This document shows, piece after piece, positions 1 through 64,000 of a stretch of DNA of 64,000 nucleotides. Within the stretch, counting starts at the first letter, position 1. Each line of letters begins with the position of its first letter. The notes under the pieces were generated by a model, which saw nothing but the letters and a program-made list of their open reading frames with translations, ran no database searches and had not been told where the DNA came from. Source of the DNA: an uncultured delta proteobacterium (lineage in GTDB: Bacteria > Desulfobacterota > Binatia > DP-6); NCBI GenBank assembly GCA_963815115.1, contig CAWFFN010000009.1, forward strand, positions 1,632,001 to 1,696,000, given 5' to 3'. A program made the position numbers and the translations under genes.

Positions 1-554
1 ATCTCGCGCGCCTGCTCCGCGTCGATGGGGCGGGCCGACAGCAGCAGCGCCTGGGCGTGGACCCACGGGATCTGCCGGGGCAGGAGGACCGTGGCGTGGC
101 CGGTGGGGTAGAGCCCCAGGGCGACCTCCTCGAGCGCGAAGGTGGCCTGGGGGACGGCGTAGCGCACGTCAGACGCGAGCATGAGGTCGAAGCCGCCGGC
201 GCGGGCGTGGCCGTTGATGGCGCACACCAGCGGCACGCCGAGCTCGAAGCCGACCAGCGTCGCGGTGGCGACGTCGCGCAGCGCAGCGAAGGTGTCGTCG
301 TCGAGCCGCTCTCCGCGGGCGAGGCGCTGGGCCGCGGGAATGGTCGTCTTCATGTCCATCCCGCCGCAGAAGACGCGCTCGCCGGCGCCGGTGAGGACGG
401 CGCAGCGGATCTCGGGATCGGCCGCCACGCTCCGCCAGGCATCGGCGAGCCCGCGCAGGGTCGGCGGGTCGAGCGCATTCGCCGCCTCGGGGCGATCGAT
501 CGTCACCACCGCCACGTGCGGGTGGGCCGCGGGCAGTTCGAGGCGAGCGCTCAC
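1..554 (-). CDS. Enoyl-CoA hydratase/isomerase (crotonase family), runs off the window start
   Basis: Manual translation from GTG at 554 (GTGA overlap with the upstream stop): VVTIDRPEAANAL..AVLTGAGERVFCGGMDM..CAINGHARAGGFDLMLASDVRYA, typical crotonase motifs. Not in the ORF track. Confidence 0.9.
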   Translation of the reverse strand, partial: MSARLELPAAHPHVAVVTIDRPEAANALDPPTLRGLADAWRSVAADPEIRCAVLTGAGERVFCGGMDMKTTIPAAQRLARGERLDDDTFAALRDVATATLVGFELGVPLVCAINGHARAGGFDLMLASDVRYAVPQATFALEEVALGLYPTGHATVLLPRQIPWVHAQALLLSARPIDAEQARE

Positions 555-1210
555 GCTCCGCGTCGTCCTCCCCAGCTGTTCCAGTGCACGAGCTGCGTCG
601 AGGGAATCCGCCGGGCGGGCTTGAAATCGCTGCCGGTGTAGTGGGCCACCGGCAGCAGGGCGGTCTGGGTCACGTGCTCCGGGATGCCGAGGAGCTTGGC
701 GGCGTCCTGCTCGAACATGATGTGCAGCGTCGTCCACGCCGTGCCGAGGCCGCGCGCCCGGAGCGCCAGCATGAACGACCAGGCCGCCGGCAGGATGGAG
801 CCGTAGACCGACGCCTGGGCCAGGGTGCCGGCGTTCTCCACGCGGCCCTCGATGCAGGGAATGAGCATGACCGGCGCCTCGTGCATGTGCTCGGCCAGGT
901 AGGTCGCCGAGTCGACGACGCGAGGCATCTGCTGCATGCGCAGGTCGTCCTCGCTGAACGAGGGGCGCAGGGCGGGGTTGTTGGCGTAGAGCTCGAAGGC
1001 CTTGCGGTAGAGCTCGGCGAGGCCGCGCCGCTTGGCCGGATCGGTGACGACGACGAAGTGCCAGCCCTGGGCGTTCGACCCCGTCGGGGCCTGCATCGCG
1101 ATCGCGAGGCAACGCTCGATCACGGCGGGGTCGACCGGCTTCGAGAAGTCCAGCCGCTTGCGTACCGAGCGCGTGGTGGTGAGCAGCGTGTCGACGGTGG
1201 CGAGATCCAT
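551..1210 (-). CDS. Nitroreductase family protein
   Basis: TTRSVRKRL, APTGSNAQGWHFVVV and LALRARGLGTAW motifs. Confidence 0.9.
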   Translation of the reverse strand: MDLATVDTLLTTTRSVRKRLDFSKPVDPAVIERCLAIAMQAPTGSNAQGWHFVVVTDPAKRRGLAELYRKAFELYANNPALRPSFSEDDLRMQQMPRVVDSATYLAEHMHEAPVMLIPCIEGRVENAGTLAQASVYGSILPAAWSFMLALRARGLGTAWTTLHIMFEQDAAKLLGIPEHVTQTALLPVAHYTGSDFKPARRIPSTQLVHWNSWGGRRGA

Positions 1211-1230
1211 GCGAGCGGGTCCTCCCGGGC

Positions 1231-2556
<1,326 letters not shown>

Positions 2557-2659
2557 CGTGCCCTCCTGTAACATGTGGGGCCCGACATGACACGGGCCGG
2601 TCCCGCGAACGGAACCGGCCCGATGGAGGCTCGCTGCGACGCCCGGTCGAGGCGGCGCG

Positions 2660-4192
2660 CTAGTTGGTGCGGAGGCTGTTCACCAGCGCCGAGAGCTCGT
2701 CGAGCCGCGCCCCGACGTCCGCCTTGCACTCCGGCGTGATCCGGCCGTTCTTGGCGAGGCGGCCGGCCTGGGCCTGGGCCGCTCCGATGAGATTCGCCGA
2801 CTGCTTGAGGAGCGGATTGGGGTTCTTCGCCTGGGTCGCCCGCTGGACCCAGCTGCGGATCCGCTTGATCTTCTCCCGCAGGTTCAGCTTCTGCGCGATG
2901 TTGACGCCCGGGCAGGGCAGATCGTCGACCAGCTGGGTGGCGACGCACTGCGTTCCGGTGACGCCGGCCGGAGCCGCGTTCACGCACTTCCCGCCCACGC
3001 AGGCCTCCGTCGTGCACGGGAGCGTGTCGGCGGCGCACTGCGCGTCCGAGGTGCACTCGAGCCTGCAGGTGGCGGAGCAGCCATCGCCGCTCACCTTGTT
3101 GCCGTCGTCGCACTCCTCGTTCGGGTCGAGGTGGCCGTTGCCGCACTCGAGCCGGCAGGTGGCCGAACAGCCGTCGCCGCTGACGTTGTTGCCGTCGTCA
3201 CACTCCTCGCCCGGGGAGACGGCGCCGTTACCGCAGCCGGTGATCCGGCAGTTCTGATCGCAACCGTCCCCCGAGATCTGGTTGCCGTCGTCGCACTGCT
3301 CGCCCGGGTTCAGCTGTCCGTTGCCGCAGGTGCTCTGGCTGCTCTGGCACGTGGAGGAGCAGCCGTCGCCGTTCACGGTGTTGCCGTCATCGCACTGCTC
3401 ACCCGGGTCGACGATGCCGTTGCCGCATCCGGTGACCTTGCAATTGTTGTCGCAGCCGTCGCCGTTGACCTTGTTGCCGTCGTCGCACTGCTCGCCCGGG
3501 TCGACCTTGCCGTTGCCGCACTCGAGCTGGCAGGAGGAGGAGCACCCGTCGCCGTTCTGGTCGTTGCCGTCGTCGCACGCCTCGCCCTGGTCGACGTGCC
3601 CGTTGCCGCACAGGCTCGTCATGACCACCTCGACCGAGATGAACTGGTACGTCCCGTGCGTCACCGGATCCGTCACCGTGAAGTCCGGCGTGGTCACGGC
3701 GCCGGGATCGAAGCTGAAGATCACCTTGTCGAAGCTGCCCGACCCCCCGTTGACGGTCTCGGTCTGCCCCGCCGGCACGTCGCCGGAGTGGATGATGAAG
3801 GTGTCCTGGTCGCCCTCGCCGATGAGCGTGTCGGCTCCCGGGCCGCCGATGATGACGTCCTTGCCGCTGCCGCCGTTGATCACGTCGTCGCCGGGTCCGC
3901 CGTCGAGGAGGTCGTCGTCACCCTCGCCCTGGAGCTTGTCGTTGCCCGGCCCGCCGAACAGCTGATCCTTGAAGCTGCCGCCGATGATGCAATCGCTGCC
4001 GCCGTTGCCGTGCAGGATGTCCTGACCGCCGTTGCCGGTGATGCGGTCGTCCTGGTCCGTCCCGTCGATGACGTCGTTGGCGCTCGTCCCCGAGGCCGTC
4101 ACCCCCGTCGGACACGTGATCTGGGCATGCCCCCGGGCGGCAAAGCCAAGGACAACCAGTGCTAGCAGTGCGGCTCTCGTCATCGCGATCAT
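2660..4192 (-). CDS. Secreted protein with RTX-type Ca-binding repeats, six Myxococcus-type Cys-rich repeats and a helical C-terminal domain
   Basis: Signal peptide; GGxGxD nonapeptide repeats; six CGNGxxDxGExCDDGNxxxGDGC units. Confidence 0.85.
3066..3610 (-). repeat. Six tandem Cys-rich (CGNG..CDDGN..GDGC) coding repeats
   Basis: Visible in the translation and as recurring 'gttgccgtcgtcgcac' DNA; ends approximate. Confidence 0.85.
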
Positions 4193-4354
4193 CGAGACTC
4201 CTCCCCGATCCTCCGAGATGTTCCAAAAGATGGATGCAGGTCAATGGGAAAATGGTTGTGGATGCGAGAAAATCCGGACTTTTCCTCGCCGGCGTGCGGG
4301 GGCGCCGGGATACCGGCCCGAAGGTACTGTCATGCTCTACTACCTTCGGACGGG

Positions 4355-5131
4355 TCAAGCCGAGTGACCGGGCGACCGTGGAGGCTCCGGCCGTCCCGGG
4401 GCGGCCGAGCCGTGGCGGCCCCAGAACCGCTCCAGCGCCGCCGCCGCCTCCCGAGGCCGCTCGTGAGGCCACCAGTGGCTGCAGCCGTCGAGGAGCACCA
4501 GCTCGCCCCGCACGCGCGCCGCCAGGCGCTCGGCGAAGCGCGGCGCGACATAGGGGTCGTCGCGGCCCCACAGGATCAGCGCGGGCCGCGTGATGCGGGC
4601 CACGTCGTCCTCCCACTCCTCCCCGACGTGGACCGCCGAGCGGTAGAGGCGCAGGATGCAGTCCTTCATCAGGTCGTCGACCTGCTCGGCGACGGCGCGG
4701 GCGTCCGCGGCGGGAACGCCGCTCGCGGGGAGGCCCTCGGCGAGCGCGTCGGCCGTCATCACCGACATGATCGCCTCGCCCACGTCCGGGGTCTGCCACT
4801 GCCGGGCGAGATCGTGCCAGACGTACTCGCGATCGATGGGGCCGTTGCCGCACGCCCACGTGCGGACGAGATCCGGTCGGAGCGAGACGACGCGCTGGAC
4901 GAGGAGCGAGCCCCAGTCGTGGCCCACGAGGTCGACGGGCTCGCCGACGCGCTCGAGCTCCGCCGCGAGCCAGGTGACGTACGCTTCCTTGGTGGCGGCG
5001 AACCCGGCGGGCAGCGGGCAGCCGAATCCCGGCAGGGCGGGCGCGAGCACGTCGCGCCGCGAGAGGTGGGCGCGGAGCTTGTCCCAGAGCCGGTAGGTGT
5101 CGGGCACGCCGTGCACGAGAACTGCGGGCAT
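4355..5131 (-). CDS. Alpha/beta hydrolase (epoxide hydrolase/dehalogenase-like)
   Basis: Start MPAVLVHGVPD; nucleophile elbow GHDWG; WGRDDPY and catalytic His region CSHW. Confidence 0.88.
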   Translation of the reverse strand: MPAVLVHGVPDTYRLWDKLRAHLSRRDVLAPALPGFGCPLPAGFAATKEAYVTWLAAELERVGEPVDLVGHDWGSLLVQRVVSLRPDLVRTWACGNGPIDREYVWHDLARQWQTPDVGEAIMSVMTADALAEGLPASGVPAADARAVAEQVDDLMKDCILRLYRSAVHVGEEWEDDVARITRPALILWGRDDPYVAPRFAERLAARVRGELVLLDGCSHWWPHERPREAAAALERFWGRHGSAAPGRPEPPRSPGHSA

Positions 5132-5254
5132 GCGCCAGGATGGCCCGCCGCCTCGACCTCTTTCAACCCGAGGCGGTCGCGCTTCCCCGTGAACGTCCAG
5201 GCGCGCTAGTCTCCGCGCTCCAGGCCACGAGCACGTGCCGGAGGCGGGAACGTC

Positions 5255-5683
5255 ATGGTGACTCTCGGCGATCGCGTCCACGCAGGCCTCATGCGCGCCG
5301 CCGCCGTGGGGACCATCGCCTACTGGGTGGCCTACTTCGCCTTCGGCGCCGTGCAGACCCGTGGCGATCCCGGCTACGTCGCGTTCGAGAACGCCTTTCC
5401 GCTCGCCGACGCCTACATGGCGGCGGCGTATCTCGTGGCGGCGCATCTCCTCGTCCGCGGTCGCGCCGCCGCGGTGCCGGCCGGCATCGCCGCCGGGAGC
5501 GCGATGGTGTTTCTCGGGCTCATGGACGCGCTCTTCAACCTGGAGCACGCGCAGTACGCCGCCCGGACGCCGGAGATGGCCATCGAGACGGGGATCAACG
5601 TCGTGTGCCTCGTCTTCGGCCCGTGGACGATGTTGCGGCTGTGGAAGGCGCGGCGGCGGCTGGAAGGCGAGGCCGGCCGGTGA
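5255..5683 (+). CDS. Hypothetical membrane protein (about 4 TM)
   Basis: Hydrophobic segments, FENAFPLAD motif, GC3-rich codons. Confidence 0.7.
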   Translation: MVTLGDRVHAGLMRAAAVGTIAYWVAYFAFGAVQTRGDPGYVAFENAFPLADAYMAAAYLVAAHLLVRGRAAAVPAGIAAGSAMVFLGLMDALFNLEHAQYAARTPEMAIETGINVVCLVFGPWTMLRLWKARRRLEGEAGR

Positions 5684-5763
5684 GGGAGGGGGCTCGCTAG
5701 CGCTCAGGTCGATGGTGATCAACACATTGGGAATCGCGAGTCTACCAAGGGAGGAGAGACGCA

Positions 5764-7182
5764 ATGCGGACGAGGACGCCGAGACTGGTCGGGATGGCCT
5801 TCACCCTCATCGTGCTGGGCGCCATGCCGAGCATGGCCCAGGACAAGCGCGCCAATGGTGAAGCCAAGCAGATCGCCGAGCAGGCGTTCATCTACGGCTT
5901 CCCGATGGTCATGAACTATGCCGTGTTCTACGAGTACTTCGTCGACAAGACCTCGCCGGAGTACAAGGCCCCGATCAACCAGCTCTACAACACGGCGCGC
6001 GTGTACACGCCGAAGGACACGGCGATCGTCACGCCCAACAGCGATACGCCGTACTCGTTCGTCGCCATGGACCTTCGCGCGGAGCCGTTCGTGCTGTGCA
6101 ATCCGGAGATCGAGAAGTCGCGGTATTTCTCGGTGCAGCTCGTCGACATGTACACGTTCAACTACGGCTACATGGGGAGCCGCACCACGGGCAACGGCGC
6201 CGCCTGCCACATGATCGCCGGTCCCGGCTGGAAGGGCGAGAAGCCGGAAGGGATCGCCAAGGTGTTCCGCAGCGAGACGGACTTCTCGATGGCGATCATC
6301 CGCACGCAGCTCTTCAATCCGGCGGACATCGAGAACGTGAAGAAGATACAGGCCGGCTACCGTGGCCAGACACTCTCGCAGTTCCAGAACAAGGCTGCAC
6401 CGCCTCCCGCTCCGGAGATCACCTGGCCGAAGATCGACAAGAAGCTGGCCGACTCCGATCCCTTCGCCTACCTGAACTTCGTCCTGCAGTTCGCCCCCCC
6501 GACGGGACCCGCGGCGGCGGAGGCATCCCTGCGGGCTCGGTTCGCGAAGATCGGGGTCGAGGCCGGCAAGCCCTTCCCGGGGGACACGCTCACACCGGAG
6601 CACAAGGCGGAGCTGGAAATGGGCATGAAGAGCGGGATCGAGAAGATCAAGCAGAGGGCTGTGGCGCTCGGCAAGGAGGAGAACGGGTGGCGTGTCGCCA
6701 CCAAGGGCTTCGGCGACCGCCAGGCATACGCCGGGGACTGGACACTCCGCGCCGCCGCGGCGATGGCCGGAATCTATGGCAATGACGCGGCCGAGGCGCT
6801 GTATCCGATGCTCGCCACCGACAGCGACGCGAAGACGCCGGATGGCAGCACGAACCGCTACACGCTGACGTTCCCGGCCGGGCAGCTGCCGCCCGCCAAC
6901 GCCTTCTGGTCGGTGACGATGTACGACGGCAGGACGCAGCTACTGGTCGAGAATCCGATCGACCGCTACCTGATCAACTCGCCGATGCTGCCGGACCTGA
7001 AGAAGAATCCGGACGGCTCACTCACCATCGACATCCGGAAGGACTCGCCAGGCAAAGACAAGGAATCGAACTGGCTGCCGGCGCCGGATGGCCCGATCTA
7101 CCTGGTGATGCGTCTCTACTGGCCGAAGGAGGCGGCGCTGAAAGGATCGTGGAAGCCGCCGCCCGTGCAGCGGACCAGGTGA
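5764..7182 (+). CDS. DUF1254/DUF1214 exported protein
   Basis: Signal peptide; AFIYGFP, TPNSDTPYS, FWSVTMYD, NWLPAP and MRLYWP motifs. Confidence 0.9.
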   Translation: MRTRTPRLVGMAFTLIVLGAMPSMAQDKRANGEAKQIAEQAFIYGFPMVMNYAVFYEYFVDKTSPEYKAPINQLYNTARVYTPKDTAIVTPNSDTPYSFVAMDLRAEPFVLCNPEIEKSRYFSVQLVDMYTFNYGYMGSRTTGNGAACHMIAGPGWKGEKPEGIAKVFRSETDFSMAIIRTQLFNPADIENVKKIQAGYRGQTLSQFQNKAAPPPAPEITWPKIDKKLADSDPFAYLNFVLQFAPPTGPAAAEASLRARFAKIGVEAGKPFPGDTLTPEHKAELEMGMKSGIEKIKQRAVALGKEENGWRVATKGFGDRQAYAGDWTLRAAAAMAGIYGNDAAEALYPMLATDSDAKTPDGSTNRYTLTFPAGQLPPANAFWSVTMYDGRTQLLVENPIDRYLINSPMLPDLKKNPDGSLTIDIRKDSPGKDKESNWLPAPDGPIYLVMRLYWPKEAALKGSWKPPPVQRTR

Positions 7183-7254
7183 GGGGTTCGCCTTCGCCTG
7201 TTGAGGACGGCTTCCCCCCGCTGCTCATGCGTCGATGACGAAGTCGACGAGACT

Positions 7255-7749
7255 TCAGAGGCCGATGACAGCGGGGCGGGGATGCCCGGCCTTGTGGCAA
7301 AGATCCAGATAGACGTCGATCAGAAACCCCGCGTCCCAGACGCTGGCCACGTTGCCCTGCTCGTCGAGGTTGAGGTTGGCGCCGCGGATCGCGAACCACA
7401 CGTCGGTGGTCTCGCGATTGGTCGGCGGCACGTGCAGGGTGTGGAGCGAACCCGCCGGCTCGTAGAGATACGAGCCGGCCGTGTTGACCTCGGGATATTC
7501 CAGGTAGCGCCACGCGCCAGAGAACGTCATGGCGAAGACCTCGCCGGTGTGCTCGTGGCGCGGCAACGTCACTCCGGGGGAAAACCGCGTGCGCACCACC
7601 CACAGGCCGCTCTCGACACTCGCCTGCAGCAGCTGGATGTCCAGACCCTCCATGAAATTCACGAAGGGCAGCTCGCCCTCTCCACGATGCAGGGCAGAAG
7701 GCAGGACGGGAACGGCGGATACGCTCGACGTCATCGGCATCTCCTTCAT
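7255..7749 (-). CDS. Cupin, 2,4'-dihydroxyacetophenone dioxygenase/ChrR-like family
   Basis: LPRHEHTG..WRYLEY..GSYLYEPAGSLHTL cupin motifs. Confidence 0.8.
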   Translation of the reverse strand: MKEMPMTSSVSAVPVLPSALHRGEGELPFVNFMEGLDIQLLQASVESGLWVVRTRFSPGVTLPRHEHTGEVFAMTFSGAWRYLEYPEVNTAGSYLYEPAGSLHTLHVPPTNRETTDVWFAIRGANLNLDEQGNVASVWDAGFLIDVYLDLCHKAGHPRPAVIGL

Positions 7750-8004
7750 GGGCCCGACGTTCCTTGGGCTGCGCGGCCGCGCGCGTGCGGACCATACCCG
7801 ACAAGCCGAGCAGCGAGTCAAGGCCATATCCATCTTCGCCGCGCGATCGTACGGGCGCACGCCGGGTCGGCCTAGGACCGTGACATCCGGTCCGCGCGAT
7901 CGCGAGGAACCCGGGACCCCGTGCGCCCCGTTGGCCGACATCTTGCCAAGCGGCTTCCAGCGGGGCTATCGCGCTGAACCTGGAAACGGGTGAGCCATGT
8001 GCCC

Positions 8005-8078
8005 GCACAACGCGCGCTTGCGCCGGACGGCGCTGCGTGCCGCCGCTGAACCAGGCGCACGCAACCAACGAGTTCGCC
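8005..8078 (+). mobile_element. Degenerate attC-like site (upstream of cupin gene)
   Basis: GCACAAC R''-like box followed by gcgcttgcgccggacggcgc-tgc-gtgccgccgctga inverted repeat; R' box poor. Confidence 0.3.
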
Positions 8079-8105
8079 GCTTCCCACGAAACGAGGAACC
8101 AACGA

Positions 8106-8486
8106 ATGGCGAAGTCCACCACACCGTACTGGAATCCGTTGACCTCAGAGAGCCAAGGGCGGTGGATGCCGGTCAAAGGGCTCGAGGGGATCGCCGAGGA
8201 ACTTACGCTCAGCATGGATCCAGCGACGGGCGAGTACACGCGACTGACGCGATTCCATCCCGGCGCCGATACGACGCCATTCGGCGGGAAGCGTCACGAC
8301 TACCCTGAGGAGGTCTTCATCGTGAGTGGTCGGCTCTACGATCACGCGTGCGACCTCTGGCTCGAAGTGGGCCACTATGCGAGCCGTCCTGCGGGTGAGA
8401 TGCATGGACCCTTCAAGACCGAGGTGGGCTGTGTCGTGCTAGAGCTATCCTTCCCCATGCGCGGGGCGGGACGTGAGGGCACCTGA
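8106..8486 (+). CDS. ChrR-like cupin domain protein
   Basis: TRLTRFHPG, HDYPEEVFIVSG and YASRPAGEMHGPF motifs. Confidence 0.85.
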   Translation: MAKSTTPYWNPLTSESQGRWMPVKGLEGIAEELTLSMDPATGEYTRLTRFHPGADTTPFGGKRHDYPEEVFIVSGRLYDHACDLWLEVGHYASRPAGEMHGPFKTEVGCVVLELSFPMRGAGREGT

Positions 8487-8592
8487 CACGGCGCTGCAAC
8501 CGCCCGCTCGCTGCGCTCGCGGCGACAGGCTGAGCGGCGGCGCCTGCAACGCCAGGCAGAGGAGCCGGCCGCTCGACGCCGAGCCGTTGGGC
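8481..8592 (+). mobile_element. Degenerate attC-like site (downstream of cupin gene)
   Basis: Stop codon lies within ACCTGAC (R''-like), followed by gcgctgcaac, internal dyads and an R'-type GTTGGGC at 8586-8592. Confidence 0.4.
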
Positions 8593-8777
8593 GACTCACG
8601 GTACGTGCGCTTCGACACGGCGGACCCGTGCCGTCGCCCCGACGCGAAGGAGCGGACGAGGATTGAAGCTTCCTCGAGGAGCCTTCAAGAAGGCGGCGCC
8701 CGCTTCGCGTTGACAGCGTCCATCCGCCCGGGCCATGCTCGAGAAGGTCGCAATCGGTTCACAACCATGGTGAAGCT

Positions 8778-9176
8778 ATGACCGAGCGCAAACCTGCGGG
8801 CGTCAGTTGGGAGTCGTGGGTCGAGGGGCAGATTCGCGACGGTATGGAGCGCGGAGAGTTCGACGATCTCCCGGGAGCCGGGAAGCCCCTCCGCAACATC
8901 GATCAACCGCATGACGAGACGTGGTGGCTCAGGGAGAAGCTTCGGCGGGAGAACGTCTCCTTCTTGCCTCCGGCGCTCGCTGTCCGCAAGGAGCTCGAGG
9001 ACGCCCTGGATCGGATCGCGAAGGCGGACACCGAGTCAGCCGTGCGACAGCTCGTCGCTGTGATCAACCAGCGGATCGTTCAGGTGAACTCACACGCGAC
9101 GTCTGGGCCGCCGACGAGTGTGATGCCCCTGGACGTGGATCGCGTCATCGAGGAGTGGCGGAACCGCGACAGCTGA
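8778..9176 (+). CDS. DUF1992 (DnaJ-associated domain) protein
   Basis: WESWVEGQIRDGMERGEFDDLPGAGKPL signature. Confidence 0.88.
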   Translation: MTERKPAGVSWESWVEGQIRDGMERGEFDDLPGAGKPLRNIDQPHDETWWLREKLRRENVSFLPPALAVRKELEDALDRIAKADTESAVRQLVAVINQRIVQVNSHATSGPPTSVMPLDVDRVIEEWRNRDS

Positions 9177-9300
9177 TTGCGGCCAGCGGCTGGACGCTAC
9201 GAGGAAATGGGCATCGAGCGGCGCACGTTGGTCGATCTCCTCCATGAGCGGCACGCCTCGGTGACGAGCCTGACCGCATGGTGGGAAAAGGGAGACCGAG

Positions 9301-9741
9301 ATGGCTGCAAAAGCGTTCGTGGTCGCGCCAAAGGATTACCCGCCTGCGCTCAACATCGTAGGCGAACACGTCACCGTGCTCGCATCGGGCGAAGCGACGG
9401 AAGGCTACGAGGTCTTCCTCCAGCGTGGGCCCGAAGGCAGTGGCCCGCCACCGCATAGCCATCCTTGGGACGAGTCCTTCTTCGTCGTCAACGGCCAGAT
9501 CGATTTCGGCATCGGTGCCGAGTCGACGACGGCATCGTCCGGCACCCTTGTTCACCTTCCCGCCGGCACCGTGCATTGGTTCCGCTTTGGCAGGGGCGGC
9601 GCCGAAATGATCTCGATGACGTCGCGACTTGGTGCCTCGAAGATGTTCACCGACCTGGCCCTGGAAGTCGCGCCGGTCGATCCCGATTTGGGAAAGCTCG
9701 CAGAGGTCGGCGCCCGGCATGGGCTGAAAGTAGCGGTGTGA
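9301..9741 (+). CDS. Cupin domain protein
   Basis: GPPPHSHPWDESF and LPAGTVHWF motifs. Confidence 0.85.
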   Translation: MAAKAFVVAPKDYPPALNIVGEHVTVLASGEATEGYEVFLQRGPEGSGPPPHSHPWDESFFVVNGQIDFGIGAESTTASSGTLVHLPAGTVHWFRFGRGGAEMISMTSRLGASKMFTDLALEVAPVDPDLGKLAEVGARHGLKVAV

Positions 9742-9948
9742 ACAGGAGTCATGCCGCCCGCCCTGTCGCCATGGGCGGCGGGCCGCTCATGCACTCGGCG
9801 CTAGACGTACCAGCCGGAGGGATACTTCATGGCGATCGCAATGCCTGTTCAGGCGGCTCCTCAACTGGCATCCGCCGATAGAGGGGGAAGTCCGGGTGAG
9901 ACGATGCCCTCGTCGTCCGACCCCGCGCGTGGGCGCTGCGCGACGTAT

Positions 9949-10218
9949 CTACGGGAACACGACCTGGAAGGGCTTCACCTCGACGTGGTTGAACACGCCC
10001 TCCGTGACGTACGGGTCGCGCGCCACCAGCGCCCAGACCTCCGCCAGCGAATCGGCCTCGAGCACGATCAGGCTTCCGGTGCGATCGAGGAACGGACCGG
10101 CCAGGCGGACGCGGCCCGCCTCGGACAGTGGCCGCAGGTGCTCGAGGTGCGCCGGGCGCACCGCCGGGCGCTTCTGGGCGCCCTCGGGAGCGTCGTGGCC
10201 GATGATGACGTACAGCAT
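9949..10218 (-). CDS. YciI family protein
   Basis: RPAHLEHL, LAGP, GSLIV and DPYV motifs; SD AAGGAGG before ATG 10218. Confidence 0.9.
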   Translation of the reverse strand: MLYVIIGHDAPEGAQKRPAVRPAHLEHLRPLSEAGRVRLAGPFLDRTGSLIVLEADSLAEVWALVARDPYVTEGVFNHVEVKPFQVVFP

Positions 10219-10272
10219 GTCGGATCCGTCCTCCTTGCGCCGCGAGGTGGCGGCGGCTAGCGTTCGAGGGCG

Positions 10273-10677
10273 ATGGCGGACGACGAGCGCGACGGCACGG
10301 CGCCCCCACCCCTGCACTCGCACCTGATCGAGTTCCCCGAGGCGCTCGAGGCCTTCTTCTCCCGCATCGGCGAGCTGAAGGTCATCCTCGGCCCGCGTGC
10401 CGCGGGCGGCGTCGACGCCCTCGAGGCGCTCATCCGCGAGGGGCTTGCGGCGCGCGACCGCGGCGACCCCGTGTCGGCGATGGCGCGCATCACCCAGGCG
10501 ATGTCGCGCCTGGCCGAGCTGGCCGGTGAGAGCGACGCGGCCGAGGCGCCCATGCTGCGCGCCATGGCCGAGCACTTCGCGGCGGCGCTCCGGCGCGGCT
10601 CCCTCGGCGACGCCAAGGACGCCGCCGAGGCGATGCGGACGCGCTCGGGCAGCACGGTCATTCCGCGGCGGCGGTGA
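10273..10677 (+). CDS. Hypothetical helical protein
   Basis: Coding-like codon usage; no recognised motif. Confidence 0.6.
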   Translation: MADDERDGTAPPPLHSHLIEFPEALEAFFSRIGELKVILGPRAAGGVDALEALIREGLAARDRGDPVSAMARITQAMSRLAELAGESDAAEAPMLRAMAEHFAAALRRGSLGDAKDAAEAMRTRSGSTVIPRRR

Positions 10678-11491
10678 GCTCGTCCGGCGCGGCGAGGCAC
10701 GCGGCCAGGCGTTCGAGCGCCCGGGCGGCGTAGAACCCGTCCTCGACGCGCTCGTCGTAGGTGTAGCGCAGCCGGAACACCTCGTCGCTCCCCACGCTGC
10801 CGTCCTCCCTGACCAGCGGCGCGCGCTGCACGCGGCCCATGGTGATGAAGATCGGGATGGTGCCGTAGTCGTAGAGGTGGTGAAACGCGGCGTCGAGGCC
10901 GACGCTGCCCAGGTTGGCGATGAACGCCGACGCGTAGAGTGGGTCGTCCTTGATGAGCGCGGCCGGCAGCAGGTTCCACCCGTCGAGCACGCGTTGCGCG
11001 CGCACCGCCAGGCGCAGCAGCGGGGCGGGCAGGCGGAGGAAGCCCTTCACCTCGCGGTCGGCGGCGGTCTCGCGGCCCGAGCGGCCTTCGCCGAGCACGG
11101 AGAGGAGCCGGTCGACCATCGCCGGCAGCGGCTCGCCGCGCCTGAACTCGATCTTCGCCGTGAAGATGGGCGCGTCGCGGTGCATCTGCTGCTTGGCGCT
11201 GAAGGCGAGCCAGATGCCGCGGCGGTCGTAGAGCCGGCTACCGACGACGAAGCGGTTCAGCCGCGGGAAGTCGGTGAGCGCGATTCCGATGGCGTAGAGG
11301 ACGCAGTGGAAGTAGGTGACGCGGCGATCGGCCGGTCGAGCCGCGTTCACGCCCTCGAGCAGCGCCCGCAGCGGCGCGGTCGGGATGTCCTGCTCGAAGA
11401 GAACGAAGGCGCCGTTCCGGACCGGCATGATGAAGGGCATGATCCGGCGGATCGGGTGGACCTGTGCGACCGGTGTGCCGTCAATGCGCAT
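10658..11491 (-). CDS. 2-oxoacid dehydrogenase E2-like catalytic-domain-only acyltransferase
   Basis: LNRFVVG..Y, FIANLGSVG and YDERVEDG (DHR..DG equivalent); no lipoyl domain; start overlaps the GMC stop. Confidence 0.75.
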   Translation of the reverse strand: MRIDGTPVAQVHPIRRIMPFIMPVRNGAFVLFEQDIPTAPLRALLEGVNAARPADRRVTYFHCVLYAIGIALTDFPRLNRFVVGSRLYDRRGIWLAFSAKQQMHRDAPIFTAKIEFRRGEPLPAMVDRLLSVLGEGRSGRETAADREVKGFLRLPAPLLRLAVRAQRVLDGWNLLPAALIKDDPLYASAFIANLGSVGLDAAFHHLYDYGTIPIFITMGRVQRAPLVREDGSVGSDEVFRLRYTYDERVEDGFYAARALERLAACLAAPDELTAAAE

Positions 11492-13024
11492 CGAGCCAGC
11501 GCTCCGCATTCCGCAGCGCGACCGCGACGATCGTCTCCTGCGGGTTGACGCCGATGGAGGAGGGCAGGGCGCTCGCGTCCGCCACCACCAGGCCGTGCAC
11601 CCCGTGCACGGCACCGCCGGCGTCGATCGCGCCGCGCGCGGGGTCGGTGGCCATGCGCGCGGTCCCCATGATGTGGACGGTCATCAGCTCGATGGTCTCC
11701 CGCACGCGAGGGCGCGTGGCGATGCGCCGGAGCTGGTGCGGACCGTCCAGCACGGGCATGTCGGCGAACGGCAGCAGGACCCGGCGGGCGCCGGCGGCGA
11801 ACAGGAGCTCCGCCGTGAGCGCCACGCCGCGGTGCAGGCGCTCGAGGTCGGCGTCGCCGAGGGTCTGGACGAGATAGGGCTCGCCGTCCGGGCCCATGAT
11901 CACGCGCCCCTCGGTGTCGTCCTCGACCAGCGTCGCGGCCGTGAGCATGTGGTTGTAGAGCGACATGATGGCCGCGTTCTCGGACCCGAGCCCCGGCAGA
12001 GCGGCCGCCAGCAGCCCGGGCGGCACCGCGGCATAGCCGATCAAGATCCCGTCGCCCAGGAAGTGATGGATGTGGAACGCCTGATGGGTGCCGATCCAGG
12101 GATCGATGCGCTCGTCGAAGATGCCGACGCACTTGGCGTTCGGATGGGTGTGCAGGCCGCGCCCGATGGCCCGGGCGCGCAGCGGCTGCGCCGCAGGATG
12201 CCCGGCGTGTGACGCGCGCCGGCGGCGAGCACGACCAGCGGCGCGCGCACCTCGAAGCGGCGCCGGCGGCGGCCGTCGGCGTCCAGCAGGCGCCCGCGCA
12301 CGCCCACCGCGCGCGTGCCCTTCCAGAGCACGCGCTCGACCCGCGCATCGGTGAGGAGGGCCGCGCCCGCCGCGAGCGCGCGCGGCACCTCGGTGACGTG
12401 CATCGCCTGCTTCGCGCCAGTTGGACAGCCCAGCGCGCAGTTGTTGAGCCCGACGCAGCGACGCATGTTGCGCGGCGCGCGCGCCAGGGGCCAGCCGAGA
12501 CGCTCGGCCCCCAGCATGAAGAGCTGCGTGTTGCGCCCGAAGGTGTCCTCCTGGTTCGGCTCGGCGTGCAGGATGCGCTCGGCTTCCTCGAAGTACGGCT
12601 CCATGGCGCGCGGCCCCAGGCCGGCGAGCCCGAGCTCCCCCTCCCAGCGGGCCAGCACGGGCTCGGGCGTTCGCCAGGTCATGCCGCCGTTGATCACCGT
12701 GGACCCGCCGACGCAGCGCCCCTCGGCGAAGATGATCGGCGGGTTGCCGAGGATCATGCTCGTGCCGGCGTCGCGGTAGAGGCGGCGGATCATCGTGCCC
12801 GGATCGGTGGTGAAGGTCTCCGTGCGGTGCAGCGCGCCCTCTTCCAGCATGAGCACGTCGAGGCCGCCGTCGCGCAGCCGTGCCGCCGCCGTCGCGCCGC
12901 CGGCGCCCGTGCCCACGACGACGGCGTCGGCGTGAAAGACCGGGTTGCGGTCGAGGGACGCGCCCGCCGTGACGTTGGGATAGTCGATGCGGTGCTCGGG
13001 CGGGGACGGAAGCGGCGCGGTCAT
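11481..13024 (-). pseudogene. GMC family oxidoreductase split by a 1-nt frameshift near 12182 (possibly a sequencing error)
   Basis: N-part VVGTGAGG..GRCVGGSTVINGG (ORF 12041-13024) continues in the 11481 frame (IGRGLHTHP..HIMGTARM..GVNPQET); one C is missing at AGC CGC [C]TG. Confidence 0.85.
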
Positions 13025-13193
13025 CCCGGGGTGCCGATAGATCCGGTGCGGGCGTCGAGGTCAACGGCGACCGTGGAGGCTTCCTGGTCGGACCGCTGAA
13101 GTGCAATGGCGCTCGCTGTAGACCCTGTAGCCACTGGGTCCCCTTGCGCCACCCCCGGGGCCGACAATCCATTGTTTGCGCGGGCCTCCTCGC

Positions 13194-13208
13194 TGGCACG
13201 CGGACTGC
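13194..13208 (+). promoter_or_regulatory. Sigma-54 -24/-12 promoter
   Basis: TGGCACG-CGGA-CTGC with exact GG-N10-GC spacing, 32 bp before ATG 13241. Confidence 0.7.
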
Positions 13209-13240
13209 ACTCGCAGGTTCGAGTCCACGGAGGAGAGCGC

Positions 13241-13639
13241 ATGAAGAGAGTTGCGAGGGAGAAGGAGGACCGACCCGGGCGTCTGTTGCGACTGGACACC
13301 ATCCTGCCGGAGCAGTTCTTCTCGCTGCGCGAGCAGCAAGGCTGGAGAGGTGAGCAGCGTCTGATGGCGGCCATTCTCGTCGATGCACTCGCCGTCTACT
13401 CCAGGCGCGCCGTACCCGGCGCGTCGGATGCCGGACACGTGCTGCGACAAACGCAGCACTGGCTCCGGAGCAACGATCGCACCTCGCCGTGCTCCTTCCT
13501 TCGCGTGTGCGAGGTGCTGGGACTGGAGCCGGATGCCGTCCGGCGCCATCTGCGCGACGGCGGTGGCGAGGAAGCGGCACAGGGTCGCAGCTTCGCATTC
13601 GCCCGCCTCAAGTCGCCACGCCGCCTGGTCGGGGGATGA
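13241..13639 (+). CDS. Uncharacterised protein (ILPEQFF..GEQRLMAAIL..W..SFLRVCEVLGLEP type)
   Basis: SD GGAGGAG; compact motif-rich ORF behind a sigma-54 promoter. Confidence 0.7.
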   Translation: MKRVAREKEDRPGRLLRLDTILPEQFFSLREQQGWRGEQRLMAAILVDALAVYSRRAVPGASDAGHVLRQTQHWLRSNDRTSPCSFLRVCEVLGLEPDAVRRHLRDGGGEEAAQGRSFAFARLKSPRRLVGG

Positions 13640-13717
13640 TGCCCCCGTCCGCCGAGAGACGTCGCGCGCTCGGGTAGGGTGAGGGGCTCGGAGCAGCGCG
13701 CGCCTTCGGGTCCGGCG

Positions 13718-14632
13718 TCAACGACGGGGACGATAGTCCGCCAGCCACGTCTTGAGCGCGCGCGTGACGACGGCGGACGCATCCTGCTGCACGAAGTGTC
13801 CCGCGCCCGGGACCGTCACGAGCGTGAGGCTCTGGTCGAGCCACTGCCACGTCCCGTCGAGCCCCGCCGACAGGAGGAAGGGGTCGGCGAGCCCGTAGAC
13901 GATCAGGGCCGGCGCCTGGACCTGCGGCAGGGCGAGGTCCGGATAGGGCGCGCGCGGGTAGTTTCGCCGGTAGTAGTTCAGCATGGCGGTGAAATCGGAT
14001 CGGCGAAACGCCTCGACGTAGCGCTCGCGTGCGGCTGGATCACGCACCCACGCGGCGAGGCCCTCGGCGGTCAGTGCCTGCTCCGCGCCGTCCTGCTGGA
14101 ACACGCGGGCGTATGCGCTGGCAGCCTCCTGCGCGGGATTGTCGCGCAGCTCGCGGAAGAGGCAGCGCGGATGGGGCGCATTCAGGGCCGCCACGCGCTC
14201 CGTCATGGCGGGATGGGTGATGGCGAAGAGCCACGCGACCTCCCCGCCCCAGTCGTGACCGACGACCACGGCCTTGTCGCGGCCGACGTCGTGGATCACC
14301 GCCGCGACGTCGTTGGCGAGGAGGAGAATGTCGTACTGCCCCACTCCCGCCGGCTTGTCGCTCAGGTTGTAGCCCCGCTGGTCCATCGCGACCACCTGGT
14401 AGTGGTGCGACAACGCCGCCATCTGGTCGCGCCAGGTGTACCAGAAGTCCGGAAACCCGTGGATCATGACGACGAGCGGCCCGTGCCCGAGGGTGGCGTA
14501 GTGGATGCGCACGCCGTCGCTGTCGGCGTAGCCGTCGCGCACGCGATCGTAGACGTCGCGGGTGGCGGCACCGGCCTCTACCGCGAGGACCACGAGCACG
14601 AGCGTCGAGTACCGCAGGATCCTTCGGAGCAT
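13718..14632 (-). CDS. Exported alpha/beta hydrolase (epoxide hydrolase-like)
   Basis: Signal peptide; [24 protein letters not shown] and GHFVQ motifs. Confidence 0.9.
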
Positions 14633-14747
14633 GGGTCCCGGAGTACCACACCCTCGCCTGGCGATGCAGCGGTCGTTCGTCGTCGCCGGCTGGGAACTGC
14701 CGATCCCGTCGGTTGCGTCGGCGCCCACGAGCCCCTAGGCCGGACGC

Positions 14748-15911
14748 ATGCGCCCGGGGCGGGTCATCATCGTGGGCGCGGGGATCGGGGGCATGGCGCT
14801 GGCGGCCGCTCTGCAGCGCCTGGACATCCCGGTGCTCGTGCTGGAGCGCGCCGCGCGCCTCGGCGAGGTGGGCGCAGGCCTGGGTGTCCTGCCGAACGCG
14901 GTGCGCGCCCTCGCCGCGATCGGCGTCTCGCGCAAGCTCTACGGCAACGCCGGCCCCTTTCGACGCTTTCGGATCTGCAACCAGCGCGGCGAGGAGCTCA
15001 ACGAGGTCGACTTCGAGGCGGCCTTCCGGCGCGTCGGAGGCGAGGGGTACGTCATGCATCGCACGGCGCTCCACGCTGCGATCTCGGAGTGCGTGGACCC
15101 GGGCTCCGTCCGCACGGACGCGTGCGTCACGTCGATCGAGCAGAGCGCGGCCGGCGTCTCGGTACACGTCGCGAGCGACCCGGCTCCGGTTTCGGGGGAT
15201 GTCCTCGTGGGCGCCGACGGGCTCAATTCGGTCGTACGCGCACACGTCCTCGGCGATGGTCCACCGAGGTATGCGGGGGAGACCATCTTCCGTGGAATCA
15301 CGGAAGCCGCGCTCGACCCTCCCGACGTCTGCCGCGAGGTGCTGGGTGCGGGGCAGCGGGCGGCCTTCTACGACATGGGAGCGGGCCGCTGCTACTGGTG
15401 GGCGACGGATCCCGTTCCGCCGGGGACCCACATCGCCGAGACGGCCCGGAGCGCCTACCTGCAGGAGCGGTTCGCGGGATGGCCCTACGGCTTGCCCGCG
15501 CTCTTCGCGCGCACGCCCTCGGAGCGCATCCTGCAGAACGACATCTTCGACCGGAAGCCGGCCCGGACATGGCACCGCCAGCGGGTCGTGCTGCTCGGCG
15601 ACGCGGCCCACCCCACCACGCCGAACCTGGGTCAGGGCGCGTGCCTCGCGCTCGAGGATGCCGTCGTGCTGGCGCGTACGATCCGCCAGTCAGCCGACTG
15701 CGAGGGCGCGTTCGCGTACTATCACCGCGTGCGGGGGCCGCGTACGGCGCGCATCACCCGACTGTCGCGCTGGTGGGGTCGCTCCGGGCTGTGGAAGGCC
15801 GCCCCCCTCGTGTGGCTCCGCGACCAGGGCTATCGATCCACGCCCCGGTCGTGGTTCGACTGGGGTATGCGCGATCAGTACGGCTACGATGCGGGCGCGC
15901 TGACCGGGTGA
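14748..15911 (+). CDS. FAD-dependent monooxygenase
   Basis: GAGIGG, VGADG and LLGDAAH..P..GQGA fingerprints. Confidence 0.92.
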   Translation: MRPGRVIIVGAGIGGMALAAALQRLDIPVLVLERAARLGEVGAGLGVLPNAVRALAAIGVSRKLYGNAGPFRRFRICNQRGEELNEVDFEAAFRRVGGEGYVMHRTALHAAISECVDPGSVRTDACVTSIEQSAAGVSVHVASDPAPVSGDVLVGADGLNSVVRAHVLGDGPPRYAGETIFRGITEAALDPPDVCREVLGAGQRAAFYDMGAGRCYWWATDPVPPGTHIAETARSAYLQERFAGWPYGLPALFARTPSERILQNDIFDRKPARTWHRQRVVLLGDAAHPTTPNLGQGACLALEDAVVLARTIRQSADCEGAFAYYHRVRGPRTARITRLSRWWGRSGLWKAAPLVWLRDQGYRSTPRSWFDWGMRDQYGYDAGALTG

Positions 15912-15929
15912 GGTCTGCTCGAGCGGCGT

Positions 15930-16706
15930 TCACGGATTCCCGTCGCGCATGATCCGCAGGACACGCAGGAACGGCTCGCGCGAGACGGAACCGGCGCGGG
16001 TGAAGGGCGCCTCGAGCACCACGATCACGAAGATGAAGAGCGCGATGGTGCCGGCGAAGGTCGCGGTGGTCAGCATGTGGAGCCGGAGGTTGCTGACCCC
16101 GAAGAAGTAGCTGAAGCCCACCGTCAGCGCCGCGCCGCCCAGCAGCGCGACCCAGAGCACGGGAGGGATCTTGGACCGCGCGCGCAGGAGCCGAAGGTTG
16201 CGGTTCTCGGCGAGGTCGTTCATGCGGCGCAGCGTCTCGCCCTGGGCCGCCAGCTCGCGGAAGTCGCCGACGGGGAGCGCCCGGTAGAGGCGCCAGACGT
16301 CATCGAACGCCGCCCGCGCCCGGGGGCTCTCGCCGCCGTGGCTCATGGCGTCCCACTCGTCGTCGACGACTGCCTCGGCGTAGGCCCGCAGGGCGGCGAC
16401 CAGCGGCCCGGCAACCGACTCGGGATACTGGGTCGCATCGCGACGCAGCTCGAGCAGGTTCGCGGCCTCCTCCTCCACCGTGGTGGTGATGCCGTTGTGG
16501 TGCTGCCACACGGTGATGACGACGAACGCGAGCAGCACGGCGTAGATCGTGCCCACCACCTGGAACTCGGCGCCGGTCATGTCGTGGTGGGGGGCGAGCC
16601 TCTCCCGTGGCAGGACGCGCCGGGTGACGAGCAGTCCGGCCAGGGCGAGCGCGATGCCGGAACCGACCACCGTCAGGCACAGCCACGGCAGGGCGAGGTC
16701 GAGCAT
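15930..16706 (-). CDS. DUF4239 (bestrophin-like) membrane protein
   Basis: GTIYAVLLAFV, YAEAVVDDEW and LEAPF motifs; four TM segments. Confidence 0.8.
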   Translation of the reverse strand: MLDLALPWLCLTVVGSGIALALAGLLVTRRVLPRERLAPHHDMTGAEFQVVGTIYAVLLAFVVITVWQHHNGITTTVEEEAANLLELRRDATQYPESVAGPLVAALRAYAEAVVDDEWDAMSHGGESPRARAAFDDVWRLYRALPVGDFRELAAQGETLRRMNDLAENRNLRLLRARSKIPPVLWVALLGGAALTVGFSYFFGVSNLRLHMLTTATFAGTIALFIFVIVVLEAPFTRAGSVSREPFLRVLRIMRDGNP

Positions 16707-16830
16707 GATCCTGCGCGGCCTTTTCGACGATCCGGCCGCTGAACGCCAGCGGGAGTGCCCCGTCGCACCCCGGGCGCCATTTGCCGTCGAACGGCGGACC
16801 GCGATAGGCAGTTCGATCAACGGAAGTCGC

Positions 16831-18441
16831 ATGGCGGAACCCATTGCCGACGTGCTGATCATCGGCGCCGGTGCGTCCGGCGCCGCGCTCGCGTGGAGCC
16901 TCGCGGACACGCGCATGCGTGTCGTCTGCCTCGAGCAGGGCGACTGGATGAATCCCGCGGAGCTCCCCGGCATGTCGACGAGCTGGGAGGTCCGACAGGT
17001 CGGCGATTTCAACTTCAGCCCCAACGTGCGCGGCCGGCGCGAGGACTACCCCGTCAACGACGGCGACTCGCCGATCGCGGTCTCGATGTTCAACGCCGTC
17101 GGCGGCAGCACGATCCTCTACGCGGCGCACTTCCCGCGCTTCCGCCCGTCCGATTTCAAGGTGCGGACGCTCGACGGCGTCGCCGACGACTGGCCGCTCG
17201 ACTACGCGCGGCTCGCCCCCTACTACGATGTGAACGCGCGCATGACGGGGGTGTCGGGGCTGGCCGGCGACCCCGCGTACCCGCCGAAGGAGCTGCCCCT
17301 TCCCCCCGTGCCGCTCGGCAAGCTGGGCGAGACGCTGGCGGCAGGCTTTAACCGCCTCGGCTGGCACTGGTGGCCATCCGACAGCGCGATCACGACCCGC
17401 GAGTACGAAGGCCGCGCGCCCTGCATCAACGCCGGCACCTGCCTCGTCGGGTGCCCGCAGGGCGCGAAGGGCAGCACCGACGTCACCTACTGGCCGCCGG
17501 CCCTGCGTCGCGGCGTGCACCTCGAGACCCGCTGCCGGGTGCGGGAGATCACCGTCGGCGACGACGGCATGGCGAGCGGCGTCATCTACTACGACGCCGA
17601 GGGGGTCGAGCGGCGGCAGAAGGCCGAGGTCGTGGTGCTCGCGTGCAACGGCATCGGCACGCCGCGCCTGCTCCTCAACTCACGCTCGCGCCACTTCCCC
17701 GACGGGCTCGCGAACCGCAGCGGCCTGGTCGGCAGGAACCTCATGTTCCACCCCTATGCGATGGTGACGGGGATCTTCGACGAGCCGCTCGAAGGCTACA
17801 AGGGTCCGACGGGCTGCTCGATCATGAGCCAGGAGTTCTACGACACCGATCTGTCGCGCGGCTTCGTCCGCGGCTACTCGTTCGAGATGCTGCGTGGCTT
17901 CGGGCCGATCTACACGGCGCTCTGGGCCATGACGGCGGGCCGGCTGCCGTGGGGAGCCGAACACCATCGCGCCTTTTCGGAGCTCTTCGACCGCACCGCG
18001 GGCATGGTCGTGATCTCGGAGGACCTGCCCGATCCGGAGAACTCGGTGACGCTCGATCCGGCGCTGACGGATTCGAACGGCATCCCATCGCCGAAGATCA
18101 CCTATCGCCTGAGCGAGAACAGCACGAAGATGCTCGCCCACGCCGTGGCGCGCGGCCAGGAGGTGCTCGAGGCCTCCGGGGCGAGGGCCACGGTGGTCGA
18201 GTCGCCCCTTCGGATCGCCGGCTGGCATCTCATGGGGACGGCGCGCATGGGATCGGATCCCCGCACCTCGGTCGTGAACTCCTGGGGCCGGTGTCACGAC
18301 GTCCGCAACCTGTTCATCGTCGACGGCAGCATCTTCGTGACCTCGGCGGCCGTGAACCCCACCAACACCATCCAGGCGCTGGCGCTCTACATCGCCGACA
18401 CGATGAAGAAGAAGCTCGCGTCCCTCTTCGACGACGACTGA
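16831..18441 (+). CDS. GMC family oxidoreductase, large subunit
   Basis: IIGAGASG, VGGST, CINAGTCLVGC (3Fe-4S-like Cys cluster), HLMGTARMG and NPTNT. Confidence 0.92.
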   Translation: MAEPIADVLIIGAGASGAALAWSLADTRMRVVCLEQGDWMNPAELPGMSTSWEVRQVGDFNFSPNVRGRREDYPVNDGDSPIAVSMFNAVGGSTILYAAHFPRFRPSDFKVRTLDGVADDWPLDYARLAPYYDVNARMTGVSGLAGDPAYPPKELPLPPVPLGKLGETLAAGFNRLGWHWWPSDSAITTREYEGRAPCINAGTCLVGCPQGAKGSTDVTYWPPALRRGVHLETRCRVREITVGDDGMASGVIYYDAEGVERRQKAEVVVLACNGIGTPRLLLNSRSRHFPDGLANRSGLVGRNLMFHPYAMVTGIFDEPLEGYKGPTGCSIMSQEFYDTDLSRGFVRGYSFEMLRGFGPIYTALWAMTAGRLPWGAEHHRAFSELFDRTAGMVVISEDLPDPENSVTLDPALTDSNGIPSPKITYRLSENSTKMLAHAVARGQEVLEASGARATVVESPLRIAGWHLMGTARMGSDPRTSVVNSWGRCHDVRNLFIVDGSIFVTSAAVNPTNTIQALALYIADTMKKKLASLFDDD

Positions 18442-18451
18442 GGGGCCGGAG

Positions 18452-18922
18452 ATGAGCGACCAGGATTCCGCCTTCTCCGCGGAACAGGAGGACATCCTCC
18501 GGACCCTGCTCGACGTGGTCCTCCCGCCGAGCCCGGACGGCCGGCTCCCGGGGGCCGGCGGAGTCGGCCTCGTCGCGCACATCAGGCGCACCGTACAGCA
18601 GACGCCGATGCTCCGCCCCGTCGTCGAGTACGGGCTGTCCGCGCTTGCCGAGCAGGCGGCGGGCAGGAATCCGGGCGGCTGGGCGGCGCTCTCCCGGGAC
18701 GAGCGCGCCGAGGTGCTCCGGACGTTCGCGGCGGGCGATCAGTTCTTCCTGCCCGCGTTCCTGTTCCTCGCCTACTCGGGCTACTACCAGCACGAGCGCG
18801 TCGTCGAGGCGCTCGGCCTTGAGGCGCGCGCGCCGCACCCGAAGGGGTACGCGATGGAGCCGTTCGACGTCACGCTCCTCGACGCGGTCCGCCGGCGCGA
18901 CAAGATGTATCGCGACGGCTGA
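18452..18922 (+). CDS. Gluconate 2-dehydrogenase subunit 3-like small subunit
   Basis: LLDVVLP..PGAG and GYYQH motifs; immediately follows the GMC gene. Confidence 0.8.
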   Translation: MSDQDSAFSAEQEDILRTLLDVVLPPSPDGRLPGAGGVGLVAHIRRTVQQTPMLRPVVEYGLSALAEQAAGRNPGGWAALSRDERAEVLRTFAAGDQFFLPAFLFLAYSGYYQHERVVEALGLEARAPHPKGYAMEPFDVTLLDAVRRRDKMYRDG

Positions 18923-18932
18923 GCCGGCGGGG

Positions 18933-21900
18933 TCAGGGCACGAAGAGCCCCCGGTTGGTCGCATCGTGCCGTGCCTGCGGCCAGAACCTGGCATCGGGGT
19001 CGCCGCGGGCGCGCCAGACCCACAAGGTGCCTTCGCGCGTCGACACTGCGACCACCGGCCGGTTGCCGATCCGGCCGACCGCGGGAGTGGCGATGATCCA
19101 GCCGCCGGTGAACTTCGGCCAGCCGGGCGCCTCGGTACCCGTCGCGTCCATCGCGTGCACGAGGTAGCCGCCGCTGCCGATCACCATCTCGGCCTGGGCG
19201 TCGCCGCTCACGTCGGCGATCGCGGCGCTGCCGAAGAACACCACGTCGTCGAGCAGGCGCGGGAACGCGGGCAGGAACTGCCCCGTCGCGACGTTCCAGG
19301 CCTCCACGTGGCTGTCGTGCGGGAGCTGCTGGGCGGGGATGTTGGTGTCGGCCAGGCGACCGAATCCCGCGCCCGGCGCGACGTACACCATCGCGCCGCC
19401 CGGTCCGATGGGCGCGAAGCTGCCGGCTCCGAGCCCCGGCACCGACGGCGCGTCGCCGGACGGTGTGTCCGGACCGAATGCGGCGCCGTCGGTCGGGAGC
19501 GTCACGGGCAGCCCGTCCGGGCCCGTGCCGTAGAACGAGGAGCCGTCGGCGCGCAGGATGTACGCGGGACCGACGACGCCGAAGATGCCGACCTCGAGCG
19601 AGCCGTCGCCGTCGACGTCGGCGAGCACCGGAGAGCCGGGCACGCCCTCGATCCAGGGCAGCAGCTCGGGGGCGACGATCCCGATGCGCACCGGCCAGCC
19701 CGGCAGCTCGGGACCCGCGGGATTGCCCATCCCGAGCGGATCGGCGTTCCCGGCCGCCGGGATGGCATGCAGGCGGCCGTTGCCGCCGTCGAGCAGGCCG
19801 AGCGCCTGGAACGTGCCGATCGACGTGTTGCCGGCGGATGAGAAGTTCACCGGCTCGCGGTACTCCTCGTTGCTGCCGACCACGACGACGGGCCTGCCGT
19901 CACCCCGCAGCGCGCCGACCGCGGGTGTCGACACCAGCTTCGTCCCCTGGAGCGCGACGGCCTGTCCGCCGACGGTCTTCGGCACCACGTGGTCGCTCAC
20001 CGGATCGATCGACGCCATCTGCGTGCGATCGACCACCAGCACCGGCCATCCCGGTTGCGTGCTGCCGTCCGCGCGCCAGACGTAGACGTGGCGGTCCATG
20101 CCCGCGGCGATGATCTCGGGCCGATCGTCCCCGTCGAGGTCGGCGAGGACGGGCGCCGCGAGCAGCCCGCGCTGGAGTCGGTTGAAGCGGTCGCGCGCGC
20201 TCCGGGCGGAGAAGCGGGCCTCCGTTCGCACCGGGAACGCGGGACGCCGCGTGCCGTCCTGCTCCCAGACGTAGAGCTTGCCGGCGAGCGAGCCGGCGAC
20301 GACCTCGGTGCGCCGGTCCCCGTCGATGTCAGCGGCCGCGGCGCCGCCGCCGAACGACTCGTACCACGCCGTCGGCAGCGCGCCGCTCACGAAGGCGCGC
20401 GATCCCGTGTGCAGCGGCAGCGGGTCGGTGTGCACCGGCCAGCCCGGCAGCGAGTGTCCGTTGGCGCGCAGCGCCAGGATGGTGCCGTCGGCGGTCGGGA
20501 CGATCAGGGCCTGCCGCTTTGGCCGCCGCTCCGTGCCGAGCGGCAGCTTGCCACGCAGCCGGGCGAAGAGCGGCGACGGCTCGCCGCTGCCGCCGATGGC
20601 GAGCGGGAAGCCCCGCCTGAGGTCGTCGTCGTGGTGCAGGTAGAGGGTGCGCCGTGCCTCGCCGCGCCGGCCGCCAGCGTCGGTGACGCGGAGGCGCAGC
20701 GTCACCGTGAACGCGTCCGGCGTGTCGTCGGGCGACGGCGTCCCGCTCGGCGCCGTCTGCGGGACGCCCTCGGGATCGATCATGCAGCGCATCGCGGTAT
20801 CGCGGATCGACCACGACGCCAGCGTGCCGGGCCCGGTGGGCGCGCTCAGGCCGCTCGCCGAGGCGATCGTCGTGAAGCGGTCCTCCGTCGGCTGCACGCC
20901 GCAGCCGGCGGCGAGCTCCCAGCCGTAGCTCGCGGCGCGCGTCGCGGCGGCCGCGCCGGTGACGGTGACCACGGGCGTGCGCACGGGGTCGAGCGTCTGC
21001 CACCAGTCGGGCGCGAGCAGGTCCGCTTCCGGCGGCACCGCGTCGCTCGCCACCGCCTGCACGGCCTGACGGGCATTGGCGCGGCCGGCGCCGAAGTACT
21101 CGTCCCAGCCGGGCTGCGAGGCGTAGCGCATGGAGTCGATGCCGAACGCCGACAGGATGAAGGAGACCGTCCGGTCGCCGCTGAAGTCGATGTCGTCGGC
21201 GGTCATGGTGAGGAGCTGCGCCACCTCGTCCGCCGACAGCGGGTGCACGCCGCCGGTCGGATCGGTGCGGCGCGGCTGGAGCGTGCCGGCGTCGACCCGG
21301 TCGAGCGCCGCGGAGATGATCAATCCTGCGATGCCGGAGCCCCGGCCGGTGGCCTCCGAGGAGCACGACGAGGACTCGATCGCGACGGCGATGTTGCCGC
21401 CGTAGTTCGTGCAGCCGTTGAGATAGAGGTAGGAGTGCGGGCTCATCGTGAAGCCCGACTGGTCGGCGAACCGGGTCACCGAGTTCACCGTGATGGTGTG
21501 GCGGTCGGCGGCCGGCCAGTTGTGGTGGAAGCTCTCCTCGTCGGCCGCCGAGGCGATGACCGGCACGTCGCTCTGCCAGGCGTACTCGATGGCCGCGCGC
21601 GCGAAGGACGTGTTGTTCACCGTCCCGAGCGCCTCCTGCACGATGTGGGCGCCGCTGTCGACCGCGAAGACGACGCCCTGCGCGAAGTTGTTCGAGTCGG
21701 CGATGAAGCTGTCGCCGACGCGCACCGGCAGGACGCGGCAGTTGGGACACGTTCCGAGGTCGCCGCCGTTGTCGGCCTCCGCCGTGGAATCCTCCGCCTC
21801 GCCCGTGCCGTGGCCGTACGACACCTCGTCGAACGGGTCGTTGTCGTCGTCCAGGAAGTTCCAGCCCGCGATGTCGTCGACGTAGCCGTTGCCGTCGCCG

Positions 21901-22520
21901 TCCGTGCCGTCGCTGAAGGCGCGGATCACGTCCTGCGGGTCGAGCAGGCCGTTGCCGTTCGCGTCCTGCACCCTCGCGTCGGCGGCGTAGTCGGTGACGT
22001 CGAACACGCCGTCGTCGTTCAGGTCGTAGGGATCGGGGTTCAGGAAGGCGCCGCCGGCGGACGACTCGGGCTTGGTGTGACCCGCGGCATCACGCGGCAG
22101 CGGCAGCTCGCCGCGGTTCAGATGCACCTTGCGGGCGAGGTCGTGCATCGCGCCCGTGTCGTCCCACTTGATGCCGGAGTCGAGCACGGCGATCAGGACG
22201 TCGGGGCGGCCGGTCGTCACCTGCCAGGCCAGATCGACGCTCATCCCGCGCACGCCGAACAGCTCGGCGGCGCTCCCGTCGATCGCCGGGTCGCCGGTCT
22301 GGTCGCTGGTGAGCTTCCACTCGGCGCCGCCGGTGAAGTCGATCGGCCGCACGGGCGGCGACGTCACCGGCAGGCGGAGGTAGGACGCATAGTTCTGCGG
22401 GGGCGTGCCGGGCGGGGGCGCCGGGTACGGGAACGTGGCCTGGGCGGCGCGGGCGGCGAGGACGACCGCGATGGACGCGACGGCGAGAGCGAAGCGTGGC
22501 ATGCGCCGAGTCGAGCGCAC
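18933..22520 (-). CDS. Large secreted S8 (subtilisin-like) peptidase with FG-GAP repeats
   Basis: Signal peptide; IAVLDSG (Asp), YGHGTG (His), SSCSSEATG (Ser); C-terminal ADxDGDG..E and GWP repeats. Confidence 0.85.
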   Translation of the reverse strand: MRSTRRMPRFALAVASIAVVLAARAAQATFPYPAPPPGTPPQNYASYLRLPVTSPPVRPIDFTGGAEWKLTSDQTGDPAIDGSAAELFGVRGMSVDLAWQVTTGRPDVLIAVLDSGIKWDDTGAMHDLARKVHLNRGELPLPRDAAGHTKPESSAGGAFLNPDPYDLNDDGVFDVTDYAADARVQDANGNGLLDPQDVIRAFSDGTDGDGNGYVDDIAGWNFLDDDNDPFDEVSYGHGTGEAEDSTAEADNGGDLGTCPNCRVLPVRVGDSFIADSNNFAQGVVFAVDSGAHIVQEALGTVNNTSFARAAIEYAWQSDVPVIASAADEESFHHNWPAADRHTITVNSVTRFADQSGFTMSPHSYLYLNGCTNYGGNIAVAIESSSCSSEATGRGSGIAGLIISAALDRVDAGTLQPRRTDPTGGVHPLSADEVAQLLTMTADDIDFSGDRTVSFILSAFGIDSMRYASQPGWDEYFGAGRANARQAVQAVASDAVPPEADLLAPDWWQTLDPVRTPVVTVTGAAAATRAASYGWELAAGCGVQPTEDRFTTIASASGLSAPTGPGTLASWSIRDTAMRCMIDPEGVPQTAPSGTPSPDDTPDAFTVTLRLRVTDAGGRRGEARRTLYLHHDDDLRRGFPLAIGGSGEPSPLFARLRGKLPLGTERRPKRQALIVPTADGTILALRANGHSLPGWPVHTDPLPLHTGSRAFVSGALPTAWYESFGGGAAAADIDGDRRTEVVAGSLAGKLYVWEQDGTRRPAFPVRTEARFSARSARDRFNRLQRGLLAAPVLADLDGDDRPEIIAAGMDRHVYVWRADGSTQPGWPVLVVDRTQMASIDPVSDHVVPKTVGGQAVALQGTKLVSTPAVGALRGDGRPVVVVGSNEEYREPVNFSSAGNTSIGTFQALGLLDGGNGRLHAIPAAGNADPLGMGNPAGPELPGWPVRIGIVAPELLPWIEGVPGSPVLADVDGDGSLEVGIFGVVGPAYILRADGSSFYGTGPDGLPVTLPTDGAAFGPDTPSGDAPSVPGLGAGSFAPIGPGGAMVYVAPGAGFGRLADTNIPAQQLPHDSHVEAWNVATGQFLPAFPRLLDDVVFFGSAAIADVSGDAQAEMVIGSGGYLVHAMDATGTEAPGWPKFTGGWIIATPAVGRIGNRPVVAVSTREGTLWVWRARGDPDARFWPQARHDATNRGLFVP

Positions 22521-22565
22521 TCGCCGAAAGCTGTCAATGATAATCGTGCATGGCGCGATTCGAAG

Positions 22566-23558
22566 TCACGCGGGTGCGTACCCCAGGCGCTTGTCGACGA
22601 CGTTGGCGAGCGGCCGGCCGGCGAGGAAGCGCTCCAGGTTGCCGAGGAAGATCTCGAAGGCGCGCGCGAAGAAGTCGGGCAGGTAACCCGACACGTGAGG
22701 GGTGAGGATCACGTTGTCGAGCGTCCAGTAAGGATGCTGCGCGGGCAGGGGCTCCTCGCTGAAGACGTCGAGACCCGCGCCGGCGATCGCGCCATTGCGC
22801 AGAGCGTCGATCAGCGCGGAGTCGTCGACGATCTCGCCGCGGCCGACGTTCACCAGGTAGGCGCTCGACTTCATCGCTCCGATCGCCCGGGCGTCGATCA
22901 GGTGATGCGTGTCGGGGGTGAGGGGCGTGGCCACGACGACGAAGTCGGCCCAGCCGAGGAGCGCGTGCAGATCGCCAGGCCCGACCACGGCGTCGGCGCC
23001 CTCGATGCCGAGCTCGGGCCGGCGCCGCAGGACCCGCACCCGCATGCCGAGACCGAGTCCCAGCCGCACCATCCCGAGGCCGATGGCGCCGGCGCCGAGC
23101 ACGGCGAGGTGGCTTCCCGCGAGCGGGCGGAAGCCGCCGCCGGCGGAGATCGCGGCGAAGCGGTCCCAGCGGCGCTCGGCCTTGAGGCGCTGCGCGACGT
23201 GCAGGTTGCGGGCGAGGGCGCAGAGCATGCCGAGGGCGTGCTCGGGAATGTTCACGGCGTGCAGCCCCGAGGCGTTGGTGAGCACCACGTCGCTCGCCAC
23301 CATCGCGGGGAAGAGGTTGGCCTCGACGCCGGCGGCGGCGGAGTGGATCCAGCGCAGGCGGTGCGCCCCCGCGAACAGCTCGGGCGGGAAGTGGAAGCCG
23401 AAGAAGACGTCGGCGTCGGCGAGCGCAGCGGGCAGGTCGGCTTCCTCGGTGACCCGCACGAACTCGACCTGCGGGTAGCGTGCCTGCACGGCGCGCAGGT
23501 CGTCGTCGCCGACGGTCCAGCGCACCTCCTTGATGCGGAAGTAGAGGACGACCTTCAT
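22566..23558 (-). CDS. D-2-hydroxyacid dehydrogenase
   Basis: GAGAIG, PLTPDT, NVGRG, LDVFSEEPL and TPHVSG motifs. Confidence 0.93.
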   Translation of the reverse strand: MKVVLYFRIKEVRWTVGDDDLRAVQARYPQVEFVRVTEEADLPAALADADVFFGFHFPPELFAGAHRLRWIHSAAAGVEANLFPAMVASDVVLTNASGLHAVNIPEHALGMLCALARNLHVAQRLKAERRWDRFAAISAGGGFRPLAGSHLAVLGAGAIGLGMVRLGLGLGMRVRVLRRRPELGIEGADAVVGPGDLHALLGWADFVVVATPLTPDTHHLIDARAIGAMKSSAYLVNVGRGEIVDDSALIDALRNGAIAGAGLDVFSEEPLPAQHPYWTLDNVILTPHVSGYLPDFFARAFEIFLGNLERFLAGRPLANVVDKRLGYAPA

Positions 23559-24004
23559 GCTCGCTCGGCCGCCTCGAGGAGCTCCGCTCGCCGGCGCGTC
23601 AGCTCGACCGCTCGCCCCTGCCAGTCGATCCCGAGATGCGCGAGCACCCGGGGATGCTGGTAGAATGCCAGGAGCACGAGCGCGCGCAGTCCGACGACCA
23701 GCGCGGCGCGCAGCCCGCCGGCGTGCTGGAAGGACTCGAGGTAGGCCCGCGCCTGATCGGTCTCGAGTGCGCTGAAACGCGACCAGCGTCCCGCGAACAG
23801 CGGCGGCCCGTACTCGAGCAGGCGCAGGCCGAGCGGGAAGGCGATGCGCATCGGGGCGGGGAGAAACGGCAGGAAGCGCTCCACCTCCTCGAGCACGTCG
23901 CCGTCGACCGGCTGATCGAAGCCGTGGCCGCGCGGCCGGATCGCGGCGATGGCGGCGCGCAGGATGCGAGCGGTGCCGGGCGATGGCGGGCGGCCGGAAG
24001 CCAT
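23555..24004 (-). CDS. Hypothetical protein (gluconate dehydrogenase subunit 3-like)
   Basis: RFSAL..LRALVLLAFYQHP pattern; ATGA coupling to the downstream dehydrogenase. Confidence 0.6.
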   Translation of the reverse strand: MASGRPPSPGTARILRAAIAAIRPRGHGFDQPVDGDVLEEVERFLPFLPAPMRIAFPLGLRLLEYGPPLFAGRWSRFSALETDQARAYLESFQHAGGLRAALVVGLRALVLLAFYQHPRVLAHLGIDWQGRAVELTRRRAELLEAAERA

Positions 24005-24085
24005 GTCGATCGTCTAGGAGAGCCGGGCGGGTCGTGCAACGGTTGCATGGCGGCGGGCGGGGTGGCTAGAAGGCAGCCGGACGAC

Positions 24086-24685
24086 ATGGCGATTCCCGCC
24101 CAGCGCCTGCAGGACCTGCTCGCCGCCGAGCGGCCCGATCGCGAAGCGATCACGGCCCATCTCGACGCCCTCGACCACGGCGGCCGCATGGAGGCGATCA
24201 CCTCGCTCGGGGGTCCGCGGGCGCAGGGACGGCTGTGGGACGCGGCGGCCGGGACCGCGCCGGTGGGGATCGCCGACCTGGTGCCGCCGGACCTGCCGCC
24301 CCTGCGCGAGATCATATTCCACGGCAAGAACTCGCTCCCCGCCTTCACGCTCTTCCAGAAGCGCTTCTGCCGGCCGCCGGCGAGCGAGCCGGCCGACCGG
24401 CTCTGGGGATACAACCACCAGGCGCTCGCATGGCTGACCGGCCCCGGCTACTTCGTCGTGCACCGCGAGGGCGACGCGCCCGCCGCCATCGACTACCGGC
24501 TCGTCCCGCCCGCTCAACCGCCGGGATGGCCGGCCGTGAAGCCGAACGACGTCGGCCTGTCTCGGTTCGTCTACCGCGACATGGTCGACTACCTGCGCAG
24601 GGTGTCGCGGCACGTGCTCATCGGCCGGGCCACACGGTACGGGAAGGAGCTGCCGAACTACTTCCTCCTCTGCCGCGAGCCCTGA
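24086..24685 (+). CDS. Hypothetical protein
   Basis: HGKNSLPAFTLFQKRF, WGYN and GPGYF conserved-looking motifs. Confidence 0.7.
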   Translation: MAIPAQRLQDLLAAERPDREAITAHLDALDHGGRMEAITSLGGPRAQGRLWDAAAGTAPVGIADLVPPDLPPLREIIFHGKNSLPAFTLFQKRFCRPPASEPADRLWGYNHQALAWLTGPGYFVVHREGDAPAAIDYRLVPPAQPPGWPAVKPNDVGLSRFVYRDMVDYLRRVSRHVLIGRATRYGKELPNYFLLCREP

Positions 24686-24710
24686 GGTCGGCCGAGCGGA
24701 CGGACCGTCG

Positions 24711-24875
24711 ATGGCGCAGGACCCGGTCGAAAAGGATTGCTGTCGCAGGACGAGAGAGCGGTGGGAGCGCCGCATCCGGGCGTACTATGCGTCCTTCCCC
24801 GTGATCAAGGACGTGCCGTGCGATACCTGTCGCGAGATCCTCGAGATCCGGGTCTTCGACGTGCCCGTGGCCTGA
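24711..24875 (+). CDS. 54-aa Cys-rich microprotein (CC plus CxxC)
   Basis: MAQDPVEKDCCRRTRERWERRIRAYYASFPVIKDVPCDTCREILEIRVFDVPVA; fills the gap between two same-strand genes; below the ORF-track cutoff. Confidence 0.6.
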   Translation: MAQDPVEKDCCRRTRERWERRIRAYYASFPVIKDVPCDTCREILEIRVFDVPVA

Positions 24876-24892
24876 CCCGAGGCACGAGCCGG

Positions 24893-25864
<972 letters not shown>

Positions 25865-25878
25865 GGGACGGCCCGCGC

Positions 25879-26565
25879 GTGCGGCTCTCGGTCATCATGC
25901 CGGTGCTCGACGAGGCGCAGCGCATCGGGAAGCGCCTGGTCGAGCTGCGCGCGCTGTCCGGCGTCGACGAGATCGTCGTCGTCGATGGGGGGAGCCGGGA
26001 CGGTACCGCCGACGCCGCGCGCAGCGTCCCCGGCGTCCGCGTGCTGGAGGCGCCGCGGGGACGCGGACCGCAGATGAACGCGGGCGCGAGGTCGGCAAGC
26101 GGCGACGTGCTGCTCTTCCTGCACGCCGACGTCTCCCTGCCGCCGGATGCCACCACCTGGGTGGCGCGCGCCCTCGCCGAGCCCGGCGTCGTCGCGGGCG
26201 CGTTCCGCATCCGCACTCGTGCCGACGGCGGCCGCAACTGGCTCGGGCCGTTGCTCCGGCTGGCGGACGTGCGCTCGCGCATGGCGAGGCTTCCGTACGG
26301 GGACCAGGCGGTCTTCCTGCGCCGCGAAACCTTCGAGCGCGCCGGTGGCTTTCCGGATCAGCCGCTGATGGAAGACGTCGAGCTGGCGCACCGCCTGCGC
26401 CGGCTCGGCCGCATCCGCATCGTGCCGGCCGTCGTGCAGGTATCGGCTCGCCGCTTCCTGGCGCGGCCGGTGCGGACGCTGCTCGCGATGCGGTTCTTCC
26501 CGGTGCTGTACCGGCTCGGCGTGTCGCCCGAGCTCCTCGCGCGGCTCTATGGAAGCCCGCGCTAG
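25879..26565 (+). CDS. GT2 glycosyltransferase (TIGR04283-type, arsenosugar-associated)
   Basis: SVIMPVLDE, VVDGGS, GRGPQMNAGA, LFLHAD, PYGDQ and LMED; adjacent to arsS. Confidence 0.88.
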   Translation: MRLSVIMPVLDEAQRIGKRLVELRALSGVDEIVVVDGGSRDGTADAARSVPGVRVLEAPRGRGPQMNAGARSASGDVLLFLHADVSLPPDATTWVARALAEPGVVAGAFRIRTRADGGRNWLGPLLRLADVRSRMARLPYGDQAVFLRRETFERAGGFPDQPLMEDVELAHRLRRLGRIRIVPAVVQVSARRFLARPVRTLLAMRFFPVLYRLGVSPELLARLYGSPR

Positions 26566-26579
26566 CCCGGCAGATGCGG

Positions 26580-26966
26580 TCAGGCCTGCGCGGCCCAGCG
26601 CTGCGCGACGGGCGGCTCGACGTGATCGCAGATCGCCCCCAAGCCGTGCTCCCCGGTCCGCACCCGAACGGCATCGTGGACGGGAAGGATCATGACCTTT
26701 CCGTCGCCGACGCGGCCGGTGCGGGCTGCGTCGCTGATGGTGTACGCGGTCGGGATCGCGTCCTCGTCGCGGACGACGATCTCGAGCTTGAGCTTCGGGT
26801 GAAGGTCAATGCTGTAGGCGGTGCCACGGTAGCGGCCAAGACGGCACGCCTGGTGACCGTGCCCCAGGACCTCGGACACCGAAATACCCTCGACACCCCG
26901 GGCGACCAGCGAATCTCGCACTGCATCCAGCTTGAACGGGGCAATGATCGCTTCCACCTTCTTCAT
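26580..26966 (-). CDS. P-II family signal protein (GlnB/GlnK-like) with C-terminal extension
   Basis: MKKVEAII.PFKLD, YRGTAY, PKLKLEIVV, ARTG..GDGK and RVRTGE; SD AAGGAG. Confidence 0.92.
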   Translation of the reverse strand: MKKVEAIIAPFKLDAVRDSLVARGVEGISVSEVLGHGHQACRLGRYRGTAYSIDLHPKLKLEIVVRDEDAIPTAYTISDAARTGRVGDGKVMILPVHDAVRVRTGEHGLGAICDHVEPPVAQRWAAQA

Positions 26967-27036
26967 CGGCGGTCTCCTTCGTGACGGGCCGGGTCGCGAC
27001 CCGCGCGACCCTCGTCGACCATTCGCACGAACGTTC

Positions 27037-27051
27037 GCACGAACCATGCCG
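27037..27051 (-). promoter_or_regulatory. Sigma-54 promoter for the P-II gene
   Basis: Minus strand CGGCATG-GTTC-GTGC, nearly identical to the kdp1 promoter. Confidence 0.6.
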
Positions 27052-27162
27052 GGCCCTGGCGACGGAATTCCGGGGCTCGGGAGGTCTTGATCGTGTGGAA
27101 CGTTGCGTCTTGGAGCATCGCGGCATTGCGAGGTGAGGTCCCGCAGGACGCGTGACCGGGCA

Positions 27163-27203
27163 TGCACAGTGTCAGGTCGGAATGCTGCAAGGTGCACGAT
27201 CGC
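27163..27203. promoter_or_regulatory. Candidate enhancer (UAS) boxes TGCA-N3-TGCA
   Basis: TGCAAGGTGCACGATCGC at 27186 matches TGCATCCTGCACGATCGC at 52831; a weaker copy lies at 27163. Confidence 0.55.
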
Positions 27204-27248
27204 CCGGGATCGCAGCCGAGAACGCGCCGGAAAATGGGCTCGTCGCAC

Positions 27249-27263
27249 TGGCACGGACGATGC
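27249..27263 (+). promoter_or_regulatory. Sigma-54 promoter for the degenerate regulator and small-protein operon
   Basis: TGGCACG-GACG-ATGC. Confidence 0.7.
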
Positions 27264-27300
27264 TCACGGGCACAATGCCGATCGATGAGGTCCGTGGGAG

Positions 27301-28842
27301 ATGCAGCCCCGCGCGATCCCGTGGATAGAGACGCCTGCGTGCGACGCGGGGCTCCGCGGACGTCCCTCGGACGGCCGCTCGCGCGCGGCGGTCCTGATCG
27401 TCGATGACGAGGCAGACGTCCGGACGCAGCTCGCCGCCTCCCTCGATCGATACGGATGCGCGGTCGAGACCGCCGTGGACCTGCCGACCGCGCTCCGCTC
27501 ACTTGCGCTGCGGGCGTTCGACGTCGTCTTCGCAGACGTCCGCGTGGCGGGCATGGACGACGTCGCGCTGCTGAAGCAGGTGCGCGAGCGCCGTCCCGAT
27601 GCGGCCGTGGTGCCGATGACGGCGCACGCGACCGTCCCCCAGGCGGTGCACGCGATGCAGGCCGGTGCGTGCGACTATCTCGTGAAGCCGCTGGCCCCGG
27701 AGCTCGTCGAGCCCCTCCTGAGGCGCATCCTCGGGGTGAAGGCACCGTGCCCGGAAGAGCGTGCCGTCGGCGAAGCCCTCGAGTCGCTACGGATCCTGGA
27801 ATCGGCAACTCCGGCGATGCAGAGGGCGATCGCCACCGCGCGGCAGGTCGCGGCCTCCGACGTGCCCGTGCTCGTCACGGGCGAGAGCGGCACCGGCAAG
27901 AACGCGCTGGCGACCTACATCCATGCCTCGAGCCCCCGACGCCGGGAACCGTTCGCTACCATGTCCTGCACGGCCCTCGCCGATCATCTCGCCGAAGGCG
28001 AGTTCCTCGGGCAGGTGCAGGCCGCCTTCATCGATGCACGCAAGAACATGCCCGGCCCACCGGAGGAGGCAGGACTTCGCGGGACGCTCTTCCTCGACGA
28101 GGTGGGTGACGTCCCGCGGCAGGTCCAGGGAACGCTCCTCCGCTTCCTCGCCGAGCAGCGCTCCCCGCGCGTCGGGGCCGCCGACAGCATCGCGGTGGGT
28201 GCACGCGTCATTGCGGCCACGAACCGTGATCTGGAGGCGGAGGTGTCGGCCGGCCGTTTCCGAGAGGATCTCCTCTTCCGGCTGAACGTGGTCACGATCG
28301 CGTTGCCGCCCCTGCGCGAGCGACCGGAGGACCTCCTGGCGCTCACCGACCACGTCCTCACGCGGCTCGCTGCCCGCTACCACCGGGGTCCGGTCCGGCT
28401 CGCTCCCGAGGTCCGACTGATCCTCGCCGCCCACCGATGGCCGGGAAACGCGCGTGAGCTCGTGAACGTGCTCGAGCGGGCCCTGGTGCTGTCGCGTGGG
28501 GACACGATCACCCGGGAGGACCTACCCGACCGGTTGCTCGCGGGCTCGACGCCCGATGACGCCGACACAGCCCTCACGATGCTCTCGCTCGAGGAGCTCG
28601 AGCGCCGCCACATCGAGCGCGTGCTCGCGGACTCCGGGACGCTCGAGGAGGCCGCCGCCCGTCTCGGCATCAACCCGACGACCCTCTGGCGAAAGCGCAA
28701 GCGGTACCGCCTGCGGACCGCTGCAACTCCGGACCCCCCTCACGCCCGGACGAGCGGCCACCGCCGCCCGCGGCAAGGACCGCGACCCGACCGGGACCCG
28801 ACCAATCCGGGTGCCGACTCGGATGACGGATCGCTCCCCTAG
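27301..28842 (+). CDS. NtrC/AlgB-type response regulator with degenerate GAFTGA loop
   Basis: REC (VDDE..FADVR), Walker A GESGTGKN, Walker [33 protein letters not shown]; GAFTGA reads AAFIDA. Start uncertain. Confidence 0.9.
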   Translation: MQPRAIPWIETPACDAGLRGRPSDGRSRAAVLIVDDEADVRTQLAASLDRYGCAVETAVDLPTALRSLALRAFDVVFADVRVAGMDDVALLKQVRERRPDAAVVPMTAHATVPQAVHAMQAGACDYLVKPLAPELVEPLLRRILGVKAPCPEERAVGEALESLRILESATPAMQRAIATARQVAASDVPVLVTGESGTGKNALATYIHASSPRRREPFATMSCTALADHLAEGEFLGQVQAAFIDARKNMPGPPEEAGLRGTLFLDEVGDVPRQVQGTLLRFLAEQRSPRVGAADSIAVGARVIAATNRDLEAEVSAGRFREDLLFRLNVVTIALPPLRERPEDLLALTDHVLTRLAARYHRGPVRLAPEVRLILAAHRWPGNARELVNVLERALVLSRGDTITREDLPDRLLAGSTPDDADTALTMLSLEELERRHIERVLADSGTLEEAAARLGINPTTLWRKRKRYRLRTAATPDPPHARTSGHRRPRQGPRPDRDPTNPGADSDDGSLP

Positions 28843-28880
28843 AGCGGTCGGTCCAGGTCGCGACGGAGGCGAGGAATCCG

Positions 28881-29093
28881 ATGCTGGACGACGTCACGCT
28901 GCCCGTGCTGATGTGGCTCGGCGTGGGCGTCGGATACGCATGGTCGGTCTGGATGCTGCAGAGGCTCTGGCACCACGTTCCACCCGAGCGGTCCCTTCGC
29001 GGCGAGTCGAAGGTCGTCTATCTGAACGGTCGCTCCCGCTCGCAAGCAGGCCGTCTGGCGGCCAAGGAACGGAACCTGGCGATTCGTGGCTGA
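28881..29093 (+). CDS. 70-aa single-TM small protein (paralog of 52932-53105)
   Basis: SD GAGG; TM segment with W-x6-Y-x2-S-x3-L-x-R..W..PP pattern. Confidence 0.6.
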   Translation: MLDDVTLPVLMWLGVGVGYAWSVWMLQRLWHHVPPERSLRGESKVVYLNGRSRSQAGRLAAKERNLAIRG

Positions 29094-29161
29094 CAGGGAG
29101 GTCGCCCGTGAGACAGGTCGAACCGGTCATCCGTCGGCGCGGTGCCGATAGCCGTCCCAGC

Positions 29162-29326
29162 ATGGCGGACATGAGCAAGGTCATCCTGATGAACGTCGTG
29201 CTCGCGACGGCCTTCCTGGTCTTCTTCTTCCACGCGCCGCTCACGTACGCTGCCCTCGGTGCGGGAACTGCCGGCTTCATCCTGTGGGCCCGCGAACGGC
29301 GCCTGCAGGCACGTCGCACGCGTTGA
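29162..29326 (+). CDS. 54-aa two-TM small protein
   Basis: MADMSKVILMNVVLATAFLVFFFHAPLTYAALGAGTAGFILWARERRLQARRTR: hydrophobic hairpin with a basic tail. Confidence 0.55.
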   Translation: MADMSKVILMNVVLATAFLVFFFHAPLTYAALGAGTAGFILWARERRLQARRTR

Positions 29327-29332
29327 TTTCGC
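29304..29332 (+). repeat. 29-bp direct repeat, copy 1
   Basis: tgcaggcacgtcgcacgcgttgatttcgc, 26/29 identical to 35781-35809. Confidence 0.7.
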
Positions 29333-29383
29333 CTCTCGGCGTGACCTGCCCACCCGGGCGCCCTGCCGTCGGCAAGGGCGACC

Positions 29384-30805
29384 TCACTTCTTCTTCTGGT
29401 TGCCCACGCGCGTCTGCGGCAGCTCGCGACTCTGCTTGCGGAAGTAGCAGATCTCCACCAGCGTCGGCCACAGCTCGAGGGCGCTGCGGATGTCGCCGAC
29501 CACGTCGTCCACGATCCGGCTGAGGTTCTGCTGGAAGAAGTCGGCCTCGAAGCCGTAGAAGGCCTTCTCCAGGTTGCAGGCGAACCGCTCCAGAACGTCG
29601 CGCCGCTCCGCGTTGGCCGTGGCCGCGGCGGCCGCGAGGGCGCGGCGGTGGATGGCGGTGATGCGCTCGAGGATCTGCTCGCTGTCCTGCGCCGTCACCT
29701 CGCCCTCGTAGCCGAACTCGATGCCCAGGTCGTCCACCCGCTGGCAGCTCGCCTTGATCTTCCGCTTGAGCAGGTTCGCCACCTCCTCGTTGAAGACCTC
29801 GAACGGCAGCGGGTGCCGCATGTAGTTGTTCTTGATGTGGGTCTGCGCCGCGTCCACGTGCGCCGCGACCATGCCGGGCTGCTGGATCCACAAGCGGTAG
29901 ATGTAATCCTCGAAGCGCAGCCGGGTGGGGAAGAACGGCGGCAGCCCGACGCTGTTGTCGTAGCCGGCCACGCCGCAGTCCATCCGCCAGTTCCGGTTCG
30001 TGAGCGCCGGGCGGAAGTTCACCAGGACGTACACGTCGTTCACGTGGTCGAGGTTGGTCTGGTTCTCGTCGTCGAGAAACAGCTCCACGAAGTACAGGGC
30101 GTCGATGTCGCTGGTCCCGCTGCGGAAGGTCTGGGCCATCTTGACGGTCGCGCTGCGCGCGACCTTCCCCTTCTGGAGGATCAGCGAGTTCTCGCGCACC
30201 AGCCCGAGGTTCGCGTTGGTCTCCAGGTCCATCGCGCTGTCGCTGACGAGCTCCCCCTTGGCGAAGTTCTCGGGGACGTCGGCGACCTTCTTGCCGATGA
30301 CGTCGCCGAACGACGAGAGGATGTCGAACGGCCGGCGGGTGTAGCCGTTCACGGTCGCCTTGAGCAGCTTGCCCCGGCTGATCTCGTCGGCCGCCAGCGA
30401 TTCCGGGCTGTCCTCGATGAGCCCGTGCGGCCGCATGTCGTCGTCGGCGCTGACCACGTGGCTGCCGAGGGTGTAGATCAGCGCGAAGTTCCGGTTGCCG
30501 CCGTAGCTCGGCCGGAAGAGGTTGCGCACCGCGGCCTCGAGCTTCCGGTCCCGCAGCCGCCGGTTGAGCAGGGAGCAAAACGCCTCCTTCTCTCGGGGCC
30601 CGACGTAGAAGAGCTCGCTCCACGTGCGGGTCTTCTCCAGCAACGGGTAGTACTTCTCGTGGTTGGCCACGCTCGAGTCGTCGAAGACGATGATGCGCGG
30701 CGAGTGGCCGTTGTTCCAGAAATTCTCGTCGTACGTTCCCACCGTCTCGCACACGTCGCGGAGACGGTAGGTCGGGATGACGAAGATCAGCTCGTGGTCT
30801 GGCAT
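29384..30805 (-). CDS. Uncharacterised 473-aa GT-A-fold-like protein downstream of kdpC1
   Basis: IFVIPTYR, IVFDDS, GGNRN, SADDD (DxD) and RFED motifs recall GT2/GT-A enzymes. Confidence 0.75.
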   Translation of the reverse strand: MPDHELIFVIPTYRLRDVCETVGTYDENFWNNGHSPRIIVFDDSSVANHEKYYPLLEKTRTWSELFYVGPREKEAFCSLLNRRLRDRKLEAAVRNLFRPSYGGNRNFALIYTLGSHVVSADDDMRPHGLIEDSPESLAADEISRGKLLKATVNGYTRRPFDILSSFGDVIGKKVADVPENFAKGELVSDSAMDLETNANLGLVRENSLILQKGKVARSATVKMAQTFRSGTSDIDALYFVELFLDDENQTNLDHVNDVYVLVNFRPALTNRNWRMDCGVAGYDNSVGLPPFFPTRLRFEDYIYRLWIQQPGMVAAHVDAAQTHIKNNYMRHPLPFEVFNEEVANLLKRKIKASCQRVDDLGIEFGYEGEVTAQDSEQILERITAIHRRALAAAAATANAERRDVLERFACNLEKAFYGFEADFFQQNLSRIVDDVVGDIRSALELWPTLVEICYFRKQSRELPQTRVGNQKKK

Positions 30806-30877
30806 GTGTGCGTGAACCGACGTGCGAAGAGCGGAGCGCTCTTCGAGGACAGCACCTCACATACGGTGCCGATCGGC

Positions 30878-31453
30878 TCACTTGGTCCCGAGTGCGTCCA
30901 GCGCCAGGTTGAGGGAGAGGACGTCGACGACGGGCTCGCCGAGGATGCCCCACTGCCGGCCGCGAGTGTACCGGGCCACCAGCCCCTGGACCGTTGCCTC
31001 GGACAGGCCGCGCGCCCGTGCCACGCGGCCGACCTGATAGCGGGCGGCTGCCGGGCTGATGTTCGGGTCGAGGCCGCTTCCCGAGGCCGTCACGAGGTCC
31101 ACGGGGACGGGGAGCGGGTTGGCCGGATCGGCGGCCTTGAGAGCGTCCAGCCGGCCACGGACCGCGTCGAGCAGCGTGTCGCTCAGCGGGCCCTGGTTCG
31201 ACCCCGACGACGCCGCGCCGTTGTAGGGCTGGGGTGACGTCGCGGAGAGCCGGCTCCAGAAGTACTTCGGGTCGTCGAACGGCTGTCCGATGAGGCTGGA
31301 CCCGACGGCCTTCCCATCCTGCACGAGCACGCTGCCGTTCGCCTGTGCGGGGAAGAATACCTGTGCGACGCCGGTCACGAGGAGCGGATACACGATGCCC
31401 GTGAGCACCGTCATGAGGACGAAGGCGATGAGGGCGGGGCGGAGTTGGTTCAT
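30878..31453 (-). CDS. kdpC: K+-transporting ATPase subunit C (operon 1)
   Basis: [20 protein letters not shown] and [12 protein letters not shown]. Confidence 0.95.
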
Positions 31454-31471
31454 GATCTTCTCCCGGCGCCG

Positions 31472-33562
31472 TCAGGCGAGACCGAGCGCGGACAGCGCCA
31501 TGTCGATGGCCTTGATGCCGATGAAGGGCGCGATGATGCCGCCGAGGCCGTAGACGAGCAGGTTGTCGCGCAGCAGGGTCGAGGCCCCGACGTGCCGGTA
31601 GCGCACGCCGCGCAGCGCGAGCGGGATCAGCGCGATGATGATGAGGGCGTTGAAGATCACCGCCGACAGGATGGCGCTCTGCGGCGTCCTGAGGCCCATC
31701 ACGTTGAGCCTGCTCAGCACCGGATAGGTGCTCGCGAACGCGGCGGGGATGATCGCGAAGTACTTCGCGACGTCGTTGGCGATGCTGAAGGTGGTCAGCG
31801 AGCCGCGGGTCATGAGGAGCTGCTTCCCGATCTCGACGATCTCGATCAGCTTGGTGGGGTTGGAGTCGAGGTCGACCAGGTTGCCGGCTTCCTTGGCAGC
31901 CTGGGTCCCCGTGTTCATGGCGACGGCGACGTCCGCCTGGGCCAGCGCGGGCGCGTCGTTGGTGCCGTCGCCCGTCATGGCGATCAGCCGGCCGCCGCGC
32001 TGATAGTCGCGGATGAGCTCGAGCTTCTTCTCCGGGGTCGCCTGGGCGAGATAATCGTCGACGCCCGCCTCGGCCGCGATGGACGCGGCGGTGAGCGGGT
32101 TGTCGCCGGTGATCATCACCGTCTGGATGCCCATCTCGCGCAGCTCGGCGAAGCGTTCCTTGATGCGCGTCTTCACGATGTCCTTGAGCTGGACGACGCC
32201 CATCACCTGCGCGCCGTCGGCCACCACCAGCGGCGTGCCACCCTCCCGCGCGATCGACTCGACGCTGCGCTCCACCGCGACCGGGAACCGCCCGCCCAGC
32301 GCCCGCACGTGCTCCTCGATCGCGTCCGCGGCCCCCTTGCGCACCTGGCGGCCGTTCAGGTTGACGCCGCTCATGCGGGTCTGCGCGCTGAACGGGACGA
32401 ACGTGGCGCCGAGCTCGTGGACGTTCCGCTCGCGCAGCCCGTACTTCTCCTTGGCGAGCACGACGATGCTCCGGCCTTCCGGCGTCTCGTCGGCGAGGGA
32501 TGCGAGCTGCGCCGCGTCCGCGAGCTTCTCGACCGCGACGCCGTCGATGGGAATGAACGCCGTCGCCTGGCGGTTGCCGAGCGTGATCGTCCCCGTCTTG
32601 TCGAGGAGCAGCACGTCGACGTCGCCCGCCGCCTCCACGGCGCGGCCCGACATGGCGATCACGTTGGCCTGGATCATCCGGTCCATGCCGGCGATGCCGA
32701 TCGCGGACAGCAGGCCGCCGATGGTCGTCGGGATGAGGCAGACGAGGAGGGCGGCGAGCACGGTCATCGTGACCGGGGTGCCCTGACCCACCTCGTTGAC
32801 GCTGTAGATCGAGAACGGGAGCAGGGTGATCGTCGCCAGCAGGAAGATGATCGTGAGGGCGGCGAGGAGGATGTTGAGCGCGATCTCGTTGGGCGTTTTC
32901 TGCCGCGTGGCTCCCTCGACCATCCCGATCATGCGGTCGAGGAAGGTCTCGCCCGGATCGCTCGTGATCCTGATCACGAGCCAGTCGGAGAGGACGCGGG
33001 TCCCGCCGGTGACGGCGCTCCGGTCGCTGCCGGCCTCCCGGATGACCGGGGCACTCTCACCCGTGATCGCGCTCTCGTCGACGGACGCGATCCCGACGAC
33101 GGCCTCGCCGTCGCTCGGGATGAACTCGCCCGCCGCGGCGAAGACGACGTCTCCCTTGCGGAGCTCGGCGCTCGTCACCTGCGTGAAGCGGGCCTGCCGG
33201 GGATCGAAGCCGTTCTCGGGCGTGCGGGGGAGCTTCCGCGCGACGGTGTCGCGGCGCGCCTTGCGCAGCGTGTCGGCCTGGGCCTTGCCGCGGCCCTCGG
33301 CCATGGCCTCCGCGAAGTTCGCGAAGAGGACCGTGAACCAGAGCCAGAGCGACACCGCCAGGATGAAGCCGGCCGGCGCCTCGCCATGGCCGAGCAGCGC
33401 CTGGACGAAGAGCCCCGTCGTCAAGACGCTGCCGACCAGCACGACGAACATCACGGGGTTCTTGATCTGATGGCGGGGGGCGAGCTTGGCGAACGATGCC
33501 GCGATGGCGCCGCGCACGATCTCGGGGTCGAACAGGGGATGGGCTTTGCTGTGCGTCTGCAT
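31472..33562 (-). CDS. kdpB: K+-transporting ATPase subunit B (operon 1)
   Basis: [25 protein letters not shown] and NDVAKYF. Confidence 0.97.
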
Positions 33563-33574
33563 GGGTGTCCTCGA

Positions 33575-35377
33575 TCAAGCGGTCAGCATGAGGTGCTCGA
33601 CGATGGGGCCGAGCGCCAGGGCGGGAATGAACGTGAGCGCACCGACGATGATCACGACGCCGATCAGCATGACGACGAAGAGCGGCGTGTGGGTCGGGAG
33701 CGTCCCGGGGCCCACCGGCACGCGCTTCTTCTGCGCCAGGGAGCCGGCGATGGCGAGCGTCGGGATGGCGAGCCAGAAGCGCGTGAAGAGCATCTCGACG
33801 CCGCCGAGGGCGTTGTAGAAGGGGACGTTCGCCGAGAGGCCGGCGAACGCGCTGCCGTTGTTCCCGCCCTGCGAGCTGAAGGCGTAGAGGATCTCGCTGA
33901 AGCCGTGCGCGCCGGTGTTGGCGCGGCCGGCGAGACCGGCCGCCGTCGTGACACCGAGCGAGGTCAGCAGAAGGATGAACATCGGCGGGATCAGGATGAT
34001 GAGCGCGGCCATCTTCATCTCGTACGCCTCGATCTTCTTCCCGAGGTACTCGGGCGTCCGCCCGACCATGAGGCCGGCGACGAAGACGGCGATGATCGCG
34101 AAGACCAGCATGCCGTACAGCCCGCAGCCGACGCCGCCGAAGATGACCTCGCCGAGCTGGATCATGAAGAGCGGCACCAGGCCGCCGAGCGGGGTGAACG
34201 AGTCGTGCATGGAGTTCACCGACCCGTTCGACGCGGCGGTCGTCGCCGTGGCCCAGAGCGCGGAGTTGGCGACGCCGAAGCGGACCTCCTTGCCCTCCAT
34301 GTTGCCACCGGGCTGGAGGCTGCTCGCGACGGAGTCGACACCGAGGGCCGTGATCCTGGGGTTCCCCTGGTACTCGGCCCACAGGCAGAGGGCGAGGAAC
34401 ACCACGAAGACGACCGTCATGGCCGCGAGCACCGCCCATCCCTGCCTGGTGTCGCCGACCATCGCGCCGAAGGTGTAGCAGAGGGCCGCGCTGATCAGCA
34501 GAATCGCGAGCAGCTCGAAGAAGTTCGAGAGCGGGGTCGGGTTCTCGTAGGGATGCGCCGAGTTGACGTTGAAGAAGCCGCCGCCGTTGGTGCCCATCTG
34601 CTTGATCGCGATCTGCGATGCCGCCGGTCCCATGGGCAGGCTCTGCTCGGTCACGGCCGACGTCTCGGTCTTCGGCTGGCCCTGGTCGTCGAGCACCGGG
34701 TTGCCGTCGTCGTCCTTCACCGGCGTCGTCGCCGTCGTCGCCTGGACGAGCGACACCGTCTTGTAGTCGCTGAAATTCTGCACCACCCCCTGCGACACCA
34801 GGACGACCGCGAGCGCGAGCGAGAGCGGCAGCAGGATGTAGAGGACGCTCCGGGTCAGGTCGACCCAGAAGTTGCCGATGTCGCTGGTCTTGGCGCTCCG
34901 GAATCCGCGGACGAGCGCGACCAGGATGGCCATGCCCGTCGCGGCGGAGACGAAGTTCTGCACCCCCAGGCCCAGCATCTGGGTGAGGTAGCTCATCGTC
35001 GACTCGCCGCCGTACCCCTGCCAGTTCGTGTTGGTCACGAAGCTCGTCGCCGTGTTGAAGGAGGAGTCGGGGGTGACGGCGCTGAAGGCCTGCGGGTTGA
35101 GCGGCAGGACGCCCTGCAGGCGTTGCAGCGCGTAGACGAAGAACACGCCGACCGCGTTGAACAGCAACATCGCGATCGCATACGTCTTCCAGTTCATGCC
35201 CTCGTCCGGACGGACGCCGCACGCCCGGTAGACGAGGCGCTCGATCGGCCCGAGCAGCCGGCCGAGGAACGTCGGCTGGCCCTCGTAGACGCGCGCCATG
35301 AAGCCGCCGAGCGGCTTCACGAGGATGACGAGGACGGCGAGGTAGATACCGACCTGCAAGAACGCGTTTGCGGTCAT
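33575..35377 (-). CDS. kdpA: K+-transporting ATPase subunit A (operon 1)
   Basis: Canonical filter loops NTNWQ, GTNGGG, ASNGS and NNGSA; [11 protein letters not shown]; start overlaps the kdpF stop. Confidence 0.97.
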   Translation of the reverse strand: MTANAFLQVGIYLAVLVILVKPLGGFMARVYEGQPTFLGRLLGPIERLVYRACGVRPDEGMNWKTYAIAMLLFNAVGVFFVYALQRLQGVLPLNPQAFSAVTPDSSFNTATSFVTNTNWQGYGGESTMSYLTQMLGLGVQNFVSAATGMAILVALVRGFRSAKTSDIGNFWVDLTRSVLYILLPLSLALAVVLVSQGVVQNFSDYKTVSLVQATTATTPVKDDDGNPVLDDQGQPKTETSAVTEQSLPMGPAASQIAIKQMGTNGGGFFNVNSAHPYENPTPLSNFFELLAILLISAALCYTFGAMVGDTRQGWAVLAAMTVVFVVFLALCLWAEYQGNPRITALGVDSVASSLQPGGNMEGKEVRFGVANSALWATATTAASNGSVNSMHDSFTPLGGLVPLFMIQLGEVIFGGVGCGLYGMLVFAIIAVFVAGLMVGRTPEYLGKKIEAYEMKMAALIILIPPMFILLLTSLGVTTAAGLAGRANTGAHGFSEILYAFSSQGGNNGSAFAGLSANVPFYNALGGVEMLFTRFWLAIPTLAIAGSLAQKKRVPVGPGTLPTHTPLFVVMLIGVVIIVGALTFIPALALGPIVEHLMLTA

Positions 35378-35466
35378 CAGAACCGCTCCGGCCTGAGAAG
35401 GGCGACGAAGAGATAGACGAAGAGGCCGACCGTCACGATGCCGCCGATGACGTAAAGCACTGACAT
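35377..35466 (-). CDS. kdpF: K+-transporting ATPase subunit F (operon 1)
   Basis: MSVLYVIGGIVTVGLFVYLFVALLRPERF; YL..AL..PERF signature. Confidence 0.92.
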   Translation of the reverse strand: MSVLYVIGGIVTVGLFVYLFVALLRPERF

Positions 35467-35558
35467 CACGAACCTCCCAGGAGGCGGTCGCAGGCCACGA
35501 TGAAGGCCCACGACAGCGTGACGAATCCGATCGTGAGACCGAGGTAGAGAACGTCCAT
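35466..35558 (-). CDS. 30-aa TM microprotein upstream of kdpF1
   Basis: MDVLYLGLTIGFVTLSWAFIVACDRLLGGS; SD GAGGAG; TGATG coupling to kdpF. Confidence 0.8.
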   Translation of the reverse strand: MDVLYLGLTIGFVTLSWAFIVACDRLLGGS

Positions 35559-35640
35559 TGCGATTTGCTCCTCTCGAGACGGCACCGGTTCAGACCAGCG
35601 CCGATCACGTTTCATTTGGGGGGTTTCATTGTGTGGCGTC

Positions 35641-35655
35641 GCAGGAACCGTGCCA
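35641..35655 (-). promoter_or_regulatory. Sigma-54 promoter of kdp operon 1
   Basis: Minus strand TGGCACG-GTTC-CTGC. Confidence 0.75.
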
Positions 35656-35780
35656 GGGCCTGCCTCACGACTGCCCTGGATTCGGTGCGCCGTCGCGTGG
35701 CGAGGACTGCAGAGTGAAGGCTCGCCGCAATGCAATAAGGGACGAGCCAGTGCGCTCGCGACGGCCGCGCTCTTCATCCA

Positions 35781-35809
35781 TGCAGGCACGTCGCATGCGT
35801 TGACGTCGC
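35781..35809 (+). repeat. 29-bp direct repeat, copy 2
   Basis: tgcaggcacgtcgcatgcgttgacgtcgc. Confidence 0.7.
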
Positions 35810-35926
35810 GCGCGGCGCGACGACGAGGCCGAGCTGCCCGCACTCTGCAATGCTGGACCCGTTCATCATGCAGCGCCGACGGCCGCTGGATCCGAAATCT
35901 GCTCGCAAATGCCGTCGCCACGTCCG

Positions 35927-35941
35927 TGGCATGCTTCCTGC
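35927..35941 (+). promoter_or_regulatory. Sigma-54 promoter divergent from kdp1
   Basis: TGGCATG-CTTC-CTGC, 40 bp before ATG 35982. Confidence 0.65.
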
Positions 35942-35981
35942 CTACGACGTCGTGACCTCGAAACCTTCGGGCGACGCGAGC

Positions 35982-36269
35982 ATGCACCCAGACGCCATGC
36001 GATCGTCGACGCCGGCCCTCTGCGACCGGGTCGCGGTCGAGGCCCGCCTGCTCGACGTCGCCAGCAGCGACGCGGTGGCGGAGCTCGTCGTCGTGCTCCG
36101 GGGCACGGTGCGGCCGTGCCGCGGTCAAGGACCCAGCCTCTGGCGCGTTCATCTCGGCGACGGTCACCACCGGGTCGTGTCGACCCAGTCGGTGATCGCC
36201 GTCACCCCGCTGAGGACGCCAGCAACGTCGCGCACCCGGGGGAAGCCGGAGGATCAGACCGACCGGTAG
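35982..36269 (+). CDS. Hypothetical ~95-aa protein (beta-rich, SH3/Sm-like pattern)
   Basis: DRVAVEARLL..VVVLRGTV..WRVHLGDGHHRVVSTQSVIAV; sits behind a sigma-54 motif; start uncertain. Confidence 0.5.
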   Translation: MHPDAMRSSTPALCDRVAVEARLLDVASSDAVAELVVVLRGTVRPCRGQGPSLWRVHLGDGHHRVVSTQSVIAVTPLRTPATSRTRGKPEDQTDR

Positions 36270-36547
36270 CGCGGGCGCTCCAGCACCGACGGATCCTTGC
36301 CGTGCCGTCGTCGCGCGAGGCGACGAGGGGCGCCGGAGGTGCGCCCGCGCGAGCTCGCCTGCAGCACAAGCTACTAGCTAGCGTGCTATGAAGCAAGTGA
36401 ACGCTCACGGAACGAGCAGCTGCTGCGTACGCGGTGGGCAGCGCTCCCTACGACACGCCGGCGGGCACGTGGGCTGCCAGAAGCCTCCCGCGAGCAGGTG
36501 GCCGTCGTGGTTGAGAAAATCGCCGCGCCTGCCCAGCCATGCATCCG

Positions 36548-36562
36548 CGGCACGCTTTCTGC
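36548..36562 (+). promoter_or_regulatory. Sigma-54 promoter of kdp operon 2
   Basis: CGGCACG-CTTT-CTGC, 36 bp before ATG 36599. Confidence 0.7.
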
Positions 36563-36598
36563 GACGCGGCTCACGGCAATGCGTCAGGAGGTGCGTCG

Positions 36599-36694
36599 AT
36601 GAATCTCGCGGTCTGGTACCCGGCCATGTTCGTGCTCGGCGTGGTGGCGATGGGGATCTGCCTACTGTTCCTCGACGCCTGCGAAAGGATCTGA
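36599..36694 (+). CDS. 31-aa TM microprotein upstream of kdpF2
   Basis: MNLAVWYPAMFVLGVVAMGICLLFLDACERI; SD AGGAGGT. Confidence 0.8.
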   Translation: MNLAVWYPAMFVLGVVAMGICLLFLDACERI

Positions 36695-36703
36695 GGAGAA
36701 CCC

Positions 36704-36784
36704 ATGCTCATACTCACCGCTGCGGTGTCCGCGTTCCTCTTCGTCTATCTGTTCACGGCGTTGATCCGCCCCGAATGGTTCTGA
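36704..36784 (+). CDS. kdpF: K+-transporting ATPase subunit F (operon 2)
   Basis: MLILTAAVSAFLFVYLFTALIRPEWF; SD GAGGAG. Confidence 0.9.
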   Translation: MLILTAAVSAFLFVYLFTALIRPEWF

Positions 36785-36796
36785 GAGAGGCCGACG

Positions 36797-38614
36797 ATGT
36801 GGTCACTTCCGATCTCGATGCTGGTGGCGACGACGCTGCTGGCGATCCCGCTCAGCCGCTACCTCGCGTGGGTGATGGACGGCCGCTACCGGCCGCGCGG
36901 TCCGCTCCGGGCGATCGAACTCGCGCTCGATAGCGGGCCGCAGACCTGGAAGCAGTACACGGCGGCACTGCTGATCTTCAACACCGTACTGTTCGTGTTC
37001 GGCTTCCTGGTCCTGGCGCTCCAGCCGTGGATGCCGCTCAACGACCTGGGACGGGGCGCGCTGGCGCCGTCGACCATCTTTCACACCGTCGTGTCGTTCA
37101 TGACGAACACCGACGTGCAGCACTACTCGGGCGACCAGCACTTCTCGATCTTCAGCCAGATCGTCTTCGGGGTCGCGAACTTCTTCCTCTCGGCGTCGAT
37201 CGGATTCTGCGCGCTCACCGCCATCATCCGGGCCGTGCGCGGCGGCCCGACGGTCGGCAACTTCTTCGTCGACATGTGGCGGGTCGTGGCCTACATGTTC
37301 CTTCCCATCGCCTTCGTTCTGTCGCTCGTCTGGGTGCAGCAGGGGAGCCCGATGACCTTCAAGGGCGCGTATCAGGTCTCGACGCTCGAGGCCGGAGCGA
37401 TGGGCAGCGCGGACGACGGGACACCGAAGCAGCAGAACATCGCCGTCGGACCGCTCGGGGTCTTTCTCCCGATGAAGCAGCTCGGGACCAACGGCGGCGG
37501 CTTCTACGGCATGAACTCCGCGCACCCGTTCGAGAACCCGACGGTGACGACGAATGTCCTCTCATGTGTGGGGATGATGCTCTTCCCGTTCGCGCTGGTC
37601 CTCATGTTCGGGCGCATGCTGGGGCGACTGCGACATGCTTGGGTGATCTTCTCGGTGATGATGCTCTTCATGATCGGGACGATCGTCTGGACCGTCTACT
37701 TCGACACATTGCAGCCGAACCCCGCGCTGACGGCGCACCCGGCCGGCGCGACGTACGACCTGCCAGATCCGACGGCGCCCGGCGGGAAACAGACGATCAC
37801 GATCCCGTCGGTTGCGGGTCTCCCGGTCGATCAGCGTCTCGGCAACCTCGAGGGCAAGGAGCTGCGCTTCGGGACCGCCGCCGGCGCGACCTTCGCGGCG
37901 CTCACGGTCGACGTCACCGACGGGGCGGTCAACTGCGAGCACGACAGCCTCAACCCGCTCGCGGGATTCGGTCCCTACGTCGGCATGTGGCTCAACTGCT
38001 TCTTCGGGGGCAAGGGCGTCGGGATGATCAACATGCTGCTCTTCGTGATCATCGGCATCTTCGTCGCCGGTCAGATGGTGGGGCGGACCCCGGAGTATCT
38101 CGGCAAGAAGATCGGCGCCCGGGAGATGAAGCTCGCGATGATCGCGCTGCTCATCCATCCGATCATGATCCTGTGGCCCACGGGGCTCTTCGCGGCGACG
38201 AGCTGGGGGCTGAACGCCGTGAGCAATCCCGGCGCCCACGGGTTCTCTCAGATCCTGTACCAGTTCTCCTCCTCGTCGGCGAACAATGGCTCCGCATTCG
38301 ACGGCCTCGGCGTGGCATACGGGTTCGCCGCGAATCAGACGCCCGCGCCGTCGGCTGTGCCATTCGACATCGCCAGCGGACTCGTGATCGTCATCAGCCG
38401 CTTCATCCCGATCATCGCGCCCATCGCGATGGCCGCCAGCCTCGGGGCGAAGAAGTCCGCGCCGTTCGGTCTCGGGACGCTGCGTGACGACACGGGCACG
38501 TTCGCGGGGCTGCTCATCGGGACGATCGTGATCATCGGCGCCCTCCTCTTCCTGCCGGTGGCGGCGCTTGCCCCGTTCGCCGAGCACCTCGGCCCGATCC
38601 CGTTCGGCGGCTGA
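36797..38614 (+). CDS. kdpA: Divergent KdpA (operon 2) with acidic filter substitutions
   Basis: [27 protein letters not shown] and ANNGSA retained; first loop NTDVQ; third loop [15 protein letters not shown]. Confidence 0.93.
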
Positions 38615-38627
38615 AAGGAGCACCACG

Positions 38628-40808
38628 ATGAACCGGTCCAACGTTGCCATCCCCCTCGAGCAGGAGCCGCCGTCAGCGCCGGGGATGCCCCGGCCGGCGC
38701 GCCGGATCCGGCGCGCCGACCTGCTGGGGCCCGAGCTCGTCCGCGCGGCGCTGGTCCGCTCGGTCACGATGCTCCGACCCGACGTGCAATGGGCGAATCC
38801 CGTCATGTTCTGCGTCGAGGTCGGCGCCGTCCTGACGGCGATCTTCGCCGTCGCCGCGCTGCTCGGGCAGGGCGGACAGGCACCCGTCACCTACCTGGCC
38901 GCCCTCGACCTCTGGCTCTGGGCGACGGTTCTCTTCGCCAACTTCGCCACCGCGCTCGCCGAGGCGCGCGGCCAGGCGCAAGCCGAGTCGCTCCGCCGCA
39001 CGCGGCGCGACACGCCGGCGTACCGGCTGCTGAGGAACGGCTCGGTCGAGCCGACGACGTCGACCGAGCTCCGAGTGGGCGATCTCGTGGTCGTCGAGGC
39101 GAACCAGATCATCCCGGGCGACGGCGAGGTCGTCGAGGGAATCGCGTCGGTCGACGAGTCGGCGATCACGGGCGAGTCGGCGCCGGTCATCCGTGAGGCC
39201 GGCGGTGACCGGTCCGGGGTCACGGGCGGGACCATCGTGCGCTCGGACCGGATCGTCGTCCGCATCACCGCCCAGACGGGCGAGTCGTTCCTCGACCGCA
39301 TGATCGCGCTCGTCGAGGGCGCCATCCGACAGCGGACGCCGAACGAGATCGCGCTGACGCTCGTGCTGTCGGCCTTCACCCTGATCTTCCTCATCGTCGT
39401 CGTGCCGCTCTGGCCGATGGCGTGGAATGCGGAAAACTACATGACGGCGTATCTGGGGCGTCCGGAGCCGCTGCACAGCCTCGGGACGGACGTGCCGACG
39501 CTCGTGGCGCTCCTGGTCTGTCTCATCCCGACCACGATCGGCGCGCTGCTGGCCGCGATCGGCATCGCCGGCATGGACCGCGCGCTCCAGGCGAACATCC
39601 TCGCGAAGAGCGGCAAGGCCGTCGAGACGGCCGGTGACGTGGATACGGTCCTGCTCGACAAGACCGGGACGATCACGATCGGCAACCGGCACGCGACCGA
39701 GTTCGTTCCCGTCGGGGAATTCACCGCGCTCGAGGTCGGCGAGCTCGCGGCGGCCGCGTCCGTGGCCGACGAGACCCCCGAGGGGAAGTCGATCGTGCGG
39801 CTCTTCTTGAAGCAGGCCGCCACCGTGACGAAAGGGCCGGTCGACCTGGCTTCGGCTCCCCGCGACGCCGAGGTGGTCCCGTTCACCGCACAGACGCGGA
39901 TGAGCGGCGTCGACCTGCCCGACGGTCAGCGCCTCAGGAAAGGAGCGCCGGACGCGGTGATCGCACTCGTCCGTCGGCAGAACGGCACGGTGCCGCCCGG
40001 GATCGAGGACCACGTGCGCGCCGTCGCCACGCGTGGGGCAACACCGTTGCTCGTGGCGCAGGGCGCGCGCATCGTGGGCATCGTCGTCCTCGAGGACATC
40101 CTGAAGCCCGGCATCCAGGAGCGGTTCGCGCGGCTGCGGAAGATGGGGCTCCGCACCGTGATGATCACCGGCGACAATCCGCTCACCGCCGCGACGATCG
40201 CGGAGCAGGCAGGGGTCGACGACTTCATCGCCGAGGCGACGCCCGAGGCCAAGCTCGCCTACATCAGGAAGGAGCAGGCCGACGGCAAGCTGGTGGCGAT
40301 GATGGGCGACGGCACGAACGACGCGCCCGCGCTCGCGCAGGCGGACGTCGGCGTCGCCATGAACTCCGGCACGCAGGCCGCCAAGGAAGCCGGCAACATG
40401 GTCGACCTCGACAGCGACCCGACGAAGGTGATCGAGGTCGTCGAGATCGGCAAGCAGCTCCTGATGACCCGCGGGGCGCTCACGACGTTCTCGGTCGCGA
40501 ACGACGTCGCCAAGTATTTCGCGATCGTCCCGGCGCTCTTCGCCGGCACGCTGCCGTGGCTCAAGGCGATCGACGTCATGCACCTGCACTCGCCGACATC
40601 CGCGATCCTGTCGGCGGTGATCTTCAACGCACTCATCATCCCCCTTCTCATCCCGGTCGCGCTTCGTGGCGTGAGCTACCGGCCGCTGGGGGCGGACGCG
40701 CTCCTGCGGCGGAACCTCATGGTGTGGGGAGTCGGCGGCGTCGTCCTGCCGTTCATCGGCATCAAGCTGATCGACGTCGTGATGGTTGGCCTGCACCTCG
40801 TTGCGTGA
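38628..40808 (+). CDS. kdpB: K+-transporting ATPase subunit B (operon 2)
   Basis: TGES, CLIPTT, DKTGT, GDGTND and NDVAKYF; extra loop [12 protein letters not shown].. Confidence 0.95.
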
Positions 40809-40830
40809 CGATCGGAAAGGCGTGAGCACG

Positions 40831-41859
40831 ATGGTACGACTGATCTCGAAGAGCCTTGTCCTGCTGGCGGTCACCGTGGTCCTCTGCTGCGGCATCTATC
40901 CCCTCGCCGTGTGGGCCGTCGCGCAGGCCGTGTTCCCGTTCCAGGCGAACGGCAGCCTGCTCACCGGCCCCGACGGCACGGTCGTCGGCTCGAAGCTGAT
41001 CGCCCAGCCGTTCACCAAGGACGAGTACTTCCAGCCGCGGCCGTCGGCGCCGTCGTACGACGCCTCCGCCTCGGCGTCGTCCGCCCTGGCGCCGTCGAAC
41101 TACCTCCTCCGCGACCGCGTCGCGCGGGCGCTCGGGCCGATCGCCAGGTACAAGGAGGGCGCGAAGAGCGGGCAGCTCGTCGGGCCGGACGTGGAGGCAT
41201 GGTTCCGGGAGGATCGTTTCCAGGGCGAGCCGCATCTGGTCGCGCAGTGGGCCGACGCGCACAACGCGCTCGCGCAGGCGTGGGTGAAGGCAGACCCGGG
41301 GAATGCCGCCGCCGTCGATGCGTGGGCGAAGGAGCACGCCGACGCGGTCGCGGCATGGGTCGAGGCGAACCCGGCAACGCCGGTGCCCGCTGCGACCGAC
41401 CTCGCGGTCGTGTTCTTCGACGACTGGTCGGCGACGAAGCCCGGGACGTGGCCGTCGCTGGTGGAGCACGCGGGTCCGGACGGGACGACGGTGAAGGCCG
41501 TCGAGCCGGTGCACGAAGGCACGGAGATCCAGTCGGTCTTCTTCGAGATGTGGCGCGAGGACCATCCGGACGTCGCGCTCGTCGACGTGCCCGCCGACCT
41601 CGTGACCACCTCGGGATCCGGCCTCGATCCGGACATCACCCTCGAGAACGCGCGCTATCAGCTCGACCGGGTGGCAGCCGCCTGGGCGCAGGACACGAAG
41701 CGCGACCCGGACGCCGTCCGCAAGGAGATCGAAACCGTGCTCGCGGAGAAGGCACACGCGCCGCTGGGCGGGCTCTGGGGCGTCGACGTGGTCAACGTCC
41801 TCGAGCTCAACCTCGAGCTGCGCAGGCGGTACGGGGAGCCACCAGCGCCGGCGGCGTGA
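40831..41859 (+). CDS. kdpC: Long-form KdpC (operon 2) with large insertion
   Basis: QANGS, GSKLIAQPF, YFQPRPSA and DLVTTSGSGLDP; 342 aa versus about 190 aa for KdpC1 and KdpC3. Confidence 0.88.
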   Translation: MVRLISKSLVLLAVTVVLCCGIYPLAVWAVAQAVFPFQANGSLLTGPDGTVVGSKLIAQPFTKDEYFQPRPSAPSYDASASASSALAPSNYLLRDRVARALGPIARYKEGAKSGQLVGPDVEAWFREDRFQGEPHLVAQWADAHNALAQAWVKADPGNAAAVDAWAKEHADAVAAWVEANPATPVPAATDLAVVFFDDWSATKPGTWPSLVEHAGPDGTTVKAVEPVHEGTEIQSVFFEMWREDHPDVALVDVPADLVTTSGSGLDPDITLENARYQLDRVAAAWAQDTKRDPDAVRKEIETVLAEKAHAPLGGLWGVDVVNVLELNLELRRRYGEPPAPAA

Positions 41860-41907
41860 GCGGCGGCCGTGGACCATGCCGCGGTGGAGCATGATGACGT
41901 CCCGCGA

Positions 41908-42228
41908 ATGATCGGTTGGCTCGGCACCCTGGTCCTCGCCGCGACGCTGGAGATCGCCGGCGTCGCGGCGATGCGAAGCGGCCTCGTGCGCTCGGCGATC
42001 GCTCCGCTCCTGCTCGGCGGCTCGGCGCTCGTGGCGTACGGACTCGTCGTGAACTCGAATCGTCTGACGGACTTCGGCCGGTTGATGGGGACGTACATCG
42101 TCGTCTTCTTCCTGGTGAGCCAGCTGACGAGCGCCCTCGTCTTCGGCGAGCGGCCGGTGCCGAGCCTCGTGCTCGGCGGCGCGCTGATCGTCATCGGCGG
42201 TCTCGTGATCCAGCTCGGCGCGGCGTAG
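41908..42228 (+). CDS. Small 4-TM SMR/YnfA-like membrane protein
   Basis: LAATLE in TM1, FGRLMGTY and GGALIVIGG. Confidence 0.7.
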   Translation: MIGWLGTLVLAATLEIAGVAAMRSGLVRSAIAPLLLGGSALVAYGLVVNSNRLTDFGRLMGTYIVVFFLVSQLTSALVFGERPVPSLVLGGALIVIGGLVIQLGAA

Positions 42229-42279
42229 GCGCCGGAAGAGACGCGTGCGCGGTCTGGTTGCGCCCCGGCGGCGTTCGGG

Positions 42280-42308
42280 TTGACACCGATCGCTGGCGCG
42301 TCCAAAAA
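42280..42308 (+). promoter_or_regulatory. Candidate sigma-70 promoter for the mgtA operon
   Basis: Perfect TTGACA at 42280, 17-bp spacer, weak A-rich -10. Confidence 0.4.
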
Positions 42309-42309
42309 A

Positions 42310-42500
42310 GAGAAACGGAGTCCGTTCCAGTCCTTCGACTGATGGCGGTTCTCGGAGGTGTCCTTGGACAGTAGCGTTGATGGCAGTAGTGGCTGCGTAA
42401 GCAGTCACCCACGTCGGCCGGACGGCCGGCGGCTCGGACGCTGACACGCCATCAACGCCCCCGCCCGCCCGCGCCGTCCGGCGTTCGGCGGGTGCGCGTG
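42310..42500 (+). ncRNA. Structured 5' leader of mgtA (candidate riboswitch or attenuator with uORF)
   Basis: 11-bp stem 42374-84/42448-58 encloses a GNRA hairpin (GTGGCTGC-GTAA-GCAGTCAC) and GTCGGCC-GGAC-GGCCGGC; CAGTC-CTTC-GACTG; SD GGAGGT plus a 26-codon uORF at 42364-42444. Confidence 0.6.
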
Positions 42501-42674
42501 GCATCTCGTTCGCTCGCACTCCCCGCGACTTCTGGGTGATCGCGCGTTCCCGGCAGCGAGCCGGTCGTCGCTAGCCGGGGCAGCGCAGCACCGACACGCC
42601 CGCCCGGGCGTGGCGCGAGGGCGCTCGTCTGCGCGCCTTCGCGCCTCGGTTGCGCGCGGCGAAGGAGTGCGACC

Positions 42675-45389
42675 ATGGTCTCCAACAAGACGATCCCGAC
42701 CCGCGAGCGGACGCGCGTCCAGAAGTCACCGAAGTCACCGAGACGCCGCGAGCCGGCCCGCTGGATGCCGGGCGCTGCCTCGCCGCTTCTCCTGGAGGTG
42801 TCGGACGCGACGGTTCCGGCGGTGTTGCGTCTCCTCGAGGCGCACGAGAGCGGGCTGCCGGCATCCGACGTCGAGCCCCGCCTGGCCAGGTTCGGCCGCA
42901 ACGAGGTGGCCGCCGAGAAGCCGCCGGCATGGTACCGGATGCTGCTCCGGAACCTCCGGAACCCGTTCGTCGTGGTGCTGATGCTGCTGGGCGCCGTCTC
43001 CCTCACGACGGGCGACCTGCGGGCAGGCATCGTCGTCGGGGTGATGGTCGTCGTCAGCGTGCTCATGCGGTTCGTCTCCGAGTACCGCTCGACCCGCGCC
43101 GCCGAGGCCCTGCGGACCATGGTGCGGACGACGGCGACGGTGATCCGCCAGGTGGCCCGCGCGGAGTCCGACGGCACCATGCGGTTCCATGCCGAGAAGA
43201 CGGAGGTGCCGTTCGAGGCCCTCGTCCCCGGCGATCTGATCCACCTCTCGGCCGGCGATATGGTCCCCGCCGATCTCCGTCTGATCACCGCGAAGGACCT
43301 CTTCGTCAGCCAGTCTGCGCTGACCGGCGAGTCGATGCCGGTCGAGAAGACCGACACGGTCGCGGCCGCCGGCCGATCCCTCGATGCCCTGGGGCGACCC
43401 AACCTGTGCTTCATGGGCACGAGCGTCGTGAGCGGCTCGGGCCTGGGCCTCGCGGTGGCCACCGGGCGCCGCGCCTACTTCGGAGCGATGGCGTCCAGCG
43501 TGCTCGGCCGACGGAGCCTCACGAGCTTCGACCGAGGCGTCAACGCGGTGAGCTGGGTTCTGATCCGCTTCATGGCGGTCATGGTGCCCGTCGTCTTCCT
43601 CGTCAACGGGATGCTGAAGGGCGACTGGGTCGAGGCATTCCTGTTCGGGATCGCCGTCGCGGTGGGCCTCACCCCCGAGATGCTGCCGATGATCGTGACC
43701 GCGAACCTGGCGAAGGGCGCCTGGATGATAGCGAGGCACAAGTGCGTCGTGAAGCGGCTGAGCGCCATCCAGAACCTGGGCGCGATGGACGTCTGCTGCA
43801 CCGACAAGACCGGCACGCTGACCGAGGACAAGATCGTCCTCGAGCGCTACCTCGACCCCCACGGGCGAGACAGCAATCGCGTCCTCGAGCTGGCCTACCT
43901 GAACAGCTACTGGCAGACGGGGCTCAAGAACCTGCTCGATCGCGCGGTGCTCGAGCACGTGCAGCTGAACACGCAGCTCGACCTGCCGCGCGGTTACCGC
44001 AAGGTCGACGAGATCCCGTTCGACTTCGACCGCCGGCGGATGTCCGTGGTGGTCGCCCGGGCGGATGCGGCGGAGCACACGCTCATCTGCAAGGGCGCCG
44101 TCGAGGAACTCCTCAAGGTGTCCTCCCGCGTGGAGGAGGGCGGTCGGCTCGTTCCGCTGGCCGCAGAGAGCCGCCGCCGCGCCGAGAAGCTCGCCCGCCG
44201 GCTCAACATGGAGGGGCTGCGGGTGATCGCGGTCGGCTCTCGCGTCTTCGGTGCGCAGCGGACCGCGTACGGCGTCGCGGACGAGAGCGACCTCGTCCTG
44301 GCGGGGTTCATTGCCTTCCTCGACCCGCCGAAGCAGACCGCCGCACCGGCCATCCGGGCGCTCCGCGAGCACGGGGTCGCGGTGAAGGTCATCACCGGCG
44401 ACAACGACATCGTCACCCGGCGGGTCTGCCGGCTGGTCGGCCTGGAGATCGAGCGGCTGCTCCTGGGCCCCGAGGTCGAGATGCTGGACGACGACGACCT
44501 CGCGGCCGCGGCCGAGCAGGTGACCGTCTTCGCCAAGGTGGCCCCGATGCAGAAGGCCCGCATCATCCGGGCGCTGCAGCGCACCGGCCACACGGTCGGC
44601 TATCTCGGTGACGGCATCAACGACGCCGCAGCGCTGCGCGACGCCGACGTGGGCATCTCCGTCGACACCGCCGCGGACATCGCGAGGGAGTCGGCCGACA
44701 TCATCATGCTCGAGAAGAGCCTGCTGGTCCTCGCGGACGGGATCGCGAAGGGCCGCGAGGTGTACGGCAACATCATCAAGTACATCAAGATGACGGCCAG
44801 CAGTAACTTCGGGAACGTCTTCTCGGTGCTCGTCGCGAGCGCGCTTCTCCCGTTCCTGCCAATGCTGCCGATCCACCTGTTGATCCAGAACCTGCTCTAC
44901 GACTTCTCGCAGCTCGCGATCCCGTGGGACCGGATGGACGCGGAGTTCCTGGCACGGCCCCGGCGGTGGGACCCGAGCGGCATCGCGCGCTTCATGCTCT
45001 GCATGGGTCCGGTGTCGTCCGTCTTCGACGTCCTCACGTTCGTCGTGCTGTGGTTCGTCTTCCACGCGACCTCGCCGGCGCAGCAGTCCCTGTTTCAGTC
45101 GGGGTGGTTCGTCGAGGGCCTGCTGACGCAGACGCTCATCGTGCACGTCATCCGGACGCGGAAGGTGCCCTTCGTCGAGAGCCGGGCGTCGCTGCCCGTG
45201 ATGGTCACCACGGCCGCCGTCATGGCGGTCGGCGTCTGTGTTCCCTTCACGCCGTTCGGGCACGCCGTCGGGCTGGTGTCATTGCCCGGTGCCTACTTTC
45301 CGTGGCTCGGCGCGCTCCTTCTCGGGTACTGCCTGCTGGCCCAGGCGGTGAAGCGCTGGTACACGGCCCGATCCGACACCTGGCTGTGA
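42675..45389 (+). CDS. mgtA: Magnesium-translocating P-type ATPase
   Basis: LTGES, GLTPEMLP, DKTGTLT, YLNSYWQTGLKNLLD, PFDFDRRRMSV, SSNFGN and NLLYD. Confidence 0.96.
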   Translation: MVSNKTIPTRERTRVQKSPKSPRRREPARWMPGAASPLLLEVSDATVPAVLRLLEAHESGLPASDVEPRLARFGRNEVAAEKPPAWYRMLLRNLRNPFVVVLMLLGAVSLTTGDLRAGIVVGVMVVVSVLMRFVSEYRSTRAAEALRTMVRTTATVIRQVARAESDGTMRFHAEKTEVPFEALVPGDLIHLSAGDMVPADLRLITAKDLFVSQSALTGESMPVEKTDTVAAAGRSLDALGRPNLCFMGTSVVSGSGLGLAVATGRRAYFGAMASSVLGRRSLTSFDRGVNAVSWVLIRFMAVMVPVVFLVNGMLKGDWVEAFLFGIAVAVGLTPEMLPMIVTANLAKGAWMIARHKCVVKRLSAIQNLGAMDVCCTDKTGTLTEDKIVLERYLDPHGRDSNRVLELAYLNSYWQTGLKNLLDRAVLEHVQLNTQLDLPRGYRKVDEIPFDFDRRRMSVVVARADAAEHTLICKGAVEELLKVSSRVEEGGRLVPLAAESRRRAEKLARRLNMEGLRVIAVGSRVFGAQRTAYGVADESDLVLAGFIAFLDPPKQTAAPAIRALREHGVAVKVITGDNDIVTRRVCRLVGLEIERLLLGPEVEMLDDDDLAAAAEQVTVFAKVAPMQKARIIRALQRTGHTVGYLGDGINDAAALRDADVGISVDTAADIARESADIIMLEKSLLVLADGIAKGREVYGNIIKYIKMTASSNFGNVFSVLVASALLPFLPMLPIHLLIQNLLYDFSQLAIPWDRMDAEFLARPRRWDPSGIARFMLCMGPVSSVFDVLTFVVLWFVFHATSPAQQSLFQSGWFVEGLLTQTLIVHVIRTRKVPFVESRASLPVMVTTAAVMAVGVCVPFTPFGHAVGLVSLPGAYFPWLGALLLGYCLLAQAVKRWYTARSDTWL

Positions 45390-45417
45390 CGAGCAACATC
45401 CAGGAAAGGAGGAGCCC

Positions 45418-46131
45418 ATGGCCTGGCAGGTGTTCATGCTGCGGGTGGGCGTCGCGGCGCTCCTGGGCGCGGTGATCGGTCTCGAGCGCCAGGTTCGACA
45501 GCGCCTCGCGGGTCTCCGTACCAACGCCCTGGTCTCGATCGGCGCGGCGGCGTTCGTCGCCCTGGCGGCCGCCACGCCGGCCGAGAGCAGCCCCACCCGG
45601 GTGGCCGCCCAGGTGGTCTCGGGGATCGGGTTCCTTGGGGCGGGCGTGATCTTCCGCGAGGGGCTGACCGTACGCGGGTTCAACACCGCGGCGACCCTGT
45701 GGTGCTCCGGCGCCGTCGGCTCGCTCGCGGGATCCGGGATGTACGGCTCCGGGGGAATCACGGCCGTGCTGGCGTTGCTGGCGAATACGCTCCTGCGGCC
45801 GGTGGCGCGCCGCCTCGACCGGGACCCCACGGCCGCGACGGAGGTCGAGGTGCGCTATCGCATCGCCGCCACCTGCGTCGAGGCTGATGAGCCACACATC
45901 CGCAGCCTGCTGCTGCAGGGCGTGATGCACGCGGCCCTGGTCCTCCAGAGCATCCGGAGCACCACGCTCGTCGGCGAGGGGGGCGAGCCCGCGCGGGCCC
46001 GCGTGCGTGCGGAGGTCGTGACCGAGGGGCGGAGCGACCGCGCCATCGAGCAGGTCGTGGGGCGGCTCAGCCTCGAGCCTGGCGTGTCCGAGGCGTCGTG
46101 GCGGATCGCCGATCCGGCCGTCACCGATTGA
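45418..46131 (+). CDS. mgtC: MgtC/SapB family protein with ACT-like C-domain
   Basis: IGLERQ..AGLRTNALV, RVAAQVVSGIGFLGAG and NTAATLW. Confidence 0.93.
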   Translation: MAWQVFMLRVGVAALLGAVIGLERQVRQRLAGLRTNALVSIGAAAFVALAAATPAESSPTRVAAQVVSGIGFLGAGVIFREGLTVRGFNTAATLWCSGAVGSLAGSGMYGSGGITAVLALLANTLLRPVARRLDRDPTAATEVEVRYRIAATCVEADEPHIRSLLLQGVMHAALVLQSIRSTTLVGEGGEPARARVRAEVVTEGRSDRAIEQVVGRLSLEPGVSEASWRIADPAVTD

Positions 46132-46142
46132 TCGGAGGAGTC

Positions 46143-47267
46143 ATGCCGACCGCGCAAGACATCGAGCGGTACCGGAAGAACTGGCAGGACGAGATCGACA
46201 GCGCGGCGCGCTACCACGCCATGGCCGACGTCGAGGGCCGCGCGGGCGTGGCCACGGTCTATCGCGACCTGGCTGCCATGGAGGAGGAGCACGCCGCCTT
46301 CTGGGAGCAGCGGCTGACCGACGCCGGCGCTCCTGCCGGCCCGCGGCGGATCGGATGGCGTACACGCGTGCTGGTGTTGCTGGCGAGCCACTTCGGGGCC
46401 GGGCTGGTGCTGCCAACGATCGCCGCTGCCGAGCATCGCGACCGGAACGACTACCGCGGGCAGGCCGAGACGGGCGGCACGCGCATGGCGGCCCAGGAGC
46501 GCAACCATGCTCGCATTCTCGGGGCGCTGGTCTCGGGCACCTCAGGGGTCGACGGAGGATCCCTCGCCCAGATCGAGGGGCGGCACCGCAACGTGGGCGG
46601 CAACGCGGTGCGGGCGGCGGTGCTCGGAGCCAATGACGGGCTGTGCTCGAACCTCAGCCTGGTGACGGGTGTGGCCGGAGCGGCTCCGAGCGGACGCGCC
46701 GTGCTGCTCGCGGGCATCGCCGGTCTCGTCGCCGGGGCCTTCTCGATGGCCCTCGGGGAGTGGGTCAGTGTGACCAGTGCGCGCGAGCTGGCGGAGCGCG
46801 AGGTGGCGACTGAGCGGGACGAGATCGAGGCGACGCCCGAGGACGAGCGCGAGGAGCTACAGCTCATCTACGAAGCGAAAGGACTGGATCCGGCCGAGGC
46901 GGAACAGCTCAGTCGCGAGCTGCTGGCACGGCCGCGCGCGGCGCTCGAGGTCCTGACCCGCGAGGAGCTCGGCATCGACCCGGGCGACCTTGGCGGTTCG
47001 CCCTGGACGGCCGCCGGCACGTCATTCGTGCTCTTCGCGGTTGGCGCTGTCGTCCCGGTCCTGCCCCTCGTGTTCGTCAGCGGCTGGACCGCGGTCGGCG
47101 TCAGTGTCAGTGTCAGCGCGCTGGCGCTGTTTGGCATCGGGGCGGCGATCACCGTCCTGACGGGGCGCTCGGTGTGGCGCACCGGGCTGCGGCAGATGGT
47201 GCTCGGCCTGGCAGCCGCGGGAAGCACCTTCGTCATCGGCCGCCTTGTCGGCGTTGCGATCGGCTGA
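46143..47267 (+). CDS. VIT1/CCC1 transporter with N-terminal rubrerythrin/ferritin-like domain
   Basis: DEIDSA..Y..EEEHA..ERNH diiron-like motifs; AAVLGANDGL and SMALGEWVSV. Confidence 0.9.
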   Translation: MPTAQDIERYRKNWQDEIDSAARYHAMADVEGRAGVATVYRDLAAMEEEHAAFWEQRLTDAGAPAGPRRIGWRTRVLVLLASHFGAGLVLPTIAAAEHRDRNDYRGQAETGGTRMAAQERNHARILGALVSGTSGVDGGSLAQIEGRHRNVGGNAVRAAVLGANDGLCSNLSLVTGVAGAAPSGRAVLLAGIAGLVAGAFSMALGEWVSVTSARELAEREVATERDEIEATPEDEREELQLIYEAKGLDPAEAEQLSRELLARPRAALEVLTREELGIDPGDLGGSPWTAAGTSFVLFAVGAVVPVLPLVFVSGWTAVGVSVSVSALALFGIGAAITVLTGRSVWRTGLRQMVLGLAAAGSTFVIGRLVGVAIG

Positions 47268-47298
47268 TGGACGGACAGCGAGGTGTGTGGTCGTGGTA

Positions 47299-49500
47299 AT
47301 GACGCGTCGATCCGTAACACTCAGGGTCGCGCAGCTCGCGTGCCTGCTCTGCCAGGTGGCGAACGCGTCGGGCGCGTTCACGCTCCCCGCGTCGTCCTGG
47401 TTCCATCTGGTCGGCGGCCAAGTGCCCGAGGTCCGGCAGGTCGAGCCGCCGTTCCACGGCGACTACCAGTTGATCGCCGATACCGGGCACAACCGGGCGG
47501 GCGATCCGGCATCCGTCGTCTCAGCCGGCGCGGCGGTCGACATGCCTCCCGAGATGCCACCCCAGGCGTCCGCCAGCCAGAGTTTCGATTGGAGCGGATG
47601 GTACGCGGGCGGCCGTCTCGGCTTCGCTACCGGTTCTTCGAATTGGTCGGCGACGCCAGGCGGGGCGCACGCGCCGGCCCCGAGCGGCTCCCTCGGTCTT
47701 TCCAACCCGATCCACTTTTCCGATGGGACGGGAAGCTACGTCGGCGGATTGCAATTCGGCTACGACAAAGTGCTGCCCTCGCGCGTCCTCCTGGGCCTCG
47801 AGGCGGATGCCATGCTGCCCAACACGGTTTCCGGAACGCAGACGTTCTCCTCGCCGCTCGTCGGACGGGCGAGCTACAAGGACACCGTGCTGGCGTCGGG
47901 CAGCGTACGCGGCCGCCTGGGCTACGTGCTCGATCCCTGGTTGCTGTATGGAACGGGCGGGTTTGCCTGGGCCTACGACCAGCTGACGCGCAGCCGATTC
48001 GCCGGGCCCGCGACGGTCGAGAACGAGACGCTCTGGCGACCCGGCTGGACTCTGGGAGCCGGGGTCGGCGTCCCGATCGGCGGGCAATGGAGCGCAGCGC
48101 TCGAGTACCAGTACAGCAACTTCGGTAGCGGCCACGTGACCTTTCCCTCACCGGCGCAGACCTTCGCCTCCGACCTCACCCTGCACAGTGTCCAGCTGCG
48201 CCTCGACTACCACATCGGCGGCGATGCAGGGCTCGCGGATCTCGGCGCGGGACCGACGCCGCTGGACCTCGATTGGCTCGCGCTGCACGGGCAAACGACT
48301 TTCCTCGGCCAGTATGCGTTCCCGTTTCACGCGCCCTACCGCGGCCGGAACAGCCTCCGTCCGAATCAGGGCCGCGAGACCTGGGACGTCACGCTCTATG
48401 CCGGCATCCGGCTCTGGGAAGGCGCCGAGTTCTGGGTCAACCCGGAGATCGATCAGGGATTCGGGCTCAGCAACACCCTCGGCCTCGCCGGGTTCCCGAG
48501 CGGGGAAGCGTACAAGGTCGGCGCCCGTGCTCCCTATGTCCGTGTGCCCCGGTTCTTTCTCCGGCAGGTGGTCGAGCTCGGTGGCGGGACGAAGGAAGTC
48601 GCAGCCGGCATCAATCAGTTCCCCGCGACGACCACGGCCAACCGCGTGGTGCTGACCGTGGGCAAGTTCGGCGTCCCCGACATCTTCGATGCCAATCGGT
48701 TCGCGCACGATCCGAGGCTCGACTTCATGAACTGGGCGCTCGTCGACACCGGGTCGTTCGACTACGCCGCCGACGCGTGGGGTTACACCTACGGTGCAGC
48801 GGCGGAGTGGTATCAAGGTCCGTGGACGGTGCGCGGCGGCGGTTTCGATCTGTCGATCGTGCCGAACAGCACGACACTCGATCCCTCGTTCGGTCAGTTC
48901 CAGCTCGTCGGAGAGATCGAGCGCCGGTTCGAGATCTGGAGCGAGCCGGGCAAGGTCACCGTCATGCCCTGGCTCAGCCGCGGCCGCATGGGCACCTACA
49001 CGGCCGCCGTCCGATTGGCCGAGCTCACCGGGCAGCCGGCGGACATCGCCGCCGTCCGCCGCTACAGGAGCCGCTGGGGGCTGGCCGCGAACCTCGAGCA
49101 GCAGGTGACGCCCGACTGGGGGCTGTTTCTCCGAACCGGATTCGCCAGCCCCAACGTGGAGCCCTACGAGTTCACCGACATCGACCGGACGGTGGCGGTC
49201 GGTGCCCAGCTCACCGGCCGCCGGTGGCAACGTCCCGACGACACCGTTGGCTTTGCCGGGATCCTCAACGACATCTCGGGGCGACACGAGGCGTTCCTGA
49301 ACGCGGGCGGTCTCGGCATCCTGATCGGAGACGGCCGATTGCCGCACCCTGGTCTCGAGCAGATCCTCGAGACCTACTACTCGATCGCCCTCAGGGCCTG
49401 GCGGATCACCTTCGACTATCAGTTCTTCAACAATCCCGCCTACAACCGTGACCGTGGCCCGGTGTCGGTGCTGGGACTTCGGCTGCACGGTCAGTTCTGA
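47299..49500 (+). CDS. Outer-membrane porin: OMP beta-barrel fused to OprB-like barrel (MnoP-like high-affinity Mn2+ porin)
   Basis: FDWSGWYAGG..GSVRGRLGY N-domain; GQTT..PFHAPY.G.NSL and NPEIDQGFGLS..AGFPSGEAYKVG; terminal Phe. Confidence 0.82.
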   Translation: MTRRSVTLRVAQLACLLCQVANASGAFTLPASSWFHLVGGQVPEVRQVEPPFHGDYQLIADTGHNRAGDPASVVSAGAAVDMPPEMPPQASASQSFDWSGWYAGGRLGFATGSSNWSATPGGAHAPAPSGSLGLSNPIHFSDGTGSYVGGLQFGYDKVLPSRVLLGLEADAMLPNTVSGTQTFSSPLVGRASYKDTVLASGSVRGRLGYVLDPWLLYGTGGFAWAYDQLTRSRFAGPATVENETLWRPGWTLGAGVGVPIGGQWSAALEYQYSNFGSGHVTFPSPAQTFASDLTLHSVQLRLDYHIGGDAGLADLGAGPTPLDLDWLALHGQTTFLGQYAFPFHAPYRGRNSLRPNQGRETWDVTLYAGIRLWEGAEFWVNPEIDQGFGLSNTLGLAGFPSGEAYKVGARAPYVRVPRFFLRQVVELGGGTKEVAAGINQFPATTTANRVVLTVGKFGVPDIFDANRFAHDPRLDFMNWALVDTGSFDYAADAWGYTYGAAAEWYQGPWTVRGGGFDLSIVPNSTTLDPSFGQFQLVGEIERRFEIWSEPGKVTVMPWLSRGRMGTYTAAVRLAELTGQPADIAAVRRYRSRWGLAANLEQQVTPDWGLFLRTGFASPNVEPYEFTDIDRTVAVGAQLTGRRWQRPDDTVGFAGILNDISGRHEAFLNAGGLGILIGDGRLPHPGLEQILETYYSIALRAWRITFDYQFFNNPAYNRDRGPVSVLGLRLHGQF

Positions 49501-49582
49501 GGTTCACCCGGGTCAGACCCCTCTGGCCGTTCGAGCGCGCAGGGCGCGTCCGGCCACGCTGGACCGTGCGGCCGGGATTCCA

Positions 49583-51331
49583 CTACCGGTTCAGGCTGAA
49601 GCGCTCGTCGGCGAGCCGGTAGAGCCGCCGCCACACGTTGCGGTTGATCACGACCAGCGCGAGCGACATCGTCAGCACCCCGGCGGCGAGGAGCGCGAAG
49701 TTCGCGGACTCCGACGCCTGCGTGATGAGGGATCCGAGGCCCGGCGCGACGAGCGTCCGCCCGCCGTAGTGGACGTACTCCGCGACGATGCTCGCGTTCC
49801 ACGCCCCGCCGGCCGCCGTGATCAGCCCGGTGACCAGGTGCGGGAAGATCGCCGGCAGATAGAGCGTGCGCCACCGGCGCCAGCCGCCGAGACCGTAGGT
49901 GTCCGCTGCCTCGCGCAGGTCCTGCGGCATGGCGCTGGCTCCGGCGAGGACGTTGAAGAGGATGTACCACTGCGCGCCGAGGAGCATGAGCGCGACGCAG
50001 CCCCACGAGAACGGGATCCCGGCCGCGAGGAGTGCCATGGTGACGAGCGGGTACAGCATGGGAGCGGGAAAGGCGGCCGCCACCTGGACCGGCTGCTGGA
50101 ACAGGCGTGCGCGACGAGGTGAGATGCCGATCCACACGCCCACCGGGACGGCCCACGCGGCGCCGAGCACGAGCGTGGCGCTGGTGCGCAGAAAGGTGAG
50201 GCCGAGCGCGCCGACGAGGGCCAGCCACTCGCGCGGCCGCAGCGCGGCGACCAGCAGGGCCAGGTGCGCGGTTCCCCATCCGGCAAGCACCAGCGCCGCG
50301 ATCGCGACCGACCATCCAGCGAGGGAGGTGATCCGGCGGCGCAGGCGTGCGTCGCCTCCACCGGGCGCCGCCGTCCGGCGGGGCCGCGACGCCGTGAGCA
50401 GCCGTCCCGCCTCACGCTCGATCCAGGCGAGCATCCGCGAGCGGCGCAGCAGATCGAGCAGGAACGAGCGCGGCACGTCCGCCGCCGCCGTCTCCTCGAC
50501 CTTGAACTTCTGTGCCCACGCCAGCGCGGGGCGCCAGACGAGCTGGTCGACGGAGACGATCATGATGATCATGGCGACGACGGCGTAGGCCATCGCGCGC
50601 CGGTCCCCGCGATCGATGGCCACCGCCATGTACGCGCCGATGCCGGGAAGACGGAAGTCCCGGGAACCGAGGGTGAACGCTTCGGTGACCGTCAGGAAGA
50701 ACCACCCGCCGGCCATCGACATCATCGAGTTCCAGATCAGCCCGATCGTGGCCGACGGCAGCTCGAGCGTGCGGAACGTCTTCCACCAGCCGAACCCGTT
50801 GATCCGCGCCACGTCCCGGAAGTCGCTCGGGATGCCTCGCAGCGAGCCGTAGAAGGAGAAGGTCATGTTCCACACCTGGCCGGTGAAGACGAGAAGCACG
50901 GACGCGAGCTCGAGCCCGATGTTCGAGTTCGGGAAGAGTGCGACCAGGCCGAGCACGAGCCCGGGCAGGAAGCCGAGGACGGGGATGCCCTGGAGAATGT
51001 CGATGACGGGGATCATCACCCGCTCCGCCCGCCGGTTGTGCGCGGCGATGGTCCCGTAGACGAGCGTGAACGTCAGGGAGATGACGTAGGCGATCACGCC
51101 GCGGGCGAGCGAGAGCGCGGTGTAGAGGGGGAGGGCCGACGCGGAGAGATCGATCTCCACCGACTGGCGGAGCGGTGCGTTCCAGCGGTGGGCCAGCGAC
51201 ACGACGCCGCCGATCAACGCCCCGAGTCCGAGCAGGACGACGGCGTCGACCCACCACTCGTGGGCGGGAGTCGGCGCCCCGGCACGGGGGTTGGCCGGGG
51301 GCGCGGGCAGGAGGGTCGGCGTGGGAGCCAT
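49583..51331 (-). CDS. NitT/TauT-family ABC permease (two fused TMDs)
   Basis: DILQGIPVLGF, WNSMMSMAGGWFFL, GAQWYILFNVLAG and GGAWNASIVAE. Confidence 0.9.
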   Translation of the reverse strand: MAPTPTLLPAPPANPRAGAPTPAHEWWVDAVVLLGLGALIGGVVSLAHRWNAPLRQSVEIDLSASALPLYTALSLARGVIAYVISLTFTLVYGTIAAHNRRAERVMIPVIDILQGIPVLGFLPGLVLGLVALFPNSNIGLELASVLLVFTGQVWNMTFSFYGSLRGIPSDFRDVARINGFGWWKTFRTLELPSATIGLIWNSMMSMAGGWFFLTVTEAFTLGSRDFRLPGIGAYMAVAIDRGDRRAMAYAVVAMIIMIVSVDQLVWRPALAWAQKFKVEETAAADVPRSFLLDLLRRSRMLAWIEREAGRLLTASRPRRTAAPGGGDARLRRRITSLAGWSVAIAALVLAGWGTAHLALLVAALRPREWLALVGALGLTFLRTSATLVLGAAWAVPVGVWIGISPRRARLFQQPVQVAAAFPAPMLYPLVTMALLAAGIPFSWGCVALMLLGAQWYILFNVLAGASAMPQDLREAADTYGLGGWRRWRTLYLPAIFPHLVTGLITAAGGAWNASIVAEYVHYGGRTLVAPGLGSLITQASESANFALLAAGVLTMSLALVVINRNVWRRLYRLADERFSLNR

Positions 51332-51355
51332 GCACCCCGGGACTTGGCAGTTCGC

Positions 51356-52702
51356 TCATGCCGGGACGGCGCCTTCCGTCGCGGTGCTCTCGACGTCGAG
51401 ATACACTTCTCGTGCGTCGGGATCGTAGCCGAGGAGTTCGCCGTATCGCCCCCACGAGACGATGGTCTCGAAGAGGGCTTCGGGCGGCTCTTCGGGGAGA
51501 TGCATCGCCAGGTCTTCCTCGATGACCTCGGCCGGTAACCGCATCTCGGGTGCGCGGCGCAACGCATCGACGACGTAGGCGAAGGTCGGGATCGACTGCA
51601 GCTGGCGATGGAACACGCGCTTGCGGCCGTTGGTGTCGGCCGCCACGAACGTCTGTCCGAGGGGCGTGAGGTTCACCTCCTGCCTCGGGGTGTCCACCAG
51701 CTCGAGCAGCTCGGCCGCCTTGACCACCACGACCGCCAGCCCGAACTCGATGCGAAGACGAGAGGTGAGCGCGAACAGCTGGGTTCTGTCGCCCTGGTCG
51801 TGGACGACCTCCAGCAACCCGACGATCTGCTCCACCTGGGCAGGCGGCAGCGGCTCGAGATGCGGTCGGCGCGGCCGCACGAGCTTCGGCTCGGGCGCGT
51901 CCGGGAGGTGGATCTCCGTGATCGCCGCGTGGATCCGATCGACCAGCGCAATGAAGGCCGGGCTGCGATACTCGCGCGGGTGGGGGAGCGCGTTGTCGAG
52001 CACCTCGCGGATTGCTCCCGGGTTCGTGCCCATGATCACGATGCGATCGCCCAGGAACACCGCCTCCTCGATGAGATGCGTGATGAGGAGCATGCCCTGC
52101 AGACCGAGGTCGCCGCGCGTCCAGAGCCCGTACACCTCGGACCGCAAGGTCTCGGCCGTCAGCACGTCGAGCGCGGAGAACGGCTCGTCCATGCAGAGCA
52201 GCTCCGGCCCTCCGACGAGCGCCCGGGCGATGCCCACGCGCTGCTTCATCCCGCCGGAGAGCTCCTTCGGATACGCCTCCTCGAACCCCTCCAGCCCGAC
52301 GAGATCGATGGCGCGGCGGATGCGGTCGGCCGCCTCGGGGCCTCGGATGGCGGCGCGATGGAGGCCGACGTCGACGTTCTCCGTCACGGTCAGCCAGGGA
52401 TAGAGCGCGAAGCTCTGGAAGACGATCGCCGCGTCCCGATCCACGCCGCGGAGCGGAAGGCCGTGACGCTGCACGTCGCCGGTCGTCGGAGTGATGAGAC
52501 CGGTCATGATGCGCAGGAGCGTCGATTTGCCGCAGCCGGAGGGGCCGAGCACCACGGTGACCTCGCCCGCCTGGATGGCCAGGCTGACGTCCCGCAACAC
52601 CAGCAGCTCGCGGCCGTCTCGCTGGAACCGATGGGAGACGTTCACCACCTCCACCAGCGCGGAGCTGCCTGTGGTGGTGCGAGCTGCGTCGTCGCGGATC
52701 AT
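51356..52702 (-). CDS. NitT/TauT-family ABC ATPase with C-terminal AAA-associated domain
   Basis: [17 protein letters not shown] and MDEPFSALD; C-domain [15 protein letters not shown]. Confidence 0.92.
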
Positions 52703-52830
52703 GCGCGTCCATCCGATCGCGTCGGGGTCTTGTATCCCGCCGAGCCGATTGCGAGAAACCGCTCGCCAGGGTCGTCATCGGCATGGACGGCTTCAAAGCG
52801 ATGGCTGCGGCCCCTCGTTCCTGAAGCTCC

Positions 52831-52866
52831 TGCATCCTGCACGATCGCGTATTGCAGCCTGCACGA
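52831..52866. promoter_or_regulatory. Tandem TGCA-N3-TGCA enhancer-like boxes, 22 bp apart
   Basis: TGCATCCTGCACGA at 52831 and TGCAGCCTGCACGA at 52853, upstream of the kdp3 sigma-54 promoter. Confidence 0.65.
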
Positions 52867-52906
52867 GCGGAAGGGCCTCGGGCCCGGATCCGCGGGCTTG
52901 ACGCCA

Positions 52907-52921
52907 TGGCACGGGGGGTGC
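52907..52921 (+). promoter_or_regulatory. Sigma-54 promoter of kdp operon 3
   Basis: TGGCACG-GGGG-GTGC. Confidence 0.7.
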
Positions 52922-52931
52922 TCTCACCGGC

Positions 52932-53105
52932 ATGACCTTCTCGGCGATCGTCTGGGGGCTTCTGGCGCTGGCATACGGTGTGAGCACGATCCAGCTCTTT
53001 CGCCAGGGGTGGGAGAGCCCGCCCCGGGGCCGGGTCCTGCCCTTCGTCCGCAACGCCTCGCCGCCGAGGGTAGTGCACCACCAACACACCCTGACAGCCG
53101 CTTGA
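52932..53105 (+). CDS. 57-aa single-TM small protein, first gene of kdp3 (possibly leaderless)
   Basis: MTFSAIVWGLLALAYGVSTIQLFRQGWESPPRGRVLPFVRN..; aligns with 28881-29093; ATG lies near the expected +1. Confidence 0.6.
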   Translation: MTFSAIVWGLLALAYGVSTIQLFRQGWESPPRGRVLPFVRNASPPRVVHHQHTLTAA

Positions 53106-53116
53106 AGGACCCTGCG

Positions 53117-53197
53117 ATGGACCTCGTCTGCCTCGCCCTCGCCGGTGGCTTCCTCGCCCTGTCGTGGGGCCTCGTCGTCCTCTGCGAGCGTCTCTGA
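53117..53197 (+). CDS. 26-aa TM microprotein upstream of kdpF3
   Basis: MDLVCLALAGGFLALSWGLVVLCERL; SD AAGGA. Confidence 0.8.
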   Translation: MDLVCLALAGGFLALSWGLVVLCERL

Positions 53198-53210
53198 AGG
53201 AGCACACCGG

Positions 53211-53300
53211 ATGACCCTGCTCTACGCCATCGGCGGAGTACTCTCCGTCGGCCTCCTCCTCTACCTCTTCGTCGCGCTCCTGGCGCCCGAGCGATTCTGA
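53211..53300 (+). CDS. kdpF: K+-transporting ATPase subunit F (operon 3)
   Basis: [29 protein letters not shown]; TGATG overlap with kdpA. Confidence 0.92.
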
Positions 53301-55102
53301 TGACGGCGAACGGCTTCTTCCAGGTCGCGCTCTACGTGGTCGTCCTCACCGCGCTCGCCAAGCCGCTCGGCAGCTACATGGCGCGGGTCTTCGACGGGCC
53401 GCCGATGCTCCTCGACCGGCTCCTCGGACCCGTGGAACGCCTCTGCTACCGGCTCGGCGGCGTCGACCCCGACCAGGGGATGACGTGGCGCACGTACGCG
53501 ATCGCGATGCTGCTCTTCAACTTCGCCGGGCTGCTCGTCGTCTACCTCCTGCAGCGCCTCCAGGGCGCCCTGCCGCTCAACCCGCAGGGCCTGGGGGCGG
53601 TGTCCGCCGACTCGTCGTTCAACACCGCGGTGAGCTTCGCCACCAACACGAACTGGCAGGGCTACGGCGGCGAGACCACGATGAGCTACCTCACCCAGAT
53701 GCTCGGGCTGACGGTGCAGAACTTCGTGTCTGCCGCGGCGGGCATCGCGACGCTCGTCGCCTTCATTCGCGGCTTCCGGCAGCGCCAGTCCGAGCACATC
53801 GGCAACTTCTGGGTGGACCTCGTGCGCAGCACGCTCTACATCCTGCTGCCGCTCTCGCTCGTGCTCGCGCTCGTCCTCGTCTCGCAGGGGGTCATCCAGA
53901 ACTTCGACAGCTACCGGACCGTGCAGCTCGTCCAGCCGACCACCGCGACGACCCCGGTGAAGGACGCCGACGGCAACCCGGTGCTCGACGAGCAGGGGCA
54001 GCCGAAGACCGAGACGGCGCCGGTGACCGAGCAGCTCCTGCCGATGGGGCCGGCGGCGTCGCAGATCGCCATCAAGCAGCTCGGCACCAACGGCGGCGGG
54101 TTCTTCAACGTCAACTCCGCGCACCCCTTCGAGAACGCGACACCGCTCTCCAACTTCTTCGAGGTCCTGGCGATCCTCGTGATCTCGGGCGCGCTCTGCT
54201 ACACGTTCGGCCGGATGGTCGGCGACACGCGCCAGGGCTGGGCGGTGCTCGCCGCGATGATCGTCATCTTCGTCGCCATGCTCGCGCTCTGCGAGTGGGC
54301 CGAGTACGCCGGCAATCCCCGCTTCACGCCGCTCGGGGTCGACCAGACCGCGAGCGCGCTCGCGCCGGGCGGCAACATGGAGGGCAAGGAGGTGCGGTTC
54401 GGCATCGCCAACTCCGCCCTCTGGGCCACCGCCACCACGGGCGCCTCGAACGGCTCGGTCAACTCGATGCACGACTCCTTCACGCCGCTGGGCGGCCTCG
54501 TCCCGCTGTTCATGATGCAGCTCGGCGAGGTGATCTACGGCGGCGTCGGCTCGGGGCTCTACGGCATGCTGGTCTTCGCCATCATCGCGGTCTTCGTGGC
54601 GGGGCTCATGGTGGGACGCACTCCCGAGTATCTCGGCAAGAAGATCGAGGCCTACGAGATGAAGATGGCCTCGCTGGTCATCCTGCTGCCGCCGCTCATC
54701 GTGCTGGTCTGCACGGCGATCGGGGCGGTGGCCCCCGCCGGGCTCGCCGGCCGCGCCAACCCCGGTCCGCACGGATTCAGCGAGATCCTCTACGCGTTCA
54801 GCTCGATGGGCAACAACAACGGCAGCGCCTTCGCCGGTCTCAGCGCCAACGTGCCCTTCTACAACCTCCTCGGCGGTATCGCCATGCTGATCGCGCGCTA
54901 CTGGCTCGCCATCCCCACGCTCGCCATCGCCGGCTCGCTGGCGCGGAAGAAGATCGTACCGCCGAGCCCCGGCACGCTGCCCACGCACACCCCGCTCTTC
55001 GTCGCGATGCTGGTCGGGGTCGTCATCATCGTCGGCGCGCTCACCTTCATCCCGGCGCTCGCGCTGGGGCCGATCGTCGAGCACCTCCTGCTGACCGCCT
55101 GA
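53300..55102 (+). CDS. kdpA: K+-transporting ATPase subunit A (operon 3)
   Basis: Canonical NTNWQ, GTNGGG, ASNGS and NNGSA; close paralog of KdpA1. Confidence 0.97.
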
Positions 55103-55119
55103 CGCGCGAGGGAACCGAG

Positions 55120-57210
<2,091 letters not shown>

Positions 57211-57225
57211 TCGGAGATCGTTCTC

Positions 57226-57798
57226 ATGTCACAGGAGCTGAGACCCGCCATCGTCCTTCTCGCGCTGCTCACGCTGATCACGGGCGTCGTCTACCCGCTG
57301 GTCGTCACCGTCGTCGCGCAGGTCGCCTTCCCGAGGCAGGCCAATGGCAGCCTGGTCGTCCGCGGCGACGGCGTCGTGGGCTCCGCGCTCATCGGCCAGC
57401 CGTTCGACGACCCGAGGTACTTCTGGGGCCGGCCGTCCGCCACGGCGCCGTTCGCATACAACGCCGGCGCGTCGTCGGGCTCCAACCTCGGTCCGCTGAA
57501 TCCGGCGTTGACGGACGCCGTGAAGGCGCGGGTGGACGCGCTGCGCGCTGCCGACCCCGGGAACCAGAGCCCGATCCCCGTGGATCTCGTGACGGCGTCG
57601 GGCAGCGGGCTCGATCCCCACATCAGCCCCGCCGCGGCCGCCTGGCAGGTGCCGCGGGTGGCGCGGGCACGCGGGCTCGACGCGGCCACCGTCGAGGCCC
57701 TGGTCGAGCGCAACACCGAGGGACGCCAGTGGGGCTTTCTCGGGGAGGCGCGGGTCAACGTCCTGGGGCTCAACCTGGCGCTGGATGCGCGGCGCTAG
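57226..57798 (+). CDS. kdpC: K+-transporting ATPase subunit C (operon 3)
   Basis: [14 protein letters not shown] and [15 protein letters not shown]. Confidence 0.95.
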
Positions 57799-57821
57799 CC
57801 CGGCTGGTATGTCCGGGAGAA

Positions 57822-58877
57822 GTGGGAGCCGAGCCCCTACCTCGAGCGAGCGCCGCGGGTGGCACGGGTCGGACGTTCCCCGCGTGGGTGCTGTGGTCGG
57901 TCCTCGCGCTGATCGCGCTGGGCGGCTCCCTGGTGCTGAGCGAAGCCTTCCTGCGCTCGCAGGGCGTCCTGCCGGGACGCGACATGTTTGCCCGCGAGCC
58001 GGTGATGATGGAGCCCGATCCCGTTCTCGGGTGGCGGAACCGGCCGGGGCACTACGTCTATCCCGGCTACAGCGCCGACGTGGAATCGATCGCGGTCACC
58101 ATCTGGCCGGATGGCCGTCGAGCGACGCGCGCGCGGCAGGAGGGTCCGGCGGACAGCGTCGTGCTGCTCGGCGATTCCCTCACCATGGGATGGGCGGTGT
58201 CGGACGAGGAGACCTTCGGGTGGCAGCTGCAGGACCGCCTGCCGGGACTGGACGTGCGGAACCACGGCGTCGCAGGCTACGGGACGTACCAGTCGCTGCT
58301 GCTGATGCGGAAGCTCCTGGCCGAGGGCCAGCGCCCGCGGCTGATCCTCTACGGCTTCATCAATGATCACGAGCATCGCAACGTCGCCGACTACCGCTGG
58401 CTGCGGGCGCTCACCGTTCGCTCCTCGATGCTGCGTCTCTCCGTGCCGTATTCCCTGCTGGGTCGCGACGGAACGCTCGAGGAGCACGCGCCCGAACCCT
58501 CGCCCGTCTGGCCGTTGCGGCGCTGGCTGTCGTCGGCGGTCGCGCTGGAGGATCTCCAGGTGCGCGGCTTGACCGCGGGCCGGTTCGACCACGCCGAGCG
58601 CGTGACCGAGCTCCTCCTCGAGGAGATGGACCGCGAGGCGCGGAGCCACGGAGCTCGCTTCGCGGTCGTCGTTCTCACGGGGGCCCCCGACCGGTTGCGC
58701 CACTACCAGGAATTCCTGGCGAGCCGTGGCATCTCCCTGATCGATTGCGGTCGCCCCTTGCTGCCGGCGATGACGGTCCGGGGCGAGGGACATCCCAACC
58801 GGCTCATGCACGAGCAGTGGGCTGCGTGCCTGGCCGAGGCCCTGCATCGCGACTGGCCGGCGGGTGCGGCCCGCTAG
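57822..58877 (+). CDS. Membrane-anchored SGNH/GDSL hydrolase-like protein
   Basis: N-terminal TM, DPVLGW, LGDSLTMG (block I), GVAGYG (block II), ND (block III) and EGHPN (block V); start uncertain. Confidence 0.8.
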   Translation: MGAEPLPRASAAGGTGRTFPAWVLWSVLALIALGGSLVLSEAFLRSQGVLPGRDMFAREPVMMEPDPVLGWRNRPGHYVYPGYSADVESIAVTIWPDGRRATRARQEGPADSVVLLGDSLTMGWAVSDEETFGWQLQDRLPGLDVRNHGVAGYGTYQSLLLMRKLLAEGQRPRLILYGFINDHEHRNVADYRWLRALTVRSSMLRLSVPYSLLGRDGTLEEHAPEPSPVWPLRRWLSSAVALEDLQVRGLTAGRFDHAERVTELLLEEMDREARSHGARFAVVVLTGAPDRLRHYQEFLASRGISLIDCGRPLLPAMTVRGEGHPNRLMHEQWAACLAEALHRDWPAGAAR

Positions 58878-58925
58878 CGCCGCCGCTGGTGGAAGCGTCG
58901 CCGGCGCGGTGACACACTAGGTCAG

Positions 58926-61953
<3,028 letters not shown>

Positions 61954-61962
61954 GGGGGAGCG

Positions 61963-63301
<1,339 letters not shown>

Positions 63302-63398
63302 GCGCCGGCGAAGCGCCGCGGCCGGCTTGACAGGGCGACGCGCACGGCGGCATCGGTGAGCCGCGCACGGCCCGCGTGCCGCGGAAGGGGGGCCCAGC

Positions 63399-64000
63399 AT
63401 GGCAAGCGCCGATCGCTACGCCGTACCCGTCGACCAGCTCGAGTGGTCGATTCCCGGAGCGTTCGATACGGTCTTCGAGTGGGAATACGAGGAGGGTGCC
63501 CAGGCGCTGCGGCGACTCTACGAGAAGGGCAAGAACCTGCAGTGGAACGCGACCTCGCGCATCGACTGGTCGCAGGACCTCGACCCCGAAAACCCCCAGG
63601 GCTTGCCCGACGAGGCGATCGTCATCTTCGGATCGCCGGTGTGGCAGCGCCTGACCGCGAAGGAGCGCGCCACGGTGCGCCACCACATCCAGGCCTGGTC
63701 GAACTCCCAGTTCCTGCACGGCGAGCAGGGCGCGCTGGTGTGCACGGCCAAGATCGTCCAGCAGGTGCCGAGCATCGACGCCAAGTTCTACGCCGCCACC
63801 CAGGTGATGGACGAGGCGCGGCACGTCGAGGCCTACGCCCGCCTGCTGCACGAGAAGTTCGAGCTGGCGTACCCGATCACGCCGCCGCTGCAGCGCCTGC
63901 TGAACGACGTGCTCAGCGACTCGCGCTGGGACATGACCTATCTCGGGATGCAGGTGCTGGTCGAGGGCCTGGCGCTGGCGGCCTTCGCCAACATCCGCGA
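63399..64000 (+). CDS. Ferritin-like diiron protein (AurF-like family), runs off the window end
   Basis: Manual translation: LYEKGK..QW, SQFLHGEQGAL, QVMDEARHVE and QVLVEGLA. Confidence 0.85.
   Translation, partial: MASADRYAVPVDQLEWSIPGAFDTVFEWEYEEGAQALRRLYEKGKNLQWNATSRIDWSQDLDPENPQGLPDEAIVIFGSPVWQRLTAKERATVRHHIQAWSNSQFLHGEQGALVCTAKIVQQVPSIDAKFYAATQVMDEARHVEAYARLLHEKFELAYPITPPLQRLLNDVLSDSRWDMTYLGMQVLVEGLALAAFANIR

What the first reader, a model, noticed from the sequence alone, without database searches (positions are those of the whole stretch)
36797..38614. KdpA2 has an acidified selectivity filter and sits upstream of Mg/Mn transport genes, suggesting a possible non-K+ Kdp pump
Seen: KdpA1 and KdpA3 have NTNWQ and ATT(A/G)[12 protein letters not shown]; KdpA2 has NTDVQ (GAC at 37112) and [16 protein letters not shown], adding four acidic residues in or next to pore loops 1 and 3. 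GTNGGG, NNGSA and the KdpB2 CLIPTT and D..K sites are intact. Established: these loops form the KdpA filter, and single changes such as E. coli Q116R or G232D alter affinity or selectivity. The operon runs co-directionally into mgtA-mgtC-VIT1-MnoP-like genes. Inference: altered selectivity (NH4+, Na+, Rb/Cs or a divalent ion) or adaptation to acid conditions.
Basis: partly seen in the sequence, partly recalled or inferred. Interest (0 to 1): 0.8.

Follow-up and report, generated by a model that had tools for sequence, protein, structure and literature searches.

The report
Divergent acidic-mouthed Kdp potassium pump
KdpA2 belongs to a large, horizontally spread branch of Kdp potassium pumps with extra acidic residues around the pore mouth, but the ion-binding parts are unchanged and the neighbouring magnesium genes are a one-genome coincidence, so it is most likely still a potassium pump.

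Summary
KdpA2 (36797-38614) reads NTDVQ and [15 protein letters not shown] where KdpA1 and KdpA3 read NTNWQ and TT(A/G)[12 protein letters not shown].

It is not a private oddity. KdpA2 sits in a discrete, strongly supported KdpA clade found in at least 11 phyla, mostly soil and peat MAGs.

- About five extra negative charges on the four pore loops.
- A vestibule charge swap (E. coli E370 to N, V376 to K).
- Insertions in KdpA and KdpB at sites I infer to be periplasmic.
- A 150-residue acidic domain inside KdpC.
- A conserved 31-residue peptide upstream of kdpF.

Evidence for a K+-like substrate:
- The residues whose backbone carbonyls form the S3 site are kept.
- Every KdpB ion-site residue I checked is identical to E. 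coli in 74 of 74.

The link to Mg/Mn transport fails. mgtC is near 0 of 80 related loci, VIT1 and the porin near 1 of 80 each, and no mgtA hit exceeded cross-hit level. None lies beside either relative's copy. Recurrent neighbours are KdpD/KdpE-type and sigma-54 regulators.

Most likely this is a specialised K+ pump. Changed monovalent selectivity is not excluded.

The parts
36485..36561 (+). Two candidate sigma-54-type promoter motifs (GG-N10-GC) upstream of the operon, at 36485-36500 and 36547-36561. Leads only.
   Evidence: scores the first 9 of 12. I read the second by eye. The window-wide pattern count is not above chance: 5 found against 2.92 expected, and 13 of 100 shuffles reach 5.
36599..36694 (+). 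Small ORF of 31 codons encoding a hydrophobic one-helix peptide that ends in ACERI. A conserved companion of this Kdp clade.
   Evidence: tblastn E<1e-3 in 78 of 80 loci. A profile search finds it in 79 sources including the window. There are 6 invariant columns in 40 sequences. No Pfam or NCBIfam family. The complex model with KdpA2 scores 0.83 against a best control of 0.00.
36704..36784 (+). kdpF2, 26 codons.
   Evidence: PF09604 E 4.3e-6. TIGR02115 34.2 bits, cut-off 26.85. Found in 76 of 80 loci.
36797..38614 (+). kdpA2, 605 codons. The variant channel subunit, of the 'DD' subtype (Asp at E. coli positions 114 and 344).
38628..40808 (+). kdpB2, the P-type ATPase subunit. The start is taken at the first ATG of the frame; a later ATG at 38685 is also possible.
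   Evidence: TIGR01497 973.7 bits, cut-off 527.9. All ion-site and catalytic residues checked are identical to E. coli. N-terminus read.
40831..41859 (+). kdpC2, 342 codons. KdpC with a folded 150-residue acidic insert (25 D/E, 8 K/R, 8 W) in its periplasmic domain.
   Evidence: PF02669 183 bits in two stretches. Below the NCBIfam KdpC cut-offs. Insert conserved in 70 of 80 loci. Alignment. In the whole-protein model the insert has pLDDT mostly 82-97. Charge count.
41869..42228 (+). Small membrane ORF of at most 119 codons, in the same frame as kdpC2. Weakly YnfA-like. Not a conserved part of the system.
   Evidence: The GC3 pattern continues in this frame. NF002586 scores 25 bits against a cut-off of 114. 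Found in 2 of 80 loci.
42675..49500 (+). mgtA (42675-45389), mgtC (45418-46131), VIT1-domain gene (46098-47267) and OprB-family porin (47245-49500). Neighbours, judged not to be part of the Kdp system.
   Evidence: for identity. for lack of conserved linkage. A 446-base gap with no coding GC3 pattern lies before mgtA. No Rfam family in the window.
30878..35558 (-). Canonical kdp1 operon, used as comparator: a 30-codon small ORF (35469-35558), kdpF1, kdpA1 (33575-35347), kdpB1 (31472-33562) and kdpC1 (30878-31453).
53102..57798 (+). Canonical kdp3 operon, used as comparator: a small ORF (53102-53197), kdpF3, kdpA3 (53300-55102), kdpB3 with an in-frame TAG at 56677-56679, and kdpC3 (57226-57798).

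Best explanation
kdp2 encodes an intact P-type pump made of KdpF2, KdpA2, KdpB2 and KdpC2, plus a 31-residue peptide. It belongs to a distinct, horizontally spread subfamily of KdpFABC.

Proposed mechanism. The cation still enters through a four-loop KdpA filter. It binds at the carbonyl-lined S3 site, passes through the intramembrane tunnel, and is handed to the canonical site of KdpB for ATP-driven release into the cell. The substrate is therefore most likely K+.

What differs is the outside face and the vestibule:
- The pore mouth carries about five more carboxylates.
- KdpC carries an extra acidic domain. In E. coli, KdpC's periplasmic domain lies next to the filter.
- KdpA and KdpB have extra loops at positions I infer to be periplasmic.
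- The vestibule charge is rearranged (Glu370 lost, Lys at 376 gained, Asp at 341 gained).

I infer that this suite tunes cation capture, apparent affinity or pH range. A plausible case is keeping a cation-attracting negative mouth in acidic, ion-poor soil and peat water.

I also infer that the 'DD' subtype to which KdpA2 belongs is an accessory pump working beside a canonical Kdp, here kdp1.

Shown: family membership, conservation, residue patterns and gene neighbourhoods. Inferred: substrate, the pH or ionic-strength role, and the topology of the insertions.
For: A discrete clade.
- Identity to KdpA2 among 189 aligned KdpAs is bimodal. 95 are at 60% or more, 94 are below 45%, and none lie between.
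- At 50% clustering, the next full-length representatives after 71% and 60% drop to 46% or less.
- The clade is one starred branch (100, stem 0.57) in a FastTree of 106 rows.

Filter core kept.
- G232, G345, G468, Q116 and R493 are present in 95 of 95.
- N112, T113, T230, N466 and N467 are present in 95 of 95, and S343 is T in 94 of 95.
- The backbone carbonyls of these residues and of residue 344 coordinate K+ at S3 (passages of bioRxiv 10.1101/2025.03.04.641403).

KdpB unchanged. L72, T75, S162, F232, V260, C261, I263, P264, T265, D307, D583, K586 and N624 are identical to E. coli in 74 of 74 clade KdpBs.

K+-type regulation nearby. Among the 80 loci there is a sigma-54 response regulator in 21, a KdpD N-terminal/Usp protein in 14, full KdpD in 5, and an OmpR-type regulator in 14. 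Classical kdpABC-kdpD-kdpE order with the variant pump occurs in L044, L047 and L056.

The variant can be the only KdpA. This holds in 19 of 79 genomes, including a chromosome-level Syntrophobacter record.

Charge at the mouth matters for K+ capture in E. coli. A negative entrance attracts K+, Q116E behaves like wild type, and Q116R lowers affinity (PMC12629597 section 6 and Discussion passages).

KdpC lies next to the filter and has been proposed to raise K+ affinity (PMC6255902 passages).

Acidophiles carry redundant, horizontally acquired Kdp copies (PMC8886135 passages).

Source labels. 19 of the 80 loci carry SPRUCE, fen_ or BOG isolate labels. That these mean peatland is my recollection.
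Against: - No transport data exist for any member, so K+ is inferred.
- The vestibule changes point the other way for affinity. In E. coli, E370Q raises the ATPase Km about 30-fold and E370K to about 75 mM. The clade has N at 370 in 95 of 95 and Lys at 376 in 94 of 95.
- The DD subtype is almost never the sole KdpA: 1 of 33 DD genomes against 18 of 46 other variant genomes (related genomes are not independent). This fits a new role as well as it fits a new pH range.
- The habitat argument has no control. I did not compare against the sources of canonical KdpAs.
- Six new basic residues arose alongside the acidic ones. Whole-protein net charge is +3.7 against +1.3, so some of the new carboxylates may be salt-bridged rather than free.
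- P-II genes lie beside the operon in 7 of 80 loci, a weak hint towards ammonium.
Confidence: 0.65

Rival explanations
1. The pump has shifted or broadened monovalent selectivity, for example NH4+, Rb+/Cs+ or Na+. The DD-type KdpA would give the shared KdpB/KdpC machinery a second substrate.
For: - A single Asp in the filter of E. coli KdpA (G232D) admits Rb+ and NH4+. By my alignment of the loops, Asp106 sits at the loop-1 position that matches G232 of loop 2.
- DD-type KdpAs nearly always coexist with a canonical KdpA: 32 of 33 genomes counting split copies.
- In several loci a DD-type kdpA stands as a second kdpA beside one kdpB-kdpC set. The order is A-B-C-A' in L019 and L054, and A-A'-B-C in L064.
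- P-II genes lie next to the operon in 7 of 80 loci.
- The S4 and vestibule residues are changed: S378 to V in 95 of 95, E370 to N in 95 of 95, and V376 to K in 94 of 95.
Against: - D at 114 also occurs in 19 of 94 canonical KdpAs.
- All three central glycines and the S3 ligand residues are intact.
- D344 pairs with Q227 as N344 does in canonical pumps. The clade shows Q,D in 34 and M,C in 51, never M,D. The commonest canonical pair is Q,N, in 31.
- The KdpB site is identical to E. coli.
- Neighbouring regulators are of KdpD/KdpE type. No ammonium-assimilation genes recur.
Confidence: 0.2
2. It is a divalent-cation pump (Mg2+, Mn2+ or Ca2+) that works with the downstream mgtA-mgtC-VIT1-porin genes.
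For: - It is co-directional with genuine mgtA and mgtC genes.
- It has many carboxylates at the pore mouth and on KdpC.
Against: - The linkage is unique to this genome. mgtC is near 0 of 80 loci, VIT1 and OprB near 1 of 80 each, and neither relative's copy has them.
- Lys586, Asp583 and Phe232 of KdpB are kept in 74 of 74.
- The vestibule is more positive, not less.
- KdpB2 scores 57.3 bits against the Mg2+-ATPase model TIGR01524, cut-off 610.75.
- A 446-base non-coding gap and an unrelated small ORF separate kdpC2 from mgtA.
Confidence: 0.03
3. kdp2 is a decaying or non-functional extra copy.
For: - The same-genus relative G050 has its variant kdpA in three tblastn pieces and its kdpB in two.
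- The window's own kdp3 carries a nonsense codon and frameshifted regulators.
Against: - All five kdp2 frames are open, with GC3 of 0.92-0.93 in kdpA2, kdpB2 and kdpC2.
- Catalytic and ion-site residues are intact.
- The clade keeps 69-79% identity across phyla.
Confidence: 0.03

Closest known systems
Escherichia coli KdpFABC (solved structures such as 5MRW, 6HRA, 7BH1)
   Same: - Same four subunit families and the same P-loop architecture.
- Same S3 ligand residues.
- Identical KdpB canonical site, phosphorylation Asp and TGES Ser.
- KdpA2 matches chain 6hra_A at E 3.3e-91. The KdpC2 model matches seven KdpC chains at E<=0.001 with TMt 0.64-0.69.
   Different: - Only 39% identity.
- W115 is aliphatic.
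- A341D, M350E and A472D, plus N114D and C344D in this subtype.
- E370N, V376K and S378V in the vestibule.
- Two insertions in KdpA, one in KdpB and 150 residues in KdpC.
- An extra conserved 31-residue peptide.
E. coli KdpA point mutants Q116R, Q116E, G232D and E370Q/K (PMC12629597; sections 6-10 read)
   Same: They show that charge at the filter mouth and in the vestibule sets apparent K+ affinity, and that an Asp in a filter loop can relax selectivity. These are the same kinds of positions that differ in KdpA2.
   Different: - Those are single laboratory changes in a canonical background.
- Here a co-adapted suite is fixed by natural selection.
- None of the exact natural substitutions (N114D, C344D, A341D, M350E, A472D, V376K) turned up in the passages I read or in the search.
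Redundant, horizontally acquired Kdp copies of acidophiles (Acidithiobacillia; PMC8886135, passages read)
   Same: Several kdp clusters per genome, signs of horizontal transfer, and a proposed role in pH homeostasis through K+ uptake.
   Different: - That paper does not describe a sequence-distinct KdpA subfamily.
- I did not test whether those copies belong to this clade.
Trk/Ktr/HKT superfamily of K+ transporters (recalled, not tested here)
   Same: Same four-fold M1-P-M2 channel design. Changes at the filter glycine are known to switch K+/Na+ preference.
   Different: KdpA2 keeps the glycines of loops 2-4. Its changes lie beside and behind the filter and at the mouth.

Membership tests
KdpA (PF03814 / TIGR00680) | Profile score above the curated cut-offs | tested here: met
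   PF03814 597 bits against 22.6. TIGR00680 480.4 against 387.7, compared with 761.6 for KdpA1.
KdpA (PF03814 / TIGR00680) | Four pore loops with the central Gly of loops 2-4, and the residues whose carbonyls form the S3 site | tested here: met
   G232, G345 and G468 kept. N112, T113, T230, N466 and N467 kept. S343 is T and C344 is D, where the backbone is the ligand.
KdpA, as characterised in E. coli | Glu370 at the tunnel entrance with Arg493 opposite | tested here: not met
   Asn at 370 in KdpA2 and in 95 of 95 clade members; Arg493 is kept; Lys appears at 376. This is not a strict family criterion: 65 of 94 canonical KdpAs have Glu.
KdpB (TIGR01497, P1A ATPase) | Profile score; phosphorylated Asp; TGES Ser; M4 Pro motif; Asp583/Lys586; Asn624; Thr75; Phe232 | tested here: met
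   973.7 bits against 527.9. All listed residues are identical in KdpB2 and in 74 of 74 clade KdpBs.
KdpC (PF02669; NCBIfam KdpC equivalogs) | Profile score above cut-off over one contiguous domain | tested here: inconclusive
   Pfam is met (183.2 bits) but in two stretches. The NCBIfam equivalogs are missed: 166 against 178, and 144.4 against 152.55. The cause is the 150-residue insert. The fold matches KdpC chains.
KdpF (PF09604 / TIGR02115) | Profile score above cut-off | tested here: met
   26.9 bits against 21.2. 34.2 against 26.85.
High-affinity, K+-selective Kdp pump (function) | K+-stimulated ATPase and transport with micromolar Km and exclusion of Rb+, NH4+ and Na+ | not testable with these tools
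No RNA holder was listed.
Mg2+-transporting P-type ATPase (TIGR01524), as a reading of KdpB2 | Profile score above cut-off | tested here: not met
   57.3 bits against 610.75 for KdpB2. The neighbouring MgtA scores 1288.2.
Functional gene cluster kdp2 + mgtA-mgtC-VIT1-porin | Linkage conserved in other genomes | tested here: not met
   mgtC in 0 of 80 loci; VIT1 and OprB in 1 of 80 each; MgtA hits are cross-hits at 24% median identity. Absent next to the operon in G050 and G089 in the stretches fetched.

The most novel reading that the evidence does not exclude
The clade is a second 'type' of Kdp pump. It has five membrane subunits and a built-on acidic periplasmic cap, made of the KdpC insert and the KdpA/KdpB loops. 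Its DD-type KdpA is an exchangeable channel module: in some genomes two different kdpA genes flank a single kdpB-kdpC pair. The module would give the same ATPase a second working regime. That could be ATP-driven uptake of another monovalent cation such as NH4+, or K+ capture at a pH and ionic strength where canonical Kdp fails.
Probability: 0.2. Interest if true: 0.8.

Novelty: new variant of a known kind. Interest (0 to 1): 0.55.

Why it matters
Kdp is the textbook case of a channel fused functionally to a P-type pump. All mechanistic work that I saw rests on the E. coli enzyme.

A natural, widespread subfamily that rewrites exactly the positions being probed by mutagenesis offers ready-made test cases. 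Those positions are the mouth charge, the vestibule Glu370 and the KdpC ectodomain. The questions they bear on are how capture, selectivity and coupling are set, and what KdpC does.

Ecologically, it may explain how soil and peat bacteria of many phyla hold K+, and with it pH homeostasis, in acidic, ion-poor water.

For annotation, the point is practical. These genes are all named plain 'KdpA', and the adjacency to mgtA here should not be read as function.

Tried and rejected
Earlier findings.

RNA families and signals.
- Rfam found no family in the window.
- The sigma-70 and terminator scans of 35300-49600 were at chance level.
- The window-wide sigma-54 pattern count was not above chance: 5 against 2.92 expected.
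- My first upstream sigma-54 scan had an indexing error and is void.
- The corrected scan gives 17 of 81 upstream regions at 9 of 12 or more, against 146 of 3000 random windows. That suggests a subset of the operons, no more.

Expression. No RNA holder was listed for 36599-42700. I did not lay reads.

Names. Cluster members carry only generic KdpA names.

KdpC insert.
- The Atlas gave one hit at 0.75, which is a lead only.
- With the insert folded alone (mean pLDDT 69.6), Foldseek against the PDB found 0 matches at E<=0.001.
- VIA-align over 48,161 chains gave a best Z of 3.6 and none at 5 or more.
- This shows neither that the fold is new nor what it does.

Literature. Five searches turned up no paper on this KdpA subfamily, the long KdpC or the extra peptide. 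The library lacks most subscription journals, and supplements were closed, so this is not proof of absence.

ORFs rejected as non-coding by their GC3 pattern: 35909-36391, 36388-36933 and 41916-42374 (no Pfam hit).

Complex prediction, limits. KdpF was not in the job. The peptide may therefore have been placed in KdpF's groove by likeness to solved KdpFABC. Binding to KdpB was not tested.
Full report
**What is in the window.**
The window is about 70% G+C. It lies in a 6.9 Mb genome of 12 contigs, and all three of that genome's KdpA matches fall inside it.
- kdp1 is on the minus strand: kdpA1 33575-35347, kdpB1 31472-33562, kdpC1 30878-31453.
- kdp3 is on the plus strand: kdpA3 53300-55102, kdpC3 57226-57798.
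- Both are canonical. KdpA1 and KdpA3 are 80% identical to each other and score 812 and 825 bits on PF03814.
- kdp2 is the subject. It comprises a 31-codon ORF (36599-36694), kdpF2 (36704-36784), kdpA2 (36797-38614), kdpB2 (38628-40808) and kdpC2 (40831-41859).
- KdpA2 is 43% identical to KdpA1 and scores 597 bits.

- GAC is at 37112-37114.
- Loop 1 reads NTDVQ against NTNWQ. Loop 3 reads [15 protein letters not shown] against TT(A/G)[18 protein letters not shown] and NNGSA are intact.
- The HMMER alignment to the solved E. coli chain gives these equivalences: D106 = N114, V107 = W115, D372 = A341, D375 = C344, E381 = M350.

**It is a clade trait, not a private change.**
- The 119 closest database clusters are 74-91% identical to KdpA2. 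Nearly all are 601-610 residues long, apart from two shorter ones of 579 and 598.
- Of the 120 sequences including the window's own, 116 read NTD(L/V)Q. At least 90 read T-D-G in loop 3 and at least 8 read T-C-G. 21 did not fit my search pattern.
- In the library clustered at 50% identity, full-length representatives fall from 71% and 60% identity straight to 46% or less.
- A scan of one genome per prokaryote species found 394 encoding stretches. The best 80 loci (69-79% identity) come from at least 11 named phyla:
  - Nitrospirota 14
  - Thermodesulfobacteriota 10
  - Verrucomicrobiota 9
  - Acidobacteriota 8
  - Binatota 7
  - Bacteroidota 6
  - Ignavibacteriota, Pseudomonadota and Planctomycetota 3 each
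  - Margulisiibacteriota and Myxococcota 1 each
  - 15 unplaced
- By their titles, nearly all are metagenome-assembled genomes. The exceptions are a Burkholderia sp. record and a Myxococcales record.
- I aligned 189 KdpAs: the window's three, E. coli, the KdpAs of the loci, and the full-length representatives (520-660 residues). Identity to KdpA2 is bimodal, with 95 at 60% or more and 94 below 45%.
- A FastTree of the 95 plus 11 canonical outgroup rows puts the clade on one starred branch (100, length 0.57).
- Such high identity across phyla, together with patchy presence among the window's own kin, indicates horizontal spread. Among 40 relatives, the variant is in 2: a same-genus genome and a same-class genome.

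**What defines the clade.** Numbering is E. coli's, and counts are out of 95 clade members.

| Position | Clade | Canonical (of 94) |
|---|---|---|
| W115 | L/I/V, 95 | W 75 |
| A341 | D, 89 | D 9 |
| M350 | E, 93 | not among the six commonest residues listed |
| A472 | D 93, E 2 | A 49, E 9 |
| N482 | D, about 95% | |
| T522 | D, about 91% | |
| E370 | N, 95 | E 65 |
| V376 | K, 94 | K 2, both without an acidic 370 |
| S378 | V, 95 | |

- The summed net charge of the four pore-loop regions is -7.5 +/- 1.0 in the clade against -2.7 +/- 1.3 in canonical KdpAs. KdpA2 is -8. KdpA1, KdpA3 and E. coli are -2.
- Six basic residues were gained as well. Whole-protein net charge is +3.7 against +1.3, so some of the new carboxylates may be paired.
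- KdpA carries two clade-specific insertions. One lies before the loop-3 pore helix and one after loop 4.
- KdpB carries one, after E. coli residue 238.
- From the established topology of these families I infer that all three are periplasmic.
- KdpC carries a 150-residue insert (25 D/E, 8 K/R, 8 W) that is conserved in 70 of 80 loci.
- In the whole-protein model the insert folds confidently, as helices plus a beta-hairpin, with pLDDT mostly 82-97.

- D at 114 occurs in 63 of 95 clade members and also in 19 of 94 canonical KdpAs.
- D at 344 occurs in 34 of 95 clade members and 2 of 94 canonical KdpAs.
- The combined states at positions 114 and 344 are N,C in 32, D,C in 28, D,D in 34 and D,A in 1. 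N,D never occurs.
- 33 of the 34 D,D rows, with 3 D,C rows, form one derived starred group (support 96) that spans seven named phyla. One further D,D row lies elsewhere in the tree.
- Position 344 covaries with position 227. In the clade, M,C occurs in 51, Q,D in 34 and Q,C in 8, and never M,D. In canonical KdpAs, Q,N is the commonest pair (31), and it is the pair in KdpA1 and KdpA3.
- I read D375 as an Asn-to-Asp swap within a conserved side-chain pair behind loops 2 and 3, not as a carboxylate in the ion path. This is inferred from covariation, not from coordinates.

**The ion-handling core is unchanged.**
- The S3 site is formed by backbone carbonyls of N112, T113, T230, S343, C344, N466 and N467 (passages of bioRxiv 10.1101/2025.03.04.641403).
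- Five of these residues are invariant in the clade. S343 is T and 344 is C or D.
- The central glycines of loops 2-4, Q116 and R493 are kept in 95 of 95.
- In KdpB, every residue I took from PMC12629597 (sections 8-10) is identical to E. coli in 74 of 74 clade proteins. These were compared with 8 canonical KdpBs. The residues are:
  - Site ligands V260, C261, I263, T265 and N624.
  - P264.
  - The essential D583 and K586.
  - The exit-site residues T75 and L72.
  - The tunnel constriction F232.
  - D307 and S162.
- A built-in lysine and a dewetted hydrophobic tunnel are hard to reconcile with a divalent substrate.

**The Mg/Mn neighbourhood is not conserved.**
- mgtA is genuine (TIGR01524, 1288 bits), as are mgtC, a VIT1-domain gene and an OprB-family porin.
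- tblastn of the window's proteins against the 80 loci gives: MgtC in 0 of 80, VIT1 in 1 and the porin in 1. The MgtA hits have 24% median identity, which I read as cross-hits to KdpB.
- The same-genus relative G050 has the small ORF, kdpF, kdpA, kdpB and long kdpC, but none of these genes in the 14 kb fetched beyond kdpC.
- The same-class relative G089 has a KdpD N-terminal gene there instead.
- In the window, kdpC2 is followed by a small YnfA-like ORF found in only 2 of 80 loci. A 446-base stretch without coding GC3 pattern then precedes mgtA.
- Read-through transcription into mgtA was not tested.

**What does recur beside the clade's operons.** These counts come from unbiased clustering of ORFs of 80 codons or more in the 80 loci, with Pfam run on one representative per cluster.
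- Sigma-54 response regulators in 21 loci.
- KdpD N-terminal/Usp proteins in 14 loci, and full KdpD in 5.
- OmpR-type regulators in 14 loci.
- BBP2 porins in 12 loci.
- A canonical short kdpC in 9 loci.
- P-II in 7 loci.
- 20 loci hold more than one KdpA-cluster ORF (a canonical KdpA or a second variant copy).

**Co-occurrence with canonical KdpA.**
- I searched PF03814 in the 79 genomes holding the 80 loci. I called a match canonical or variant by its bit score: 688 or more against 582-642. This split is my own, modelled on the window's 812/825 against 597.
- 53 genomes have an intact canonical KdpA, 7 have only split or partial canonical pieces, and 19 have the variant alone. The second call used E<=1e-60.
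- The variant-alone genomes include a chromosome-level Syntrophobacter record.
- By subtype: of 33 D,D genomes, 27 have an intact canonical copy, 5 a split one and 1 none. Of the other 46, the counts are 26, 2 and 18.
- Related genomes are not independent and MAGs may be incomplete.
- The basal subtypes can evidently be an organism's only Kdp. The D,D subtype, which includes KdpA2, behaves as an add-on.

**Reading.**
- The simplest account is a K+ pump whose outer face and vestibule have been re-engineered.
- E. coli work shows that negative charge at the filter entrance attracts K+ and sets apparent affinity. Q116E behaves like wild type, Q116R has a Km in the millimolar range, and Q116H is pH-dependent (PMC12629597 section 6 and Discussion passages).
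- KdpC's ectodomain lies close to the filter and has been proposed to raise K+ affinity, like the beta subunits of other P-type ATPases (PMC6255902 passages).
- More carboxylates on the loops and on a KdpC add-on would keep a cation-attracting surface where protons compete.
- Acidophiles are reported to hold redundant, transferred Kdp copies for pH homeostasis (PMC8886135 passages).
- 19 of 80 loci carry SPRUCE, fen_ or BOG labels. I recall these as peatland projects. There is no habitat control.
- Against a simple 'higher affinity' story stands the vestibule. Loss of Glu370 alone costs E. coli Kdp about 30-fold in Km, and a lysine at that site about 3000-fold.
- So kinetic properties cannot be predicted, and a changed monovalent preference remains open at about 0.2.

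**The extra peptide.**
- The 31-codon ORF is found in 78 of 80 loci by tblastn and in 79 sources, the window included, by a profile. It matches no Pfam or NCBIfam family.
- It has six invariant columns in 40 sequences and a conserved C-terminal Cys-acidic-Lys-Ile motif.
- It travels with kdpF. The pair lies before kdpA in most loci. It lies between kdpA and kdpB in L020, L024, L034 and L037. It lies before kdpB in loci with the order B-C-A, such as L006.
- The canonical kdp1 and kdp3 operons have a similarly placed small ORF with a similar end. The clade profile did not list it at E<=0.01.
- A complex model of KdpA2 with the peptide, both given as 40-row alignments, supports binding but does not show it:
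  - The score is 0.83 and the best of 3 controls is 0.00.
  - In calibration this mark was reached by 58 of 80 solved complexes and 2 of 110 mismatched pairs. Those counts hold only roughly here, because my own alignments were used.
  - The runs agree in at least 97% of contacts, and the partner's pLDDT is at least 86.
  - The peptide is placed against KdpA2 residues 52-74, 88-99, 442-449 and 511-544.
- KdpF was not included in the job, so the pass may reflect likeness to KdpF in solved KdpFABC.

**Novelty.**
- Five full-text searches found no description of this subfamily, the long KdpC or the peptide.
- Databases name the proteins plain KdpA.
- I rate it a new variant of a known kind. It is a real and interesting finding for Kdp mechanism and soil physiology, but the headline idea of a non-K+, Mg/Mn-linked pump is not supported.

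Noticed in passing
window 36599-36694 (+); also 35469-35558 (-) and 53102-53197 (+): A conserved small hydrophobic ORF of about 30 codons precedes kdpF in all three kdp operons. The kdp2 version defines a family present in 79 sources, with no Pfam or NCBIfam model. A complex model with KdpA2 scores 0.83 against a best control of 0.00. It may be a fifth Kdp subunit.
   Followed up: partly
window 56677-56679; 58926-61746; 61685-63301: kdpB3 has an in-frame TAG just before the [11 protein letters not shown] motif. The downstream kdpD and the sigma-54 response regulator are each spread over two reading frames. kdp3 and its regulators look decayed, unless these are assembly errors.
   Followed up: partly
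L019, L054, L064; also L023, L027, L030, L026: Some genomes place a second, D,D-type kdpA beside a single kdpB-kdpC set. The orders are A-B-C-A' and A-A'-B-C. In Bacteroidota it sits after an intervening regulator and porin. This suggests alternative channel subunits for one ATPase.
   Followed up: partly
L097 (G050, same genus), about 14055-19304: The relative's variant operon is 86-95% identical. Its kdpA aligns in three pieces and its kdpB in two, which means frameshifts or assembly errors.
   Followed up: no
window 35641-35655 (-), 52907-52921 (+), 36485-36561 (+): Sigma-54-type -24/-12 motifs lie upstream of kdp1 and kdp3, with weaker ones upstream of kdp2. An intact sigma-54 response regulator lies at 27301-28842. 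In related loci, 17 of 81 upstream regions reach a score of 9 of 12, against 146 of 3000 random windows.
   Followed up: partly
L039, L040, L049, L050, L062, L071, L082: P-II family genes lie next to the variant kdp operon or its KdpD-N gene in 7 of 80 loci, all from Nitrospirota and Thermodesulfobacteriota.
   Followed up: no
window 41869-42228 (+): A small membrane ORF directly after kdpC2 has coding GC3 pattern and is weakly YnfA-like (25 bits against a cut-off of 114). It is present in only 2 of 80 related loci.
   Followed up: partly
protein P0130 (representative, 572 aa): A separate KdpA lineage, 41% identical to KdpA2, shares L115, N370, K376, V378 and E472 but lacks D341 and E350. The vestibule swap may be older than the clade, or it may have arisen twice.
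   Followed up: no
window 46098-47267 (+): The VIT1-domain protein has about 170 extra N-terminal residues with no Pfam hit. Its annotated start overlaps the end of mgtC, so the true start is uncertain.
   Followed up: no

Follow-up and report, generated by a model that had tools for sequence, protein, structure and literature searches.

The DNA analysed here, referred to below as the window, is a stretch of 64,000 nt with a G+C content of 70%, taken from contig C9 of genome G000, an uncultured delta proteobacterium of the Binatia. Its part of interest holds a run of genes that all lie on the plus strand, interrupted by a long gap before mgtA.
36797-38614, plus strand: kdpA
38568-40808, plus strand: kdpB
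40911-41894, plus strand: open reading frame (ORF) with no family match
41869-42228, plus strand: weakly YnfA-like ORF
42229-42674: intergenic gap of 446 nt before mgtA
42675-45389, plus strand: mgtA, TIGR01524 equivalog with 1288 bits (cut-off 611)
45418-46131, plus strand: mgtC, by Pfam/NCBIfam
46098/46143-47267, plus strand: gene combining rubrerythrin-like and VIT1 parts, by Pfam/NCBIfam
47245-49500, plus strand: porin of the OprB family, by Pfam/NCBIfam

The identification of the first two genes after the gap as mgtA and mgtC, made earlier in the sequence-only reading, is borne out by these scores and models. The VIT1 family comprises Fe/Mn exporters. We propose that the mgtA-mgtC-VIT1-oprB operon has a cis-acting mRNA leader, namely positions 42350-42674. 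The gap contains a uORF (upstream open reading frame) with its own Shine-Dalgarno sequence (SD), two predicted structural domains and several elements further 5'.
42276-42305, plus strand: promoter-like block with TTGACA (42280-85), lacking a good -10 hexamer
42314-26, plus strand: hairpin AACGG-AGT-CCGTT, one of the 5'-proximal pair (42312-42341)
42328-41, plus strand: hairpin CAGTC-CTTC-GACTG, the other of that pair
42320-24 and 42435-39, plus strand: GTCCG and CGGAC, by direct reading
42354-42359, plus strand: SD of the uORF, GGAGGT, 5 nt before the TTG
42364-42444, plus strand: uORF with a TTG start, 26 codons and TGA (42442-44), MDSSVDGSSGCVSSHPRRPDGRRLGR
42374-42458, plus strand: domain 1, a predicted four-way junction of P1-P4
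42374-84/42448-58, plus strand: P1, a perfect 11-bp stem
42389-96/42401-08, plus strand: P2, with a GUAA loop, inside P1
42412-19/42424-31, plus strand: P3, with a GGAC loop, inside P1
42434-37/42441-44, plus strand: P4, inside P1
42446-42494, plus strand: C-rich tract directly 3' of the uORF stop, holding hairpin P5
42462-69/42487-94 and 42471-75/42480-84, plus strand: P5
42498-42673, plus strand: domain 2, predicted fold
42498-42517/42656-73, plus strand: outer helix of domain 2, which pairs with the SD of mgtA
42524-30/42648-54, plus strand: closing helix of domain 2
42535-92, 42596-42611 and 42612-45, plus strand: hairpins of domain 2
42661-42677, plus strand: ribosome-binding site of mgtA, GAAGGAG, with the ATG at 42675

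Every feature described in the sequence-only reading is found by direct reading where it had been placed, and the minimum free energy (MFE) fold reproduces all of the stems. A scan of the leader region with the sigma-70 consensus returned no site, and TTGACAC...CGTCC, read as an ECF-type promoter, has a spacing that departs from what we take to be the consensus values. Just one terminator-like site was seen in the region scanned, where 42328-42312 and a T-run read as such on the minus strand; the plus strand has none. Five GGA trinucleotides were counted by eye in 42310-42450, about twice the expectation, which would suit a CsrA-type reading.

None of the features of the leader is rare singly, but in combination they are above chance. 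Perfect 11-nt inverted repeats within 100 nt number 62 pairs in the 64 kb, and the 11-bp stem was rejected as a stand-alone signal because such repeats are so common. GGAGG followed by a start codon occurs at 35 sites in 128 kb (both strands), equivalent to ~0.1 expected in the leader. The segment 42305-42680 has an MFE of -202.8 kcal/mol (z = -3.7), a stability reached by none of 100 shuffles, and 42352-42497 (-80.6 kcal/mol) falls within the most stable 0.9% of 781 GC-matched windows of 146 nt and the most stable 4% of all 1597 windows.

The extent of the conserved element is set by comparison with G001, a genome that shares with G000 a 7-kb block (42347-49500) at 90-95% identity. The block sits in different neighbourhoods: in G001 a second mgtA, 68% identical, lies just upstream of it, and the downstream flank of the G001 block maps to three other places of G000. 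Near-identity starts at 42350-52, 2-4 nt before the SD of the uORF. The leader core, 42350-42674, differs at 6 of 325 positions, compared with 127 of 2715 for all sites of mgtA (P = 0.014) and 88 of 905 for its third codon positions (P = 6e-7). On this sequence comparison the leader is conserved, diverging at well below the synonymous-site rate. Immediately 3' of 42647 divergence climbs to 8-9 per 100 nt, which speaks against recent exchange as the reason that the leader diverges so little.

On the 5' side of the core the picture changes. G001 has ~115 extra nt there, with a different sequence and different hairpins, and the suggested pairing of GTCCG with CGGAC, both motifs of which are present in G000, is not kept. 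The two 5' hairpins, also genuine in G000, are replaced or diverged in G001 and change at the rate of the flanks in contigs from soil, where 42322 C>T and 42326 T>C occur in X1, X3 and X5. As the region 5' of 42350 has been replaced or has diverged, the first two hairpins and GTCCG fall outside the conserved element. The promoter-like block is found again in G001 with 26 of 30 positions identical, ~190 nt before the conserved core, its alignment scoring 40 against a mean of 18.9 and a maximum of 32 for 200 shuffles. X3 and X5 likewise show no change at 42277-42307 and carry changes on either side of it, and in both of these the block and the core are arranged as in G000.

The soil sequences add further variants. 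Part of the leader stretch occurs in 20 soil runs, none with more than a third of its words, and the variants considered here come from four of them (X1, X3, X5 and X19), with uncovered stretches left out. X1 and X3 represent one lineage (42440 G>A, 42451 A>G, 42461 C>G and 42582 A>G; X3 also 42651 T>C). X5 is a separate lineage, with a G inserted after 42415, 42470 C>A and ten events in 42509-42651. X19, a contig of 151 nt from a soil metatranscriptome (42363-42513), carries 42470 C>A and shows presence in an RNA library only. In X3 the leader has 5 events in 325 nt and the flanks 16 in 222 (P = 0.001). In X5 the whole leader (12 in 325) is not significantly different from the flanks (19 in 341), and domain 1 alone has 2 in 146 (P = 0.05).

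These variants were rebuilt by coordinate and then folded, so that the energies given are predictions. The consensus fold has 117 pairs, none of which is changed on both sides. The six changes of G001 break no pair: three are unpaired and three, 42547 T>C, 42634 C>T and 42651 T>C in domain 2, are exchanges between G-U and G-C. In X1 and X3, 42451 A>G turns a U-A pair of P1 into U-G, which pairs in the plus-strand RNA only, and 42461 C>G extends P5; a bulge of P5 is removed by 42470 C>A in X5 and X19, and one pair of the outer helix of domain 2 is broken by 42509 T>C in X5. The fold of domain 1 is kept in G001 and X3, and X5 keeps P1 and P2 while P3 and P4 refold at equal predicted energy. Predicted energies (kcal/mol) run as follows.
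Domain 1: G000 -80.6; G001 -80.6; X3 -86.0; X5 -80.7
Whole core, plus strand: G000 -187.6; G001 -192.2; X3 -195.9; X5 -189.6
Whole core, minus strand: G000 -179.9; G001 -173.9; X3 -176.8; X5 -176.6

Random sets of changes, matched by number and type, rarely do as well on the plus strand: 4 of 250 are as stable as observed for G001, none of 250 for X3 and 4 of 250 for X5. For domain 1, a single one of 600 random triple substitutions was as stable as X3. The hairpin at 42525-42600 of X5 retains -37.1 kcal/mol despite five substitutions and three deleted nucleotides, where matched random sets have a mean of -28.0 and 1% of 1000 are as stable. Selection on the structure of the plus-strand RNA appears to be the most economical reading of these tests, which rest on predicted folds and are not independent of one another, some changes being common to lineages.

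That the leader has no function, its low divergence stemming from recent exchange of a segment and its folding being a by-product of 72% G+C, is very unlikely. Such a reading would fit a block found in rearranged contexts, the commonness of 11-nt inverted repeats and the fact that ~1% of windows of the same G+C content fold as well. However, recent exchange would have lowered the divergence of the adjacent coding sequence too, which the rise after 42647 contradicts, and the changes of three lineages keep the plus-strand fold, not the minus-strand fold.

The uORF is conserved, and we infer that it is translated. Its SD, which is strong and suitably spaced, and its start codon are invariant in G001, X1, X3 and X5, and SD and codons 1-17 together (42350-42414) show no change in any lineage, where the rate of the leader itself would predict 4.6 (P = 0.01). 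The ORF list shows that the frame is readable also from a GTG two codons upstream of the TTG. Variant lineages contain no synonymous and one non-synonymous change in the uORF (42440 G>A), and its GC3 is 0.59, compared with 0.84-0.94 in genes of the window; the low GC3 and the lack of synonymous change fit a constraint at the level of RNA better than one on coding. In X5 the G inserted after 42415 puts the rest of the uORF out of frame, and the stop then falls at 42537-39 (one contig, depth 5); that lineage has not kept the placing of the stop with respect to P1.

The codons of the uORF are peculiar. AGT accounts for four of its six serine codons and for 8 of 201 in six genes of the window (P = 3.5e-5), so the earlier remark that AGT codons are rare here and abundant in the uORF was correct. 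Six AGY serine codons fall among the first 14, as three in-frame AGY-AGY pairs spaced exactly 15 nt (5 codons) apart at 42370, 42385 and 42400. The pattern AGYAGY-N9-AGYAGY occurs twice in the window, both times within the uORF, with 0.02 expected. As a genome-wide signal the triple AGYAGY pattern proved uninformative, a reversed control being as frequent in 401 genomes of the class (a tally that takes in one unpublished genome, G185). It matches 66 of the 401, mostly in AGCAGC coding repeats, and G000 has one match compared with 3+1 for the reversed control.

Such an arrangement recalls the attenuators of amino-acid operons, and one could imagine that the three pairs sense charged tRNA-Ser(GCU). 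The tandem pairs, their period of five codons and the four rare AGT among six AGY in 14 codons are what this would predict, but we consider it the least probable of the explanations weighed here, with a very small chance of being right. The codon pairs are present, whereas the plus strand has no intrinsic terminator with a U-tract and the operon is one of transporters, not of biosynthesis, with no link to serine. Furthermore, the nucleotides concerned also form junction linkers and an arm of P2, and the triple pattern is genome-wide no commoner than its reversed control.

The peptide has Asp at positions 2, 6 and 20 only, Pro at 16 and 19 only, and no acidic run. Among 148 regions upstream of mgtA, uORFs starting M[DE][DEP][DEGP] number nine in sense and one in antisense, and the peptide described here is outside this pattern. 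An example from the same bacterial family, locus L021, has an SD-led uORF reading MDDDGSGP... ~170 nt before the mgtA start, and two others are L158 (MDDGGSS...) and L136 (MDEGPAS...). All three resemble the present uORF in being SD-led, in beginning with Met-Asp and in lying some hundred nucleotides or more before mgtA. L158 also has GAT GGC (GGT) AGT AGT in frame in common with it. Kinship with L158 was dropped, as the nucleotide alignment score of 24 is not significant against shuffles (21.9 +/- 3.7), and no RNA structure common to the leader and these acidic-start loci was found.

Searches for relatives of the leader place it outside the known RNA families. The whole window gave no match at gathering threshold to any of 4227 Rfam 15 families in cmscan, and 42200-42720 gave at E <= 10 two chance-level matches only, to unrelated families. 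The enterobacterial mgtA leader, which we take to be the Rfam family Mg_sensor, likewise gave no covariance-model match in this cmscan of all Rfam 15. The M-box (RF00380, gathering threshold 44 bits) is absent from the whole of G000, a genome that is 100% complete, and controls from B. subtilis and L. lactis were positive; the sequence-only reading had remarked that the sequence lacks M-box landmarks. At 20 loci with the nearest mgtA relatives no Rfam family lay upstream, the only matches being two tRNAs.

The gene itself is patchily distributed, being found in 12 of 41 relatives (E <= 1e-100) and in two of the five genomes of the genus, and the best identity of MgtA outside the genus is 59% among 80 genome loci and 66% among 80 metagenome loci. 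The leader occurs in G000 and G001 only among 25 genomes of the family, that is in two of five of the genus, and elsewhere in near-identical soil contigs. With nhmmer it matched none of 91 + 80 other mgtA loci, and blastn against the same 171 loci gave matches of 15-36 nt only (E >= 0.03). BLAST in 41 relatives returned matches of 25-84 nt, GC-rich, in 12 genomes (E from 2e-7 to 8e-4); these were taken as chance since none adjoins a long match. A covariance model of domain 1, R1, run on 93 + 80 sources, recovered itself only, with no mgtA locus at E <= 0.3. Its next best match (E = 0.31) is inside the kdpB ORF of the window, followed by matches at 0.73 and 2.1 in mgtA loci. In 151 genomes of the class R1 revealed no leader beyond G000 and G001, three weak matches (23-26 bits, E of 0.018-0.095) being set aside as chance as they overlap ORFs of at least 150 aa. 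A literature search by title for candidate mgtA riboswitches yielded none for this group, and none on Binatia together with magnesium.

The leader, carried by only one genus, is therefore an element of that genus rather than a demonstrated class. The sequence-only reading had gone further and proposed a Mg2+-sensing element of another class, a candidate riboswitch or attenuator. That it is a class is not supported: no relatives of the leader were found at 171 other mgtA loci and the predicted pairs offer no case changed on both sides, the outcome that the reading itself had named as refuting it. What survives of its structured leader is a real, selected plus-strand RNA with an SD-led uORF and no match in Rfam, shorn of the unconserved 5' hairpins and of support for a class.

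A riboswitch that binds a metal directly could still be imagined without a class. Domain 1, with or without domain 2, would be the sensor, Mg2+ or another cation would compact the junction, and the uORF would be incidental or a reporter of the fold. We regard this as unlikely, if by no means negligible. The multi-helix junction, the GNRA (GUAA) loop and the A-rich linkers (AGUA twice) would suit such a sensor, as would the genome's lack of an M-box and the tendency of the variation to preserve structure. The uORF region is, moreover, conserved by nucleotide and not by codon, with a GC3 unlike that of genes, and X5 tolerates a frameshifting insertion in it. However, no Rfam family matches, those of metal riboswitches included, and no relatives stand before other transporter genes, although validated ion riboswitches are widespread. 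No expression platform was found either, there being no terminator and an ordinary occlusion of the SD, and this reading offers no explanation of why the uORF has kept its SD and start perfectly.

Other comparisons are with systems in which a uORF takes part. The mgtA leader of enterobacteria, as described in PMC11552253, is long and has an SD-led uORF, mgtL, in a large stem-loop, a pyrimidine-rich tract and Rho-dependent attenuation. The leader examined here is alike in its length before an MgtA-type P-type ATPase, in an SD-led uORF that, like mgtL and corL, is placed within the first stem-loop, in a pyrimidine-rich tract next to it and in a genome with rho. The differences are in the peptide, here of 26 codons and rich in Ser, Gly and Arg where the mgtL type is rich in proline and acidic residues, and in the RNA, here a four-way junction with no alternative fold found and there stem-loops A/B versus C. 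Proline and acidic residues are reported to make elongation through the uORF sensitive to Mg2+ (PMC11552253; 10.1101/2021.02.02.429294), and the uORF described here does not have the proline/acidic composition of MgtL/CorL-type peptides. A second case is the corL uORF of corA in Salmonella and E. coli: according to the account in PMC11552253, it starts with UUG inside the first stem-loop, and its peptide is conserved in the N-terminal part alone and has few prolines. The UUG start is shared, and the present uORF likewise has invariant codons 1-17 and a tail that X5 does not keep, although corL controls a different gene family and has no sequence relation to the present uORF.

Two further comparisons concern riboswitches. 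The M-box (ykoK, RF00380) resembles the leader in being multi-helix and in standing before Mg2+ transporter genes, but the leader has no match to it and no terminator platform. A Mn2+ riboswitch of the yybP-ykoY type precedes the P-type ATPase 'mgtA' of Streptococcus pneumoniae, as outlined in PMC6649816, and like the leader it is a junction-type RNA before a P-type ATPase; the VIT1-family gene in the operon here adds to the likeness. However, Rfam gives no match here at E <= 10, and the pump here is of the Mg2+ type (TIGR01524, 1288 vs 611).

We conclude that this is probably a regulatory uORF leader, unrelated to known RNA families and confined to one genus. As to how it would work, we tentatively put first, at somewhat less than an even chance, a competition between translation of the uORF and the four-way-junction fold, as in the enterobacterial mgtA and corA leaders. 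A ribosome starting at the SD-led UUG would have to open up domain 1. From the uORF start codon it is 10 nt to the beginning of the 5' arm of P1, and the uORF stop lies 3 nt short of the 3' arm, beside the C-rich tract. Access of polymerase and ribosome to mgtA would then depend on how translation of the uORF is balanced against the folding of domain 1. Rho-dependent premature termination would be a likely route, since the plus strand has no intrinsic terminator and the genome has a rho gene (704 bits). The signal would be cytoplasmic Mg2+ or translation capacity, and the slow decoding of the three AGY-AGY serine pairs may act as a timing device. The involvement of Rho and Mg2+ as the signal are what we infer, the sole pointer to Mg2+ sensing being the gene context.

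Folding calculations bear on this competition as follows. The C/G ratio in windows of 78 nt peaks at 1.5-1.7 at ~42400-42480, the 97th-99th percentile of the window, a modest value, and the C-rich tract is largely paired in P5. When folding is constrained by the footprint of a ribosome, the unpaired fraction of the C-rich tract rises from 0.26 to 0.60, with no defined alternative helix. Footprints at four positions gave no clear alternative fold and left the mgtA SD equally buried (0.16-0.20), in global folds that depend on long-range pairing with the 5' end, which is not conserved. Occlusion of that SD was dropped as a sign of a translational switch, its unpaired probability of 0.20 being ordinary: 17 other SD-led starts of the window have a median of 0.26 (range 0.03-0.92). 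With no clean switch, ordinary SD burial and a largely paired C-rich tract, the competition between uORF, domain 1 and Rho is one that we draw by analogy with mgtA and corA.

The same results would suit a structured leader whose role has nothing to do with ions, such as stabilisation or processing of the mRNA, a platform for a protein or sRNA, or tuning of translation by the uORF. Selection for folding stability is all that has actually been shown, the burial of the SD is ordinary, constrained folding reveals no switch, and the element travels with a 7-kb block of genes in differing neighbourhoods. We nevertheless think it improbable, to about the same degree as direct metal binding: conservation is tighter than simple stability elements usually require, and in the systems covered by PMC11552253, leaders of at least 325 nt that precede MgtA-type pumps and contain an SD-led uORF are regulatory in every case studied.

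A more specific form of the proposed competition would make the leader a lineage-specific sensor of Mg2+ or translation capacity that is read by the ribosome. The three evenly spaced pairs of wobble-decoded AGU/AGC codons would pace the ribosome through a junction whose folding depends on Mg2+. Elongation speed and RNA folding would be sensed jointly and so gate the access of Rho, with no need for the proline/acidic peptide of enteric bacteria. This is a speculative suggestion, and one whose chances we put as slim.

How leader RNAs control Mg2+ pumps is understood for only a few model bacteria, through the M-box in Firmicutes and mgtL and corL in enteric bacteria. The practical value of the present leader is limited by its occurrence in one genus, by variants too few for covariation, four near-identical lineages being all there are, and by an uncultured host, although its core of 325 nt is small enough for probing in vitro and for heterologous reporters. 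For the biology of these organisms, the leader would be an independent solution to the control of an Mg2+ pump in an uncultured soil group of phylum level.

Within the leader region before mgtA and mgtC, the following features can be distinguished:

42328-42312, minus strand: terminator-like site formed by the first 5' hairpin and an A-run, with 7 pairs, then TCTTTTTT
42415-42440: 8-nt tandem repeat, CGGCCGGA, in 3.2 copies, of which the helices P3 and P4 of leader domain 1 consist

The first of these is the sole terminator-like site of the leader region, and no minus-strand gene reads into it. The additional G of X5, the soil contig variant of the leader, falls within the tandem repeat. When contigs of the soil metatranscriptome run X19 were placed on 42150-43100, a single near-identical one was found, a 151-nt piece (42363-42513) over leader domain 1, the evidence here being assembled contigs, which give no measure of abundance. 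The remaining pieces on this interval, three being listed, are 33-42 nt long with 3-6 mismatches each.

The genes behind the leader read as disrupted in the congener genome G001. Alignment of its locus (L113; G001:C7:10000-29000) to window positions 42675-46131 shows a 1-nt insertion after codon 4 of the orthologous mgtA, a 28-nt insertion in the same gene at window position 43369 and the loss of ~500 nt (45605-46130) from mgtC. Directly upstream lies a second mgtA of 68% nucleotide identity, likewise apparently split, into two ORFs. These differences could reflect decay of a redundant copy, or they could be indel errors of the assembly.

Downstream of mgtC in the window, the rubrerythrin-like and VIT1 gene has an alternative start at 46143, led by GGAGG, which gives a protein of 374 aa. 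As the gene would then start at 46143, the 34-nt overlap with mgtC implied by the 46098 start would vanish. Elsewhere in the window, a 31-codon ORF with GGAGG ahead (start 36599; 36587-36694) lies shortly upstream of kdpA (36797), where a gene for a kdpF-like small subunit would be expected.

Other elements precede mgtA in other genomes. Four direct TCTAA(T/A/C) repeats with a period of ~11 nt are common to 10 upstream regions (L046, L145, L156, L058, L062, L050, L061, L135, L124 and L137; Bacteroidota-like by record name where one is given), often with a GC-rich hairpin 3' of them. With 84-90% conservation across distant genomes, this element resembles either an operator for a response regulator or part of a leader. 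A 38-codon uORF, MDVYPSRNVDIR..., is conserved ~500 nt upstream of mgtA in L151, L072 and L066, two of which carry Rhodanobacter/Proteobacteria names; its upstream context is identical in all three. In L021, from a genome (G017) of the same family as the window organism, an SD-led GTG uORF, MDDDGSGPRLVRRDGRGVAP, is found ~170 nt upstream of the mgtA start, its SD and start lying within a predicted hairpin and a promoter-like site, GGGTTGACAC, preceding it. This uORF is an acidic-start leader peptide.
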